Below are positions 1 through 32,000 of a stretch of 32,000 nucleotides of DNA, in pieces (within the stretch, counting starts at the first letter, position 1; the number at the start of each line of letters is the position of its first letter). The notes under the pieces are model-generated. The model was not told the origin of the DNA. It worked only from the letters and a program-made list of their open reading frames with translations, and searched no databases. Both the position numbers and the translations under genes were made by a program. The stretch comes from Erysipelothrix larvae (GTDB lineage: Bacteria; Bacillota_I; Bacilli_A; Erysipelotrichales; Erysipelotrichaceae): the NCBI RefSeq assembly GCF_001545095.1, contig NZ_CP013213.1, positions 240,001-272,000 of the forward strand, read 5' to 3'.

Positions 1-141
1 AAACCGAAGTCCAAAAGGTAAACGTAAACCCAAGACAGTAAATCAAGAGGTTATGAATGATTAAAGATGATGATGCAACTTATCGTATCGTTCAATCTGA
101 TGTTTGAAAAGGACACCCGAAAGTGTCCTCCAAACTTCTTT

Positions 142-167
142 GGGGTAATCATTACCCCATTATTTTT
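142..167 (+). terminator. Rho-independent terminator-like hairpin, probably ending a plus-strand gene that lies left of the window
   Basis: GGGGTAA-tca-TTACCCC stem-loop at 142-158 followed by a T-rich tail. A second hairpin, GGACAC-ccgaaa-GTGTCC, lies at 111-128. Confidence 0.5.
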
Positions 168-336
168 ATAGCTGTAACTAGGTCTTATCCTAAGTTATTT
201 TGTACCGCCCAAACAATGAAGCACAGAGATCATGCTTAATCCTGTGGTTATGTTTAAAAATTATCGAGACATTTTCAAATTCGCTTGATATGGGATTTAT
301 ATTTTTTCGAGAATTCTTATTTATAGATTGAGCAGT

Positions 337-765
337 TCATAAGTCTACATTTTTCCCATCTTCTATATTCACTATCTTTCGGCACTCGTTTGCAACATTG
401 ATGTCATGCGTTACTATTATTGAAGTCATTCCTTGTTGATTTAATGACTTAATCACCCCGATAATCTCTAAAGAAGTCTTTGAGTCCAATGCTCCAGTAG
501 GCTCATCAGCCAAAAGAACTGATGGTTTAGTTACAATTGCCCTTGCTATCGCAACCCGCTGTTTTTGTCCCCCTGAAAGATTTTCTACCTTCTTGTTTGC
601 TAATTGTTCAATATATAATGATTTCAAAGCTTTTAAAGCTTCTTGTTTCACATCAAATATCAATTGTAATAAACCTAGTGATGGCGTTACGAATGTTTCT
701 GTTGTGAGAATGGAAAAAAGAACCTCTCGCGATGAGTGGTTCTTCCCTGTATGCTCAACTTCCAC
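337..765 (-). pseudogene. N-terminally truncated ABC transporter ATP-binding domain lacking Walker A
   Basis: The 142-aa ORF has the ABC signature LSGGQKQR, Walker B LLADEPT, H-loop VTHD and a Q-loop-like FSILTTE, but no P-loop. Roughly the first third of a normal ABC domain is missing. Its GTG start overlaps the TAG stop of the upstream ATPase by 1 nt. Confidence 0.7.
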
Positions 766-1457
766 TACCTTGTTACACCCTGTTCAGGTTTAATAGTTCC
801 ATCGAGCATCTCAATAATCCGATCACACTGGTTTGCGAGCTCAACATTATGCGTGACCATTAGAACAGAAATACCTTCGTTCACAAGTCCTTTAAGAAGA
901 CTGAAAATATCTTTTGAAGTTTCAGAGTCTAAGGATCCAGTGGGTTCGTCAGCAATCACAACCCTAGGTTCATTTATGATTGCTCTTATGAGCGCAACTC
1001 TTTGTCGTTGACCTCCTGATAAATTTTTAACTTTTTTGTCGATAATACTTTCTAAACTTAATTGGCTCAGATACTTTTCCACTCGAGTTCTCTGTTCTTT
1101 TTTTCCAATCTTTTGCGCTGAGTACATGAGTGGAATTCGTATGTTATCAAATACTGAATCGTTTTCAATTAAAGAGAAATCTTGTGTTAAGTAACCAAAA
1201 AATGAATTTCTAAGTGTTGCTTTTTCTTTTTCGCTCAATTCAGTTGTATTCCGCCCATCAATTATGACAGTTCCACGAGTCGCATCCAAAATTAACCCAA
1301 GGATATTGACCAGTGTTGTTTTCCCGCAACCCGATGGTCCTATAATTGCAACGATTTCAGACGCTTCTATGGAAAAGTCTAGATCATCGAGTGCTACAAG
1401 TACACTTTCACCATCATTATATTCTTTTCGAATCTGTTTTGTTTCGACTATTTTCAT
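765..1457 (-). CDS. ABC transporter ATP-binding protein (MacB/FtsE-like ATPase)
   Basis: Full-length 230-aa ORF with Walker [10 protein letters not shown], signature LSGGQRQR, Walker B VIADEPT and H-loop VTHN. The ATGA overlap with the upstream permease gene indicates translational coupling. Confidence 0.92.
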
Positions 1458-2506
1458 TTGAAATCACTCCTTAATAGACTTGATATTTCTGAGTTGAACA
1501 GTGTTTTAATTAGTGGAACTGTGACTATAACTTGACCAATTGCTAATGCACCATAGAAATATGCTGGTGAAATACCGTCTGGCACAACACTCATAATTAC
1601 GGTCGTTAATAGAAGTGCAGGAATTAAATACATGAATAAGACAAGCAGTTCAATTCTAACGATAATTTGCGTGTTGGTTGCGCCATAGAGCATGCTAATT
1701 GAGTATTCTCTTAAATTTGTTCTAACAATGTCATTTAAAATCAAGGTTAGGTTTATCAATACAAAAACGAAGACGAGTGCAAAGAATATAAACAACACTA
1801 AGTCATTCATAAACGTTTGTACAAATGGTGACGATTCATTGACATAGTGTGGATAAATTGTCATTTTATCATTGTCTAAAAGTCCAATTGCTTGGACGAC
1901 GTGGTCTTCATCACTATCATATAGGTGCAAATTGTTTAGGATTTGCTGGTTTTCATCATATGTTAAGTTGCTTATTGAATGTGCATCACTGCTAACAATC
2001 ACAATCGAATTTTGAAGGTCTACACTTCCGTTTCTGCTATCAAAATACGCTTGTTCTTTAAATACATTATTTTCATTTATTTTATATTCACGCATCGTAG
2101 TCTCAAGTATATTTCTACTAATGTTTTTACCATAAAGAATCATATCTTCATCATTCCTTTGGTTTTCTCGACTCATGAAATCACCGAAGAAGTGAATTTT
2201 TATATATGCGTTCTCATGGGTTGAATACCACGAATACGCTTTATAACCTTCTAAAATAGAAATAAGCCCATCTGTCAATTGTTGTTCATCACCTAATTCG
2301 ATGACATTTGATTTGTTCTGAGTCCGTATCCCAATAATGTTGTTTTGTTTCACTGTATTAAGCAGTATTAGCGTCGAAAGTCCACTATGAAATTGATTGG
2401 TAACTAATATGAGACAGAACAATGATATCAGTAATTGAACAATGAAACTGAGTGCAAGTGATTTCACTTTCGCTAAATCCTTACCGACTAATTTGATCAT
2501 TTCCAT
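1454..2506 (-). CDS. FtsX-like ABC transporter permease (bacteriocin-associated type)
   Basis: 350 aa with an N-terminal TM helix, a ~200-aa extracytoplasmic domain and three C-terminal TM helices, which is the FtsX/MacB-type layout. GGAGGTGG Shine-Dalgarno upstream; overlaps both neighbours. Confidence 0.75.
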   Translation of the reverse strand: MEMIKLVGKDLAKVKSLALSFIVQLLISLFCLILVTNQFHSGLSTLILLNTVKQNNIIGIRTQNKSNVIELGDEQQLTDGLISILEGYKAYSWYSTHENAYIKIHFFGDFMSRENQRNDEDMILYGKNISRNILETTMREYKINENNVFKEQAYFDSRNGSVDLQNSIVIVSSDAHSISNLTYDENQQILNNLHLYDSDEDHVVQAIGLLDNDKMTIYPHYVNESSPFVQTFMNDLVLFIFFALVFVFVLINLTLILNDIVRTNLREYSISMLYGATNTQIIVRIELLVLFMYLIPALLLTTVIMSVVPDGISPAYFYGALAIGQVIVTVPLIKTLFNSEISSLLRSDFK

Positions 2507-3448
2507 GCTGTACCACCTCCAGATTTTGTGTTTAAATAAACAGAAACGGACGTTGTGATAAACAAGATGGTTAATGATATAAGTGTACTTATTAGACCAA
2601 TACCGGGTACTTTTTCTGTAATAAACAAAGGGTTCATGATTGGCATGAGAACCAATCCAGCGACCACCACAGAACCAAACTCGATCTTTAATAAAGATTT
2701 AAGGTACATCAACGTAATGGATCCCCTATGACCTCCATATAATCTATTGACTGCAATTCTTCTTCGATCCAAAATGAGATGATGCTTGATGAACATGTAA
2801 ACAATCATACTGATAATAAGATATGAAATAAGCATTATATTTATAGCTGGATTGTTAATTACAACATTAATGAAACTCCGATTGACGGGCATGCTTGATA
2901 CATCATAGATTTCTTGTGGAAAGACGTGTTCCCATTCTTCTGAACATTCTTTGCAGTCAGTTTCAAGATAATACAACCCTTCAACTGTGGTTCCAAATCC
3001 TTCATAGTTCGCAATATAATCAAAGTTTAGGCGCTCATTTTTCATGAATTCCCCCGTAAATTGACTCCGATCGAATCCATACTGTTCAATATTTCTTGAG
3101 AAAAAGGTATTGTTTGAAGTTAATAAAAAGTCAGCACTGCTTGACATAACGCCTTTGAAAACATCCTCGATTCCTCTATTGATTACCATAACCTCAATTC
3201 CATTTGAGTCGTTAGGAACATAAATTATGCTCGTTTTTGTTTGTTGGAACAACGTCTGTATTGCGTTTATTATCAACTCTATTGTCTAGATCAGTAGGAG
3301 CAAGAGATGTTACGTTAATTTTTTTTACATTCTCTCTCAATCCGAACCGATTTATGCGATTATAGTTATATGATACAGAAATATAGACAACTAAAATAAA
3401 CGTTGTTGCTGAATAAAGAAATGACAAGACAAAAGTCTTTATTTTCAT
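2497..3448 (-). pseudogene. FtsX-like permease split by a frameshift
   Basis: The 78-aa ORF (3212-3448) supplies the N-terminal TM helix and the start of the extracytoplasmic domain. The 259-aa ORF (2497-3276) supplies the rest of that domain plus three C-terminal TM helices but has no N-terminal TM. The frames change near 3285-3295, not in a homopolymer. Confidence 0.65.
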
Positions 3449-3529
3449 AAATATCTCCTTACATTATTAGGGTAGAATCTTTTCCATATTCTTTATATTA
3501 ATTGATTACCAACACATTAAAAACTAGAC

Positions 3530-3907
3530 CTATCGGGAATTGATTGATCTATATTCAAATCCATATCTAAACTGGGTTCGTGGAGCCCATGGGTTTAGGC
3601 TATCCCAATACCTGTAGGATCTTGAATAAATGCCTGATCCTCTATATGTATTATTATATAGTTTTCCTGTATCATGTGTTCCTACTGAACCTTCATAATA
3701 TCTTATCTATCCACGACTGTACTCTTTTTGAGAATTATATCGGTATCCTGGAGAAACTTGAACATAACCGTCATAGTAAAGTCCAATAGGAGAACTTTCT
3801 TTTGAAGATGCCCAATTGGGTCCAATATAAGCACTCACGTTTGTAGTAAACATGATTAGCAAAATCAGTGTAAAACTCATCCTATTTAATATTTTTCTTT
3901 TTTTCAT
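3530..3907 (-). pseudogene. Sec-dependent Tyr/Gly/Ser/Arg-rich small secreted protein (bacteriocin candidate) interrupted by an in-frame TAG at 3707-3709
   Basis: Signal peptide MKKRKILNRMSFTLILLIMFTTNVSA with a VSA cleavage motif; AGGGGG Shine-Dalgarno. After the TAG the same frame stays open for 58 more codons (IRYYEGSVGTHDTGKLYNNTYRGSGIYSRSYRYWDSLNPWAPRTQFRYGFEYRSINSR) with the same Tyr-rich composition. As written, the product is 66 aa (3707-3907). Confidence 0.6.
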
Positions 3908-4151
3908 AATACCCCCTGGTTATAATAAGAAATAGAAACCTACCTTTGATTACTATATTACCAATGCAACCAATTTTACACAATTTAAGCTTATTTATGA
4001 CCAAGTTTTTTTATGATCATCGATTTTATTGTACTTTAATAATTTTCAGTGGTCTCGTTTTGAAGAAAGGTTAATCAATTCTTTCGTAGGTATCAATTTT
4101 TTCTTTTAAAGTGAATTAAGTGTGTGAAGTAACGAGAAAAGTCAATGTTTA

Positions 4152-4182
4152 TTGAGAGAATGGCTCTATTTAGTGCTATAAT
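4152..4182 (+). promoter_or_regulatory. Candidate sigma-A promoter with extended -10
   Basis: TGCTATAAT at 4174-4182 and TTGAGA at 4152-4157, with a suboptimal 19-nt spacer. It faces a hairpin-rich untranslated stretch. Confidence 0.35.
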
Positions 4183-4399
4183 CCCGTCTTTGACACCTCA
4201 GAAGCTAAAAAATGGTCTTAGGCCCTTTAAATAAATGGTTTATGACCATTTCTCTTAGTGTGCCAGGCATAGTTCCTATCTAGCTGGTAAAAATCCAGCT
4301 ACAGGTGTTTGCCACTAAGAGTAACGAACCACAATCCAAAAAGCAATGATAATGGGTGAAGGAAGTAGTATAGTGAGTCTTTCGTTCCTACAACTAGAA

Positions 4400-5010
4400 A
4401 CTTGAATAAGGCTAAATTGGGGATGAATTTGTTCAATTGCCTGAAATTAAAGATATTCAAAATATATAAGGAGCAGTACGAGCACATGGTGTACGTAATA
4501 AAGCTTGTATACAATCTTTTGAACAACTTATTGATAAGTAAGAAAACGAAGTTGCACATATATCATCGAGGAAAAATTCAACCAACGTAATATATCTTGG
4601 TTCACAACCTAAAGATAATCGTAAGCGATTTAGTGAAATAGCAGGAACCCAATTGGTTTGGAGCAAATCTTGAAAAGACTCTATTGAAATTGATCGCGTA
4701 ACCCCTGAACGCTTAGGGAAATATGAAAAAAGAAGATCGCTGTAAACAACGATTGATTGGATCCCTTTGATTTTTAAATTAACACGAAGGGAAAAGTATA
4801 CCTATGCCCGAGAACCAATTTGGGCAGAAAAATCGAAAGAAAAGAAAAAGCCGATTTCTTCAATATCCATGAGGAATAAGAAATACGTGAAAACTCCGCT
4901 GTGACAAGAAGAAACGCACGCAACTTAACTGAAATAGTAAATGATGGCAATAGAAATACAGCTGAAGCAATTGAGAGAAGAAAAAAATAGGAACTGGGCA
5001 TATTAAACGT
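4400..5010 (+). pseudogene. Degenerate ORF of unknown family, probably mobile-element or plasmid derived
   Basis: One reading frame stays protein-like for ~200 codons (...YLGSQPKDNRKRFSEIAGTQLVWSKS*KDSIEIDRVTPERLGKYEKRRSL*TTIDWIPLIFKLTRREKYTYAREPIWAEK...) but is broken by several in-frame stops. I do not recognise a family. Confidence 0.25.
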
Positions 5011-5346
5011 CAGTATTATTATATGGAGCTCCAGGTATCAAAGTTTCTGTTCAGGTTAACAGGAAACTAGCTTTGGAGGTATCGGTTGGCGTGACTGCGA
5101 CAATTTATGCATTAGGTACAACTAGATTGTTTTATTGAGGGTCCGTTAGTGGAACATAATTAAATTTTGTGTGATAATACGGGTAAGAAGCAAGCTTATG
5201 TTAAGTTGCAGACACTTTGCTCATAAGTGAGATGCACCAATTTTACAAAGAATCAATGCAAACAATGGTCAAGTGCGAAAGTGGGTGCATTCTTGATTAC
5301 GAAAGAAAAAGGGATGAAAAGATCGGTATTTAATTTGGGGGTGAAT

Positions 5347-6507
5347 ATGAAAACATTTTGTAAAAAGCAAACAACATTTTTAATAATTAGTGTAGTATTT
5401 TTGGTACCATTCTATATAAGTGTCTATCAGTTTCTTTTAGGCAAAATGCTACCTGTAGATGGTAGCGCAGTTCATTTGTCGAAGTTTTTATTGTTTCTTT
5501 TTTCAACATTTGCATTATTCGGTCTTATTGAATATGTTTTTCTCTTGTTGAGATCTTTATTCAAAGTGTTTGTTTATTTTTGTTGGTTCAAAACTATCCA
5601 ATATTATGTAATATATCCGTTCATATTTGACGGGAATATAAAGTTTAGACCGTTAAGACTTTTAAATAGTAAAGAGACGCAAAGAGATGTGTTTTTACTC
5701 AATCTATTAAGAGAAATACCAGAGGGGTTTAAAGAGGAGAAAATGCAGAAGCGGTTTAAAACAGGAATACGCATTAATGAAGTATCATCAATATTTTCTA
5801 TGACTATCATCGCTTTGTTTCTTTATCCGAATTTTGGTTTCTTTGTTATTCCATTGTTCATTGGAAATGTCATACTCACGATTATGCAGGGATATGCTCT
5901 TTATGATTACAGGCTAGTAGGTCCAAAGCAGGTTGGTACATCACTAACGCTAGAAGAATACTTCTTGACAGGAAATCTGTCGCCAAGTTTAGGTGTAAAG
6001 AATTATCGTCATTATCTTGAGCGATATATTGAAACCCAAGAGACAAGCCACATTGAGATATTGTTAAGTGTCTTTGAAAATTATATGTTTCTCTATCTCT
6101 GCGAAGCAACTAGTGGTGAAGCACTGGGTTCAGATGACGTGAAAACGATCTATTCGAAAATTGTTAGTCCATCACTAAATGACTTGTATTCGATAAAAGG
6201 TATTACGAGACAATTAAGAAATCGTCAATTGTTAACATTAATAGGTTCAATTGGTAGAAAATATGATAAAACTGATTATATAGAATTGTACTTTCAGTTA
6301 AGCCAACAATATGTTTTAGATTTACATAATAATAGTAAAGTTCCGATTTCTGATGCCATCAGTGAGACATTTGTCTCTTTTGATAATTTTGTTAGGAAAG
6401 ACGGACACTTGACAACAACAAATCCGTATTTAGTTCCGCTCTTTGGTGCACTTTCTTATGAGATGAAAATCGAGAAAGAATTAATAGATTATTTGTTGCT
6501 GAGTTAG
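5347..6507 (+). CDS. Hypothetical polytopic membrane protein with a C-terminal soluble helical domain
   Basis: 386 aa counted from ATG 5347, preceded by GGGGGTG. Several N-terminal TM helices. No motif I can recognise. Confidence 0.6.
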   Translation: MKTFCKKQTTFLIISVVFLVPFYISVYQFLLGKMLPVDGSAVHLSKFLLFLFSTFALFGLIEYVFLLLRSLFKVFVYFCWFKTIQYYVIYPFIFDGNIKFRPLRLLNSKETQRDVFLLNLLREIPEGFKEEKMQKRFKTGIRINEVSSIFSMTIIALFLYPNFGFFVIPLFIGNVILTIMQGYALYDYRLVGPKQVGTSLTLEEYFLTGNLSPSLGVKNYRHYLERYIETQETSHIEILLSVFENYMFLYLCEATSGEALGSDDVKTIYSKIVSPSLNDLYSIKGITRQLRNRQLLTLIGSIGRKYDKTDYIELYFQLSQQYVLDLHNNSKVPISDAISETFVSFDNFVRKDGHLTTTNPYLVPLFGALSYEMKIEKELIDYLLLS

Positions 6508-6955
6508 GGGAATCAAAGTCACATAAATATGCTATTGTTACGATGTCAATGAGGTATGTGTACCATTTCAACTCTGGATCTAAAGATCCTTTTTTGTAAT
6601 TGAGAAAGGGAAGACATCGCTCCTTAACAAACGAATACAGGAACTTGATTTGCTGTGCTATAGTAAGCTGCAATAAGTTTCCGTTTGTGATTAACACCTA
6701 CAGATTGATATGATATATGCACAAGAGAAAACGCCCTGTTAGGGACGTCTTGTTCGTAGTGATTAGTTATACCCTACGTTTGAATCGTTTACTATACTAT
6801 ATGTAACACGTTATCTGAAATCATTCAGTTTCAAACCCAAGTTCACACGCCACTTTTCATTTAGAACCATGAAGTGAAAAGAAAAGAATTACTCTTCGAT
6901 GATGTTAGGGGCAAAGATATTTCCGAAGATAATATTAATAGAATAGGAGCAAGCT

Positions 6956-7690
6956 ATGACGAATACTGAGTATGGACATTTGCTTAGCAACTTTGAATAT
7001 CTTAAATTTATAGGGATTCAGAATCATACAGAAGAAACAATTGATTTTGTAAACAACTTCAGGTATACAGATGTCCAAGGCTTAATAAAAATGACAGACT
7101 ATGAGGAGTGGTATCGTGAAGCCAATATAATAAAGGCGACGGTGATAGTTGGAGGATTCCCACACTTTAAGGGATTGGATGACTTTGACTTTCAAGAAAA
7201 TATTAATAAAGATCAAATTATTGATTTCATAACGCATCGCTTTATCCACGAGAATCGGAACATTGCATTCATGGGTTCTAGTGGTGCAGGGAAAACGCAC
7301 TTAGCAGCGTCGAATGGTATTTTATTTGCCAAAAAGCAGGAATCGCATACTACATTAAATGTCACGCACTTATCACTCAATTGAAGAAAGCAAAGCTGGA
7401 AAACAGATTTGAAGCAGAATCAAACGTTTCGTGAAATACAAATGTCTATTCATCGACAAGATTGGTTACTTGCTCTTCAATGCAGCGAATTTATAGATGT
7501 TATTCCAACTGGTCGATAAGTATCACGCGTCAGAGTCAACAATCTTCACCACAAACATGAATTTCTCAAAATGGGAAGATGTATTTAGTAATCCGACAAT
7601 CGCTCATTCAACATTTGTCCGTGTTCTTCGCCACGCTCATGTGTCTATATCGCAGGAAAATCATGTAAGTTTTAGGATTATTATGATGAG
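6956..7690 (+). pseudogene. istB: IS21-family IstB helper ATPase remnant (frameshifts plus an in-frame TAG)
   Basis: Walker A GSSGAGKTHLA lies in the first frame. LITQLKKAKLENRFEAE, LFIDKIGY (degenerate Walker B) and MLFQLVDKYHASESTIFTTNMNFSKWEDVFSNPTIAHSTFVRVLRHAHV lie in other frames. There is a TAG at 7494-7496. No IstA transposase lies upstream. Confidence 0.8.
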
Positions 7691-7805
7691 AATGGAGGCG
7701 CAGATCAATTGCACATACTACATACTAATGTTGACAGGTATAGCTAAGTTAATCTTGTATGTTACCAAACTCCTTATCATAATTATACCTAAAGGGGGGC
7801 ATCGA

Positions 7806-8087
7806 ATGAAAAAAAGAATAATACTCAAGTTATCATTGGTCTTAATTTCAGTTTTGGTTATTTCAAGAACAGCAGAACTTATTGACTGTAATAGGCTTTC
7901 AAAAATGAAACCTCCATTACTTGCGATAAATACAAGGAATAATACGAATGTAGGATTGGGTTATACAATACAATTCGATCCCCTTTATCCCCACCAAATA
8001 ACAGGGGTGGTTCTATGGGGAGGGGATCAGAATAGAATCAGTGATCCATATTACGCATATTGTTTATGCTATTATAATTTTAAATAG
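7806..8087 (+). CDS. Small secreted or membrane-anchored hypothetical protein
   Basis: 93 aa from ATG 7806 with an AAAGGGGGG Shine-Dalgarno and an N-terminal hydrophobic signal/anchor (MKKRIILKLSLVLISVLVI). The ORF-track call 7497-8087 is a run-through from the IstB remnant. Confidence 0.45.
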   Translation: MKKRIILKLSLVLISVLVISRTAELIDCNRLSKMKPPLLAINTRNNTNVGLGYTIQFDPLYPHQITGVVLWGGDQNRISDPYYAYCLCYYNFK

Positions 8088-8711
8088 TCATAGTGCAAAG
8101 CTGTACGCAATTTAAAAATCACAATGATGTATTATGGTGCTTCGAAATACACAGCGTATATTTTCGTTGATATTTAATTTAATGCGTGATAAGGGCATGG
8201 CATAATTGTGAAACGATTGAAACTCTTTGGGTTTGAGGTGTATAAACTCTTCCGACTACAAAATGGGATTTTGATAGTACTAGTAGAAAATTTGAAGCAG
8301 TTAATATAATTGGTTTATATCTTGTTCTTATCGCAATCTAGGCATTTCAGGTTTATAAATTAAAACAGATAGGACGTGAAAAGAATGATAATTTTGTAGA
8401 ATTGTGCTCGGCGTGCTTTTTTAATTATTGATGAAATTTAGGGCTGGCCTTTTATTCTTATTAGAGAACCTATCGTTCAGATATTGGGTTCTTTTTATTT
8501 TGGGAAGGGCATTTGTTTGGATCGTGATGAAAAAACTGTTGCAAATTTTGATTAAATACATGTGAGTCTGTGACATTTTAAGTTGTTTCGACCATTTATT
8601 AGTGAACCAATCAACCGTTGATATTTGATGCATCGAAAGAATGATGATTAACATTGATGTAAGTTCACAGATAATAGCTTAAATGCGGATGGTGTAGAAA
8701 ATGAGGGTTTG

Positions 8712-9199
8712 ATGGAAAATCGGTTGAAGACACAAAATACCAGGGCTTATAAACTCATTGAGCGGTATAAAAGCACGGTCTATTGAATAGCACTGATACG
8801 TGTTGGAAATCGATATGATGCGGATGATATATTTCAAGTAGTATTCATGTCGTATTGTAAGAGACCGCGAATTTTTGTGAGTGAAGGTCATTGTAAAGGC
8901 TGGCTAATCAAGACAACATTGATTAGACGCCAAAACTGATTTGAAAGTAAACCGCGGAATGTTAGTGAGCTGACTGAGGAATATGATGTTAAGTGTTCTA
9001 CGCATGATGCCTATCAATTTGTTTTGGATGGGTTGTTGAAGCTTGATGATAAGTATCGAGCGGAGCTGTAACTATACTATTTTGAAGCATATTTGACGAA
9101 AGAAATTGACTCAATCTTAAATGTAAAAGAAGGTACAGTATGGATACAGATGAAATGTGGCAGGGAAAATTAAAAAAAATTGGAGGAATTGAGAGATGA
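8712..9199 (+). pseudogene. ECF-type sigma-70 family factor inactivated by three in-frame stops and a terminal frameshift
   Basis: Region-2-like AYKLIERYKSTVY*IALIRVGNRYDADDIFQVVFMSY and region-4-like LYYFEAYLTKEIDSILNVKEGTV. In-frame stops are TGA (8784), TGA (8937) and TAA (9069). There is a frame change in the A-run near 9165-9175. The original stop overlaps the next ATG (ATGA). Confidence 0.75.
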
Positions 9200-9903
9200 A
9201 TAAAAGAGAAATTGAGTTTTTGAAATCTTCATTTGAAACCAGTGATGCACTTGTGGAAAAAACGAAACAACGTGTACAAGTTGCTAAAAAGAAACAGCAA
9301 GTGGGTTTTGGGTTTGTGCTTGTGATGGTACTTGTTGTTGGTTTAGCTATTATTCAAAGTATGTTACCAAAAGGAGACGAAGTACAAGGTATTGTTGGAT
9401 TGCCCATCGAAGATTCATTTATTGTACCGGATGCTTGGCAAAAAGATGGATCGGTTTCACTGATGTTGGATTATCAAATCGAGGGGCTTGATGATTGGTT
9501 TAAACATGACATAGATGCAATTGTGATTGCGAAAGTAGTCGATATTGGAGAATCAAGATTAAGTGATGAGCTTATTAATGTTATTACGGATGTATCGGTA
9601 GAAGTGCTTGAAACAGTTGTAGGGAGTGTCGAAGGAACACTGACTGTACGCGAAATAGGGTTTAGTGCGTATACGGAAATGTCCCAGCATTCATGGTATG
9701 CAACACGGGAGGGTGGCGTTTATGTGCTTCCCCTTGCGAACGAAGAGGAAGGATGGCGGATTGAATATGATTTGTTTGTCCTCTTTGAAATTGATGAAAA
9801 TGGAAATACTGATTCACATTCCAATTATGAGCAATTTCGTAAATACAATGGAGCGCCTTACACAACATTAATTAATGATATTAAGGCATTTATGCATGAG
9901 TAG
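9196..9903 (+). CDS. Anti-sigma-factor-like single-pass membrane protein
   Basis: Intact 235 aa with a short cytoplasmic N-terminus, one TM helix (VGFGFVLVMVLVVGLAII) and an extracytoplasmic domain. It sits directly downstream of the sigma pseudogene and is translationally coupled to it. Confidence 0.55.
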   Translation: MNKREIEFLKSSFETSDALVEKTKQRVQVAKKKQQVGFGFVLVMVLVVGLAIIQSMLPKGDEVQGIVGLPIEDSFIVPDAWQKDGSVSLMLDYQIEGLDDWFKHDIDAIVIAKVVDIGESRLSDELINVITDVSVEVLETVVGSVEGTLTVREIGFSAYTEMSQHSWYATREGGVYVLPLANEEEGWRIEYDLFVLFEIDENGNTDSHSNYEQFRKYNGAPYTTLINDIKAFMHE

Positions 9904-9906
9904 TGG

Positions 9907-10379
9907 TTAAACCTCGATAGAGTGCATCAAATCAAGGATGTATTTCAAAGAAATAAATGAATTCAGTAAGCAGACCACCTTTGTATCACCAAGAGGTTCA
10001 TGCTTTTGCAAGTATCCCAATTGAAATCTATGCATCAAAAAAGACTTTTGAAACGTTGGCACTAAAATCATCCAAGGAGTATTCCTCATTGATCTAATTA
10101 TACGCCTTACACTGAAACTGAGTTGACTTACCATTGTTATCGTGAGTATAGTCATGGGGAGCACCACATCGTGGACAAGAAGTCTTCTTAGGAATCGCTG
10201 AACCTTTGCGTCTGGTCCTTACCTTTTCGTTCAAAGCATTCAGCCTTCGCTTGTTCAAAAGTTATGGGAGTATGTTGTTTATGGATATCAGGTGGTTGAT
10301 CAACTCGAAAGTATCGGTAAGGATCGGATACTGGAGATGGGTTTTTATCTTTAGGTAGGAAACGAATAAGAAAAAACAA
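9907..10379 (-). mobile_element. Transposon-protein remnant with a Zn-ribbon, possibly the C-terminal tail of TnpB/OrfB
   Basis: Three frames are needed to read ...ITFEQAKAECFERKGKDQTQRFSDS* / KKTSCPRCGAPHDYTHDNNGKSTQFQCKAYN* / INEEYSLDDFSANVSK. The CxxC...CK pattern followed by a D..ANV-like motif resembles the TnpB Zn-ribbon/RuvC-III region. The family assignment is tentative. Confidence 0.3.
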
Positions 10380-10664
10380 TGTTTGAAAATTGATTTAGAA
10401 ATGAAGTTTAAAATTGAAAGCTGAAGTGATATAATCTTAACCATGATAGTAGTTCTCCTATTGTGGTTAGTTGCTTACAATTGTAGAGAATTGCTACCTC
10501 TTTTTGAATATGAGGGCATTAAATGTTTGTAAGTCCACCCAAACTAAGGGGGGGAAAGACAAAAAATGATATAAAACAGTAGTGAATAAAGGGGTCGTGA
10601 GCTGTTTTACTGGTTGATTTACTAATCAGTTTTGACACAACCTATTAAGTACAAGGGGGATTTT

Positions 10665-11024
10665 ATGATATATGAAGACGGAACTGTAATAGAAGAATCT
10701 GATTTGACAGCTATCTATTCTAGAAGAATTGAAAAACACGAAAATTATGAAGTGTGGCAACACCCTTATATCAGGGGAGATGTTTTAGAGAATGATCCTG
10801 ATTTTCAGCTTGTTTATTTTAATATAGACGGTTCTGTAGACGCTTATCATGTGTCAGATAAAGCATATAGATTTAAAGATCTAGTTCATTTAGGGAAACT
10901 GCAACTTGTCTACCATGATATTACTTTAGAGTTCTACGAATACACGCACCTAGTAAAAGATGTGTGGTCAAGTGAGTCGGATTTTTACTTTTCAGAAATA
11001 TTAAAGAAAAAGGAAAGGGAATAG
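10665..11024 (+). CDS. Hypothetical cytoplasmic protein
   Basis: 119 aa from ATG 10665, preceded by AAGGGGGA. No recognisable motif. Confidence 0.5.
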   Translation: MIYEDGTVIEESDLTAIYSRRIEKHENYEVWQHPYIRGDVLENDPDFQLVYFNIDGSVDAYHVSDKAYRFKDLVHLGKLQLVYHDITLEFYEYTHLVKDVWSSESDFYFSEILKKKERE

Positions 11025-11493
11025 TAAGGGAGTGTTGCAAAAAAGCACTCATAAATTTACGTTTTATTTAAGTAAATTAGTTGCATGATTATTGCATTCT
11101 CCTTAGCTTTTACCGTGGTTACTATTACAGCATATGCAGCGAATAGGTGGATAGTATAAAAACATCATGGAAAGATTATCTGGGGTCTTTAGATAATCAT
11201 GCAAAATCTTAGTATCATACCCTTTGATAATGAATCTTCCCATTTAGATTAAGTGCGATTAGACAATATGCAAGACCAACTTTGACAAAATCAAATAAGA
11301 TGTGAGGGAGTATTTGCGCAAGATCATAGTCATGGTGGTTTTCTCAGAAGTTTTTTTAAAACGTGCATGGGTTTATTCTTCATACACCTTCTTTAAACGA
11401 GACTTCATGTTACAATCACCAATAATAAATCATGCTAGTAGGCATTATATATGATTGCTTTGTATGGTATGATTATCACAAAAAGAGGTGCTT

Positions 11494-12336
11494 ATGTCGA
11501 AGAAAAAAAGAAAACTATGCGTATTTATTGGTGTTGTTGGCATCTGTATGTGGTTGTATTGGGGAAACCATGCGATTCAAACGACCACGATTACAGTGGC
11601 AGTTAATGAAGCATCACAAGGGTTGCAGGGTTTTACGATTGTACAGGTTTCAGACGTTCATAATGCATCATTTGGGTCACAACAACACAAACTCATTGAT
11701 CGCATTAAGAAGGAGTCGCCAGATATTATCGCAATCACAGGTGATTTAATTGATTCAAGTCATACTGATGTTGAGGCTGCGATGACACTGATTCGGGGAC
11801 TCACTGATTTTGCTCCAATATACTTTATAACAGGGAATCATGAAGCATGGACGCATCAATATGCGGACCTAAAACAACAATTACTTGAAGCAGGCGTATT
11901 TATCTTAGAAGATACCGATACGATCATCGAGGTGAATGATGTTTCTATTCAGCTTATTGGATTAAGTGATCCAGATTTTACAGGAGGACTTGATGTAATT
12001 GAACGGGAAGGTTTCTTATCTAAGAAACTGGAACAGCTTATTGAAACGAAACATGACTATTCGATTGTGCTATCACATAGACCAGAGTTTTTTGATGTCT
12101 ATACATCATCCGGTGTTGATCTAGTACTTACGGGACATGCACATGGTGGTCAAGTACGGTTGCCGTTTTTGGGCGGACTTGTCGCCCCTAATCAAGGGTT
12201 GTTCCCTGATTATTCAGAAGGGGTTTATGAAAGGGACAAAACACGGATGGTTGTGAGTCGAGGATTGGGAAATAGTATCATTCCTTTACGCATCAATAAT
12301 CGACCTGAGCTTGTGGTGGTTCGCTTAGGATCATAA
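11494..12336 (+). CDS. Membrane-anchored metallophosphoesterase (YkuE/calcineurin-like family)
   Basis: Motifs VSDVHN, GDLID, GNHE and GHAHGG in order, with an N-terminal TM helix. ATG 11494 follows a GAGGTG Shine-Dalgarno. Confidence 0.9.
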   Translation: MSKKKRKLCVFIGVVGICMWLYWGNHAIQTTTITVAVNEASQGLQGFTIVQVSDVHNASFGSQQHKLIDRIKKESPDIIAITGDLIDSSHTDVEAAMTLIRGLTDFAPIYFITGNHEAWTHQYADLKQQLLEAGVFILEDTDTIIEVNDVSIQLIGLSDPDFTGGLDVIEREGFLSKKLEQLIETKHDYSIVLSHRPEFFDVYTSSGVDLVLTGHAHGGQVRLPFLGGLVAPNQGLFPDYSEGVYERDKTRMVVSRGLGNSIIPLRINNRPELVVVRLGS

Positions 12337-12359
12337 AGTAGGTTTTAGATGAATGGAAT

Positions 12360-12386
12360 AAAAAAGCTCCTTGTACGGAGCTTTTC
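12360..12386. terminator. Bidirectional rho-independent terminator between convergent genes
   Basis: Perfect AAAAGCTCC-ttgtac-GGAGCTTTT hairpin with A/T runs on both sides. It lies between the metallophosphoesterase stop (12336) and the GGT stop (12397). Confidence 0.85.
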
Positions 12387-12396
12387 AATTGGATTA

Positions 12397-14010
12397 CTAA
12401 TAAGCGGCCAGTGTTCCATCGGCACGGGATTCTGTGCCTCCAACATAAACGCCATTCTTTTGTTTGATGATGATTTGTCCACGTCCATACATCAAAGATT
12501 CATTCGCATAAATGACATTGTGTCCCAGGTTTAAGAGTCCTAAAGCGATGCTCTTTGGGAAGTCGGGTTCAACTTCAATTGTTTTATCCTTGAGCCATTG
12601 CCAACGCGGTGCATCCAATGCATCTTGTGGATTAAGGTGGAAATCAATGAGGTTTGTAACTGCCTGTACGTGTGCTTGAGGTTGAAGGGGTCCTCCCATA
12701 ATTCCAAAAGGTCCTAGATGGACATCATCTTGACTTAAGAATCCTGGGATAATGGTATGGTAAGGTCGTTTAAATGGTGCGAGTTCATTAGCATGACCTT
12801 TCTTTAGGTTAAATTGCGCACCACGGTTATGAAGTGCGACGCCATAACCTGGTACAAAGCACCCTGAACCAAATCCAGTGTAACAACTTTGTATGTATGA
12901 TACCATGTTTCCTTCGTTATCTGCAGTTGCAAGATAAACGGTTCCACCACCAGGTGCTTCATCAAATGTTGGCATGCATGCTTCATTTAAATCAATTACA
13001 GCTGCTCTTTTCTTTGCGTATTCTTTTGACAAGAGCATGTCGAGATTTACATGAGTGAATTTTGGATCTCCAATGTATTGGAGTCCATCACTAAATGCAA
13101 GCTTGATGGATTCGATAATCTTGTGGTATGAGTCGACATCTTTCCCATTACTTAGTTCGAAGTTTTCTAAGATGTTAAGTGCTTCTAAAACAACGGGACC
13201 TTGGGTATTTGGTGGTAGTTGCCACACATCGTAACCTCGGTAATTTGTGGATAAGGGTTGAACAAATTCAACGTCAAATTTTTCTAAATCACTTTTACGT
13301 AAATACCCATTGTAATCCTTCATAAAGGCATCAATTGCATCCGCAATTTCACCTTTATAGAATGCATCGGAATTCGTTTCACCGATAAGTCGCAAAGTTT
13401 TTGCGTGATCTTTGAGGACAATCTTATCCCCAACTTGAGGGATACCCTCATGGATTTTAAAAGTATCAAACCATGTCTTCAGCTCTGGGTGATTTTTGAG
13501 TTGGTCACCGTAAGTTTTCGCGTATCGTTTGAATAGCCTGCCTACAGTTGGGGCTACAGCATAGCCGTTTTCTGCAAGAAAAATCGCCGGTTCAAGCACA
13601 TCAATCAGAGGCAATTTTCCAAATTTTTTGGATAATGCTGCCCATGATTTTGGAATACCAGGTACAGTAACGGGTGTCACACCAAAGAGATCAATCGTAT
13701 CACCTTTTTTACGTAATTCATCTGCGTTAATGAGTTCAGGTGCAAAACCAGAACCATTTAGGCCATATAGTTTTCCTTGATAACTGATGATTGCGAATGC
13801 GTCACCACCAATACCATTTCCTGAAGGTTCACACACGGTAAGGGTTGCGGCTGTTGCGATTGCGGCATCAATGGCGTTCCCCCCTTTTTTTAAGATCTCA
13901 AGTCCCGCTTGTGCAGCATAGGGGTTTGAGCTTCCTACCATTCCATTGGCACCATAAACGAGGTTTCGCTGTGATGTATAGTAGTGAACGTATGGGTTAA
14001 ATTTTAACAT
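12397..14010 (-). CDS. ggt: Gamma-glutamyltransferase family protein without a signal peptide
   Basis: 537 aa with NAIDAAIA, GIGGDAF and the autoprocessing/nucleophile context PGGGTVYL. There is no N-terminal hydrophobic signal. GGAGG Shine-Dalgarno. Confidence 0.92.
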   Translation of the reverse strand: MLKFNPYVHYYTSQRNLVYGANGMVGSSNPYAAQAGLEILKKGGNAIDAAIATAATLTVCEPSGNGIGGDAFAIISYQGKLYGLNGSGFAPELINADELRKKGDTIDLFGVTPVTVPGIPKSWAALSKKFGKLPLIDVLEPAIFLAENGYAVAPTVGRLFKRYAKTYGDQLKNHPELKTWFDTFKIHEGIPQVGDKIVLKDHAKTLRLIGETNSDAFYKGEIADAIDAFMKDYNGYLRKSDLEKFDVEFVQPLSTNYRGYDVWQLPPNTQGPVVLEALNILENFELSNGKDVDSYHKIIESIKLAFSDGLQYIGDPKFTHVNLDMLLSKEYAKKRAAVIDLNEACMPTFDEAPGGGTVYLATADNEGNMVSYIQSCYTGFGSGCFVPGYGVALHNRGAQFNLKKGHANELAPFKRPYHTIIPGFLSQDDVHLGPFGIMGGPLQPQAHVQAVTNLIDFHLNPQDALDAPRWQWLKDKTIEVEPDFPKSIALGLLNLGHNVIYANESLMYGRGQIIIKQKNGVYVGGTESRADGTLAAY

Positions 14011-14030
14011 AAACTAAATACCTCCTTTTG

Positions 14031-15221
14031 TTATTTAATCAGTGGTGCAAGAATTCCAGCAATTACAACTGAGAAAGTTGTAACTGAAGCAAAACCTGCA
14101 ATTACATAGGTTGGTGCAATTACTTCAAGCACTGCAGCTTGTTCATCCTTGTCATCACTCACTGCCTTAGCAATTTCGTTTGCAATTAAGTAGGTTGATG
14201 GGAATCCAAGGAGTTGTCCAACAGCAATCCCAACAGCAATGTTTTTTGAACCCACGATTTTTCCAGTCGGTAACACATAGAATACTAAGAGTAATGCTGC
14301 GATTGTGACAACAAAGACTAAGAGTAAGTTAAGTCCTAATTCGGCGAAATCGCTGAATGAAATTGACGCGAGTGAAGGAATGATGGATGCAAATACCACA
14401 ATTGATAAGAATCCAGATGTTTTCCCTTTTTCAAGTATTTTTGGTGGTACTAATCCTGTATAACCAATAACAGCACCAAAGAGTAGACAAAGAATCGTAT
14501 AGTGGATGTTTATGCCAACTTGTAATAATCCTTTTGCGCTGATGTTTGCGATAAATACAAATAAGGCACTCAAACCAAGGCAGACAAAGTCTGTAAAATA
14601 CTTATCATATTTTTCATAAAATGGTACAGTTGTTTCCTTTTCTACTGCTTTGCCTTCTTTTACAAGCGGACTTGTTGGTTTTCCAGCACGGTATCGTTCG
14701 ATGATGAGTCGTGCCTCTTTGAGTCCAAAAAAGGACGCAATTGGGGTTCCAACAAATTTTTGAACAGCATAGAGGATTGCGGCAAATGCAGCAACTGTCG
14801 GTGCATCCACCGCCATCGCAGCATCAGACATCATTTTCGTCGCGATGAGTCCTCCATTAATAATTGGAATTGATGCGATCACATTGTTTGATCCAATAAC
14901 TGGGATCAAGACCAAAAGTGCTACACCCGCTACAACCATGGATAAAACAGTCAGTAAAACGGTTCGCCATTCTTGGATAAGTTGTTTGATGTTAATCATG
15001 GTACCCATGTGGAATACTAAGAATCCTGCAGCCCATGTAGATACTACATCTAATCCAGAAATTGCGATAATATCTTTTGGTATAATGCCACTCATAAATC
15101 CTACCAAAAAGATAATTAACGCTACAAATACAGATGATACTTTTGCCTTGGTCGCAATGCCTAAAAAGTCTCCGATTGCGAAAATTCCAAAGCACACTAA
15201 TAATGCTCCAAATATAGTCAT
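14031..15221 (-). CDS. Polytopic secondary transporter of an uncharacterised family, with two homologous halves
   Basis: 396 aa from ATG 15221 with an AAGGGAGAAG Shine-Dalgarno. Hydrophobic throughout, with a central charged loop. The halves resemble each other (GIIPKDI versus GLVPPKI). The gap to ggt is only 20 nt, so the two are co-transcribed. Confidence 0.75.
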   Translation of the reverse strand: MTIFGALLVCFGIFAIGDFLGIATKAKVSSVFVALIIFLVGFMSGIIPKDIIAISGLDVVSTWAAGFLVFHMGTMINIKQLIQEWRTVLLTVLSMVVAGVALLVLIPVIGSNNVIASIPIINGGLIATKMMSDAAMAVDAPTVAAFAAILYAVQKFVGTPIASFFGLKEARLIIERYRAGKPTSPLVKEGKAVEKETTVPFYEKYDKYFTDFVCLGLSALFVFIANISAKGLLQVGINIHYTILCLLFGAVIGYTGLVPPKILEKGKTSGFLSIVVFASIIPSLASISFSDFAELGLNLLLVFVVTIAALLLVFYVLPTGKIVGSKNIAVGIAVGQLLGFPSTYLIANEIAKAVSDDKDEQAAVLEVIAPTYVIAGFASVTTFSVVIAGILAPLIK

Positions 15222-15591
15222 ATACACTTCTCCCTTTTTTTGTATATTGCGATACAGTATAGCACTGGGGTTTATTGATTTCAAGGGATTATTTACGAAA
15301 TGCAGTTCAAGGATTTGTAACAAATCATGAAAATGTGATGAAAATGAACTAACTTGTGAAAATATTTGCAGAATTATATGAAAAGGACGGACGATATTTT
15401 CAAGAGTGAAATGTATCTATGGAAATTAGGGCACGCTTTTAGATCAAATTATTCCTCATAATTAGGGTAGCAAAACTACGTTCCATAGATGTTAAGCACA
15501 GTTTCAAAAAGGTATAACAAATACAGAATTCTTTGAATAATTACAACTGAGTTATTACTTCGGAAATAAGTGAGAAGTAAGAAAATCTGCG

Positions 15592-15621
15592 AAAAAAAAG
15601 GTGATACGATGTATCAACCTT
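15592..15621 (-). terminator. Rho-independent terminator of the AIM24-family gene
   Basis: On the minus strand: AAGGTTGATAC-atc-GTATCACCTT followed by T8. It overlaps the TAA stop. Confidence 0.8.
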
Positions 15622-16288
15622 ATTTCGCAACAAATGGAGCAAGTACGCCTGCAAGACCTGTAATTGTGATTGATTGTAATGTCACAGTTCCAGGTCCTTT
15701 TATTACGGTATCAAAGAATCCTTCACCGCCAAGTAATTTGTTCTTGAGTCCCTTAACGCTGACAACCTCAAGGGAACAAGTTGAATCCATAACGGCCATG
15801 ATTCCTGTATCACAAACAAGTTCTTCCCCTGATTGTAGTTCATAGTCAACAGCGTGACCATCAATTTCTACAAAAGCAATTCCAGGACCAGTGATCTTCT
15901 GAAGGATAAATCCTTCACCCCCAACAAGACCTGCTCCGAGTTTCTTTTGCATATGAATCTCAAGCTTTACGGATTCTGTTGCGCCAAGAAATGCTCTTTT
16001 CTGACAAATTAGGGATTGACCCGCTTGGAGTTCATAAGCACGAATACTTCCTGGAAAAGAGGATGCAAATGCTATTTCTACTGGACCTTGGGCTTCATAA
16101 TAACTGAGGAATAAACTTTCACCAGATACCATCCTACCCATCATTTTTCCAAGCCCACCGCCTTTAGTCTCAGTATTAATGGGGCCTTTTACCCATGTAC
16201 GTCCACCGACTTCACTAAACATTTTTTCGCCCTTTTCCAATTCACAAATTGCAACTGGTAATGGTTCTCCAACAATACGGTACTTCAT
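15620..16288 (-). CDS. AIM24/TIGR00266 (DUF124) family protein
   Basis: 222 aa, Gly-rich beta-type sequence with GGLGKMMGRMVSGESLF and LLGGEGFF, typical of this family. GGAGGA Shine-Dalgarno. Confidence 0.85.
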   Translation of the reverse strand: MKYRIVGEPLPVAICELEKGEKMFSEVGGRTWVKGPINTETKGGGLGKMMGRMVSGESLFLSYYEAQGPVEIAFASSFPGSIRAYELQAGQSLICQKRAFLGATESVKLEIHMQKKLGAGLVGGEGFILQKITGPGIAFVEIDGHAVDYELQSGEELVCDTGIMAVMDSTCSLEVVSVKGLKNKLLGGEGFFDTVIKGPGTVTLQSITITGLAGVLAPFVAK

Positions 16289-16364
16289 GAGTCCTCCTTA
16301 TAGATGCGTGTATGCATGTGACTAATAAGAAAATTATATCATTATCTAAATATTCAAACAATAG

Positions 16365-16414
16365 TGTAAAGTATACTTGACATCACATCGATTCTATGTT
16401 AAGTTTACTTTACA
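16365..16414 (+). promoter_or_regulatory. Promoter of the XRE operon bracketed by a 9-bp inverted repeat (candidate operator)
   Basis: TTGACA at 16377-16382, a 17-nt spacer, then TAAGTT at 16400-16405. TGTAAAGTA (16365-16373) and TACTTTACA (16406-16414) are perfect inverted repeats flanking it. Confidence 0.5.
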
Positions 16415-16428
16415 TAGGAGGTGGTGTG

Positions 16429-16632
16429 GTGATTACAAATAGAATTAAAGAAATTCGAGAAATTAAAGGGTACACTCAAATTGATCTCGCTTCGATGGTG
16501 CAAGTTTCAAGGCAGACCATAATCTCCCTTGAAAAGGGGTCCTATAATCCCACTTTAGAACTTGCTTTTAAGATTAGTATCGCATTGGATGCGAATATAA
16601 ATGACATATTTATGATGGAGGATGAAAAATGA
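16429..16632 (+). CDS. XRE-family helix-turn-helix transcriptional regulator (small YozG-like type)
   Basis: HTH GYTQIDLASMVQVSRQTIISLEKG. The likely GTG start at 16429 lies 7 nt after AGGAGG. The track start at 16396 lies inside the promoter/operator. Confidence 0.85.
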   Translation: MITNRIKEIREIKGYTQIDLASMVQVSRQTIISLEKGSYNPTLELAFKISIALDANINDIFMMEDEK

Positions 16633-17525
16633 AACGGTTTAGGAATCGAGTGGTGTATCTTGTCATTGTGGTGTGGGGTCTCTTTTTTTCGCACCAAGTC
16701 TATCGTGCATTTATTAAAGATGTGACATTAGGTAGAGTTACATCTAAGGATTTTGTCTTCTTTTTAGTAATGCTGGTTGGGTTTGTTGTTTTCTTGGTTT
16801 CGAGTTTGATTATTGAAAAGCGAAAATCAGGGCTTCCTTTGAAGTTGTTTTTGAAAGAGCATATTGATGTGCTTGATGAAGATGAGCGTGCATATCAGAT
16901 TGATGCAAGTGTTCGAAGATCAACGGCCTCGATCCTCTTAATGGCGACAATTATTATTTGGGTTATTCTGGAATCGTGGCTACACATTAACGTGTTCACA
17001 AACGCAGATTTGCTTTTCTTGATGGCAGTTCTCTTTACGATTTACCAACTCTTGACCTATCATTCAATTAAGAAAGTATATGAATCAGATGAGCAATCAC
17101 TTGTTTTGAAGCATTCATTTATTAAAAGTGTGTGTATTGCAATCATTACGATTGGACTCTTTGTGGGATGGCAAAGGATACAAAATATTGAATCTGATCA
17201 TCAAAAAAACAATGTAACCATCGTAGGGTTTACTCAAACCGCTGGATCGAGTGTGAGCTTTGGTCCTATTGAAGGGCAGTTAGATTCAAAGACACAATCA
17301 ATTGTTGTTTCACAAGATAATTATAGAATTTTAAATCGGATACTGAATCTAGATATTGATAGCCTTCGGGTATTCAATGGCACGATTGACGCGTATCAAA
17401 AAGCGAGAGAGGATCATGTCTACACAAAAAATATGGACCCGGATTTGTTCTATCTTGGACTTAGTCCAGTGAGCGTTGTATTTAATGATTTTGATATGGG
17501 GATAGTGATACTGGTTGTTGAATAA
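16629..17525 (+). CDS. Membrane protein partner of the XRE regulator (4 TM helices plus a C-terminal extracytoplasmic domain)
   Basis: 298 aa. ATGA overlap with the regulator gene. Small-HTH-plus-membrane-protein is a common pairing. Confidence 0.7.
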   Translation: MKRFRNRVVYLVIVVWGLFFSHQVYRAFIKDVTLGRVTSKDFVFFLVMLVGFVVFLVSSLIIEKRKSGLPLKLFLKEHIDVLDEDERAYQIDASVRRSTASILLMATIIIWVILESWLHINVFTNADLLFLMAVLFTIYQLLTYHSIKKVYESDEQSLVLKHSFIKSVCIAIITIGLFVGWQRIQNIESDHQKNNVTIVGFTQTAGSSVSFGPIEGQLDSKTQSIVVSQDNYRILNRILNLDIDSLRVFNGTIDAYQKAREDHVYTKNMDPDLFYLGLSPVSVVFNDFDMGIVILVVE

Positions 17526-17560
17526 AAAAAACAGGGGTCATAGTGTGTATGATCCCTGTA
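17523..17560. terminator. Terminator between convergent genes, strongest for the minus-strand csbD-like gene
   Basis: ACAGGGGTCAT-agtgtgt-ATGATCCCTGT (11 bp with one G-U pair), with an A8 run on the plus-strand 5' side that reads as a U-tract on the minus strand. Confidence 0.8.
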
Positions 17561-17571
17561 TATTAAGCAGA

Positions 17572-17799
17572 TTATTTGTTGAATTTATCTTTTATATCAT
17601 CAACAACATCTTCAGCTTTGTCAAAGACGTCGTGTGCTACGTCTTCTGCTTTTTCTTTTACATCATGGGCAACTTCCTTAACTTTACCTACTGCTTGATC
17701 AAAGATTCCTTCAGCTTTGGTTTTAGTATCTCCAGTTAAGTCACCAACGGTTTCTTTAACTTTACCTTTGATTTTGTCGCCTGTTGAATTGTCTGGCAT
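17572..17799 (-). CDS. CsbD-family general stress protein
   Basis: 75 aa from ATG 17799 after AAGGAGGG. Carries the CsbD repeats KGKVKETVGDLTGD and AEGIFDQAVGKVKE. Confidence 0.88.
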   Translation of the reverse strand: MPDNSTGDKIKGKVKETVGDLTGDTKTKAEGIFDQAVGKVKEVAHDVKEKAEDVAHDVFDKAEDVVDDIKDKFNK

Positions 17800-17818
17800 G
17801 GTCGAGCCCTCCTTTAAC

Positions 17819-17847
17819 ATTATAGTAGCACCATTGATACCCAACAA
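17819..17847 (-). promoter_or_regulatory. Sigma-A-type promoter of the csbD-like gene
   Basis: Minus strand: TTGTTG (17842-17847), 17-nt spacer, TATAAT (17819-17824). Confidence 0.5.
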
Positions 17848-18010
17848 CAATTGTTATGCTTTGTGTGACTTATAATTGTTTCAAAAACCCATCGATGATA
17901 ATTGTCGGTAAATTATGGGGTATTTTGTGTTCTTATAGGTAAAGGGAATGAAGGATTGTTTAAGTTAACGATTGTTGATAAAATTATTATATTAGGAGTG
18001 TAAACATTGT

Positions 18011-18469
18011 ATGGATCGTAAAACATTCAAGGTATTTATGAGTTTTCTTGTGTTGTTAGTTGGCTGTGGTCAGACCAATAGTGCTGTAAAAGATTTTAAG
18101 GATTTTGGATTAAGCGCACCGAAGAGTTCGATTCGTGAGGATGTGTATCAAGAAGATCGTTAGTTTGGTGAAGCAAGTGATTATATCATTTATGAATATG
18201 ATGATGCGTATGTTCAAATGTTGGATGCAGTTGAACTTGAATCATGGACTGTTCAAAAAACACAGTATAATCAAGTTGCATCTGGAAGTTTGCAATCGAT
18301 GCAGGGAACGTTTGATTCAATAGATTTCACTCAAAAAGCGAAAGCTTGTGGTTCCTATGACGGATACTTAATAGAAACAAAGTATCCAAGTACAAATCCT
18401 GAAACGCAGGCATATATCATGGTATGTGAAGAAATAGGAGAGATGATTTTTATTTTTAGTTATTGGTAA
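18011..18469 (+). pseudogene. Lipoprotein gene interrupted by an in-frame TAG at 18161-18163
   Basis: MDRKTFKVFMSFLVLLVGCGQ carries the lipobox LLVGC. After 50 codons a TAG is followed in the same frame (18011 and 18218 are both position 2 mod 3) by 101 more open codons ending at 18469. Confidence 0.7.
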
Positions 18470-18486
18470 AACAATTATGGGGGAAT

Positions 18487-19458
18487 ATGCGCAGAGTTCA
18501 TGTTGATGAAGATGATGTAACACGGATGAGTCTTTTTGAGAAGGCAAAAATTTTAAGAAAGCAAAATCGTATCTTAATTTGGTATCAGTTGATTGCTTTA
18601 GGCGTTTTTGTTGCGATTAAATTAATCGTGTCTCAGTATTTAGTTAATGAAAATCATAATTGGATCAGTGGCGAACTCAGTGAACTCGAACTTGATGTAT
18701 GGCTTAGTATTGGTGGAATGCTTGTTGGAATTGGATACGTCTTTATTGTGAAGCACACTCAGAGGTATCAGTGGTGGAATGAGCGTCCCCAAACAATGAA
18801 TGTTGTTTCGTTTTTGAAAATACTCACAGTGATGGGTGGACTTCATTTAATTACGACTGTTGTACTTACGGTAATCGAGTATCTATGCAATACCTTTGGA
18901 TATTCTATCTATGTGGACCTCATTATTTTTGATGAGGTTTTATTTAGCATTCCATTAATGCTGGGAGGGATAATCATTGCGCCACTGGGTGAAGAATTAT
19001 TGTTTCGGGATGTGTTCATCAATCCAATTATTCGATTTGGGAAAGTATTTGCAATCGTCGCATCATCAATCATGTTTTCTTTGATTCATGGAAATATCCC
19101 ACAATCTGTCAATGCTTTTTTTATTGGAATTGTACTGGGATATGTGGCGATAGAATATTCAGTAGGGTGGGCAATGATTTATCACTTTATTAACAATGCA
19201 ATACTGAGTTATGCTTTTACATACCTCATATCCAGATATCGTGTAGAACAAAGGCAAAGCATCAGTTTTTACTTTGAACTGACTCTGTTTTTCATTGGTT
19301 TATACTTCGTTTTGAAACACAGTCATGATATCAAAATGTACATCAGAGATAATAAGACCCATCAGGGAAGCCATTTATATATGTTTGTTTCAATTAGTGG
19401 AATGCTCCTAATCCTTATGGGTATTCTTTCGATGGTATTATTAGTTGGAAAGCGATAA
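18487..19458 (+). CDS. CPBP-family intramembrane glutamic endopeptidase (CAAX protease/Abi-like)
   Basis: Motifs GEELLFRD, FSLIHGN and HFINN in a polytopic membrane protein. The start is uncertain (ATG 18487 after GGGGGAA, or TTG 18463). Confidence 0.88.
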   Translation: MRRVHVDEDDVTRMSLFEKAKILRKQNRILIWYQLIALGVFVAIKLIVSQYLVNENHNWISGELSELELDVWLSIGGMLVGIGYVFIVKHTQRYQWWNERPQTMNVVSFLKILTVMGGLHLITTVVLTVIEYLCNTFGYSIYVDLIIFDEVLFSIPLMLGGIIIAPLGEELLFRDVFINPIIRFGKVFAIVASSIMFSLIHGNIPQSVNAFFIGIVLGYVAIEYSVGWAMIYHFINNAILSYAFTYLISRYRVEQRQSISFYFELTLFFIGLYFVLKHSHDIKMYIRDNKTHQGSHLYMFVSISGMLLILMGILSMVLLVGKR

Positions 19459-19502
19459 AGCATTCCATTTTATCAATCAATTTTAAAGCCTATCTATCCA
19501 TG

Positions 19503-19538
19503 GACTCAATGATCAAACCTTATTGAGTCTTTTCTTTT
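19503..19538 (+). terminator. Rho-independent terminator after the CPBP gene
   Basis: GACTCAAT-gatcaaacctt-ATTGAGTC followed by TTTTCTTTT. Confidence 0.75.
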
Positions 19539-19764
19539 GAGGTGTCATACTACTGGAAATTAGGCCTAATACACGCATTAAATATTTATAACATAACGCT
19601 TGAAAATGGCGATAATTTTGGTGAAGTGGGAATGGGTAATGAAAGTTAACTAAAACATTATAACAATATGTATGGTATTTTTTTGAGTACTCAAATATAT
19701 AAGAAATCTATGACCATACTAATGTTAAATAATTATTTTAAAACGATACAAAAATTTTTTTATC

Positions 19765-19773
19765 TGCTAGAAT
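19765..19773 (+). promoter_or_regulatory. Extended -10 promoter of capsule locus 1
   Basis: TGCTAGAAT, with GATACA 17 nt upstream as a weak -35. The identical ATCTGCTAGAATTT recurs at 30348-30361. Confidence 0.6.
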
Positions 19774-19795
19774 TTTCATGTAATCAAATATGTTT

Positions 19796-19833
19796 ATGTG
19801 GCAATGGGGGAATTTTCATTGGGGTAGTGCCAT
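19796..19833 (+). promoter_or_regulatory. Conserved leader hairpin with an ops-like GGGGTAGTG
   Basis: ATGTGGCAATGGGGGAATTTTCATTGGGGTAGTGCCAT. The stem GTGGCA/TGCCAT encloses a G-rich loop. It is nearly identical to 30383-30419 and lies the same 23 nt from the -10 element. Confidence 0.6.
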
Positions 19834-19910
19834 AGAACTCATAAAGAGTGATTCTTTATCATTTACACGCTGTGAGATACTTATACGGCGTTCTTTATAC
19901 TACTCATAAA

Positions 19911-19996
19911 ACGTGATTCTACCTGGAAGGTGTTGATTGATATAATGCGTCCTGCATTTTTATCAAATCCTGGCCACTTAAGAATCGCGTTTTTTG
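19911..19996 (+). terminator. Leader-internal terminator-like structure (candidate attenuator)
   Basis: ACGTGATTCT (19911-19920) pairs with AGAATCGCGT (19981-19990) over 10 bp with one G-U pair, followed by a T-run. The loop holds an AATGC-gtcct-GCATT hairpin. Confidence 0.5.
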
Positions 19997-20092
19997 CTTA
20001 TGAAATATTACGAAACCTGTGAGAGTGGTTAGTCATAACAATACGAGATTATTGAAGGATTCTCATTGTCACAATGAGAGTAGGAGGAAAGT

Positions 20093-20815
20093 GTGGAACC
20101 AACTAGAGATTTATTGACAGATCAAGAAGATGATTTGAGTTTTGTGGAATTATACGAAGCCATCAAAAAGAAGATGATACTGATTTTGATCGTTGGACTT
20201 ATATGTGGGGGATGTGCATTTGGGTTTGCATCGGTGTTCATTCGCCCGATTTACGAAAGCAGTGCAATTTTGATTGTGAACAATCGAAGGGATGAATCAA
20301 ATCAAGCAATTACTTACGATGAAATTACATCAGCACAAAATCTAGCACCTGTCTATAGCATAATAATCAAAAGTAATATCGTCATGGGAAGACTCATCGA
20401 GAACTTGTCATTGGATATGACAACCAATGAATTAGCGTCCAAAGTGACCGTATCAGCAATTGATAAAACACAGGTTATTAATGTTGCAGTAAGGGATGAG
20501 AATCCAAACAATGCATTACTTTACATACAAGAAATTGTTGAAGTTGCACCTGAAATAATAGTAGAACTCGTTGAAGCAGGTTCGGTTGGCGTAGCATCTA
20601 TTCCACAGCTTCCGATTAATCCAGTATCACCAAACGTAAAAATGATTACAATTATGGCGTTTGTTTTTGGTGTGATGATATCAATTGGGGTTGTTCTATT
20701 AGGTCATATCTTAGACAGAACCTATCGGTTACCAGAACCTCTGGAGAAAGAACTGGGGATTCCAGTTATTGGAATAATTCCAAATTTTGAACAAGTAAGT
20801 CGAGGATTACGTTGA
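20093..20815 (+). CDS. Wzz/CpsC/CapA-like polysaccharide chain-length determinant (BY-kinase transmembrane modulator)
   Basis: 240 aa with two TM helices flanking an extracytoplasmic domain and the C-terminal VIGIIPNF kinase-activating tail. GTG start 5 nt after AGGAGG. Confidence 0.9.
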   Translation: MEPTRDLLTDQEDDLSFVELYEAIKKKMILILIVGLICGGCAFGFASVFIRPIYESSAILIVNNRRDESNQAITYDEITSAQNLAPVYSIIIKSNIVMGRLIENLSLDMTTNELASKVTVSAIDKTQVINVAVRDENPNNALLYIQEIVEVAPEIIVELVEAGSVGVASIPQLPINPVSPNVKMITIMAFVFGVMISIGVVLLGHILDRTYRLPEPLEKELGIPVIGIIPNFEQVSRGLR

Positions 20816-21540
20816 TGTTTAGGAAGAAAGTTAAGAAAAATAAACTGAATATTTTTGAAGGGACTCATATAATTCATGATGAATCTCCCTTCGCATATTT
20901 AGAAGGATATAAATCGTTGCGTACTAATTTAAGTTTTTTAACTTATGGCGGAGAAGTAAAAACGATTCTAGTTACAAGCAGTGTAGCACATGAAGGAAAG
21001 AGTACAATTGCGATAAACTTGGCACGCTCTTTAGCAATGGCCGGAAACTATGTGTTGTTAATTGATGGGGACTTAAGAGCACCAGTAATTCAAAAGTATC
21101 TGAAAATCACAAACAACATCAACAATGGACTATCTTCTGTACTTGCAAATAAGATTCCAGCAGAAGAAGCAATCTACAAGTATCCAGCAATGGAAATTGA
21201 AATTATGTTTTCGGGACCCATCCCTCCAAATGCGGTTGAACTGTTATCGAAAGGACGTGCTAAGCGACTTATTGGTGAATTAAGAGAACGATACGATTAC
21301 ATTATCATTGATTCTCCGCCTTCAGGTATCGTCACAGATGCAAAGGTATTGTCCCAAAGTGTGGATGGACTTCTGTATGTTGTTCGCCAAAACTTTGCTG
21401 AGAAAGATCTAATCAAAAGAACAACAAAAGATTATATAGCATCTGGTACGAACATTTTAGGAGTAGTCTTTAATAATTTCACACAAGATAACTTTGCGCG
21501 TAAGCGTAAGTTTAACAATTACTACTCAAGTGAAGACTAG
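20812..21540 (+). CDS. CpsD/CapB/YwqD-like tyrosine-protein kinase (BY-kinase)
   Basis: Walker A HEGKST, Walker A' LLIDGDLR and Walker B IIIDSPP. The C-terminal tail has only two tyrosines (NNYYSSED). Overlaps the modulator stop. Confidence 0.9.
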   Translation: MMFRKKVKKNKLNIFEGTHIIHDESPFAYLEGYKSLRTNLSFLTYGGEVKTILVTSSVAHEGKSTIAINLARSLAMAGNYVLLIDGDLRAPVIQKYLKITNNINNGLSSVLANKIPAEEAIYKYPAMEIEIMFSGPIPPNAVELLSKGRAKRLIGELRERYDYIIIDSPPSGIVTDAKVLSQSVDGLLYVVRQNFAEKDLIKRTTKDYIASGTNILGVVFNNFTQDNFARKRKFNNYYSSED

Positions 21541-21560
21541 CGTGATGACTTAAAAAAGAA

Positions 21561-21779
21561 ATGATCATAGAGACTAAAACACACATTATGGTAGATCAAT
21601 AAATCGAGATATATATATCAAAAGACCATGTTGAAAAAAATTGCACTGCATGGATAGGCGATGGGTGATAGCCCAAACAAGCACTTTGAAACTATAAGGA
21701 AGAACGTTGATTTCCCGGGTTATATCTTTTTGATTTAAAGATTATGACTCCCGTAAAGCATGTTCACATTAAGCGTTAA
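21561..21779 (+). pseudogene. Heavily eroded remnant of a PHP-family phosphotyrosine phosphatase (CpsB/CapC)
   Basis: Short collinear matches in different frames: MIIETKTHIM (cf. MIDIHSHI), HFETIRKNV, GYIFLI and TPVKHVHIKR (cf. TPVIAHIERY). The 370-nt gap is about half the length of an intact gene and full of stops. Confidence 0.4.
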
Positions 21780-21911
21780 TCTGGTCAGTATGGAAGGGGA
21801 AAAATACTGATACAGTGAAAAAAATAAGAGTTTTGAAATGTGCATTCCATGATGAAACCCTTATAAAGTGAAAGAATATTTGGAAGTTATTATTAAAGGT
21901 GGAACTAAAAA

Positions 21912-23771
21912 ATGAAGTACAAAATTATAACAACGATCATATTGGGGATTGATTTACTGACTGTATGGTTTGGATACATTCTTTCCTATTGGATACACAC
22001 AGATAGCTCAGTTACATTTTCAATTGCACTTGATGACATGCTTCGTGTTACACCCTATCTATTACTCATCTATTTCGTAGCATTCGCTATGTTACGGTTA
22101 TATCATACATTGTTAAGAGATGTCAGTGTTAATGTAGGCGTTAACATTGTAATTGCAACGATCATCGCTACTGCCTCGACAATTCTATTGCGTGAATATA
22201 CAGCAATCATAAGAAGCTTACCGATGAACACGATACTCATAAGTTTCTTTGTCATCACGTTGATAATGGAACTGAATCATTTTCATTATCGAATACTCTC
22301 AATTTATAAGCGCAAAATCATTGTTCGCTCGTTTCAAGAGAGAATTGTAATTTATGGGGCAGGTAATGCAGGAAGATTAGCGCTAAAAGAGTTGCAGACC
22401 AATGACAAATATCAATATCGAATCATTGGATTTATCGACGACGACCCTCAACTCAAAGGTTTAACAATTAAAGGAGTACCAGTGTTAGGAGACGGATCCA
22501 TGTTGGGGGACATTGTGAAAAGACATCGCGTTGATCATGTAATCATCGCGATCCAAAGGACCAATCCAAAACAAAGGAAACAAGTTATCAATAAAGTGCT
22601 GGATACTGGTGTCGTAAATGTGTCCCTGATGTCTTCACTTAGTCTTGATAAGCCACATGCGCAAGCTTCACCAATTCGTAAGATTGAAATACACGATTTA
22701 CTTAATCGAGATGTAGTTCATCTTGATACCGATCATATAAAGGAATGCTTATTTGAACAATCGATTCTAGTGACTGGAGCGGGGGGCTCCATAGGTAGTG
22801 AACTCGTACGGCAAATCGTTAAGTATAACCCAAAAAGTATTGTCCTTTATGACATCAATGAAAGTGGATTATATCACATTGAACAAGAATTATTATTTGA
22901 CCAAAGACAGGGAAATATTCAAGAAGGAATTGAAATCGTCGCAATCGTTGGATCAATCAACGATAAAGAGAAACTGAGAAAAATATTTGCAAGACATGGA
23001 TGTAATCAAGTGTTCCATGCAGCAGCATACAAACATGTTCCACTCATGGAACGGACACCAAGGGAAGCGATTAATAATAATATTTTTGGAACAAAAATGC
23101 TCATTGACGTAAGCATAGAATTTAATGTAAAAACTTTTGTGAATATATCAACGGATAAAGCAGTTAACCCAACAAATGTAATGGGAGCCACCAAGCGTTT
23201 TGTGGAAATGATGATACATAGTGAAACGTGCATGAAGTCAAAGACGCGCTTTGTGGCAGTTCGATTTGGGAATGTCTTAGGTTCAAATGGATCTGTGATT
23301 CCGCTCTTTCAAAAGCAAATTGAACAAGGGGGTCCAGTTACGGTTACCGATCCAAACATCGTCCGATACTTCATGACAATTCCAGAAGCCGTTAACCTTG
23401 TTCTAGAAGCATCAACCCTTGCTAAAGGGGGAGAAATCTTTGTTCTAGATATGGGGAAACCTGTGAAAATTAAAGATTTAGCAGAAAAAATGATTCAGTT
23501 ATCAGGATATGAACTAAACAAAGACATCCAAATTAAATTTGTTGGTTTAAGACCGGGGGAGAAATTATATGAAGAGCTTCTTATGGATGAAGAGGGGCTC
23601 AGACGAACTGCAAATGATTTGATTTTTATCGCACAACCACAAGTTTGGGAAGATGAAGTCATCGAAAAATATCTTCAAATATTAAAAAATGCAACGATGT
23701 ACTGTGAGCCAAGGGAGATAAAACACGCATTACAATCCGTTGTAAGGACCTATGTATTTGAAGAAAGATAA
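21912..23771 (+). CDS. Membrane-anchored CapD/PglF/WbpM-like UDP-HexNAc 4,6-dehydratase
   Basis: 619 aa with four N-terminal TM helices and two Rossmann regions (IYGAGNAG and VTGAGGSIGSEL). FHAAAYKHVPLME is typical of the family. Confidence 0.9.
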   Translation: MKYKIITTIILGIDLLTVWFGYILSYWIHTDSSVTFSIALDDMLRVTPYLLLIYFVAFAMLRLYHTLLRDVSVNVGVNIVIATIIATASTILLREYTAIIRSLPMNTILISFFVITLIMELNHFHYRILSIYKRKIIVRSFQERIVIYGAGNAGRLALKELQTNDKYQYRIIGFIDDDPQLKGLTIKGVPVLGDGSMLGDIVKRHRVDHVIIAIQRTNPKQRKQVINKVLDTGVVNVSLMSSLSLDKPHAQASPIRKIEIHDLLNRDVVHLDTDHIKECLFEQSILVTGAGGSIGSELVRQIVKYNPKSIVLYDINESGLYHIEQELLFDQRQGNIQEGIEIVAIVGSINDKEKLRKIFARHGCNQVFHAAAYKHVPLMERTPREAINNNIFGTKMLIDVSIEFNVKTFVNISTDKAVNPTNVMGATKRFVEMMIHSETCMKSKTRFVAVRFGNVLGSNGSVIPLFQKQIEQGGPVTVTDPNIVRYFMTIPEAVNLVLEASTLAKGGEIFVLDMGKPVKIKDLAEKMIQLSGYELNKDIQIKFVGLRPGEKLYEELLMDEEGLRRTANDLIFIAQPQVWEDEVIEKYLQILKNATMYCEPREIKHALQSVVRTYVFEER

Positions 23772-24393
23772 TCATGAAGGGAATTTGTATAAAGGTATGA
23801 ACTATTTAGTTTTGAAGCGTTTGATGGATATTAATATTTCGGTACTGGGACTCATCATCTTATTCCCAATTATGGCGCTTGTTGCAGCAGCAATCAAGCT
23901 GGATTCTGATGGAACCATCTTGTTTAAGCAAAAAAGACTCGGAAAACACAAGAAAGAATTTTACATTTTGAAGTTTAGAACGATGACGACGAATACTCCA
24001 GATAATGTACCAACAGACCAACTCCAAAATTCACACATGCTTATTACACGCGTTGGTGCATTCTTGAGAAAAACCAGTCTTGATGAACTGCCACAATTGA
24101 TCAACATAATTAAGGGTGATATGTCAATTATCGGTCCACGCCCGCAGTTGCCAAACCAAATTGAACTCACTCAATTGCGTGATGATGTGAGTGCATTTGA
24201 TGTCTGTCCTAGGTTAACAGGACTTGCCCAAATTAGCGGAAGGGATGAACTGTCAAATGACCAAAAAGCGTGGTTTGATGGGCAATATGTTACCAATATA
24301 GGTCTTAAAATGGACGTGGTGTGTTTTATACGAACAATTTTTAAAGTAATTAGTAGTGATGGAGTTGTTGAAGGAAAAAAGAATCATAAGTAA
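23752..24393 (+). CDS. Initiating undecaprenyl-phosphate sugar-phosphate transferase (PglC/CapM-type small bacterial sugar transferase)
   Basis: One N-terminal TM helix, KFRTM, and the hallmark LDELPQLINIIKGDMSIIGPRP. The start is ambiguous (23752 or ATG 23797). Confidence 0.88.
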   Translation: MYLKKDNHEGNLYKGMNYLVLKRLMDINISVLGLIILFPIMALVAAAIKLDSDGTILFKQKRLGKHKKEFYILKFRTMTTNTPDNVPTDQLQNSHMLITRVGAFLRKTSLDELPQLINIIKGDMSIIGPRPQLPNQIELTQLRDDVSAFDVCPRLTGLAQISGRDELSNDQKAWFDGQYVTNIGLKMDVVCFIRTIFKVISSDGVVEGKKNHK

Positions 24394-24435
24394 TTGAATT
24401 AATTAACGCAACTGGATTAATAGATGGAGGATCGT

Positions 24436-25296
24436 ATGATAAATATTTTAATCACAGGTTCAAATAGTTATATTGGTAGGCAATTAGAATTATGGTTAAA
24501 CAAAACGAAACACAATTATAGTATTACACGCATTTCATTACGGAATGGCACATGGAAAACGATGGATTTCTCAAAGTACGATGTTATTTATCATGCAGCA
24601 GGAATCGCACATATCAAAGAAACAAAGGCGAACAGCGATCTCTATCAAAAGGTAAATCGTGACTTGAGTTTTCAAGTTGCACTTAAAGCAAAAAAAGAGA
24701 AGGTTCATCAGTTTATCTTTCTAAGCTCAATGAGTGTGTATGGCACAAAACAAGAAATAATTACCCTTGATACATTTCCAAATCCAGAAACTTATTACGG
24801 ACTCTCAAAACTGCATGCGGAGCAGTTGCTTGAATCTCTCTCAGATGAATCATTCAAAGTTGCAATATTGCGCCTTCCGATGGTGTATGGTTTGAACAGT
24901 AAAGGTAATTTTACAAAACTAAAGAACTTTGTATGTAAGTGCCCGATTTTTCCATATATTAACAACCAAAGAAGCATGATTTACATTGATAATGTGTCTG
25001 AAATCAGCAAACAAATTATTGATGACCAGAGTTCTGGAGTGTTTTATCCACAAAATAATGAGTATGTCGACACGGGAAATCTAGTTAAATTAATTGGCCG
25101 CTATTATGGTAAACCCATTATTTTGTCAAAGGGATTTGCAGTTTTACTTAGAGCAATGAAACTCCCAATGGTAAAGAAATTGACGGGAAATCTGGTCTAT
25201 GACAAAAGTATGTCTGAGTATAAACGTGAATATAGGGTATGTAATCTTGAAGAGTCAATTCAAGAAATCTCAAATCAGGAAATGAAGAAAACATAA
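24436..25296 (+). CDS. NAD-dependent epimerase/reductase (CapN-like SDR)
   Basis: ILITGSNSYIGRQL nucleotide-binding motif and catalytic YGLSK. ATG 24436 lies 5 nt after GGAGG. Confidence 0.85.
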   Translation: MINILITGSNSYIGRQLELWLNKTKHNYSITRISLRNGTWKTMDFSKYDVIYHAAGIAHIKETKANSDLYQKVNRDLSFQVALKAKKEKVHQFIFLSSMSVYGTKQEIITLDTFPNPETYYGLSKLHAEQLLESLSDESFKVAILRLPMVYGLNSKGNFTKLKNFVCKCPIFPYINNQRSMIYIDNVSEISKQIIDDQSSGVFYPQNNEYVDTGNLVKLIGRYYGKPIILSKGFAVLLRAMKLPMVKKLTGNLVYDKSMSEYKREYRVCNLEESIQEISNQEMKKT

Positions 25297-25322
25297 ATCA
25301 TGTTAAATAGAAAGAGAAAAAT

Positions 25323-26450
25323 ATGAAGAAAGTAATGTTTGTAGCAACGGTTGTGAAGCGGCATATTGCGGCATTTCATCTTCCGTACCTCGAATGGTTT
25401 AAAAACAATGGGTATGAAGTTCATGTTTGTGCCCAAAACGATTATGAAAACGCTGATGATTGTATCATTCCACACTGTGATGTGTTTCATGAACTTCCGT
25501 TTGAACGCAATCCATTCAGGACAGGGAATTTTCAAGCGTATAAGGCGATAAAGAGACTTGTGGATACAACACATTTTGACATTATACATTGCCACACCCC
25601 TGTTGGTGGAACGGTAACTCGGCTCGCATCTCGCAGTGCTCGAAAACATGGAACAAAACTCATTTATACTGCACATGGTTTCCACTTTTATAAAGGGGCC
25701 CGGTTGCTGAATTGGATTCTCTTTTACTCAATCGAAAGATGGCTTTCCAGGTATACAGACCTCTTAATCACTATAAACCAAGAGGATTATTTACGTGCAC
25801 TTCGTTTTAAAGCAAAGAAGGTCAGCTTTACAAATGGTGTAGGGGTTAATCTTGATGCTATAAATGGTATTACAATTGATCGAAATGAAAAACGGAAGGC
25901 ATTAAACATTCCTCACGATGCGTTTTGCATCTTATCAGTCGGAGAATTAAGCACAAATAAGAATCATCGCATAATCATTGAAGCAATGTCGCGCATAGAA
26001 TCGAAGCAATTTCACTATATAGTTTGTGGTGCTGGGCCCTTAGAATCAACACTTCTTGAGTTGTCGAGTGAAATGGGGGTTTCTGAGCGTATTCATCTCC
26101 TTGGGTATCGAAATGATGTCATTGAAATTGTGAAAGCATCCGATGTATTTGTACTTCCTTCAATCCGTGAGGGACTGTCTGTTGCATTGATGGAAGCAAT
26201 GGCAGAAGGATTACCCGTTGTTGTGTCAGGATGCAGAGGGAATGTTGATCTTGTGAATCATGGACATAATGGATTTGTTGTTCGCAATAACAACAGTCAT
26301 GAGTATGCTCAAGCAATCATGCGTATTCAAAAGTCATCGGAAGTACAGTCAAAGTTTATGAAAAACAGTAAATCAAAAATTCAATGTTATTCGCTCAATA
26401 ATGTTATGGAAGAAATGTCAAAGCTCTACAGTGAGGTAATGGGTTCTTGA
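25323..26450 (+). CDS. GT4-family glycosyltransferase (CapM-type-1-like subgroup)
   Basis: 375 aa with N-terminal VATVVKRHIAAFHLPY and C-terminal EGLSVALMEAMAEGLPVV (E-x7-E). Confidence 0.88.
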   Translation: MKKVMFVATVVKRHIAAFHLPYLEWFKNNGYEVHVCAQNDYENADDCIIPHCDVFHELPFERNPFRTGNFQAYKAIKRLVDTTHFDIIHCHTPVGGTVTRLASRSARKHGTKLIYTAHGFHFYKGARLLNWILFYSIERWLSRYTDLLITINQEDYLRALRFKAKKVSFTNGVGVNLDAINGITIDRNEKRKALNIPHDAFCILSVGELSTNKNHRIIIEAMSRIESKQFHYIVCGAGPLESTLLELSSEMGVSERIHLLGYRNDVIEIVKASDVFVLPSIREGLSVALMEAMAEGLPVVVSGCRGNVDLVNHGHNGFVVRNNNSHEYAQAIMRIQKSSEVQSKFMKNSKSKIQCYSLNNVMEEMSKLYSEVMGS

Positions 26451-26535
26451 TCAACAATTAATCGTATAAAGAGCATGCGTTTTTATAAAATGACGCACAT
26501 AATCACAGCATATTTAGTTAAGGGGGGAGTCTCAT

Positions 26536-27693
26536 ATGAGATGTTTATTTGTTCATGATCATGAGTTTGTATTGAAAGAATCGAAAATCTATTCTTCAGG
26601 GGTATTATCAAATAATGTATTTGATCGTTATCTTCGGTGGTGTTCGACCTTGAAAATAATGGCTCGCTGTAAAATAGCAGAAGAAAACGGTGGCTTGCCT
26701 TTGGATGAATCAAGTCGTGTGAAGAATGTTTCGTTTGAACCATTACCAAACTTTTGGAGAATACAAACAATTGGCAGTGCAATTCGACGCATCAAGCAAT
26801 CTGTCAAAGGGAGTGATTCAATTATTGTTCAATTACCCAGTATCTACGGTATCATTGCTGCACACTATGCCATAAAATATAAAAAACCACTGATGGTAGA
26901 AGTTGTTGGTGATGCTCACGATGCATTTAGGTTTCATGGTAAAATCGGTAAGATACTTGCACCATACCTTTCATATTTTACACGTTGTGTTGTGAAAAAG
27001 GCTGATTATGTGCGATACGTAACACAAAAATATCTCCAAGAACGGTATCCTTCGATTGGGAAGACTGCAGGATATTCTGATGTGAATTTAGATAATATGA
27101 ATCAATCGGTTCTGACAAATCGTATTAAGAAAATAAATGAAAGCAACCTTTCACATCTTATATTAGGGACCATTGGACCTATAGATATTAAATACAAGGG
27201 ACAACACTATGTGATCAAAGCATTAGGACAACTAAAGCGACAAGGGTATGAGTTTGAATACTATCTTGTGGGGAAAGGGGATAATACCTATCTCAAAAAA
27301 ATTGCCACACAAGAAGGTGTCATTGATAAATTACATTTTTTGGGTGTTTTGAATCGCAAAGAAATTGTGAGATTTTTGAATAAAATTGATCTTTATATTC
27401 AACCAAGTCAAACTGAAGGACTGCCGCGAGCGCTTATAGAAGCAATGAATCAGGGGTGCCCAGTATTTGGTTCGAACGTCGGAGGGATTCCGGAATTAAT
27501 TGAGGGTGAAAACACATTTAATGTCGGAGATGTGAATCACATTTCAAGCATTTTAAGTTCACTTAAAAAGGCATCATTGACTTATATGGCATCAGAGAAT
27601 TTTATACACAGCAAACACTTTTATCCAGAAATTCTCAAGACTAAAGACGAGGCATTCTTTAAAGCCTTCTTTTTAGGAGAGAATTATGATTAA
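26536..27693 (+). CDS. GT4-family glycosyltransferase
   Basis: 385 aa with TEGLPRALIEAMNQGCPVFGSNVGGIPE. AAGGGGGGAG Shine-Dalgarno. Confidence 0.85.
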   Translation: MRCLFVHDHEFVLKESKIYSSGVLSNNVFDRYLRWCSTLKIMARCKIAEENGGLPLDESSRVKNVSFEPLPNFWRIQTIGSAIRRIKQSVKGSDSIIVQLPSIYGIIAAHYAIKYKKPLMVEVVGDAHDAFRFHGKIGKILAPYLSYFTRCVVKKADYVRYVTQKYLQERYPSIGKTAGYSDVNLDNMNQSVLTNRIKKINESNLSHLILGTIGPIDIKYKGQHYVIKALGQLKRQGYEFEYYLVGKGDNTYLKKIATQEGVIDKLHFLGVLNRKEIVRFLNKIDLYIQPSQTEGLPRALIEAMNQGCPVFGSNVGGIPELIEGENTFNVGDVNHISSILSSLKKASLTYMASENFIHSKHFYPEILKTKDEAFFKAFFLGENYD

Positions 27694-28786
27694 AGTACTT
27701 CATGTCGTATCAGATCTTGGAAGTGGTGGTGTTGAATCGCTTTTGTATACATACTATAAATACTTAAATCGAAAGCAGATTTGCTTCGATTTTATCGTTC
27801 ATGAGCCATCAACTGGGATGTTAGAAAAAGAATTAAAAGCATTGGGTTCTAAGATTTATCATGTGACGCCAAAGAAGAAATCACTGATCAAGAACTTCAC
27901 GGAAATACGGAATATTATTAACTATGGAAATTATGATGTCGTGCATAGTCATCTAAATCTTGCGAGTGTAGTACCACTTTATCTTGCAAAAAAAGCGCAG
28001 GTTGGTATAAGGATTAATCACTCTCATAGTGTTAATAGACAGCAGTCAATTCAAAAAACGATGATTTACGAGGTCCTTAAAAAACTAAATCATAATCTTG
28101 CGAGTCATTACTTTGCTGCATCTTGTGATGCAGGAACATGGTTGCATGGGATTGATTGGAAACCTACATCACAAAACCTTTTAGTGAGCAGTGTTATTGA
28201 TTTAAATCAGTTTATCTTTAGAAAAACTTGGCGAGATGAACTTAGACGTAATCTGAATCTTCGTAATAAGATCATCCTACTTCATGTAGGAAGGTTCTCT
28301 AGTGAAAAAAACCACCCGTTCTTAATCGATATCATAGAAAGGTTGGATGATCGATTTGCATTATTGCTTGTGGGAGATGGTGCCACAAGACCTTCGATTG
28401 AAGCGTTGGTAAAGCAAAAGAAGCTTGACAAACGTGTTCACTTTGTGGGAACGACACACAATGTTGGTCAATATATGAGTGCTTCTGATATATTCTTACT
28501 TCCGTCGATTCATGAGGGATTTGGAATCGTGCTTGTTGAAGCACAAGCAAGTGATCTTCCCATATTCGCTTCGAATACAATTCCAAGAGAAAGTGAAATC
28601 ACTGAACTCATAGAGTTTCTTCCAATTGATTCCGTAGATCATTGGGTGGATGGAATAATGAAGACGAACATTAAGCATAGAATATCAAGAAAAAAAGATT
28701 TGGAATCAGCCGGGTATACGCTTGAGGGCAAAGTAAAGGAGTTTGAAACATGGCTGAAACGCAATGTTCACAATAATCATGAATAA
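27686..28786 (+). CDS. GT4-family glycosyltransferase (EpsF-like)
   Basis: 366 aa with GSGGVES near the N-terminus and EGFGIVLVEAQASDLPIF. Overlaps the previous gene by 8 nt. Confidence 0.85.
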   Translation: MIKVLHVVSDLGSGGVESLLYTYYKYLNRKQICFDFIVHEPSTGMLEKELKALGSKIYHVTPKKKSLIKNFTEIRNIINYGNYDVVHSHLNLASVVPLYLAKKAQVGIRINHSHSVNRQQSIQKTMIYEVLKKLNHNLASHYFAASCDAGTWLHGIDWKPTSQNLLVSSVIDLNQFIFRKTWRDELRRNLNLRNKIILLHVGRFSSEKNHPFLIDIIERLDDRFALLLVGDGATRPSIEALVKQKKLDKRVHFVGTTHNVGQYMSASDIFLLPSIHEGFGIVLVEAQASDLPIFASNTIPRESEITELIEFLPIDSVDHWVDGIMKTNIKHRISRKKDLESAGYTLEGKVKEFETWLKRNVHNNHE

Positions 28787-28809
28787 TAGAGAGGAAATGA
28801 CTGCTTCTG

Positions 28810-29874
28810 ATGACTATATATGGAATTAATCTCATATTGATAGGAATCAATGCGTTTATCTTTCGGCTGATTACATTGAATCATCAGAGTGATACCAAAC
28901 GAAAAAAGATAAAAAAAGTGATGATTGGCTTGATTACCTTTCAATTAATACTTATATTAGCGATTAGGGATGACTTAATTGGGGTTGATGTTAAGGTATA
29001 CTTAGATTTTTTTGAATCAGCACGATCTACGACGTTATCTGTACTTCTTGAAAATCGATTTGAAAATGGGTACATCATATTGAATAAACTAATCAGTGTT
29101 CTCTTTCCTGATAATCAGATATTTCTGACAATAATAGCACTGATCTGTCTTATTCCAGTTGGGGTCTTTATCTACAGATATTCGCGATATCCAACTATGA
29201 GTTTTTTGTTATATATTGCATTTGAGTACTATTCATTTGTTTTCTCAGGACTTCGACAATCCATTGCATATGCGATTATACTTACAAGTTATACGTTTAT
29301 TCGACAACGGAAATTAGTGTCATTTCTTTTACTTATATTCTTTGCATCGTTATTTCATCGATCTGCTCTAATCTTCGTTTTTGCATACTTTATACACACA
29401 ATCCATCTTAAAAAAATAACGGTTATTGCACTGCTTGGACTAAACTTATTGCTTTTTATACTTCGAGTACCCTTATATACCTGGGTATCTCAGAGTTTCT
29501 ACAGTAGTTATGAGGTAGTAGAAAGTGCTGCGTATAATCGATTAATCTTTAGTACAGTTATTTTGATTGGTTGCTTCACACGCTATCGATATGCAATACA
29601 GTATAGTAAACATACAATTGGGCTCTATAATTATGTAATTCTTGGATGTTCGATGATGATGTTTGCGTCTGTAGGAACTAACGTGATGCGAATCGTAGAC
29701 TATTACTATATCTTCATTATTGTTTTGGTTCCTGAAGTGATTTATTCTCTTAAAGATTATAAAGTGAAGGTATTGATTAACTATGGTGTGATGATATTGA
29801 TGCTTTCCATCTATATCGTGTTCATGCAAGTCGATGGTTTTGAAATCGTTCCGTTTCGTTTTTTTTGGCCATAA
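28810..29874 (+). CDS. EpsG-family polysaccharide polymerase (Wzy-like)
   Basis: 354 aa, polytopic, with the EpsG-type GLRQSIAYAIIL ... FHRSALIF region. Confidence 0.75.
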   Translation: MTIYGINLILIGINAFIFRLITLNHQSDTKRKKIKKVMIGLITFQLILILAIRDDLIGVDVKVYLDFFESARSTTLSVLLENRFENGYIILNKLISVLFPDNQIFLTIIALICLIPVGVFIYRYSRYPTMSFLLYIAFEYYSFVFSGLRQSIAYAIILTSYTFIRQRKLVSFLLLIFFASLFHRSALIFVFAYFIHTIHLKKITVIALLGLNLLLFILRVPLYTWVSQSFYSSYEVVESAAYNRLIFSTVILIGCFTRYRYAIQYSKHTIGLYNYVILGCSMMMFASVGTNVMRIVDYYYIFIIVLVPEVIYSLKDYKVKVLINYGVMILMLSIYIVFMQVDGFEIVPFRFFWP

Positions 29875-29898
29875 AGCATTGTTGAATATCTCTGATCT

Positions 29899-29947
29899 AA
29901 CCTCTTCCTATTACACTGATACCAAAGTGTTGGGGGAGGTTTTTTTG
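29899..29947 (+). terminator. Rho-independent terminator closing capsule locus 1
   Basis: AACCTCTTCC pairs with GGGGGAGGTT across a ~23-nt loop and is followed by T7. Confidence 0.7.
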
Positions 29948-30351
29948 TAAAAGAAGAAGATAACTTATGTATTGAAGAATAAACGGGTTGAAAATAAATG
30001 TAGCCAATAATGTGATTTGAGATTAATGAAATTAATAACTAACAGCGAAAAAAGACATTTATAGCAAAATGGATTGGAATATAATACGATCAAATGATGA
30101 ATAGGATTCGTTAGAAAAAATGAATTTCGTTTGACATGAATGATTTCTATATCAAACCAAAGATTGATTGGGGAAGACGATATTAACTATAATTATCACA
30201 CATTTTCGCTTATTAAGTGTTTAATGGGTTATTATTTTTTAATTCAGAATTTAGATAAATAGTCGTTCTATATCAAATTGATTGACTTAACATTCAGTTT
30301 CATGCAGCAGATTTCTATTTTTTTGAGAGCGTGGTAAAAAAAATACAAATC

Positions 30352-30360
30352 TGCTAGAAT
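30352..30360 (+). promoter_or_regulatory. Extended -10 promoter of capsule locus 2
   Basis: TGCTAGAAT, within the same ATCTGCTAGAATTT block as locus 1. Confidence 0.6.
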
Positions 30361-30382
30361 TTAGAGGTAATCTTATAAGTTG

Positions 30383-30419
30383 ATGTGGCAATGGGTGGAA
30401 TTCCAAGGGGTAGTGCCAT
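30383..30419 (+). promoter_or_regulatory. Second copy of the conserved leader hairpin with GGGGTAGTG
   Basis: ATGTGGCAATGGGTGGAATTCCAAGGGGTAGTGCCAT, 23 nt downstream of the -10 element as in locus 1. Confidence 0.6.
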
Positions 30420-30496
30420 TTAATTCTTTTATTGTATCTTTAAGTTTTTTAAAGTGTTTTTACATATTATTGAGCGGATTATTTACTACTCTTACA

Positions 30497-30577
30497 GCGG
30501 GATTCTTAAAATTAGTCTATATGCGTGAATGTTCATTCACAAAGCATAACAGTCTACTTAAGAAATCTCGCTTTTTT
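30497..30577 (+). terminator. Leader-internal terminator-like structure, copy 2
   Basis: GCGGGATTCTT (30497-30507) pairs with AAGAAATCTCGC (30560-30571) with one bulge, followed by T6. The loop holds a nested TATGC/GCATA and GTGAAT/ATTCAC hairpin. Confidence 0.5.
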
Positions 30578-30696
30578 AGTTTTTTTATCGCGATGTATCT
30601 TAGGTATGCCTGTGAAGAACACTAATTATATTGTCCTTCATATCAAAGGTTTGAAAGAGAGTTGCCATAGTTTCATTATGGAAACGGGAGGTAAAT

Positions 30697-31422
30697 GTGG
30701 AACCTAAGAATAACATAAAAATGAATCAGGAAGAAGAAATAAGCATTGTTGATCTTTTGGGGGTAATCCGATCAAAACTTGTGCAAATTGCAATTGTGGG
30801 GGTTGCGTTTGCATTGTTTGCTTATATATTTTCTGTATTCTTTATTAATCCGGTATACGAAAGTAATGCGGTACTTATTGTAACCAACCGAAAAGATTCT
30901 GGAGGAAGTTCAATTACGAATGATGAAATTACATCTGCCAAGAATCTTGCATCAGTTTATAGCATTATCATCAAGAGTAATAACGTGATGGGAAATGTGG
31001 TGAATAATTTGTCGCTTGACATTACACCAGAGTCACTTGCAAAGAAAGTCACTGTTTCTGCAGTAGATAGTACACAAGTAATCCGTGTGTCTGTGCGTGA
31101 TACTGATAAAAAGGCAGCACTTCGCTATACTCAAGAAATAGTGAATGTCGCACCAGATATAATTGTAGAACTTGTAGGTGCTGGTTCAGTGGGAGTTGTA
31201 TCAACACCACAGTTGCCAACATCTCCGGTCTCACCTAATGTTCGTATGAATACATTAGTTGCTTTTGTATTGGGGCTAGCACTTAGTATCGGAATCGTTC
31301 TAATTAAGCACTTCTTAGATCGAACATATAAAATCCCTGAAAATGTTGAAGAAGAGTTGGGATTTCCAGTTATTGGTATTATTCCCAATTTTGAAGATGC
31401 AAGCCGAGGTATGAGAAAATGA
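30697..31422 (+). CDS. Wzz/CpsC/CapA-like modulator, paralogue of 20093-20815
   Basis: 241 aa with the same architecture and C-terminal VIGIIPNF tail. GTG start after GGGAGG. Confidence 0.9.
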   Translation: MEPKNNIKMNQEEEISIVDLLGVIRSKLVQIAIVGVAFALFAYIFSVFFINPVYESNAVLIVTNRKDSGGSSITNDEITSAKNLASVYSIIIKSNNVMGNVVNNLSLDITPESLAKKVTVSAVDSTQVIRVSVRDTDKKAALRYTQEIVNVAPDIIVELVGAGSVGVVSTPQLPTSPVSPNVRMNTLVAFVLGLALSIGIVLIKHFLDRTYKIPENVEEELGFPVIGIIPNFEDASRGMRK

Positions 31423-32000
31423 TCAGTTTTAAGAAAAGAAATAAGCAAGTCAAGAAGAATAAAACATACATTTTAAGTAACAAGTCTCCCTTTGCATATC
31501 TAGAAGGGTATAAGTCGTTAAGAACAAATTTAAGCTTTTTGACCTTTAGTGGTGAAGTGAAAACAATACTTGTGACAAGTTCTGTGCCGAATGAAGGGAA
31601 GAGTACCGTTTCAATAAATGTTGCACGTACATTATCGATGGCGGGTCATAAGGTACTGTTAATTGATGCGGATTTGAGAGCCCCTGTAATCCAAAAGTAC
31701 CTAAATGTAAACTATAAAATTACCAGTGGATTATCCTCGGTACTTGCGAGCAAAGCTCAAATTAAAGACGCAATTTATAAAAGTCCTAGTCTTGAAATGG
31801 ATGTCATCTTCTCAGGACCGATTCCACCAAATGCCGTGGAGTTACTTTCAAGGGATCGCGCAAAGACCTCGATTGAAACACTTCGAAAACGCTATGACTA
31901 TATCATCATAGACTCACCACCAGCTGGGGTAGTAACAGACTCGGTAGTATTGTCTCAACATGTTGATGGCGTTCTTTATGTGGTAAGACAAAATCATGCG
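31419..32000 (+). CDS. BY-kinase paralogue (partial; 3' end outside the window)
   Basis: Not in the ORF track because it has no stop in the window. My translation is MISFKKRNKQ...SSVPNEGKSTVSINVA (Walker A), LLIDADLR and IIIDSPP. ATGA overlap with the modulator gene. Confidence 0.88.
   Translation, partial: MISFKKRNKQVKKNKTYILSNKSPFAYLEGYKSLRTNLSFLTFSGEVKTILVTSSVPNEGKSTVSINVARTLSMAGHKVLLIDADLRAPVIQKYLNVNYKITSGLSSVLASKAQIKDAIYKSPSLEMDVIFSGPIPPNAVELLSRDRAKTSIETLRKRYDYIIIDSPPAGVVTDSVVLSQHVDGVLYVVRQNHA

Follow-up and report, generated by a model that had tools for sequence, protein, structure and literature searches.

A Decayed Erysipelothrix larvae Locus and Its Family: Candidate Sec-Exported Bacteriocins Paired with a Split FtsX-Type ABC Transporter

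Introduction

Sec-dependent unmodified bacteriocins, such as enterocin P, divergicin A and propionicin T1, possess a signal-peptide leader and no double-glycine leader. Those of the enterocin P type are 40-65 aa long, mostly helical or pediocin-like, and come with a small immunity protein. ABC transporters of the FtsX/MacB type have roles as well which do not involve toxins.

The reference system employed here is the lactococcin 972 (Lcn972) operon of Lactococcus lactis plasmid pBL1. Its bacteriocin is represented by the models PF09683 and TIGR01653, the bacteriocin’s membrane partner by TIGR01654/DUF1430 (PF07242), and the ATPase by TIGR03608. The orf2-orf3 portion of this operon is described as a putative immunity ABC transporter (PMC4055356). 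Activity of Lcn972, according to literature cited in that same paper (PMC4055356), involves lipid II binding along with septum inhibition. Mediterrocin, a lactococcin 972 family member from Mediterraneibacter gnavus, is 89 aa in its mature form (PMC12345188).

The locus considered here is found within a stretch of 32,000 nucleotides of Erysipelothrix larvae (contig NZ_CP013213.1, positions 240,001 to 272,000), which in its entirety is described as the window. An earlier note on this window, made from the sequence alone, had drawn attention to a small secreted protein with an in-frame amber codon at the head of an operon. Here that gene, its neighbors and its relatives are considered in turn.

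The Truncated Gene and Its Neighbors

The features in question all are found on the minus strand, with coordinates as follows:

3912..3917, minus strand: Shine-Dalgarno-like AGGGGG, with an ATG 4 nt downstream, as read from the sequence
3707..3907, minus strand: 66-codon ORF plus premature TAG (3709-3707), taken as the 5' half of a secreted-protein pseudogene
3830..3907, minus strand: predicted Sec signal peptide, codons 1-26, MKKRKILNRMSFTLILLIMFTTNVSA and then YIGPN, as read from the sequence
3530..3706, minus strand: 58 post-stop sense codons plus the original stop, TAG (3532-3530), taken as the 3' half of the ancestral 125-codon gene
2497..3448, minus strand: permease 1 pseudogene, FtsX-like, 4 TM, frameshifted near 3260 (tblastn, hydropathy)
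1454..2506, minus strand: permease 2, intact, 350 aa, a permease 1 paralogue (TM1, a loop of ~200 aa, 3 TM)
765..1457, minus strand: ABC ATPase, intact, 230 aa, of LolD/MacB/FtsE type (PF00005, E 3.9e-34)
337..765, minus strand: remnant of a second ABC ATPase, 142 aa (signature motif, Walker B and H-loop, with no Walker A half)

The truncated ORF starts, as read from the sequence, with the ATG at 3907-3905 of the minus strand, and is annotated as a protein (P0005, 66 aa) in the source record. Its initial segment, MKKRKILNRMSFTLILLIMFTTNVSA, has the pattern of a Sec signal peptide, i.e., a basic n-region, a hydrophobic h-region and a V-x-A cleavage motif, and a basic plus hydrophobic N-terminal segment is kept throughout the 65-member family alignment considered below. 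A mature part of 40 aa follows, ending at the TAG at 3709-3707. Past that TAG there are 58 more open codons in frame before a second TAG is reached, with Tyr abundant on both sides (7/40 before, 9/58 after). The signal peptide, the Tyr-rich mature part, the TAG and the run-on all had been described in the earlier note, and all indeed are present. That note had also called the run-on unlikely to be due to chance, which is correct as to the outcome but overstated as to the length of the run. That is, the run-on is real because full-length relatives align past the TAG in one frame. Taken alone, however, the open run is only mildly unusual, with a chance of 58 open codons of ~0.019 from composition alone and with 3.1% of all inter-stop runs, over six frames of the window, being as long.

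Scans for other elements gave little. A promoter scan of the minus strand upstream of the gene revealed no consensus sigma-70 promoter, a terminator scan revealed no terminator inside the operon, and scans of the window using Rfam and for tRNA genes both came up empty.

An operon of FtsX-like proteins and ABC ATPases had been reported as well. Two membrane genes and an ATPase do lie downstream, though the first of those membrane genes has a frameshift, and of the ‘second ATPase’ (765-337) no more than a C-terminal remnant is left. Permease 1 now is split into a 78-aa ORF (3448-3212) and a remainder in another frame (3261-2500), such that the intact, 317-aa E. aquatica permease 1, as a tblastn query, matches with residues 1-63 in frame -1 and with residues 64-317 in frame -2. 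The two permeases are paralogous as judged by hhalign (probability 97.4%, E 1.2e-11). The intact ATPase is 75% identical to its E. aquatica orthologue, and the remnant ATPase, which is 52% identical to that orthologue where the two align, covers its residues 127-224 only. In E. aquatica an RVT_1 gene abuts the cassette.

A Pfam scan of the window’s permeases gave no match, FtsX (PF02687) included. Among 13 cassette permeases scanned, six match FtsX weakly (best E 8.7e-4, all <25.5 bits), and for locus L091 there is a precomputed ‘FtsX (weak)’ match. A Kyte-Doolittle scan of 20 permeases indicates four TM, with a big predicted extracytoplasmic loop between TM1 and TM2. A PDB sequence search using the permease profile returned nothing significant.

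A Nonsense Pseudogene in a Decaying Cassette

Four relatives (P0001-P0004, 111-132 aa) align across the TAG, and all 4/4 have Trp (TGG) there. P0002 is the E. aquatica protein ERAQ111492_05455, which belongs to an intact cassette. Base 3708 is an A in the window versus a G in L005, a 98.9%-identical strain. Nine family members, of 30-64% identity, each align as a single tblastn HSP which passes straight through the TAG, and the motifs best conserved among its members, DTGK.Y and YRYWDSLNPWAP.TQFRYGF, are located in the post-stop half. In comparison with E. aquatica, that half has a pN of 0.185 and a pS of 0.83, and the pre-stop half a pN of 0.196 and a pS of 0.91, which is a matching signature of purifying selection. 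For orthologues, the scan of the genome collection amounted to one short E. aquatica contig only.

With Trp (TGG) in all four relatives, and with purifying selection past the stop, the gene is, insofar as sequence can be trusted, a nonsense pseudogene of an ~125-aa secreted, cationic, Tyr-rich protein. A single G-to-A transition would have turned the TGG (Trp) of codon 67 into TAG, a call which depends on a single base in a single assembly. That stop is recent, because post-stop codons still resemble coding sequence. Among the possibilities raised earlier, it thus is truncation of an ~99-aa secreted protein that the relatives bear out: codon 3707-3709, TAG in the window, is TGG (Trp) in all close relatives, and the 58 downstream codons are kept in those relatives as coding sequence.

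Between the window and near-identical L005, it is the segment of the peptide gene that has diverged most. The permease 1 frameshift near 3260 is common to both. In L005 the secreted-protein gene has lost 1 bp at each of two places, corresponding to 3904 and 3588, and has the substitutions N23K and W32C besides; these lesions are independent of the window’s nonsense codon. The cassette of the window is dead twice over, i.e., by way of nonsense codon and permease 1 frameshift. Counting the fragmentary second ATPase as well, the cassette is degraded throughout, and what the window has is a relic, not a bacteriocin locus in working order. The annotation is to be corrected accordingly: its 66-aa ‘protein’ is the stump that remains of a gene of 125 codons, and the operon which follows is broken too.

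The Secreted Protein and Its Family

In the ancestral precursor of 125 aa, a Sec signal peptide of 26 aa precedes a mature protein of 99 aa, which is ~11.8 kDa and cationic (pI ~9.6), contains 16 Tyr and lacks Cys. An AlphaFold model from 5 sequences was unusable (pLDDT 46.6), and an AF2 model from 65 sequences (pLDDT 87.9, pTM 0.76) has been used instead. The full-length form, for which structure prediction had been suggested in the earlier note, is in that model a confident, seven-stranded, all-beta fold, preceded by the signal peptide as a low-confidence helix. Codon 67 is found inside of the strand 61-72, with strands 94-101 and 111-121 lost, so that 3/7 strands are removed by the stop. 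As the stop lies in a central strand, the 40-aa remnant therefore cannot form the fold. With the model as query, Foldseek gave no PDB match at E<=0.001, with the best TM scores, 0.39-0.45, being to generic beta-sandwiches. A BFVD structural search similarly gave no significant match.

In 1.84 billion proteins, the secreted-protein family has 66 cluster representatives. An undescribed family had been suspected in the earlier note, and the family is indeed undescribed, having no Pfam or NCBIfam model: 0/65 members match Pfam, NCBIfam or PDB sequences. Its named matches are from Bacillota only, all titled ‘hypothetical protein’, and a literature search found no paper on it. What the locus exposes is a conserved, uncurated four-gene module.

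Carriers of the cassette are Erysipelotrichia and Clostridia, and the four genes occur in constant order in ten lineages, amid unrelated neighborhoods. At every locus examined the secreted-protein gene heads the cassette, followed by two paralogous 4-TM FtsX-like permeases and a LolD/MacB-type ATPase. In both E. aquatica and the window, the cassette adjoins recombinase, IS or RT genes. The four-gene cassette is compact and horizontally mobile.

Two other origins were considered and rejected. A diversity-generating retroelement was suggested by the RVT_1 gene beside the E. aquatica cassette and by the divergence of the peptide-gene segment from that of L005. However, no template repeat of the gene is found in window positions 3300-9000, the window has no RT, with a 426-aa neighboring ORF lacking an RVT match, and indels are among the changes relative to L005, which show no A-specificity. 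For phage or anti-phage defense, there is no PHROGs or PADLOC match, and no BFVD match is significant.

Relationship to Lactococcin 972

Neither the 66-aa ORF, the 125-aa read-through nor any of 65 family members matches PF09683 or TIGR01653 at E<=1. An hhalign comparison of the 65-sequence profile with 22 non-redundant lactococcin 972 homologues, themselves drawn from 68 metagenome loci, gave a probability of 9.5%, via the signal peptide only; a 2-sequence profile was compared as well. A C-terminal resemblance to lactococcin 972 over 10-12 residues (APKTxFxYGF vs EKASFYYNF) has a probability of 0.5-2%. The Lcn972 structure, 2LGN, which is a small beta-sandwich, does not appear in the list of the 50 best PDB matches from Foldseek. 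Membership of the secreted protein in the lactococcin 972 family is rejected on the strength of the Pfam/NCBIfam scans and the hhalign profiles, and the Foldseek matches listed do not point to it either. The lactococcin 972 and partner HMM searches which the earlier note had proposed, as applied to both forms and to the permeases, thus were negative.

Turning to the membrane component, the window’s permeases match neither DUF1430 nor TIGR01654, and no DUF1430 is found in 13 cassette permeases (E<=10). Comparison with pBL1 orf2 by BLASTP and by single-sequence hhalign is marginal, i.e., family profiles are needed. When such a profile is used, permease 1 can be aligned to a set of 20 partner proteins, in collinear fashion over their N-terminal half, at a probability of 81-87% and an E of 4e-6 to 1e-5. 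The permease 2 profile gives no alignment with the lactococcin 972 partner family.

For the window’s ATPase, the best NCBIfam model is TIGR03608 (L_ocin_972_ABC) at 213.1 bits, which is below the cut-off of 254.85; the genuine pBL1 orf3 scores 253.4. TIGR03608 is the top model in 9/10 cassette ATPases, i.e., the window’s plus nine others, at 207-221 bits, with a margin over LolD of 4-20 bits. Judged by these alignments, the cassette transporter would be related to lactococcin 972 transporters, though by a weak kinship. The parallel with lactococcin 972 clusters which had been seen in the operon’s architecture does stand, as to shared gene order and as to TIGR03608 being the best ATPase model, if one that scores below cut-off.

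Proposed Function and Alternatives

Considered jointly, these observations probably are best read, though by no means securely so, as the pseudogene of a cassette-borne, Sec-exported, bacteriocin-like toxin with ABC immunity, in a cassette that is decaying. The secreted protein would be an unmodified toxin which hits the envelope of related Gram-positive bacteria. The two permeases would pair as a heterodimer with one LolD/MacB-type ATPase, and the resulting ABC complex may expel or dislodge the toxin from the producer’s membrane/cell-wall interface, as proposed for lactococcin 972 orf2-orf3. I infer by analogy, that is, what may be a bacteriocin-plus-immunity function. In keeping with it are the gene order and transporter reminiscent of lactococcin 972, a mature protein which is cationic and Cys-free, and a family which is sparse and, in its named matches, restricted to Bacillota. 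Against it stand the secreted protein’s lack of any relation to lactococcin 972 in HMM, profile and Foldseek searches, the failure of permease 2 to align with the partner family, and the roles apart from toxins which FtsX/MacB-type transporters also have. As to the family as a whole, it is quite possible, if put forward tentatively, that these are candidate bacteriocins which are new to science: Sec-exported, ~11-kDa, Tyr-rich, cationic beta-domains of Erysipelotrichia and Clostridia, unrelated in sequence to lactococcin 972 but guarded by a split, heterodimeric FtsX-type ABC transporter, a distant sibling of its immunity transporter. If true, then a second toxin, of different structure, would have taken over one and the same immunity machine.

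From a different perspective there may be no toxin/immunity pair at all. The secreted beta-domain instead would belong with a mechanotransmission ABC complex, one which is FtsEX/MacB/LolCDE-like, whether as its extracytoplasmic partner, its effector or its cargo, with candidate roles in cell-wall remodeling, in envelope-stress defense, or in the release or placement of surface proteins. The window copy still would be a pseudogene. In favor of this, both permeases have FtsX/MacB-type topology, with large extracytoplasmic loops, the ATPase scores nearly equally for LolD, MacB and FtsE versus the lactococcin-972-group model, and HMM, profile and Foldseek searches find the secreted protein to be unlike any known bacteriocin. 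A strict 1:1:1:1 linkage in all loci is equally expected of the subunits of one machine. Known FtsEX partners, however, are peptidoglycan hydrolases with catalytic domains, for which the 99-aa domain has no such match, and the secreted protein lacks a lipobox Cys and therefore is not a Lol-type cargo. A cassette that is sporadic, mobile-element-linked, decay-prone, and found in unrelated neighborhoods also better fits an accessory competition module than a housekeeping machine. The absence of a toxin consequently seems rather unlikely, and the bacteriocin-like toxin with ABC immunity is retained as the preferred reading.

The stop codon can be read otherwise as well. That the TAG is no true stop, with full-length protein still made owing to an assembly base-call error, a suppressor tRNA or recoding, is very improbable, even with the downstream frame fully open and with just one base (A vs G, 3708) separating the codon from the intact one of the 98.9%-identical strain. 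The contig is 2.495 Mb and from an NCBI genome record, which suggests a finished-quality assembly, and G-to-A substitution is atypical of homopolymer-type sequencing error. The relatives employ ordinary Trp (TGG) rather than a recoded amber, the window is without a tRNA gene, and there is, to my knowledge, no report of pyrrolysine use for the lineage of E. larvae. The independently confirmed permease 1 frameshift indicates that the locus really is decaying. Scarcely credible is that the 40-aa mature peptide, from its 66-aa precursor, represents a present functional product, with activity retained or gained, as the earlier note had allowed. Start codon, Shine-Dalgarno sequence and signal peptide all are retained, and P0005 does stand as a protein in the source record. 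The stop nevertheless severs a core beta-strand, with 3/7 strands gone, and discards the family’s most conserved motifs; the codons downstream are still coding-like, which marks the stop as recent; permease 1, the partner, has a frameshift; and the sister-strain L005 allele bears other disabling lesions. P0005 also is the sole member of its 90% cluster, although shorter family matches, of 69-114 aa, are listed as well, which leaves a conserved short form a slight possibility.

Should activity of the bacteriocin-like toxin be confirmed, then gut and animal-associated Firmicutes would have yielded a new antimicrobial scaffold, self-immunity by way of FtsX-type ABC transporters could be studied by natural comparison, and genome-mining tools, which now are missing such loci, would gain two new models.

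Comparison with Known Systems

With the type VII ABC transporters MacB, LolCDE and FtsEX, the cassette shares a 4-TM permease with a large TM1-TM2 extracytoplasmic loop and a conserved R..I..L.G.s motif after TM2. With LolC/LolE/LolD in particular it shares two differing permease subunits and one ATPase, and the cassette ATPase scores about 200 bits against LolD, MacB and FtsE models. Unlike those systems, the cassette is without membrane-fusion or adaptor protein, and without lipoprotein cargo, while a small, dedicated secreted protein is always paired with its transporter. FtsX, too, is matched only weakly, below threshold (in 6/13 permeases), with no PDB sequence match.

As in enterocin P-type bacteriocins, there is a signal-peptide leader, no modification genes, and a small dedicated locus. 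The present protein differs in being an all-beta domain of 99 aa, its partner being of the ABC/FtsX type, and there is no sequence similarity in the libraries searched.

The likeness to lactococcin 972 is in gene order, i.e., a small Sec-signal protein, FtsX-like membrane component(s) and one ABC ATPase, and in a secreted product which is Cys-free, beta-rich and lacks modification genes. Mature sizes are comparable (Lcn972 66 aa, mediterrocin 89 aa, the present family 99 aa), and cassette ATPases are 35-41% identical to those of lactococcin 972. The membrane component differs in being two genes here versus a single 648-688-aa protein. That is, the pBL1 partner consists of two fused FtsX-like 4-TM modules (4+4 hydrophobic segments), whereas permease 1 and permease 2, with 4 segments each, are separate genes. 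Module layout and transporter together point, by analogy, to a putative second class of Sec-dependent, unmodified, protein-sized bacteriocins, to be placed beside the lactococcin 972 family.

An interrupted secreted-protein gene

The gene is found on the minus strand, with the following features:

3917-3912 (-): AGGGGG, preceding the start codon
3907-3905 (-): ATG of the secreted-protein ORF
3709-3707 (-): premature TAG, closing the 66-codon ORF (MKKRKILNRMSFTLILLIMFTTNVSA followed by YIGPNWASSKESSPIGLYYDGYVQVSPGYRYNSQKEYSRG)
3532-3530 (-): second TAG, after 58 sense codons (IRYYEGSVGTHDTGKLYNNTYRGSGIYSRSYRYWDSLNPWAPRTQFRYGFEYRSINSR) in the same frame

Residues 1-26 are of the Sec signal peptide type, i.e., basic, hydrophobic, and with a V-x-A layout, and 40 further residues precede the stop. 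This is the arrangement which the earlier note had described, tyrosine indeed supplying approximately one residue in six on either side of the stop (7 of 40 before it and 9 of 58 after). That note also considered so long an open run to be improbable. From base composition its chance is approximately 0.019, and runs of at least 58 codons make up 3.1% of all inter-stop runs in the window's six frames, so that, taken alone, the run is only suggestive.

The read-through sequence, as a query against 5.8 billion proteins, returned four relatives:

Relatives of the read-through protein
P0001: 111 aa, 97% identical to the window, sequencing-run assembly
P0002: 125 aa, 64% identical to the window over its full length, Erysipelothrix aquatica
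P0003: 127 aa, metagenome
P0004: 132 aa, sequencing-run assembly

All four carry tryptophan at the position of the window's stop. The codons there are GGA TAG ATA in the window versus GGT TGG ATA in E. aquatica, while in L005, the contig of P0001 (98.9% identical to window 1-13851), position 3708 is G rather than A. The stop therefore is a single TGG-to-TAG transition. Its column is aromatic in 53 sequences of the 65-member family alignment (Y 29, W 19, H 3, F 2). The earlier note would have been refuted had relatives shown the codons beyond the stop not to be conserved as coding sequence, and this objection clearly fails. That is, relative to E. aquatica, codons 68-125 display a pN of 0.185 and a pS of 0.83, which is indistinguishable from codons 27-66 (0.196 and 0.91). 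Single tblastn alignments with nine family members (30-64% identity) run straight through the TAG, beyond which are also found the family's most conserved motifs, DTG[KR].Y and D.LNP.APKT.F.YGF. What is present in the window is a conserved secreted-protein gene that has lately been inactivated, within a decaying cassette, and this copy is as such an ordinary pseudogene. Of the two products which the earlier note entertained, it is the truncated, approximately 99-aa secreted protein which these comparisons uphold. A TAG that stems instead from sequencing error, or that is read through, we view as a minor alternative.

The protein family and its predicted fold

When 1.84 billion cluster representatives were searched exhaustively with a profile, 66 proteins were recovered at E<=0.001, nearly all of them 110-167 aa in length and possessing an N-terminal signal peptide. 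None of the 65 that were aligned matched any Pfam or NCBIfam model, nor did the family profile match PDB sequences, and the named members (from Erysipelothrix aquatica, Tissierella, and a Clostridia MAG) are all described as 'hypothetical protein'. The family is uncurated and uncharacterised, much as the earlier note had suspected. The restored mature protein would be 99 aa, 11.8 kDa, and of pI 9.55, with 16 Tyr, 11 Gly, 10 Arg, and no Cys.

AlphaFold modeling from 5 sequences was unusable (pLDDT 46.6). From 65 sequences it was confident (pLDDT 87.9, pTM 0.76), giving an all-beta fold of seven strands (residues 24-28, 31-37, 44-51, 56-58, 61-72, 94-101, and 111-121). In Foldseek comparison this model had no match at E<=0.001 among PDB or viral models, the best TM scores (0.39-0.45) being to generic beta-sandwich modules. 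Alignment between the window protein and that of E. aquatica is gap-free, so model numbering carries over to the window, and codon 67 falls within strand 61-72. The truncated product would thus be without half of that strand and without both later ones. The 66-aa stump is annotated as a protein in the source record, and a functional 40-mer, i.e., as a 'current product', had been proposed. Given these predicted losses, a folded 40-aa form is very unlikely, and this too is a minor alternative.

The cassette and its decay

Following the secreted-protein gene are these:

3448-2497 (-): permease 1, frameshifted near 3260, as aligned with the intact 317-aa E. aquatica orthologue
2506-1454 (-): permease 2, 350 aa, intact, 49% identical to E. 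aquatica
1457-765 (-): ABC ATPase, 230 aa, intact, 75% identical to E. aquatica
765-337 (-): 142-aa ORF, a second ABC ATPase reduced to its C-terminal half, 52% identical to the E. aquatica cassette ATPase

Permease 1 of E. aquatica aligns in two frames, one for residues 1-63 and a different one for residues 64-317. As the same split (78 aa plus 230 aa) is seen in the independent L005 assembly, this lesion is real and predates divergence of the two strains. The 142-aa ORF retains signature motif, Walker B, and H-loop, but lacks Walker A, and, abutting as it does an intact ATPase gene, may be what is left of a duplication or of another cassette. Both permeases consist of an N-terminal TM helix, a 180-230-aa loop, and three C-terminal TM helices, and they are paralogues (hhalign probability 97.4%, E 1.2e-11). 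Pfam FtsX is matched only weakly, by 6 of 13 cassette permeases (best E 8.7e-4), and 'FtsX-like' therefore rests on topology, on an R..I..L.G.s motif, and on the LolD/MacB/FtsE-type ATPase. The earlier note's operon of FtsX-like membrane proteins and ABC ATPases survives as two permeases and one ATPase, with permease 1 frameshifted and the second ATPase only a half.

These four genes, i.e., secreted protein, permease 1, permease 2, and ATPase (125-164, 316-338, 349-378, and 223-235 aa, respectively), occur in identical order in every lineage with a long enough contig: the window, E. aquatica, L007, L011, L012, L014, L016, L088, L090, and L091. Surrounding genes are unrelated from lineage to lineage, and this conserved, mobile cassette in this respect behaves as a self-contained accessory module:

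L012: thrS, metNIQ
L016: parAB, gidB
L090: pnp
L014: RHS fragment
E. aquatica: recombinase and reverse-transcriptase genes
Window: decayed IS21-like element

The window's IS21-like element (5227-8087, +) possesses a split IstB-type ATPase (142-aa ORF, 6956-7384, and 196-aa ORF, 7497-8087), preceded by a 426-aa ORF (5227-6507, +) which has no Pfam, PHROGs, or PADLOC match; the protein collection contains no identical sequence, and a 408-aa version is called in L005. In E. aquatica (L002 4631-9663 and 13278-17095) the intact cassette is found among serine recombinase/resolvase genes, an rve integrase fragment, and a DUF6037 gene, which suggests carriage on an integrative mobile element. Directly upstream there is a 408-aa RVT_1 reverse transcriptase that is not conserved in the window. 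Two small ORFs (68 and 69 aa) just upstream of the secreted-protein gene in P0003 loci (L006, L008, L009, and L010), and an HTH_3 regulator ahead of the cassette in L088, are possible cassette-specific regulators. Elsewhere in the window are a CAAX/Rce1-like membrane protease gene (18463-19458, +), of a family often linked to bacteriocin immunity, and after it a capsule/exopolysaccharide locus (20093-29874, +; Wzz, tyrosine-kinase-type ATPase, Polysacc_synt_2, and several GT4 glycosyltransferases), neither with an evident link to the cassette.

Divergence from L005 is uneven:

1-3460 (operon next to the peptide gene): 2 SNPs
3461-4240 (approximately 780 bp; peptide gene plus flanks): 47 differences, including 6 single-base indels, the most diverged segment
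4300-7000 and 10500-13850: about 0.1-0.3% differences
7000-10500: about 2% differences

Relaxed selection by itself cannot account for these differences, as permease 1 had been inactivated before the two strains parted. Likeliest is either recombination involving a divergent allele or a noisy run-level assembly. A diversity-generating retroelement was checked and rejected. The A-run following the start codon (3898-3904, ATGAAAAAAAG) is one base shorter in L005, putting the signal peptide out of frame there, possibly through slipped-strand variation or else as a sequencing error at the homopolymer.

Proposed function

With what we would put at roughly an even chance, the small protein of intact cassettes is a bacteriocin-like one, cationic, unmodified, and exported by Sec, and the heterodimeric, FtsX-type ABC transporter encoded with it would protect the producer. 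Decay in the window and L005 fits an accessory toxin/immunity module freed from selection. That is, the shared permease 1 frameshift would have come first, to be followed by independent toxin-gene lesions, W67 to stop in the window and, in L005, 1-bp deletions (start-proximal A-run; codon 107) plus N23K and W32C. The main rival, which is less probable, has the small protein acting outside of the cytoplasm with a MacB/FtsEX-like machine, as its partner or its cargo, and playing no toxin role. Permease topology and ATPase type are consistent with such a machine. A probable distant kinship of the transporter with that of a bacteriocin, as considered below, is in keeping with a bacteriocin-like protein.

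Comparison with lactococcin 972

Lactococcin 972 is treated in published work as a lipid II binder, and orf2-orf3 as a putative immunity ABC transporter (PMC4055356), and the recently characterised member mediterrocin is an 89-aa mature protein with a DUF1430 partner (PMC12345188). Comparison was with the pBL1 operon (91-aa bacteriocin, 648-aa 'bacteriocin-associated integral membrane family protein', and 207-aa ATPase) and with 68 metagenome loci of the same three-gene layout, most with partners of 648-688 aa. Membership of the secreted protein in the lactococcin 972 family is rejected, hhalign probability being 9.5% and confined to signal peptides; a short C-terminal stretch is the only resemblance.

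With its 4+4 hydrophobic segments, the pBL1 partner amounts to two FtsX-like modules in one chain; in the cassette the two modules are encoded by separate genes. The permease 1 profile is collinear with the N-terminal half of the lactococcin 972 partner family (probability 81-87%, E 4e-6 to 1e-5), and the permease 2 profile did not match that family. A bona fide lactococcin 972 cluster on S. salivarius plasmid pSsal-YU10 (L019 4460-6431) has its membrane partner annotated in two pieces, as overlapping genes of 252 aa and of 416 aa (DUF1430), rather than as a single protein of approximately 650 aa; it is either a frameshifted copy or naturally split, a point relevant to any interconversion of split and fused forms. 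Of 18,950 NCBIfam models, TIGR03608 (lactococcin-972-group) is the best for the ATPase of the window and for those of 8 of the 9 other cassettes, at 207-221 bits versus 253.4 for the genuine pBL1 ATPase and a cut-off of 254.85, with LolD 4-20 bits behind.

Of the lactococcin 972-type architecture originally proposed, similarity of layout remains; the secreted protein is outside of that family. The cassette's transporter probably is distantly related to the lactococcin 972 system and, by analogy, the cassette may work like it. The window copy is dead, and the locus is nevertheless a clear, testable lead as a putative bacteriocin system. The family would join the bacteriocin-like proteins that depend on Sec and have an ABC partner of FtsX type, differing from lactococcin 972 in its split permease and probably in toxin fold family.

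What the first reader, a model, noticed from the sequence alone, without database searches (positions are those of the whole stretch)
19761..19833. Conserved promoter-proximal leader hairpin with an ops-like GGGGTAGTG, shared by both capsule loci
About 72 nt, running from ATCTGCTAGAATTT (extended -10 TGCTAGAAT) through GGGGTAGTGCCAT, recur at 30348-30419. Identity is roughly four-fifths by eye. The spacing between the -10 element and the hairpin is the same 23 nt in both copies, while the DNA upstream has diverged. The element folds as a GTGGCA/TGCCAT stem around a G-rich loop. A small indel inside it changes the reading frame between copies (MWQWGNFHWGS versus MWQWVEFQGVV), so the conservation is at the nucleic-acid level and not the peptide level. 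The GGGGTAG core resembles the ops/JUMPstart core GGCGGTAG, which recruits RfaH to polysaccharide operons in Gram-negatives. NusG paralogues (LoaP in Bacillota, UpxY in Bacteroides) control polysaccharide operons through leader elements. No such factor is encoded in this window, and I do not recognise this motif as a described RNA family.
Basis: partly seen in the sequence, partly recalled or inferred. Interest (0 to 1): 0.75.

Follow-up and report, generated by a model that had tools for sequence, protein, structure and literature searches.

The report
Shared terminator-containing leader of two capsule operons
The repeated 72-base element is real. It is the front end of a roughly 330-base untranslated leader shared by two neighbouring polysaccharide operons of Erysipelothrix larvae, and that leader also carries a large built-in transcription terminator, so it looks like an undescribed on/off attenuator rather than an ops/RfaH-type site.

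Summary
The repeat is confirmed. Positions 19762-19833 and 30349-30419 are 79% identical and form the best direct repeat in the window. Each copy lies about 330 nt upstream of a wzz/tyrosine-kinase polysaccharide operon. The window is Erysipelothrix larvae: WzzB is 100% identical to AOC36_01320.

The similarity does not stop at 72 nt. It continues as conserved islands that define a large hairpin plus U-tract, an intrinsic terminator, inside each leader (fold z -5.3 and -5.7). A third, weakly homologous leader (L003, a metagenomic relative) has the same layout (z -4.6).

Its stability is no better than shuffled sequence.

GGGGTAG is not ops-like in any tested sense. It matches 7 of 12 ops positions, lacks C3 and the TG, and is absent from L003. 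It is complementary to the conserved ACTACTC island just 5' of the terminator, and L003 has GGGGUGUU:AACACCCC in the analogous place.

My best reading is a transcription-attenuation leader in which the G-rich 5' module controls read-through of the terminator. The effector is unknown. There is no Rfam match, no UNCG (LoaP-type) hairpin and no NusG paralogue in the window. No further copies turned up in 944 kb of related loci or in a metagenome scan.

The parts
19765..19773 (+). Locus A predicted extended -10 promoter element, TGCTAGAAT
   Evidence: Identical in both copies within the 14/14 block ATCTGCTAGAATTT. The -35 is weak, so the simple scan does not call it. The transcription start is inferred, not mapped.
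19792..19838 (+). Locus A 5' hairpin H1: lower stem GUUU/GAAC, upper stem UGUGGCA/UGCCAUA, G-rich interior
   Evidence: Fold -9.4 kcal/mol, z -1.36. Pair table with covariation against B and L003.
19806..19814 (+). Locus A first G-run, GGGGGAAUU
   Evidence: In the nascent-transcript fold it pairs with the terminator 5' arm GAUUCU.ACC at 19915-19924. The partner is not robust to the choice of 5' end.
19821..19829 (+).
   Evidence: Pairs with 19898-19905 (8 pairs). Present in the minimum-energy folds.
19898..19905 (+). Locus A conserved island TACTACTC, the 3' strand of LR, ending 2-5 nt before the terminator stem
   Evidence: TTACTACTC is identical in A and B within a poorly conserved spacer. 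Complementarity shown.
19908..19996 (+). Locus A leader terminator T: extended 86-nt hairpin plus UUUUUU
   Evidence: -29.2 kcal/mol, z -5.30, 0 of 200 shuffles as stable. Base stem conserved with covariation, U-tract follows.
20061..20095 (+). Locus A 8-bp hairpin (UCUCAUUG/CAAUGAGA) immediately 5' of the Shine-Dalgarno AGGAGG and the GTG start of wzzA
   Evidence: Read from the sequence. Analogous small hairpins precede the Shine-Dalgarno in B and L003. Not tested further.
20093..20815 (+). wzzA, chain-length determinant and first gene of locus A
   Evidence: Pfam Wzz and GNVR.
30352..30360 (+). Locus B predicted extended -10, TGCTAGAAT
30378..30425 (+). Locus B 5' hairpin H1
   Evidence: -10.8 kcal/mol, z -1.01. 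Pairs listed.
30397..30404 (+). Locus B GGAAUUCC segment of the first G-run region
   Evidence: Pairs with GGGAUUCU at 30499-30506, the terminator 5' arm, in the nascent fold.
30407..30415 (+). Locus B GGGGTAGTG, 5' strand of LR
   Evidence: 9-10 pairs with 30484-30493.
30484..30492 (+). Locus B TACTACTCT, 3' strand of LR
30496..30578 (+). Locus B leader terminator T: 77-nt hairpin plus UUUUUU
   Evidence: -26.0 kcal/mol, z -5.65, 0 of 200 shuffles. Pairs and tail.
30697..31422 (+). wzzB, first gene of locus B, identical to E. larvae AOC36_01320
   Evidence: Pfam. 100% identity to P0002.

Best explanation
The repeat is the promoter (-10) plus the first module of a roughly 330-nt 5' leader RNA. 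That leader is shared by two adjacent wzz/tyrosine-kinase polysaccharide operons of Erysipelothrix larvae and works as a transcription attenuator.

Shown:
- Each leader contains a large, very stable hairpin followed by a U-tract, i.e. an intrinsic terminator, about 100 nt before the start codon.
- The terminator's base stem, the G-rich 5' module and a short pyrimidine island just 5' of the terminator are the conserved parts. The DNA between them has drifted.
- The G-runs of the 5' module are complementary to that pyrimidine island (GGGGUAGU:ACUACUC) and, in predicted nascent-transcript folds, to the terminator's own 5' arm.

Inferred:
- The 5' module has two states. Folded locally as hairpin H1, it leaves the terminator free to form and the operon is off.
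- Paired at long range with the terminator's 5' flank and arm, it hinders the terminator and the polymerase reads through into wzz.
- An unidentified trans-factor or ligand recognises the conserved G-rich interior of the hairpin and sets the balance. Because both operons carry the same module, they would be co-regulated.
For: - The terminator hairpins are far more stable than shuffles in all three leaders: z -5.30, -5.65 and -4.57, with 0 of 200 shuffles as stable. Each is followed by T6, T6 or T5.
- The terminator base stem is conserved with two double changes: t0 A-U/G-C/A-U, and t3 U.G/G.U.
- A-B similarity runs through the terminator (nhmmer alignments to positions 172-244; islands).
- L003 is weakly but significantly homologous: B-C z 3.5-4.2 (0 of 400 shuffles), A-C z 2.1-2.6. 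It has the same order of parts.
- The long-range helix is 8-10 bp in A and B, and a perfect 8-bp GGGGUGUU:AACACCCC sits at the analogous place in L003.
- Complementarity between the 5' module and the terminator flank/arm is stronger than for 98.3%, 99.0% and 99.9% of genomic windows.
- In nascent-transcript folds the 5' region pairs with the terminator 5' arm in all three. Enforcing H1 instead costs 4.0, 5.2 and 17.5 kcal/mol.
- Upstream genes have their own terminators (19502-19530; about 29895-29946), so the leader terminator is not simply the end of the previous operon.
- H1 pairing is kept in L003 through G-C to A-U and G.U to G-C changes, and in the lower stem through U.G/G.U.
Against: - Only three distinct sequences from two organisms are known, so covariation is thin and the register of L003 against A/B is uncertain.
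- L003 is not detected by nhmmer or by the A+B covariance model.
- The 5' partner of the terminator arm differs between A/B (loop G-run) and L003 (hairpin 5' arm), and in A it changes with the assumed 5' end.
- Against composition-matched shuffles the complementarity is weak for A (21%) and marginal for B (5%).
- With the full transcript the terminator state is favoured by 10-11 kcal/mol in A and B, so read-through would need kinetics or a factor.
- The long-range helix itself does not overlap the terminator stem.
- H1 is no more stable than shuffles.
- No transcription start, termination or read-through has been measured.
- The effector is unknown.
Confidence: 0.45

Rival explanations
1. Processive antitermination by a specialised NusG paralogue (LoaP-like, or UpxY/RfaH-like). 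This is essentially the first reader's proposal. The conserved 5' hairpin or G-rich motif recruits the factor to RNA polymerase, which then ignores the leader terminator and any terminators inside the long operons.
For: The architecture parallels the LoaP targets dfn and mln: two operons of one genome share a nearly identical small leader element in otherwise different long leaders, and each leader holds a large intrinsic terminator (PMC12691694). LoaP genes are often associated with polysaccharide clusters. A leader terminator is present in all three leaders.
Against: - No UNCG-tetraloop hairpin occurs in any of the three leaders. LoaPs of several species bind that hairpin type.
- The ops test fails at 7 of 12 positions, with C3 and T11-G12 absent (PMC5995543). 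GGTAG is not conserved in L003.
- No NusG-like ORF is present in the window, L001-L006 or L085, whereas UpxY is the first gene of its operon.
- No convincing internal terminator was found inside locus A.
- Very long terminator stems resisted one processive system, conAn (PMC10325885).
- The rest of the genome could not be searched.
Confidence: 0.15
2. A passive 5' hairpin or shared promoter region. The element would be the conserved core promoter plus a 5'-proximal stem-loop that stabilises the mRNA, possibly with Shine-Dalgarno-like G-runs acting like a STAB-SD. It would have no switching role, and the leader terminator would merely damp expression constitutively.
For: Other Erysipelothrix wzz leaders that are short and lack a terminator also start with a hairpin right after the -10. 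L008 has a GUUG lower stem and a UGUGGU/AUCACA upper stem resembling H1. L014/L019 and L017 differ by compensatory changes. H1's energy is unremarkable. The G-runs resemble Shine-Dalgarno sequences (read from the sequence).
Against: A generic stabiliser does not explain 13/13 identity of the loop G-runs between A and B while the spacer drifted. It also does not explain the conserved complementary island ACTACTC. In A and B the hairpin would begin about 12 nt from the predicted 5' end, which from my own knowledge of Bacillus mRNA decay is far for 5'-end protection. A strong terminator in a leader is costly unless it is regulated.
Confidence: 0.2
3. A DNA operator. The conserved block from about +10 to +55 would be the binding site of a transcription factor that represses or activates both promoters, and the inverted repeat would be its two half-sites.
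For: The element sits directly downstream of the -10, as many repressor sites do. Both arms are perfectly conserved between A and B. A symmetric change of both arms in L003 (GTGGCA/TGCCAT to TGTGAC/GTCACA) would also be expected for a palindromic operator.
Against: The distance between the arms is 24, 23 and 31 nt in A, B and L003, which does not suit fixed half-site spacing. Several stem positions are G.U/U.G (u2, l1, l2, l4), which are complementary only in RNA. This reading does not explain the complementarity to downstream islands or the conserved terminator.
Confidence: 0.1
4. A small RNA gene or leader peptide. The promoter-to-terminator unit of about 215 nt would be made as a stand-alone regulatory RNA with a G-rich seed, or the ATG inside the hairpin would start a regulatory leader peptide.
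For: A promoter, a conserved 5' region and a strong terminator together look like an sRNA gene. An ATG lies in the 5' arm in all three copies.
Against: The reading frames differ between A and B, and in L003 the ATG is followed directly by TGA. No Shine-Dalgarno sits at a usable distance in A. No credible separate promoter lies between the terminator and wzz in A, and only a 9/12 match lies too close to the Shine-Dalgarno in B. The unit is always placed directly upstream of wzz.
Confidence: 0.05

Closest known systems
LoaP-dependent leaders of the dfn and mln operons (Bacillus velezensis)
   Same: Both are long 5' leaders. In both, a short conserved element near the 5' end is shared by two operons of one genome, and a large intrinsic terminator sits inside the leader. 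Both family contexts include polysaccharide clusters in Bacillota (PMC12691694).
   Different: The LoaP element is a small UNCG-tetraloop hairpin. Here the hairpin encloses 23-31 nt of G-rich sequence and no UNCG hairpin exists. No loaP gene lies next to the loci. LoaP acts without alternative RNA pairing, whereas here the conserved motif is complementary to the terminator's flank.
ops / JUMPstart with RfaH (Enterobacteria) and HP-ops with UpxY (Bacteroides)
   Same: Both sit in the 5' untranslated region of long polysaccharide operons. Both have a GGTAG-containing G-rich motif. In Bacteroides a nascent RNA hairpin lies next to the site (PMC11685472).
   Different: Only 7 of 12 ops positions match, and C3 and the TG pause dinucleotide are missing (PMC5995543). 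The motif is not kept in the L003 homologue. ops is read as non-template DNA, while here the motif has a conserved RNA pairing partner. UpxY is the first gene of its operon, and here wzz is first.
EAR (eps-associated RNA) of Bacillales eps/capsule operons
   Same: Both are cis-acting RNAs linked to antitermination in wzz/kinase-type exopolysaccharide operons of Bacillota (Irnov and Winkler 2010, cited in PMC12691694).
   Different: From my own knowledge, EAR lies inside the operon between the second and third genes, not in the 5' leader. There is no Rfam match here, even at E up to 10. The equivalent 372-nt gap in locus A shows no significant structure.
Classical terminator/antiterminator attenuators with a 5' anti-antiterminator (PyrR-type leaders, OFF riboswitches)
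   Same: The order of parts is the same: a conserved 5' hairpin, a segment able to pair with the terminator's 5' arm, then a terminator plus U-tract. The logic also fits, in that stabilising the 5' hairpin would favour termination.
   Different: No known binding motif or aptamer is present (Rfam negative). The sequence between hairpin and terminator is not conserved, so any aptamer would be only the roughly 50-nt hairpin. The antiterminator pairing is predicted, not demonstrated, and it differs in register between homologues.
5'-terminal stabilising stem-loops of Gram-positive mRNAs
   Same: Both are hairpins close to the transcript 5' end, and such hairpins are common to other Erysipelothrix wzz leaders.
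   Different: In this case the interior sequence is conserved, a conserved complementary partner lies downstream, and the element is associated with a leader terminator.

Membership tests
ops / JUMPstart (RfaH recruitment site) | 12-nt ops sequence GGCGGTAGCGTG, including C3 (C3:G8 pair), G5/T6 and the T11-G12 pause dinucleotide | tested here: not met
   Aligned on GGTAG, 19820-19831 matches 7 of 12 positions. C3, C9, T11 and G12 are all different (sequence; ops12 from PMC5995543).
ops / JUMPstart (RfaH recruitment site) | Motif conserved among homologous leaders | tested here: not met
   L003 has GGGGTGTT and ATAGGGCG instead. No GGTAG is present.
ops / JUMPstart (RfaH recruitment site) | RfaH-type NusG paralogue in the genome | not testable with these tools
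   None is present in the 32-kb window or the held loci of the same species.
LoaP-dependent leader | Small UNCG-tetraloop RNA hairpin in the leader | tested here: not met
   Regex plus stem check over all three leaders found no UNCG closed by 3 or more pairs. Feature taken from PMC12691694.
LoaP-dependent leader | Intrinsic terminator inside the 5' leader | tested here: met
   Hairpins with z -5.3, -5.65 and -4.57, each followed by a U-tract.
LoaP-dependent leader | loaP gene adjacent to the regulated cluster | tested here: not met
   No NusG-domain ORF in the window (Pfam). phmmer with RfaH against 2289 ORFs of all held loci hit only two Clostridia loci. A distant loaP elsewhere in the genome is not excluded.
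UpxY/UpxZ system (Bacteroides) | First two genes of the operon encode the NusG paralogue and its inhibitor | tested here: not met
   The first genes are wzz and a CpsD-like kinase. Feature taken from PMC11685472.
EAR RNA (Rfam) | Match to the covariance model; location between the second and third genes of the operon | tested here: not met
   No Rfam match at gathering score or at E up to 10. The element is in the 5' leader.
Any described RNA family (Rfam 15) | Score at or near a family's gathering threshold | tested here: not met
   Searches give only noise (best ceN53 at 19.4 bits against a gathering score of 50).
Terminator/antiterminator attenuator (generic kind) | Intrinsic terminator between promoter and first gene | tested here: met
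Terminator/antiterminator attenuator (generic kind) | Conserved alternative pairing that excludes the terminator | tested here: inconclusive
   Predicted in all three leaders and better than 98-99.9% of genomic windows. Against shuffles it reaches only 21%, 5% and 0.3%, and the register differs between A/B and L003.
Terminator/antiterminator attenuator (generic kind) | Measured condition-dependent termination or read-through | not testable with these tools
   Needs Term-seq, reporters or in vitro transcription.

The most novel reading that the evidence does not exclude
The roughly 50-nt hairpin with two facing G-runs (5' CAAWGGG / 3' AGGG) and a variable apical stem is the sensor of a new class of attenuator. 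It would be either a small riboswitch aptamer or the binding site of a so far unknown RNA-binding regulator, possibly a divergent NusG paralogue. It would switch two capsule/exopolysaccharide loci of Erysipelothrix together by controlling a long leader terminator.
Probability: 0.25. Interest if true: 0.6.

Novelty: new variant of a known kind. Interest (0 to 1): 0.4.

Why it matters
As far as I could find, nothing has been described about how Erysipelothrix species regulate their capsule or exopolysaccharide loci, and the genus includes an animal and human pathogen. A shared attenuator leader would give a direct handle on co-regulation of two adjacent, strain-variable polysaccharide loci. It would also add a leader type not represented in Rfam. 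The practical value is that the hypothesis is compact: three short sequence blocks and one terminator can be tested with a handful of reporter mutants. The reach is limited, because only three copies in two organisms are known.

Tried and rejected
- **Rfam.** Gathering thresholds over the whole window and E up to 10 over 19400-32000 and L003 9500-10100 gave only noise.
- **Protein-anchored search for relatives.** I scanned genome contigs with a Wzz alignment and obtained 70 loci. I also fetched contigs for eleven Wzz homologues, of which eight were on record. nhmmer and covariance model R1 over 944 kb found no further copy. Most relatives have short or no leaders.
- **Circularity caught.** My first nhmmer hit to L003 was circular, because L003 was in the query. 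Redone without it, there was no hit. Homology of L003 therefore rests on the global-alignment shuffle test and on the shared layout.
- **Metagenome pattern scan.** The pattern GCTAKAAT..ATGTGRCAAWGGG..GYCAY returned four loci with no leader-like context; they appear by eye to lie within coding sequence.
- **Third E. larvae wzz locus.** L001 (AOC36_08745) has a 430-nt upstream region but none of the motifs.
- **Leader peptide.** Rejected because the frames differ and L003 reads ATG-TGA.
- **Anti-Shine-Dalgarno role for ACTACTC.** It is complementary to GAGTAG next to the Shine-Dalgarno in A, but this is not kept in B or L003.
- **TTG-GGG-TAG mini-ORF in A.** Not kept in B.
- **CsrA-type GGA sites.** L003 lacks GGA in its G-runs.
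- **EAR-like element in the 21541-21911 gap.** No Rfam hit, and fold z -0.32.
- **LoaP in the genome.** Not answerable.

Full report
**What is there.** The repeat finder ranks 19762-19823 / 30349-30410 (62 nt, 79% identity) as the best direct repeat in the 32-kb window. The pairwise alignment shows blocks of perfect identity (ATCTGCTAGAATTT, ATGTGGCAATGGG, GGGGTAGTGCCAT) separated by diverged bases and one single-base indel. The 13-mer GGGGTAGTGCCAT, with up to two mismatches, occurs only at these two places. Each copy lies about 330 nt upstream of a GTG-initiated wzz gene, which is followed by a CpsD-like tyrosine kinase. In locus A these are followed by a CapD-like dehydratase, a sugar transferase, glycosyltransferases and an EpsG-like polymerase.

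**The organism.** It is Erysipelothrix larvae. WzzB is 100% identical to protein AOC36_01320 of that species. A second strain (Logan SRR6161627, loci L002 and L085) carries the same two leaders, each with a single base difference.

**The similarity is longer than reported.** The A-B alignment continues beyond the 72 nt as islands of identity in a drifted background: TTACTACTC, CG.GATTCT, CTTAAGAA..TCGC.TTTTTT, CCTGTGA and the ribosome-binding site. nhmmer aligns A to B over 160-235 nt with E = 1e-8 to 3e-11. The global alignment scores 13-14 sd above dinucleotide shuffles. Because the two Wzz proteins are only 60% identical, neutral non-coding DNA of that age should be unalignable. The islands are therefore under constraint.

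**A terminator in the leader.** The islands CG.GATTCT and AGAA..TCGC are the two strands of the base of a long hairpin that is followed directly by a run of T.
- In A the hairpin spans 19908-19993 and is followed by TTTTTT.
- In B it spans 30496-30572 and is followed by TTTTTT.
- Folded alone, these segments give -29.2 and -26.0 kcal/mol, with z = -5.30 and -5.65. None of 200 shuffles folds as well.
- The simple terminator scan misses them only because the stem is extended and branched rather than closing a loop of 8 nt or fewer.
- Between A and B the base stem shows two double changes that keep pairing: A-U to G-C, and U.G to G.U.

The genes upstream of each leader have their own terminators (19502-19530; about 29895-29946, read). 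The leader hairpins are therefore not just the ends of the preceding operons.

**A third example.** Among contigs that encode Wzz homologues, one family has the same layout. This is L003-L006, from ERR123797xx metagenomes, with a Wzz 52-56% identical to A and B. A TATAAT -10 is called by the scan. Twelve bases later comes GATGTGACAAAGGGG, then a 3' arm GTCACA. After a spacer comes AACACCCC, and five bases later a 107-nt hairpin (z -4.57, 0 of 200 shuffles) followed by TTCTTTTT. I first scored this leader with a profile that contained it, which was circular. Without it, neither nhmmer nor the covariance model of A+B detects it. A global alignment against shuffles is nevertheless significant: B-C z 3.5-4.2 (0 of 400 shuffles), and A-C z 2.1-2.6 (4-9 of 400). 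I treat L003 as a distant homologue, with that caveat.

The GTGGCA/TGCCAT inverted repeat exists and extends into a lower stem (GUUK paired with KAAY).
- Across A, B and L003 the pairs are kept. Upper-stem position u5 changes from G-C to A-U, u2 from G.U to G-C, and lower-stem position l4 from U.G to G.U.
- The G.U pairs and the variable distance between the arms (24, 23 and 31 nt) fit an RNA stem better than a DNA operator.
- The hairpin is not more stable than shuffled sequence (z -1.36, -1.01 and -0.51).
- It is absent from the minimum-energy fold of longer transcripts, and forcing it costs 4.0, 5.2 and 17.5 kcal/mol.
- In the local folds of B and L003 the interior looks like a variable apical stem flanked by two facing G-runs (5' A(A/U)GGG, 3' AGGG...). 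In A the first G-run is drawn into the apical stem.

H1 is thus plausible but not proven.

**GGGGTAG is not ops-like.** The E. coli ops element is GGCGGTAGCGTG. C3 pairs with G8, G5 and T6 are read by RfaH, and T11-G12 induces the pause (PMC5995543). Aligned on GGTAG, the site here matches 7 of 12 positions and lacks C3, T11 and G12. L003 has no GGTAG. What the motif does have is a conserved partner. GGGGUAGU(G) is complementary to the island (U)ACUACUC(U), which lies 65 nt downstream and ends 2-5 nt before the terminator stem. This gives 8 pairs in A and 9-10 in B. In L003 a G-run in the same hairpin, GGGGUGUU, is perfectly complementary to AACACCCC at the equivalent place. If the positions correspond, three pairs change on both sides. 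This long-range helix appears in the minimum-energy folds of A and L003, and in the centroid fold of B.

**Possible switch.** When the transcripts are folded only up to the terminator's 5' arm, as during transcription, a segment of the 5' module pairs with that arm in all three leaders, nested outside the long-range helix:
- A: GGGGGAAUU with GAUUCU.ACC.
- B: GGAAUUCC with GGGAUUCU.
- L003: GGAGUUG.UGU with ACGCGAUUCU.

The duplex between the 5' module and the 30 nt around the terminator's 5' arm is better than for 98.3%, 99.0% and 99.9% of equally long windows of this genome. Against shuffles of the G-rich module itself the figures are only 21%, 5% and 0.3%. The partner segment differs between A/B and L003, and in A it depends on the assumed 5' end. 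In full-length leaders the terminator state wins by 10.4, 10.9 and 3.2 kcal/mol. I therefore regard the terminator as shown, the long-range helix as likely, and the antiterminator as a reasonable inference.

**Mechanism I commit to.** The leader is a transcription attenuator. The conserved 5' module either folds on itself, so the terminator forms and the operon is off, or pairs with the terminator's 5' flank and arm, giving read-through. An unknown factor or ligand that recognises the G-rich interior of the hairpin sets the balance, and both operons respond together. My confidence is about 0.45 for the whole picture and higher for the presence of a regulatory terminator.

**Comparison with known systems.**
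- *LoaP leaders.* The layout resembles the LoaP-controlled dfn and mln leaders, which have a small shared hairpin plus a large NusA-dependent leader terminator (PMC12691694). The defining UNCG-tetraloop hairpin is absent, and no NusG-like gene lies in the window or in other held contigs of this species.
- *UpxY systems.* These encode the factor as the first gene of the operon (PMC11685472). Here wzz is first.
- *EAR.* It lies inside eps operons and has an Rfam model. There is no match.
- *Processive antitermination generally.* Very long terminator stems resisted one processive antitermination system (PMC10325885), which is a mild argument against that mode here.
- *Passive 5' stabiliser.* Other Erysipelothrix wzz leaders that lack a terminator also begin with a hairpin immediately after the -10. 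One of them (L008) resembles H1 in both stems. A passive 5' stabiliser therefore remains a serious rival for the hairpin itself, though it does not explain the conserved G-runs and their conserved partner.

**Distribution and novelty.** No further copy was found in 944 kb around 73 Wzz loci of Erysipelothrix and Clostridia. None was found in four extra loci, none in the third wzz locus of E. larvae (L001), and none in a pattern scan of JGI metagenomes, which gave four hits with no leader-like context, apparently within coding sequence. The element is thus narrow: three distinct sequences in two organisms. It is an undescribed variant of a familiar kind of control, a terminator-containing leader, and not a new principle. 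Interest is moderate.

Noticed in passing
window 30297-32000 versus L085 3600-5400: Between two E. larvae strains, identity is 98-100% through locus A and the whole B leader. It drops to 74-93% from the first bases of wzzB onward (WzzB is 89% identical at protein level). A recombination breakpoint therefore sits at the leader/wzz junction, and locus B behaves as a variable, serotype-like cassette.
   Followed up: partly
window 21541-21911: A 372-nt non-coding gap lies between the kinase gene and the CapD-like gene of locus A, the same position as the EAR RNA in Bacillus eps operons. It has no Rfam match and no significant fold (z -0.32). In locus B of the other strain the same gap is only 94 nt.
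   Followed up: partly
L008 183-215; L014 1098-1113; L017 9937-9952; L018 9886-9945: Other Erysipelothrix wzz leaders are short, lack a terminator, and start with a hairpin right after the -10. L008 has CGUUG/CAAUG plus UGUGGU/AUCACA, resembling H1. L014/L019 (GAUGCC/GGCAUC) and L017 (GAUGCU/AGCAUU) differ by compensatory changes. L018 and L081 have two G-runs flanking a hairpin.
   Followed up: partly
window 29895-29946: Locus A ends in a terminator with a large loop (AACCTCTTCC ... GGGGGAGGTT followed by T7). The simple scan does not report it.
   Followed up: no
window 6956-8087: An IS21-type IstB helper gene is split into two ORFs (142 and 196 aa), so it is probably a decayed insertion sequence. 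Several neighbouring ORFs have no Pfam match.
   Followed up: no
window 20061-20079, 30651-30680; L003 9968-9990: In all three leaders a small hairpin lies immediately 5' of the Shine-Dalgarno sequence of wzz. In A it is an 8-bp stem, UCUCAUUG/CAAUGAGA.
   Followed up: no
L001 9740-9770: The third wzz locus of E. larvae (AOC36_08745) has a different upstream region containing a perfect palindrome, AATCTTTTCGCATATGCGAAAGATT. This is possibly an operator or hairpin of a separate control system.
   Followed up: no
L026 3797-4351; L032 7573-8127: Two Clostridia wzz loci carry a NusG-like ORF about 2 kb downstream of wzz. These were the only NusG-like ORFs among 2289 ORFs of all held loci.
   Followed up: no

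Follow-up and report, generated by a model that had tools for sequence, protein, structure and literature searches.

Could the terminator-like hairpin in the untranslated leader of an Erysipelothrix larvae capsule operon be a checkpoint that lets transcription into the operon only under antitermination? Capsule and exopolysaccharide operons are long and costly, and several phyla use dedicated elongation control for them (RfaH/ops, UpxY/opsX, LoaP and EAR). We are not aware of any such system in the Erysipelotrichia, which include the animal pathogen E. rhusiopathiae, whose capsule is a virulence factor. We analysed the hairpin within a window of 32,000 nucleotides, i.e. the whole stretch of E. 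larvae DNA under study. Our analysis shows that the leader feature is real and suggests that it is probably a functional attenuator within a new, narrowly distributed structured leader, with a mechanism that we infer.

The window holds two polysaccharide clusters in tandem. The first, cps1, has nine genes in 9.8 kb (20093-29874), which encode CpsC/Wzz, the CpsD tyrosine-kinase ATPase, a CapD-like dehydratase, a priming sugar transferase, an epimerase, three GT4 glycosyltransferases and an EpsG-like polymerase. The cluster is closed by a terminator of its own at 29899-29946. The second, cps2, starts from 30697 and is like cps1 in design; both open with cpsC-cpsD-capD and are paralogous. The Wzz-family gene cpsC2 (30697-31419) has 100% identity to E. 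larvae AOC36_01320, and further close matches are E. larvae proteins as well. An untranslated leader of about 310-330 nt lies ahead of each cluster (E. larvae, n=2), between a predicted promoter element and the start of cpsC:

19765..19773, + strand: extended -10 element TGCTAGAAT of leader 1, within a 14-nt block ATCTGCTAGAATTT identical in leader 2; a promoter predicted by sequence match alone
30352..30360, + strand: extended -10 element TGCTAGAAT of leader 2, a sequence match
20083..20095, + strand: Shine-Dalgarno sequence GGAGG and GTG start of cpsC1 (Wzz family), leader 1
30687..30699, + strand: Shine-Dalgarno sequence GGAGG and GTG start of cpsC2, leader 2

Between the two cpsC genes, DNA identity is 61% overall and 37% at third codon positions, which are saturated. 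The two leaders share exact runs of 14, 13, 13, 9 and 8 nt. Because the silent sites of the adjoining coding DNA are saturated, we consider these conserved leader blocks, including the base of the stem, to be under selection.

Terminator-like hairpins of the two leaders

The hairpin is found in both leaders at equivalent positions:

19911..19995, + strand: terminator-like hairpin of leader 1 with T6 (19990-19995); 5' arm 19911-19920, apical hairpin 19921-19980, 3' arm 19981-19990
30497..30586, + strand: terminator-like hairpin of leader 2 (30497-30571), followed by T6 (30572-30577), AG and T7 (30580-30586)

The preliminary description had paired ACGTGATTCT (19911-19920) with AGAATCGCGT (19981-19990) ahead of T6 in leader 1, and had given GCGGGATTCTT (30497-30507) and AAGAAATCTCGC (30560-30571), again followed by T6, as the equivalent arms in leader 2. 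Both assignments are exact to the base. The inner hairpins that it named, AAUGC/GCAUU and UAUGC/GCAUA with GUGAAU/AUUCAC, are present in the folds predicted by RNAfold, and its distances in leader 1 are also right, with ~138 nt from TGCTAGAAT and 97 nt to the GTG start.

RNAfold predicts a single unbranched hairpin in each case, of 80 nt with 26 pairs and -26.5 kcal/mol in leader 1 and of 75 nt with 29 pairs and -24.4 kcal/mol in leader 2. None of 500 shuffled sequences was as stable (z -4.7 and -5.8, respectively), and the hairpin is retained in the minimum-energy fold of the whole leader in both cases. We folded the RNA upstream of every run of at least five Ts on both strands of the window and ranked the results. 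The two leader hairpins take ranks 4th-6th among the 193 T-run-associated hairpins; two of the three ranked above them are branched, and one lies within a coding region.

Both hairpins have the anatomy of an intrinsic terminator, i.e. a stable G+C-rich stem abutting a U-tract of at least five. The pairs at the stem base are A-U, C-G, G-C, U.G and G-C followed by U6 in leader 1 (G-C in three of the five bottom pairs), and G-C, C-G, G-C, G.U and G-C followed by U6 and U7 in leader 2 (four of the five). A standard terminator scan, which allows stems of ~5-14 bp and loops of 3-8 nt, recovered neither site because the structured apical part is counted as an over-long loop. The length of 75-80 nt, with several internal loops, is atypical for attenuator terminators.

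The arms were said to have been kept by compensatory changes, and this stands in part. Eight of the ten shared pairs in the basal stem are identical between the leaders, and two double changes from leader 1 to leader 2 (A-U to G-C, and U.G to G.U) keep the pairing, but these are only two pairs, seen in two paralogues of one genome. Leader 2 has one extra bulged A. The cognate arms form duplexes of -12.3 kcal/mol in leader 1 and -10.8 kcal/mol in leader 2. When the arms are swapped, the 3' arm of leader 2 is a poor partner for the 5' arm of leader 1 (-4.4 kcal/mol), while the reverse combination is good (-11.0). The apical 50-60 nt cannot be aligned, with 29 of 65 columns identical, and a hairpin is nonetheless formed there in both leaders. 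The pattern in the basal stem would be as expected of a terminator under structural selection, with the modest weight that two covarying pairs in one genome can have. The hairpin and its T-run are almost certainly under selection, and they most likely form a leader attenuator, i.e. a default intrinsic terminator ahead of each cps operon.

Distribution of the leader

The leader seems to be narrowly distributed. We inspected the contigs for 12 CpsC homologues, and among these look-ups the leader is carried only by P0001/P0003 and by P0004 (L016-L019). P0001/P0003 come from another E. larvae strain and have near-identical leaders; the second strain has a one-base difference, T19979G, inside an internal loop of the hairpin. 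The sequences L016-L019 are mutually identical and come from metagenomic Logan assemblies (ERR12379733-39). We refer to them as X, and their CpsC is 55% identical. The leader is absent from the CpsC homologue contigs L001, L020-L025, L027-L030 and L034-L043. The leader sample consists of three independent sequences, two of them paralogues in one genome, and cannot carry statistics; RNAalifold was uninformative for these three because their MAFFT alignment misplaces the homologue around the terminator.

Wider pattern scans, built on the most conserved block, gave matches of a kind expected by chance. An exact-pattern scan of 185,579 species genomes, E. larvae not among them, with GGCAATGGG-N5-20-GGGGTAGTGCC found 13 matches in unrelated phyla. 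This is about the number estimated from the information content of the pattern, and several of the matches are apparently in coding sequence. A degenerate pattern scan of JGI metagenomes found three matches, all apparently within coding regions, and a BLAST search with the leader against plasmids and phages gave no match.

X keeps a large part of the leader. It retains the 5' box GUUGAUGUGACAAAGGG, the sequence of the terminator 5' arm ACGCGAUUCUU (ACGCGATTCTT), the CCUGUGA box, the AACGG(G)AGG ribosome-binding context and the GTG start. Opposite the 5' arm it has just AGAAU of the 3' arm, followed by UUUAAGAUUUUAU, and its U-tract is poor. Folding of this region in X gave no hairpin near the stability of those in E. 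larvae and no convincing terminator. Orthologous leaders without the pairing had been named as evidence against the proposal, and the sole outside homologue is partly of this kind, since it has the 5' arm without a convincing terminator. The picture of an intrinsic terminator in a long 5' UTR ahead of a ~10-kb operon is upheld in E. larvae by anatomy, position and duplication, but the single leader found outside this species gave no convincing counterpart. The conservation of the 5' arm without its partner in X suggests that the arm may have a second role.

Conserved 5' box, anti-box and candidate antiterminator

Several further elements are conserved around the hairpin, and some of them could offer alternative partners for the 5' end of the leader and for the 5' arm of the terminator:

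19792..19808, + strand: 5' box GTTTATGTGGCAATGGG of leader 1, pairing locally as P1 (19797-19803 with 19828-19834) or with the anti-box at 20062-20078
30379..30395, + strand: 5' box GTTGATGTGGCAATGGG of leader 2, local P1 30385-30390 with 30414-30419
19809..19829, + strand: G-rich interior of the 5' element, leader 1; GGAAUU at 19809-19814 complements the terminator 5' arm
19822-19829, + strand: GGGUAGUG of leader 1, complementary to UACUACUC
30397..30415, + strand: GGAAUUCC (with GGGAUUCU of the terminator 5' arm) and AGGGGUAGUG (with UUACUACUCU), leader 2
19898..19905, + strand: ACTACTC box of leader 1, 5 nt upstream of the terminator 5' arm; its partner in the minimum-energy fold is GGGGUAGU
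30484..30493, + strand: ACTACTC box region of leader 2
20016..20022, + strand: CCTGTGA box of leader 1, conserved in the three leaders with variable spacing from the terminator before it
30609..30615, + strand: CCTGTGA box of leader 2
20059..20081, + strand: hairpin UUCUCAUUGU-CAC-ACAAUGAGAG of leader 1, immediately before the Shine-Dalgarno sequence, z -3.1; the anti-box (20062-20078) forms its 5' half
30661..30675, + strand: anti-box GUUGCCAUAGUUUCA of leader 2, 12 pairs with the 5' box

The 5' box is the most conserved element of the leader. It covers 17 nt, with the consensus GUUKAUGUGRCAAWGGG over the three leaders, and lies ~12 nt or less from the likely transcript start. In all three it is complementary to an anti-box that lies between the terminator and the ribosome-binding site:

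19793-19808 with 20062-20078, leader 1: 16 pairs, -16.7 kcal/mol, none of 2000 shuffles as good
30381-30392 with 30661-30675, leader 2: 12 pairs, -12.1 kcal/mol, shuffle p 0.1
2663-2678 with 2934-2950, X: 15 pairs, -13.4 kcal/mol, shuffle p 0.01

All three variable positions of the box covary with the anti-box (U.G/G-C/G-C, G.U/G-C/A-U and U-A/U.G/A-U). Only the terminator, in our view, is better supported than this predicted long-range helix. Both partners also have local folds. The box may pair within a P1 hairpin, whose other side is UGCCAU in E. larvae and GUCACA in X, and box position R10 covaries with it (G-C versus A-U), although this hairpin is no more stable than shuffled sequences. 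In leaders 1 and 2 a stable hairpin (z about -3) lies just before the ribosome-binding site, and the anti-box makes up its 5' half; in the local fold of leader 2, UUGCC of the anti-box is paired to the Shine-Dalgarno GG and to the UAA that follows.

The 5' arm of the terminator could be captured by the 5' element. When the nascent RNA was folded up to the 3' arm but excluding it, the 5' arm paired with the 5' element in all three leaders. In E. larvae two contacts are predicted, one between GGAAUU(CC) in the loop of the 5' element and (GG)GAUUCU of the 5' arm, and one between the adjacent GGGGUAGU and the perfectly conserved ACUACUC box; minimum-energy folding of either E. larvae leader also yields the latter helix. 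The equivalent helix in X, GGGGUGUU:AACACCCC, lies 6 nt upstream of the 5' arm, and the box itself covers ACGCGAU. The antiterminator duplex has -13.3 kcal/mol in leader 1 (p 0.055), -18.7 in leader 2 (p 0.026) and -16.9 in X (p 0.068), each borderline against shuffles. X uses a different sub-segment of the 5' element for it than E. larvae, and the X 5' element pairs with the E. larvae targets worse than shuffles do. In stability the proposed antiterminator falls 6-13 kcal/mol short of the terminator, so that termination would be the default and read-through would need a stabilising factor.

Other readings of the same motifs were tried and rejected. For a sigma-54 promoter, TGGCA is present but TTGC at the right spacing is missing. 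The variable spacing of TGGCA/TGCCA half-sites (21, 22 and 27 nt) favours RNA over a DNA operator. Leader 1 has no GAUG for a k-turn or C/D-box, a second promoter at CCTGTGA would have poor hexamers, and complementarity between the 5' box and the terminator 5' arm was found in L016 only.

Known systems and candidate mechanisms

The leaders matched no recognised RNA family. Rfam 15 gave nothing at the gathering score in the window, and at permissive thresholds (up to E 10) the best matches were noise from snoRNA, CRISPR-repeat, miRNA and preQ1 families with E of at least 0.2. The suggestion of a riboswitch-like attenuator finds no backing as far as recognised families go, with no Rfam riboswitch or leader match. 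The stretch from the 5' element to the terminator lacks conservation, which argues against a large ligand-binding aptamer. The Firmicute attenuators (T-box, BglG/LicT-RAT, PyrR and riboswitches) work by the logic proposed here, with a terminator 5' arm that an upstream segment can capture, but the E. larvae leader differs from them by its 75-80-nt hairpin in place of a short stem-loop and by an additional helix between the 5' end and the Shine-Dalgarno-proximal region.

Dedicated elongation-control systems of polysaccharide operons offer partial likenesses. The EAR element was reportedly described by Irnov and Winkler in 2010 as a cis RNA of epsA(Wzz)-epsB(kinase)-epsC(CapD)-type operons that promotes read-through of terminators. 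In Bacillales (B. subtilis) EAR is internal to the operon and occupies the gap from the kinase gene to the CapD-like gene, whereas the E. larvae element is in the 5' leader and has no sequence or model match to it. We looked for an EAR-like RNA (~120 nt) in the 371-nt gap between cpsD1 and capD1 (21541-21911) and found that this gap folds like shuffled sequences (z -0.32) and has no Rfam match; cps2 and X have no corresponding gap.

LoaP also occurs beside polysaccharide clusters in Firmicutes. The LoaP leaders of the Bacillus velezensis dfn and mln operons resemble those of E. larvae in having a small upstream RNA element, a large terminator and a very long Firmicute biosynthetic operon (PMC12691694). 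The recognition element of LoaP is a UNCG-tetraloop hairpin (PMC12691694), but a hairpin of this type (UNCG flanked by at least three pairs) is absent from all three leaders, and no loaP-like gene lies near the operons. The E. larvae 5' element has instead a 17-nt box, a G-rich loop and long-range partners. RfaH/ops (JUMPStart) and UpxY/opsX of Bacteroides likewise have a conserved leader element before capsule or LPS operons and control elongation, and GGGGTAGTGCC in the E. larvae leaders faintly resembles the ops core GCGGTAGC (PMC11685472). Both systems act through a pause and the non-template DNA, not through a leader terminator. A search for an ops-type element (GGCGGTAGnnTG, or YGCGNAGCR after a pause hairpin) gave no 12-nt ops match within three mismatches in the E. 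larvae leaders, and GGTAG of GGGGTAGTGCC is not conserved in X (L016). The conAn system is a Gram-positive bipartite processive antitermination system with an RNA component (PMC8191782); it differs in being on conjugative elements with a dedicated protein gene, and nothing comparable was found in the window.

A transcription checkpoint relieved by antitermination is plausible, and the mechanism that we prefer, with somewhat less than even confidence, is a cis antiterminator formed by the conserved 5' element. An intrinsic terminator in each of the tandem cps leaders, factor-independent or NusA-assisted, would act as a transcription attenuator. By default the nascent leader would fold its 75-80-nt hairpin before the U-tract, most polymerases would stop, and a leader RNA of ~200 nt would be released. 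Read-through into cpsC-cpsD-capD and the downstream genes would require the 5' element, whose G-rich interior (GGAAUU(CC), GGGGUAGU) would capture the ACUACUC box together with GAUUCU next to it in the 5' arm. This antiterminator helix, weaker than the terminator, would need to be stabilised by a protein or ligand. In the read-through transcript the 17-nt 5' box would pair with the anti-box beside the Shine-Dalgarno sequence and close the whole leader, which would probably protect the 5' end or adjust translation. We infer termination at the hairpins, the use of the antiterminator pairing and every aspect of the trigger.

Factor-driven processive antitermination is a rather unlikely alternative in our estimate. 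Here a trans-acting NusG paralogue of the LoaP/RfaH/UpxY type would be recruited by the 5' box or hairpin, or the 5' element would itself be EAR-like or put-like; the polymerase would then resist the leader terminator as well as later pause and termination sites of the 10-kb operon. The setting, with a conserved element and then a leader terminator in front of a long polysaccharide operon, is the classic one. Identity over 13-17 nt in the 5' element goes beyond the needs of pairing and suggests recognition by a factor, and the LoaP system needs no more than a small hairpin in the leader and a large terminator that depends on NusA (PMC12691694). Against this, Pfam scans of the ORFs in the 32-kb window found no NusG paralogue (NGN/KOW), CAT-RBD or ANTAR protein, nor any other antiterminator gene, although loaP and upxY genes normally adjoin their targets (PMC11685472). 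The leaders have neither the UNCG hairpin nor an ops-like 12-mer nor an Rfam match, and the earlier suggestion of processive antitermination is left without support by the operon itself, in which scanning detected no internal terminators to make processivity necessary. A constitutive partial terminator, with a fixed fraction of termination, low basal cps expression and no switch at the terminator, seems to us similarly doubtful. The hairpin is thermodynamically dominant over every alternative pairing that we found, as such a terminator would be, but the conserved ACUACUC and GGAAUU contacts near the 5' arm would be left unexplained. Such a terminator could also generate a small RNA: the 5' box of the released leader, which would be stable and ~200 nt long, may target the anti-boxes of the two cps mRNAs in trans. 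The product would carry a seed-like 5' box, a hairpin and a U-tail, and a complementary site lies beside each Shine-Dalgarno sequence. Box position 4, however, covaries with its own anti-box (U.G in leader 1, G-C in leader 2), which favours pairing in cis over such cross-talk.

RNA processing or stability gives a less probable account, in which the hairpin and the 15-16-bp box:anti-box stalk would be RNase III-type sites or 5' stabilisers and the T-run would be incidental in an A+T-rich genome. Hairpins of 26-29 bp are indeed unlike the usual attenuator terminators, the box:anti-box helix closes the whole leader beside the Shine-Dalgarno sequence in all three cases, and X has retained the box, the anti-box and the sequence of the 5' arm but lacks a convincing terminator. 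It is the ends of the two E. larvae hairpins that speak against this account: both finish exactly at T6 with a G+C-rich base, which is specific terminator geometry, and the geometry recurs in both paralogues despite a divergent hairpin interior. We consider leader-peptide attenuation to be very improbable. A ribosome on a uORF that starts in the 5' box (MFMWQWGNFHWG... in leader 1) would mask the terminator 5' arm, and the uORF of leader 1 (19790-19909) does stop 2 nt before this arm (19911). The uORF of leader 2 (30380-30625) extends through the terminator. Neither E. larvae leader has a Shine-Dalgarno sequence at a usable distance, the frames and peptides diverge after the fourth shared residue through a 1-nt indel, the ATG in X is directly followed by TGA, and the box is conserved at all three codon positions.

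If the feature is a regulated checkpoint, it would give a handle on the choice that E. larvae makes between two tandem capsule loci, and it would be a new attenuator architecture, in which a helix joining the 5' end to the region of the ribosome-binding site encloses a long terminator. If it is merely a constitutive dampener, it would be an ordinary feature of a single species. We also speculate, as a rather unlikely reading, that the leaders may represent an undescribed Erysipelothrix capsule-leader RNA family responsive to a ligand or protein. Its box would switch between the local hairpin, the antiterminator contact and the 15-16-bp closing helix, coupling the choice of termination or read-through to translation of the 10-kb operon or to protection of its 5' end; once terminated, the leaders might in addition serve as small RNAs that target the sister cps locus.

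Conserved box and predicted long-range helix in the cps leaders

A 17-nt box lies close to the 5' end of all three known leaders, i.e. leaders 1 and 2 of the tandem capsule operons cps1 and cps2 and the one outside homologue found for them, on the metagenome contig L016, and in each of them its complement adjoins the ribosome-binding site. Among the three leaders compared, each of the three variable positions of the box covaries with its partner base. The predicted long-range helix surrounds the terminator.

Conserved elements of the three leaders (window coordinates unless L016 is given)
19792-19808 with 20062-20078: 5' box and complementary segment, leader 1
30379-30395 with 30661-30675: 5' box and complementary segment, leader 2
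L016 2663-2679 with 2934-2950: 5' box and complementary segment, L016
20016-20022: CCTGTGA heptamer, leader 1
30609-30615: CCTGTGA heptamer, leader 2
L016 2875-2881: CCTGTGA heptamer, L016

All three leaders keep the heptamer on the 3' side of the terminator region, with a spacing that varies. Neither a conserved pairing partner nor a promoter-like context was found for it in them.

Upstream ORFs
19790-19909: ORF of leader 1, beginning in the conserved box, MFMWQWGNFHWG...
30380-30625: ORF of leader 2, beginning in the conserved box

The upstream ORF of leader 1 stops 2 nt before the 5' arm of the terminator, and that of leader 2 extends through the terminator. Neither has a usable ribosome-binding site, and the encoded peptides are not conserved.

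Occurrence of the leader in other loci and strains

A third E. larvae capsule locus (AOC36_08745; Wzz-kinase-phosphatase; L001) has neither the 5' box nor the leader terminator in its 430-nt upstream region (L001 2570-3000), so that only the two tandem clusters carry the leader. In another E. larvae strain (SRR6161627), leader 2 is identical to that of the window, and there is a single T to G difference at 19979 (position 2887 of its locus L015), which falls within an internal loop of the terminator hairpin in leader 1.

The exact-pattern genome scan matched four Verrucomicrobiota (Opitutae) contigs (L002, L003, L013 and L014), spanning 39 nt in each. The matches in L002, L013 and L014, the three of the four sequences compared, share an almost identical GC-rich sequence, GGGAGATGTGGCAATGGG..GGGGTAGTGCCGGGTAC, apparently a conserved coding segment. 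This segment has no relation to the leader.

Other elements around the cps operons

~19676-19687 and ~30316-30327: 12-nt block TATTTTTTTGAG
21541-21911: untranslated 371-nt gap separating the kinase gene cpsD1 from the CapD-like gene
29899-29946: terminator of the first cps operon (AACCTC, 31-nt loop, GAGGTT, then T7)

The block TATTTTTTTGAG is common to the regions upstream of both promoters, at differing distances to the -10 element (~85 versus ~30 nt).

In the eps operon of B. subtilis, the position of this gap is taken by the EAR (eps-associated RNA) element. No Rfam family matches the gap, and its folding stability is not above that of shuffled sequences (z -0.32). The equivalent gap is only ~94 nt in cps2 and is absent in L016.

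Its long loop also hides the terminator of the first cps operon from the standard scan for short loops (3-8 nt), and terminators of this long-loop kind may be frequent in the E. larvae genome.

Elsewhere in the window, the ORFs at 6956-7384 and 7497-8087 match the N- and C-terminal portions of an IS21-family IstB ATPase, and the pair looks like a disrupted insertion sequence.

What the first reader, a model, noticed from the sequence alone, without database searches (positions are those of the whole stretch)
30348..30696. Second full copy of the cps leader: promoter, hairpin, attenuator and pre-SD hairpin
Leader 2 has the same order of parts as leader 1. Shared sequence islands include TACTACTC..A..CG.GATTCT and CTTAAGAA.TC.CG.TTTTTT, and the rest has diverged. 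The ORF-track calls inside it (30380-30625 and 30525-30707) have no counterpart in leader 1. One regulatory architecture driving two different polysaccharide loci suggests coordinated or mutually exclusive control. An inverted repeat, AGCAGATTT/AAATCTGCT (30306-30314 and 30347-30355), brackets the -35 region in this copy only and could give locus-specific control.
Basis: seen in the sequence. Interest (0 to 1): 0.6.

Follow-up and report, generated by a model that had tools for sequence, protein, structure and literature searches.

The report
Duplicated terminator-containing capsule operon leader
The second capsule-sugar operon in this window starts with a true, selectively maintained copy of the roughly 330-base untranslated leader of the first operon; both contain a built-in transcription stop signal and a shared way to mask it, so the two operons are probably gated by one still unknown signal.

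Summary
Observation confirmed. Leader 2 (30349-30696) is homologous to leader 1 (19762-20092): local alignment z = 26 against shuffles. Identity is about 79-88% in four islands and 30-43% between them. Silent sites of the adjacent cpsC/cpsD pairs are saturated, so the islands are held by selection.

The islands are arms of RNA helices:
- a 5' hairpin;
- a long-range helix, GGGGUAGUG:UACUACUC;
- a long terminator hairpin plus U-run, with two compensatory pairs between the copies.

In both copies a conserved GGAAUU can pair with the terminator's 5' arm (GAUUCU). Folding of growing transcripts gives the same order in both: hairpin, long-range helix, anti-terminator, terminator.

The copy-2 inverted repeat is real and larger than reported: 19-nt arms, 18/19 complementary. 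It ends inside the extended -10.

The family matches nothing in Rfam, and the genome has no second NusG-like gene. It was not found in 27 congeners or about 400 genomes each of the family and the order. A second strain carries it, and one metagenomic relative has a diverged third version.

Best reading: an undescribed terminator/anti-terminator attenuator shared by both operons, trigger unknown. Mutual exclusivity has no support. Earlier scan notes on leader 1 of this genome reached a similar view.

The parts
30306..30324 (.). Left arm of the copy-2-specific inverted repeat (AGCAGATTTCTATTTTTTT)
   Evidence: 19-nt arms, 95% complementary; beyond 300 shuffles; unique in the genome. Absent upstream of leader 1.
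30337..30355 (.). Right arm of the inverted repeat (AAAAAAATACAAATCTGCT). It overlaps the TG (30352-30353) and the first T of the -10.
   Evidence: and the sequence.
30349..30362 (+). Promoter core ATCTGCTAGAATTT, identical in both leaders. It is an extended -10 (TGcTAGAAT; -10 at 30355-30360) with a poor -35 (TGGTAA, 30332-30337).
   Evidence: The consensus scan misses it because the -35 is weak. In the metagenomic relative, a TATAAT aligns with TAGAAT. Promoter use is inferred, not shown.
30383..30419 (+). Conserved 5' element with hairpin H1 (GTGGCA 30385-30390 / TGCCAT 30414-30419)
   Evidence: P(H1) = 0.96 in the short nascent transcript. The relative has UGUGAC/GUCACA, a G-C to A-U compensatory change.
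30397..30404 (+). GGAATTCC in the H1 loop: candidate anti-terminator strand, complementary to GGGATTCT (30499-30506)
   Evidence: 8 bp here, 6 bp in leader 1. Present in the MFE of both nascent RNAs. Pair probability 0.92 here and 0.85 in leader 1. Shuffle control only moderate: 10/200 and 13/200.
30406..30493 (+). Long-range helix H2: AGGGGTAGTG (30406-30415) with TACTACTCTT (30484-30493). It encloses a variable region that holds hairpin CTTTAAG/TTTAAAG (30438-30454).
   Evidence: P = 0.94. The enclosed hairpin sits in the same place as GAGTGAT/ATCATTT of leader 1 but has a different sequence.
30496..30586 (+). Intrinsic terminator (attenuator): 5' arm GCGGGATTCT (30497-30506), structured apical part, 3' arm AGAAaTCTCGC (30561-30571), then T6 (30572-30577), AG and T7
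   Evidence: -26.6 kcal/mol; the leader 1 counterpart is -29.3. P = 0.87. Relative to leader 1, A-U becomes G-C and U.G becomes G.U (read). The simple scan misses it because its loop limit is 8 nt.
30609..30615 (+). Conserved island CCTGTGA after the terminator; partner or role unknown
   Evidence: Also present, in the same order, in the metagenomic relative.
30661..30685 (+). GTTGCCATA (30661-30669), complementary to the 5' element TGTGGCAAT, followed by the pre-SD hairpin (CCATAGT/ATTATGG or GTTTC/GAAAC) that abuts the SD
   Evidence: 9 bp here; 14 bp at the homologous place in leader 1.. Predicted strongly only in leader 1 (P = 0.81 against 0.04).
30686..30699 (+). SD GGGAGG (30686-30691) and GTG start of cpsC2 (30697)
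   Evidence: Wzz + GNVR domains.
19762..20092 (+). Leader 1, the paralogous copy. -10 at 19768-19773; H1 19797-19834; H2 19822-19829/19898-19905; terminator 19908-19996; pre-SD hairpin 20059-20081.

Best explanation
Leader 2 is a genuine paralogue of leader 1, maintained by selection. Each is a 5' untranslated leader of about 330 nt, probably transcribed from an extended -10 promoter, and each acts in cis as a transcription attenuator.

Proposed sequence of events as the RNA grows:
1. A conserved 5' hairpin (H1) folds.
2. H1 gives way to a long-range helix (GGGGUAGUG:UACUACUC).
3. A conserved GGAAUU pairs with GAUUCU, which is the 5' arm of a long terminator hairpin.
4. When the 3' arm (AGAAUC...) and the U-run appear, the terminator can displace that pairing and stop transcription about 210 nt from the start.

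Whatever stabilises or disrupts the GGAAUU:GAUUCU/H2 fold would decide how many polymerases read on into cpsC-cpsD and the sugar genes. This could be a small ligand, a protein, or polymerase speed. Because both operons carry the same device, they should respond to the same signal.

The 19-bp inverted repeat over the promoter of copy 2 adds a locus-specific layer at initiation, most simply an operator.

Shown: homology, selection, the helices and the terminator signature. Inferred: the transcription start, that termination actually occurs, the switch, and the trigger.
For: Homology and selection:
- Homology is far above chance.
- Silent sites are saturated. At identical amino acids, third positions are only 25/76 and 21/71 identical in cpsC and cpsD. 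Yet 13-14-nt blocks of the leaders are identical.

Structure:
- The islands coincide with helix arms.
- The terminator base keeps pairing through two double changes, and three hairpins keep their place with a different sequence.
- Both terminators are long hairpins followed directly by U6.
- Ensemble folding of growing transcripts gives the same order in both copies: H1, H2, anti-terminator, terminator.
- GAUUCU is sequestered upstream more than in most shuffles: 0.87 and 0.96 against about 0.5.

Other sequences:
- A second strain has 0 changes in leader 2 and 1 in leader 1, in a terminator internal loop.
- A diverged third leader in front of a cpsC homologue of another species keeps the five islands in order. 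It also shows a compensatory G-C to A-U change in H1.

Against processive antitermination: no + strand internal terminators in locus 1 and only one NusG-family gene.
Against:
- There are only two, or effectively three, independent sequences, so covariation is anecdotal.
- The anti-terminator helix is short (6-8 bp with 2 G.U). 5-6% of shuffled upstream sequences sequester GAUUCU equally well.
- At equilibrium the terminator wins in both copies, so read-through needs a kinetic or factor-dependent effect that is not identified.
- In the distant relative the strand that pairs with GAUUCU lies at the very 5' end, not in the hairpin loop. Its corresponding terminator also lacks a proper U-run.
- No candidate regulator gene lies nearby.
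Confidence: 0.55

Rival explanations
1. The conserved 5' hairpin is a recruitment site for a processive antitermination factor (LoaP/RfaH-like protein, or an EAR/put/conAn-like RNA). The factor modifies RNA polymerase so that it ignores the leader terminator and any later ones.
For: Two operons sharing a near-identical leader hairpin followed by an intrinsic terminator is exactly the dfn/mln arrangement of LoaP (PMC12691694). Capsule operons are classic targets of such systems (established knowledge: RfaH/ops, UpxY, EAR).
Against: - Only one NGN/NusG-family gene in a 99.9% complete genome.
- H1 has a 23-nt loop, not a UNCG tetraloop.
- No match to any Rfam family, including the eps-associated element, at E <= 10.
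- No + strand internal terminators in locus 1 for such a system to bypass.
- The leader terminators have unusually long stems. That property made terminators resistant to conAn antitermination (PMC10325885).
Confidence: 0.12
2. There is no switch. The leader terminator is a constitutive, leaky dampener, and/or it releases a stable small RNA of about 210 nt. The conserved 5' structures serve RNA stability or processing, and the pre-SD hairpin protects the mature mRNA 5' end.
For: - At equilibrium the terminator dominates in both copies.
- The anti-terminator is only moderately better than shuffles.
- A hairpin abutting the SD is kept in all three leaders with different sequences, which fits a 5' stabiliser role. 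That role is inferred from established knowledge of Bacillota mRNA decay.
Against: A simple dampener does not explain conservation of about 60 nt of 5' element, of H2, and of GGAAUU inside an otherwise variable loop across saturated divergence. It also does not explain the matched three-way change at one position. In leader 1 the U forms U.G in the terminator and U:U in the anti-terminator; in leader 2 the G forms G.U and G-C.
Confidence: 0.17
3. The conserved stretch acts as DNA: an operator downstream of the promoter (TGGCA..TGCCA inverted repeat) bound by a shared repressor or activator. The RNA folds are incidental.
For: - The 5' element contains an inverted repeat and starts 20 bp after the -10.
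- All three promoters have poor -35 boxes, which suggests activator dependence.
- Copy 2 carries a clear DNA-type palindrome over the promoter.
Against: - The arms are 23 nt apart in this genome and about 32 nt apart in the relative, with a compensatory arm change. That fits RNA pairing, not a fixed operator.
- Conservation continues 200 nt downstream in segments that pair with each other and end in a U-run.
Confidence: 0.06
4. Ribosome-mediated (leader-peptide) attenuation from the shared ATG (MWQW...).
For: Both leaders have ATG TGG CAA TGG at the start of the 5' element. In leader 1 the frame stops just before the terminator.
Against: - There is no SD before the ATG in leader 1.
- The frames diverge after 4 codons because of an indel: 39 codons in leader 1 against 81 in leader 2, where the frame runs through the terminator.
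- In the relative the ATG is followed at once by TGA.
Confidence: 0.02

Closest known systems
LoaP-dependent leaders of the dfn and mln operons (Bacillus velezensis; PMC12691694)
   Same: Two long biosynthetic operons in one genome carry near-identical leader hairpins, each followed by an intrinsic terminator inside the 5' leader. The leader contains all the cis determinants.
   Different: There is no LoaP or other second NusG-family gene here. The hairpin is a large-loop structure, not a UNCG tetraloop. This leader has an explicit alternative pairing for the terminator's 5' arm. No internal operon terminators were seen.
Classical terminator/anti-terminator attenuators and riboswitch expression platforms (for example pyr/PyrR, T-box, purine and SAM riboswitches of Bacillota)
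   Same: The layout is a structured 5' domain, then a terminator whose 5' arm can alternatively pair with an upstream segment. The decision is made co-transcriptionally within about 210 nt of the start.
   Different: No match to any of 4227 Rfam families. The effector is unknown. The target is a capsule/EPS operon beginning with the Wzz-like modulator and BY-kinase genes.
eps-associated RNA (EAR) of the Bacillus subtilis eps operon
   Same: A conserved structured RNA inside an exopolysaccharide operon of a Bacillota species, linked to terminator read-through.
   Different: EAR lies between epsB and epsC and acts processively on distal terminators (established knowledge). This element lies before the first gene, carries its own terminator, and does not match the Rfam model.
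RfaH/ops (JUMPStart) and Bacteroides UpxY leaders
   Same: Long untranslated leaders in front of capsule operons, several per genome. The GGGGTAG in the 5' element superficially recalls the ops core GGTAG.
   Different: The element does not match the ops 12-mer outside GGTAG. The genome has no specialised NusG paralogue. GGGGUAGUG is explained here by pairing with UACUACUC.
Staphylococcus aureus cap5/cap8 promoter inverted repeat
   Same: An inverted repeat just upstream of or over the promoter of a capsule operon that begins with capA/capB-type genes. This compares with the copy-2-specific repeat here.
   Different: That repeat is 10 bp and lies upstream of the -35 (established knowledge, not tested here). 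This one has 19-nt arms, spans the -35 and spacer, and runs into the -10. No binding protein is known.

Membership tests
LoaP-type antitermination leader | A loaP gene (specialised NusG paralogue) in the genome, usually next to the target cluster | tested here: not met
   PF02357 search of the whole 99.9% complete genome finds one locus only, at C1:338028-338348, the housekeeping position. No such gene in the window.
LoaP-type antitermination leader | Small UNCG-tetraloop hairpin in the leader | tested here: not met
   H1 is a 6-7 bp stem with a 23-nt loop. Feature definition from PMC12691694.
LoaP-type antitermination leader | Intrinsic terminator within the 5' leader, downstream of the hairpin | tested here: met
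   Long hairpin plus U6 at 19908-19996 and 30496-30577.
Known RNA families (riboswitches, T-box, EAR, RAT, leaders) in Rfam 15 | Covariance-model match at or near the gathering score | tested here: not met
   No hit at gathering thresholds in the window. Only chance-level hits at E <= 10 around either leader.
RfaH/ops (JUMPStart) | ops 12-mer GGCGGTAGnnTG in the leader, and an RfaH-type paralogue | tested here: not met
   Only GGTAG is shared: GGGGTAGTGCCA against GGCGGTAGnnTG, by reading. Single NGN gene.
Intrinsic (factor-independent) terminator | Stable stem with G-C pairs at the base, immediately followed by a U-run | tested here: met
   Leader 1: 13-bp base including ACGUGAUUCU/AGAAUCGCGU, then U6. 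Leader 2: GCGGGAUUCU/AGAAaUCUCGC, then U6. Actual termination not tested.
Terminator/anti-terminator attenuator (as a mechanism) | An upstream segment able to pair with the terminator's 5' arm, mutually exclusive with the terminator and conserved among homologues | tested here: inconclusive
   GGAAUU(CC):(GG)GAUUCU is present in both copies and in the nascent-RNA MFEs. However, 5-6% of shuffles sequester the arm as well. In the relative the partner lies elsewhere.
Leader-peptide attenuator | Conserved short ORF with SD whose translation controls the hairpin choice | tested here: not met
   Frames differ after 4 codons; no SD in leader 1; ATG-TGA in the relative.
Invertible (phase-variable) promoter | Inverted repeats flanking a promoter-bearing segment of roughly 100-300 bp, plus a site-specific recombinase | tested here: not met
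   Only 12 nt lie between the 19-nt arms. The second strain has the same orientation. A search for a recombinase was not done.

The most novel reading that the evidence does not exclude
The two leaders, with the diverged metagenomic one, define a new lineage-restricted regulatory RNA class for capsule operons. It would comprise a sensing domain of about 110 nt (5' element, H2 and variable hairpins) that binds an unknown ligand or protein. It would act through a three-partner switch, in which GAUUCU pairs either with GGAAUU (read-through) or with AGAAUC (termination). This would give one signal simultaneous control over two different surface polysaccharides.
Probability: 0.35. Interest if true: 0.6.

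Novelty: new variant of a known kind. Interest (0 to 1): 0.45.

Why it matters
Little is known about how Gram-positive capsule operons are controlled after initiation. The described cases mostly rely on NusG paralogues or on the eps-associated RNA.

Here two neighbouring, serologically different polysaccharide loci share a conserved leader with a built-in terminator and a plausible masking helix, in a genome that lacks any specialised NusG. That points to a different, RNA-structure-based checkpoint, and it offers a compact, easily testable system: about 210 nt and two natural variants.

The leader also marks the conserved left edge of a swapped cps cassette between strains. That is relevant to how capsule types are exchanged while regulation is kept.

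The limits are clear. The family is tiny, no expression data exist, and the trigger is unknown.

Tried and rejected
- Rfam at gathering and permissive thresholds: nothing.
- Further copies in the genome: BLAST, nhmmer and covariance model R1 find only the two. The genome's other two cpsC loci have unrelated upstream regions without leader terminators.
- Homologues in 27 congeners: none by BLAST or CM. Their cpsC genes have short or no leaders.
- 150 family genomes by BLAST and CM: only chance hits inside ORFs.
- 5' motif in 400 family genomes: every hit lies inside a long ORF.
- Three-island pattern in 400 genomes of the order: none.
- Pattern scans of genome contigs (one chance hit in an Acetobacteraceae MAG, context not examined) and of metagenome contigs (none, twice).
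- BLAST of the metagenomic leader against 400 family genomes: only short AT-rich hits.
- Upstream regions of closer CpsC relatives (P0121, P0130, P0122): cpsC is preceded there by another gene, with no leader.
- nhmmer did not recover the metagenomic leader. Its homology rests on the CM hit, the aligned promoter and 5' motif, and the five ordered islands.
- Promoter motif ATCTGCTAGAAT elsewhere in the genome: two more sites, both apparently within coding sequence judging by context, so no regulon.
- Nearby regulator genes: none recognised.
- Ideas rejected: leader peptide, ops/RfaH, sigma-54-like TGGCA, rrn boxA-like GTTCTTTA (leader 1 only) and invertible promoter. Reasons are given in the report.

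Full report
WHAT IS THERE. The window carries two tandem polysaccharide loci. Each begins with a Wzz/GNVR modulator gene and a BY-kinase gene: 20093-21540 and 30697 onward. Locus 1 ends in a hairpin followed by T7 at about 29899-29947 (sequence). Each locus is preceded by about 330 nt without a conserved reading frame. The finding concerns the second stretch, 30348-30696.

CHECK OF THE OBSERVATION. A MAFFT alignment of the two leaders shows the same order of parts in both. The local alignment score is 83, against 20 +/- 2.4 for 500 dinucleotide shuffles (z = 26). BLAST gives 82% identity over 72 nt (E = 1.6e-12). Identity is concentrated in islands:
- promoter core ATCTGCTAGAATTT, 0.88;
- 5' element, 0.79;
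- TACTACTC..CG.GATTCT, 0.79;
- CTTAAGAA..CGC plus the T-run, 0.79;
- SD and start, 0.74.
The stretches between the islands are at 0.30-0.43.

From the shared ATG, leader 1 reads 39 codons and leader 2 reads 81. A 1-nt indel puts the conserved GGGGTAGTGCCAT in different frames.

The inverted repeat in copy 2 is real and larger than described. Its arms are 19 nt (30306-30324 and 30337-30355), 18/19 complementary, with 12 nt between them. The longest arm in 300 shuffles was 14, and the arrangement is unique in the genome. The right arm contains the TG of the extended -10 and ends on the first base of TAGAAT.

IS THE SIMILARITY SELECTED? CpsC1/C2 are 60% identical and CpsD1/D2 are 71% identical. 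At codons for the same amino acid, third positions agree in only 25/76 and 21/71 cases. That is about the level I would expect from base composition alone (my estimate, not computed), so I read silent sites as saturated. Blocks of 13-14 identical nucleotides in non-coding DNA of the same age therefore reflect purifying selection, not recent duplication or conversion.

WHAT THE ISLANDS ARE. I listed every helix of 6 bp or more in each leader and kept those at homologous alignment positions. The clean shared set is:
- H1: UGUGGCA/UGCCAUA.
- H2: GGGGUAGUG/UACUACUC(UU).
- The base of a long hairpin. In leader 1 this is AAAACGUGAUUCU/AGAAUCGCGUUUU. In leader 2 it is GCGGGAUUCU/AGAAaUCUCGC. U6 follows directly.
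- Hairpins that keep their position but not their sequence: inside H2 (GAGUGAU/AUCAUUU against CUUUAAG/UUUAAAG), at the terminator tip, and just before the SD (AUUCUCAUUG/CAAUGAGAGU against CCAUAGU/AUUAUGG).

Between the copies the terminator base changes A-U to G-C and U.G to G.U (columns). The terminator hairpins fold at -29.3 and -26.6 kcal/mol.

AN ALTERNATIVE PAIRING. A GGAAUU kept inside the otherwise variable H1 loop is complementary to GAUUCU of the terminator's 5' arm: 6 bp in leader 1 and 8 bp (GGAAUUCC/GGGAUUCU) in leader 2. The position that differs in the arm is matched in both partners. In leader 1 the U forms U.G in the terminator and U:U in the alternative helix. In leader 2 the G forms G.U and G-C.

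The minimum-energy folds of both nascent RNAs, cut before the terminator's 3' arm, contain this helix stacked outside H2. Ensemble probabilities along transcript growth run the same way in both copies:
- H1: 0.94 and 0.96.
- Then H2: 0.97 and 0.94.
- Then the alternative helix: 0.85 and 0.92.
- Then, once the 3' arm and U-run exist, the terminator: 0.98 and 0.87.

As a control I shuffled everything upstream of the arm. GAUUCU is then paired upstream with mean probability about 0.5, and 13/200 and 10/200 shuffles reach the native values. The anti-terminator is therefore plausible and shared, but not proven by computation.

A further long-range complementarity exists between the 5' element and the stretch just before the SD. 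It is 14 bp in leader 1 and 9 bp at the homologous place in leader 2. It is predicted strongly only in leader 1.

HOW WIDE IS THE FAMILY?
- Nothing in Rfam.
- Only two copies in the genome. The genome's other two cpsC loci lack anything similar.
- No match in 27 congeners by BLAST or by a covariance model built here.
- None in 150 family genomes by BLAST and CM.
- None in 400 family genomes for the 5' motif, where all hits lie inside ORFs.
- None in 400 genomes of the order for the three-island pattern.
- None in two public pattern scans, apart from one hit in an Acetobacteraceae MAG. About two such hits are expected by chance on my own rough estimate, and I did not examine its context.

Protein-guided look-ups did find two informative relatives.

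(a) A Logan contig from SRR6161627 is a second strain, 97% identical over 11.5 kb.
- Leader 1 differs at one base, 19979 T>G, in a terminator internal loop.
- Leader 2 and its inverted repeat are identical from 30298 to 30755.
- From 30756, about 60 nt into cpsC2, the sequence becomes about 15% divergent through cpsD2, and it is unrelated after that.
- The leader therefore lies in the conserved left flank of a replaced cassette.

(b) Contigs from ERR12379733/34/35/39 belong to another species, 65-69% identical in flanking genes.
- They carry a cpsC homologue (55% identity) behind a 340-nt leader.
- Its TATAAT aligns with TAGAAT, and its 5' motif AGTTGATGTGACAAAGGGG matches AGTTGATGTGGCAATGGG.
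- It has GGGGTG, ACGCGATTCT, CTTAAG and CCTGTGA in the same order.
- The five-island signature occurs nowhere else in 5.6 Mb scanned, and the three-island part nowhere in 400 genomes of the order.
- Its H1 is UGUGAC/GUCACA, a G-C to A-U compensatory change.
- Its best fold again has a 5' segment (GGAGUUG) pairing with CGAUUCU around an inner GGGGUGUU/AACACCCC helix. However, the pairing strand sits at the 5' end, and the matching terminator lacks a good U-run.
- nhmmer alone did not detect this leader.

MECHANISM. The best-supported reading is a cis-acting transcription attenuator shared by both operons, with a terminator and a competing upstream pairing. Its balance would be set by an unidentified effector.

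Processive antitermination of the LoaP type is the closest described parallel: two operons, the same leader hairpin, a leader terminator (PMC12691694). Against it:
- the genome has a single NusG-family gene;
- the hairpin is not a UNCG tetraloop;
- locus 1 shows no internal + strand terminators above chance;
- long-stem terminators resisted at least the conAn system (PMC10325885).

A constitutive dampener or small-RNA-generating terminator cannot be excluded. A DNA operator reading fits poorly with the variable arm spacing, the compensatory change, and the pairing of distant islands. Leader-peptide control is rejected.

'Second full copy' is right. Coordinated control is a fair inference. Mutual exclusivity has no support. 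The copy-2 repeat is a good candidate for locus-specific control at initiation. It is too tightly spaced (12 nt) to be an invertible promoter, and it is unchanged in the second strain.

LIMITS. The species name Erysipelothrix larvae comes from earlier scan notes and was not verified here. Those notes, on leader 1 of the same genome, reached a similar view of a terminator-containing leader.
- the selection argument from saturated silent sites;
- the shared folding order of the two copies;
- the shuffle control for the anti-terminator;
- the extended inverted repeat;
- the second strain with its recombination break;
- the diverged third member.

Noticed in passing
window 30756 onward (compare L039:10060 onward): Between this genome and a second strain (Logan SRR6161627 contig), identity is 100% through leader 2 and the first ~60 nt of cpsC2. 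It then drops to about 85% through cpsC2/cpsD2, and the sequence is unrelated after cpsD2. This is a recombination break that replaces the locus-2 cassette while keeping the leader.
   Followed up: partly
L040:4649-5003 (Logan ERR12379734 contig; also L041-L043): Diverged third leader in front of a cpsC homologue of another species. It has an SD-like GAGGAG followed by ATG-TGA (a start-stop) at the conserved 5' motif. It also has an extra terminator-like hairpin plus U-run at about 4711-4753 that the E. larvae leaders lack.
   Followed up: partly
window 30142-30156, 30263-30277, 30310-30318: The motif (GAT)TTCTAT(ATCAAA) occurs three times upstream of the leader 2 promoter, and the third copy lies inside the left arm of the inverted repeat. 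A similar GAAATCTATGACC lies about 64 nt upstream of the leader 1 -10. These are possible activator sites for promoters with poor -35 boxes.
   Followed up: no
window 30164-30193 and 30246-30255: A near-consensus promoter-like site (TTGATT-18-TATAAT) lies 160 nt upstream of the conserved -10. A 10-nt direct repeat of the -10/start region (AGAATTTAGA) lies 110 nt upstream. If the upstream site fires, the 19-bp inverted repeat would be transcribed as a hairpin.
   Followed up: no
window 30609-30615 and 20016-20022: The island CCTGTGA after the terminator is conserved in all three leaders but has no consistent pairing partner. It resembles the 5' arm of H1 (UGUGR), so it could be a second copy of a protein-binding motif.
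   Followed up: partly
genome C1:276496-278741 (outside the window, within locus 2): Two minus-strand ORFs (248 and 495 aa) interrupt the plus-strand run of locus-2 genes. I read them as IstB/IstA of an IS21-type element, but I did not scan them against any family. Broken IS21 helper ATPase (IstB) fragments lie at window 6956-8087.
   Followed up: no
genome C1:1921116-1921802 and 1906076-1906756 (minus strand): Two further cpsC paralogues make four Wzz/BY-kinase-type loci in a 2.5-Mb genome. Their upstream regions are unrelated to the leaders studied here and show no sense-strand terminator.
   Followed up: partly
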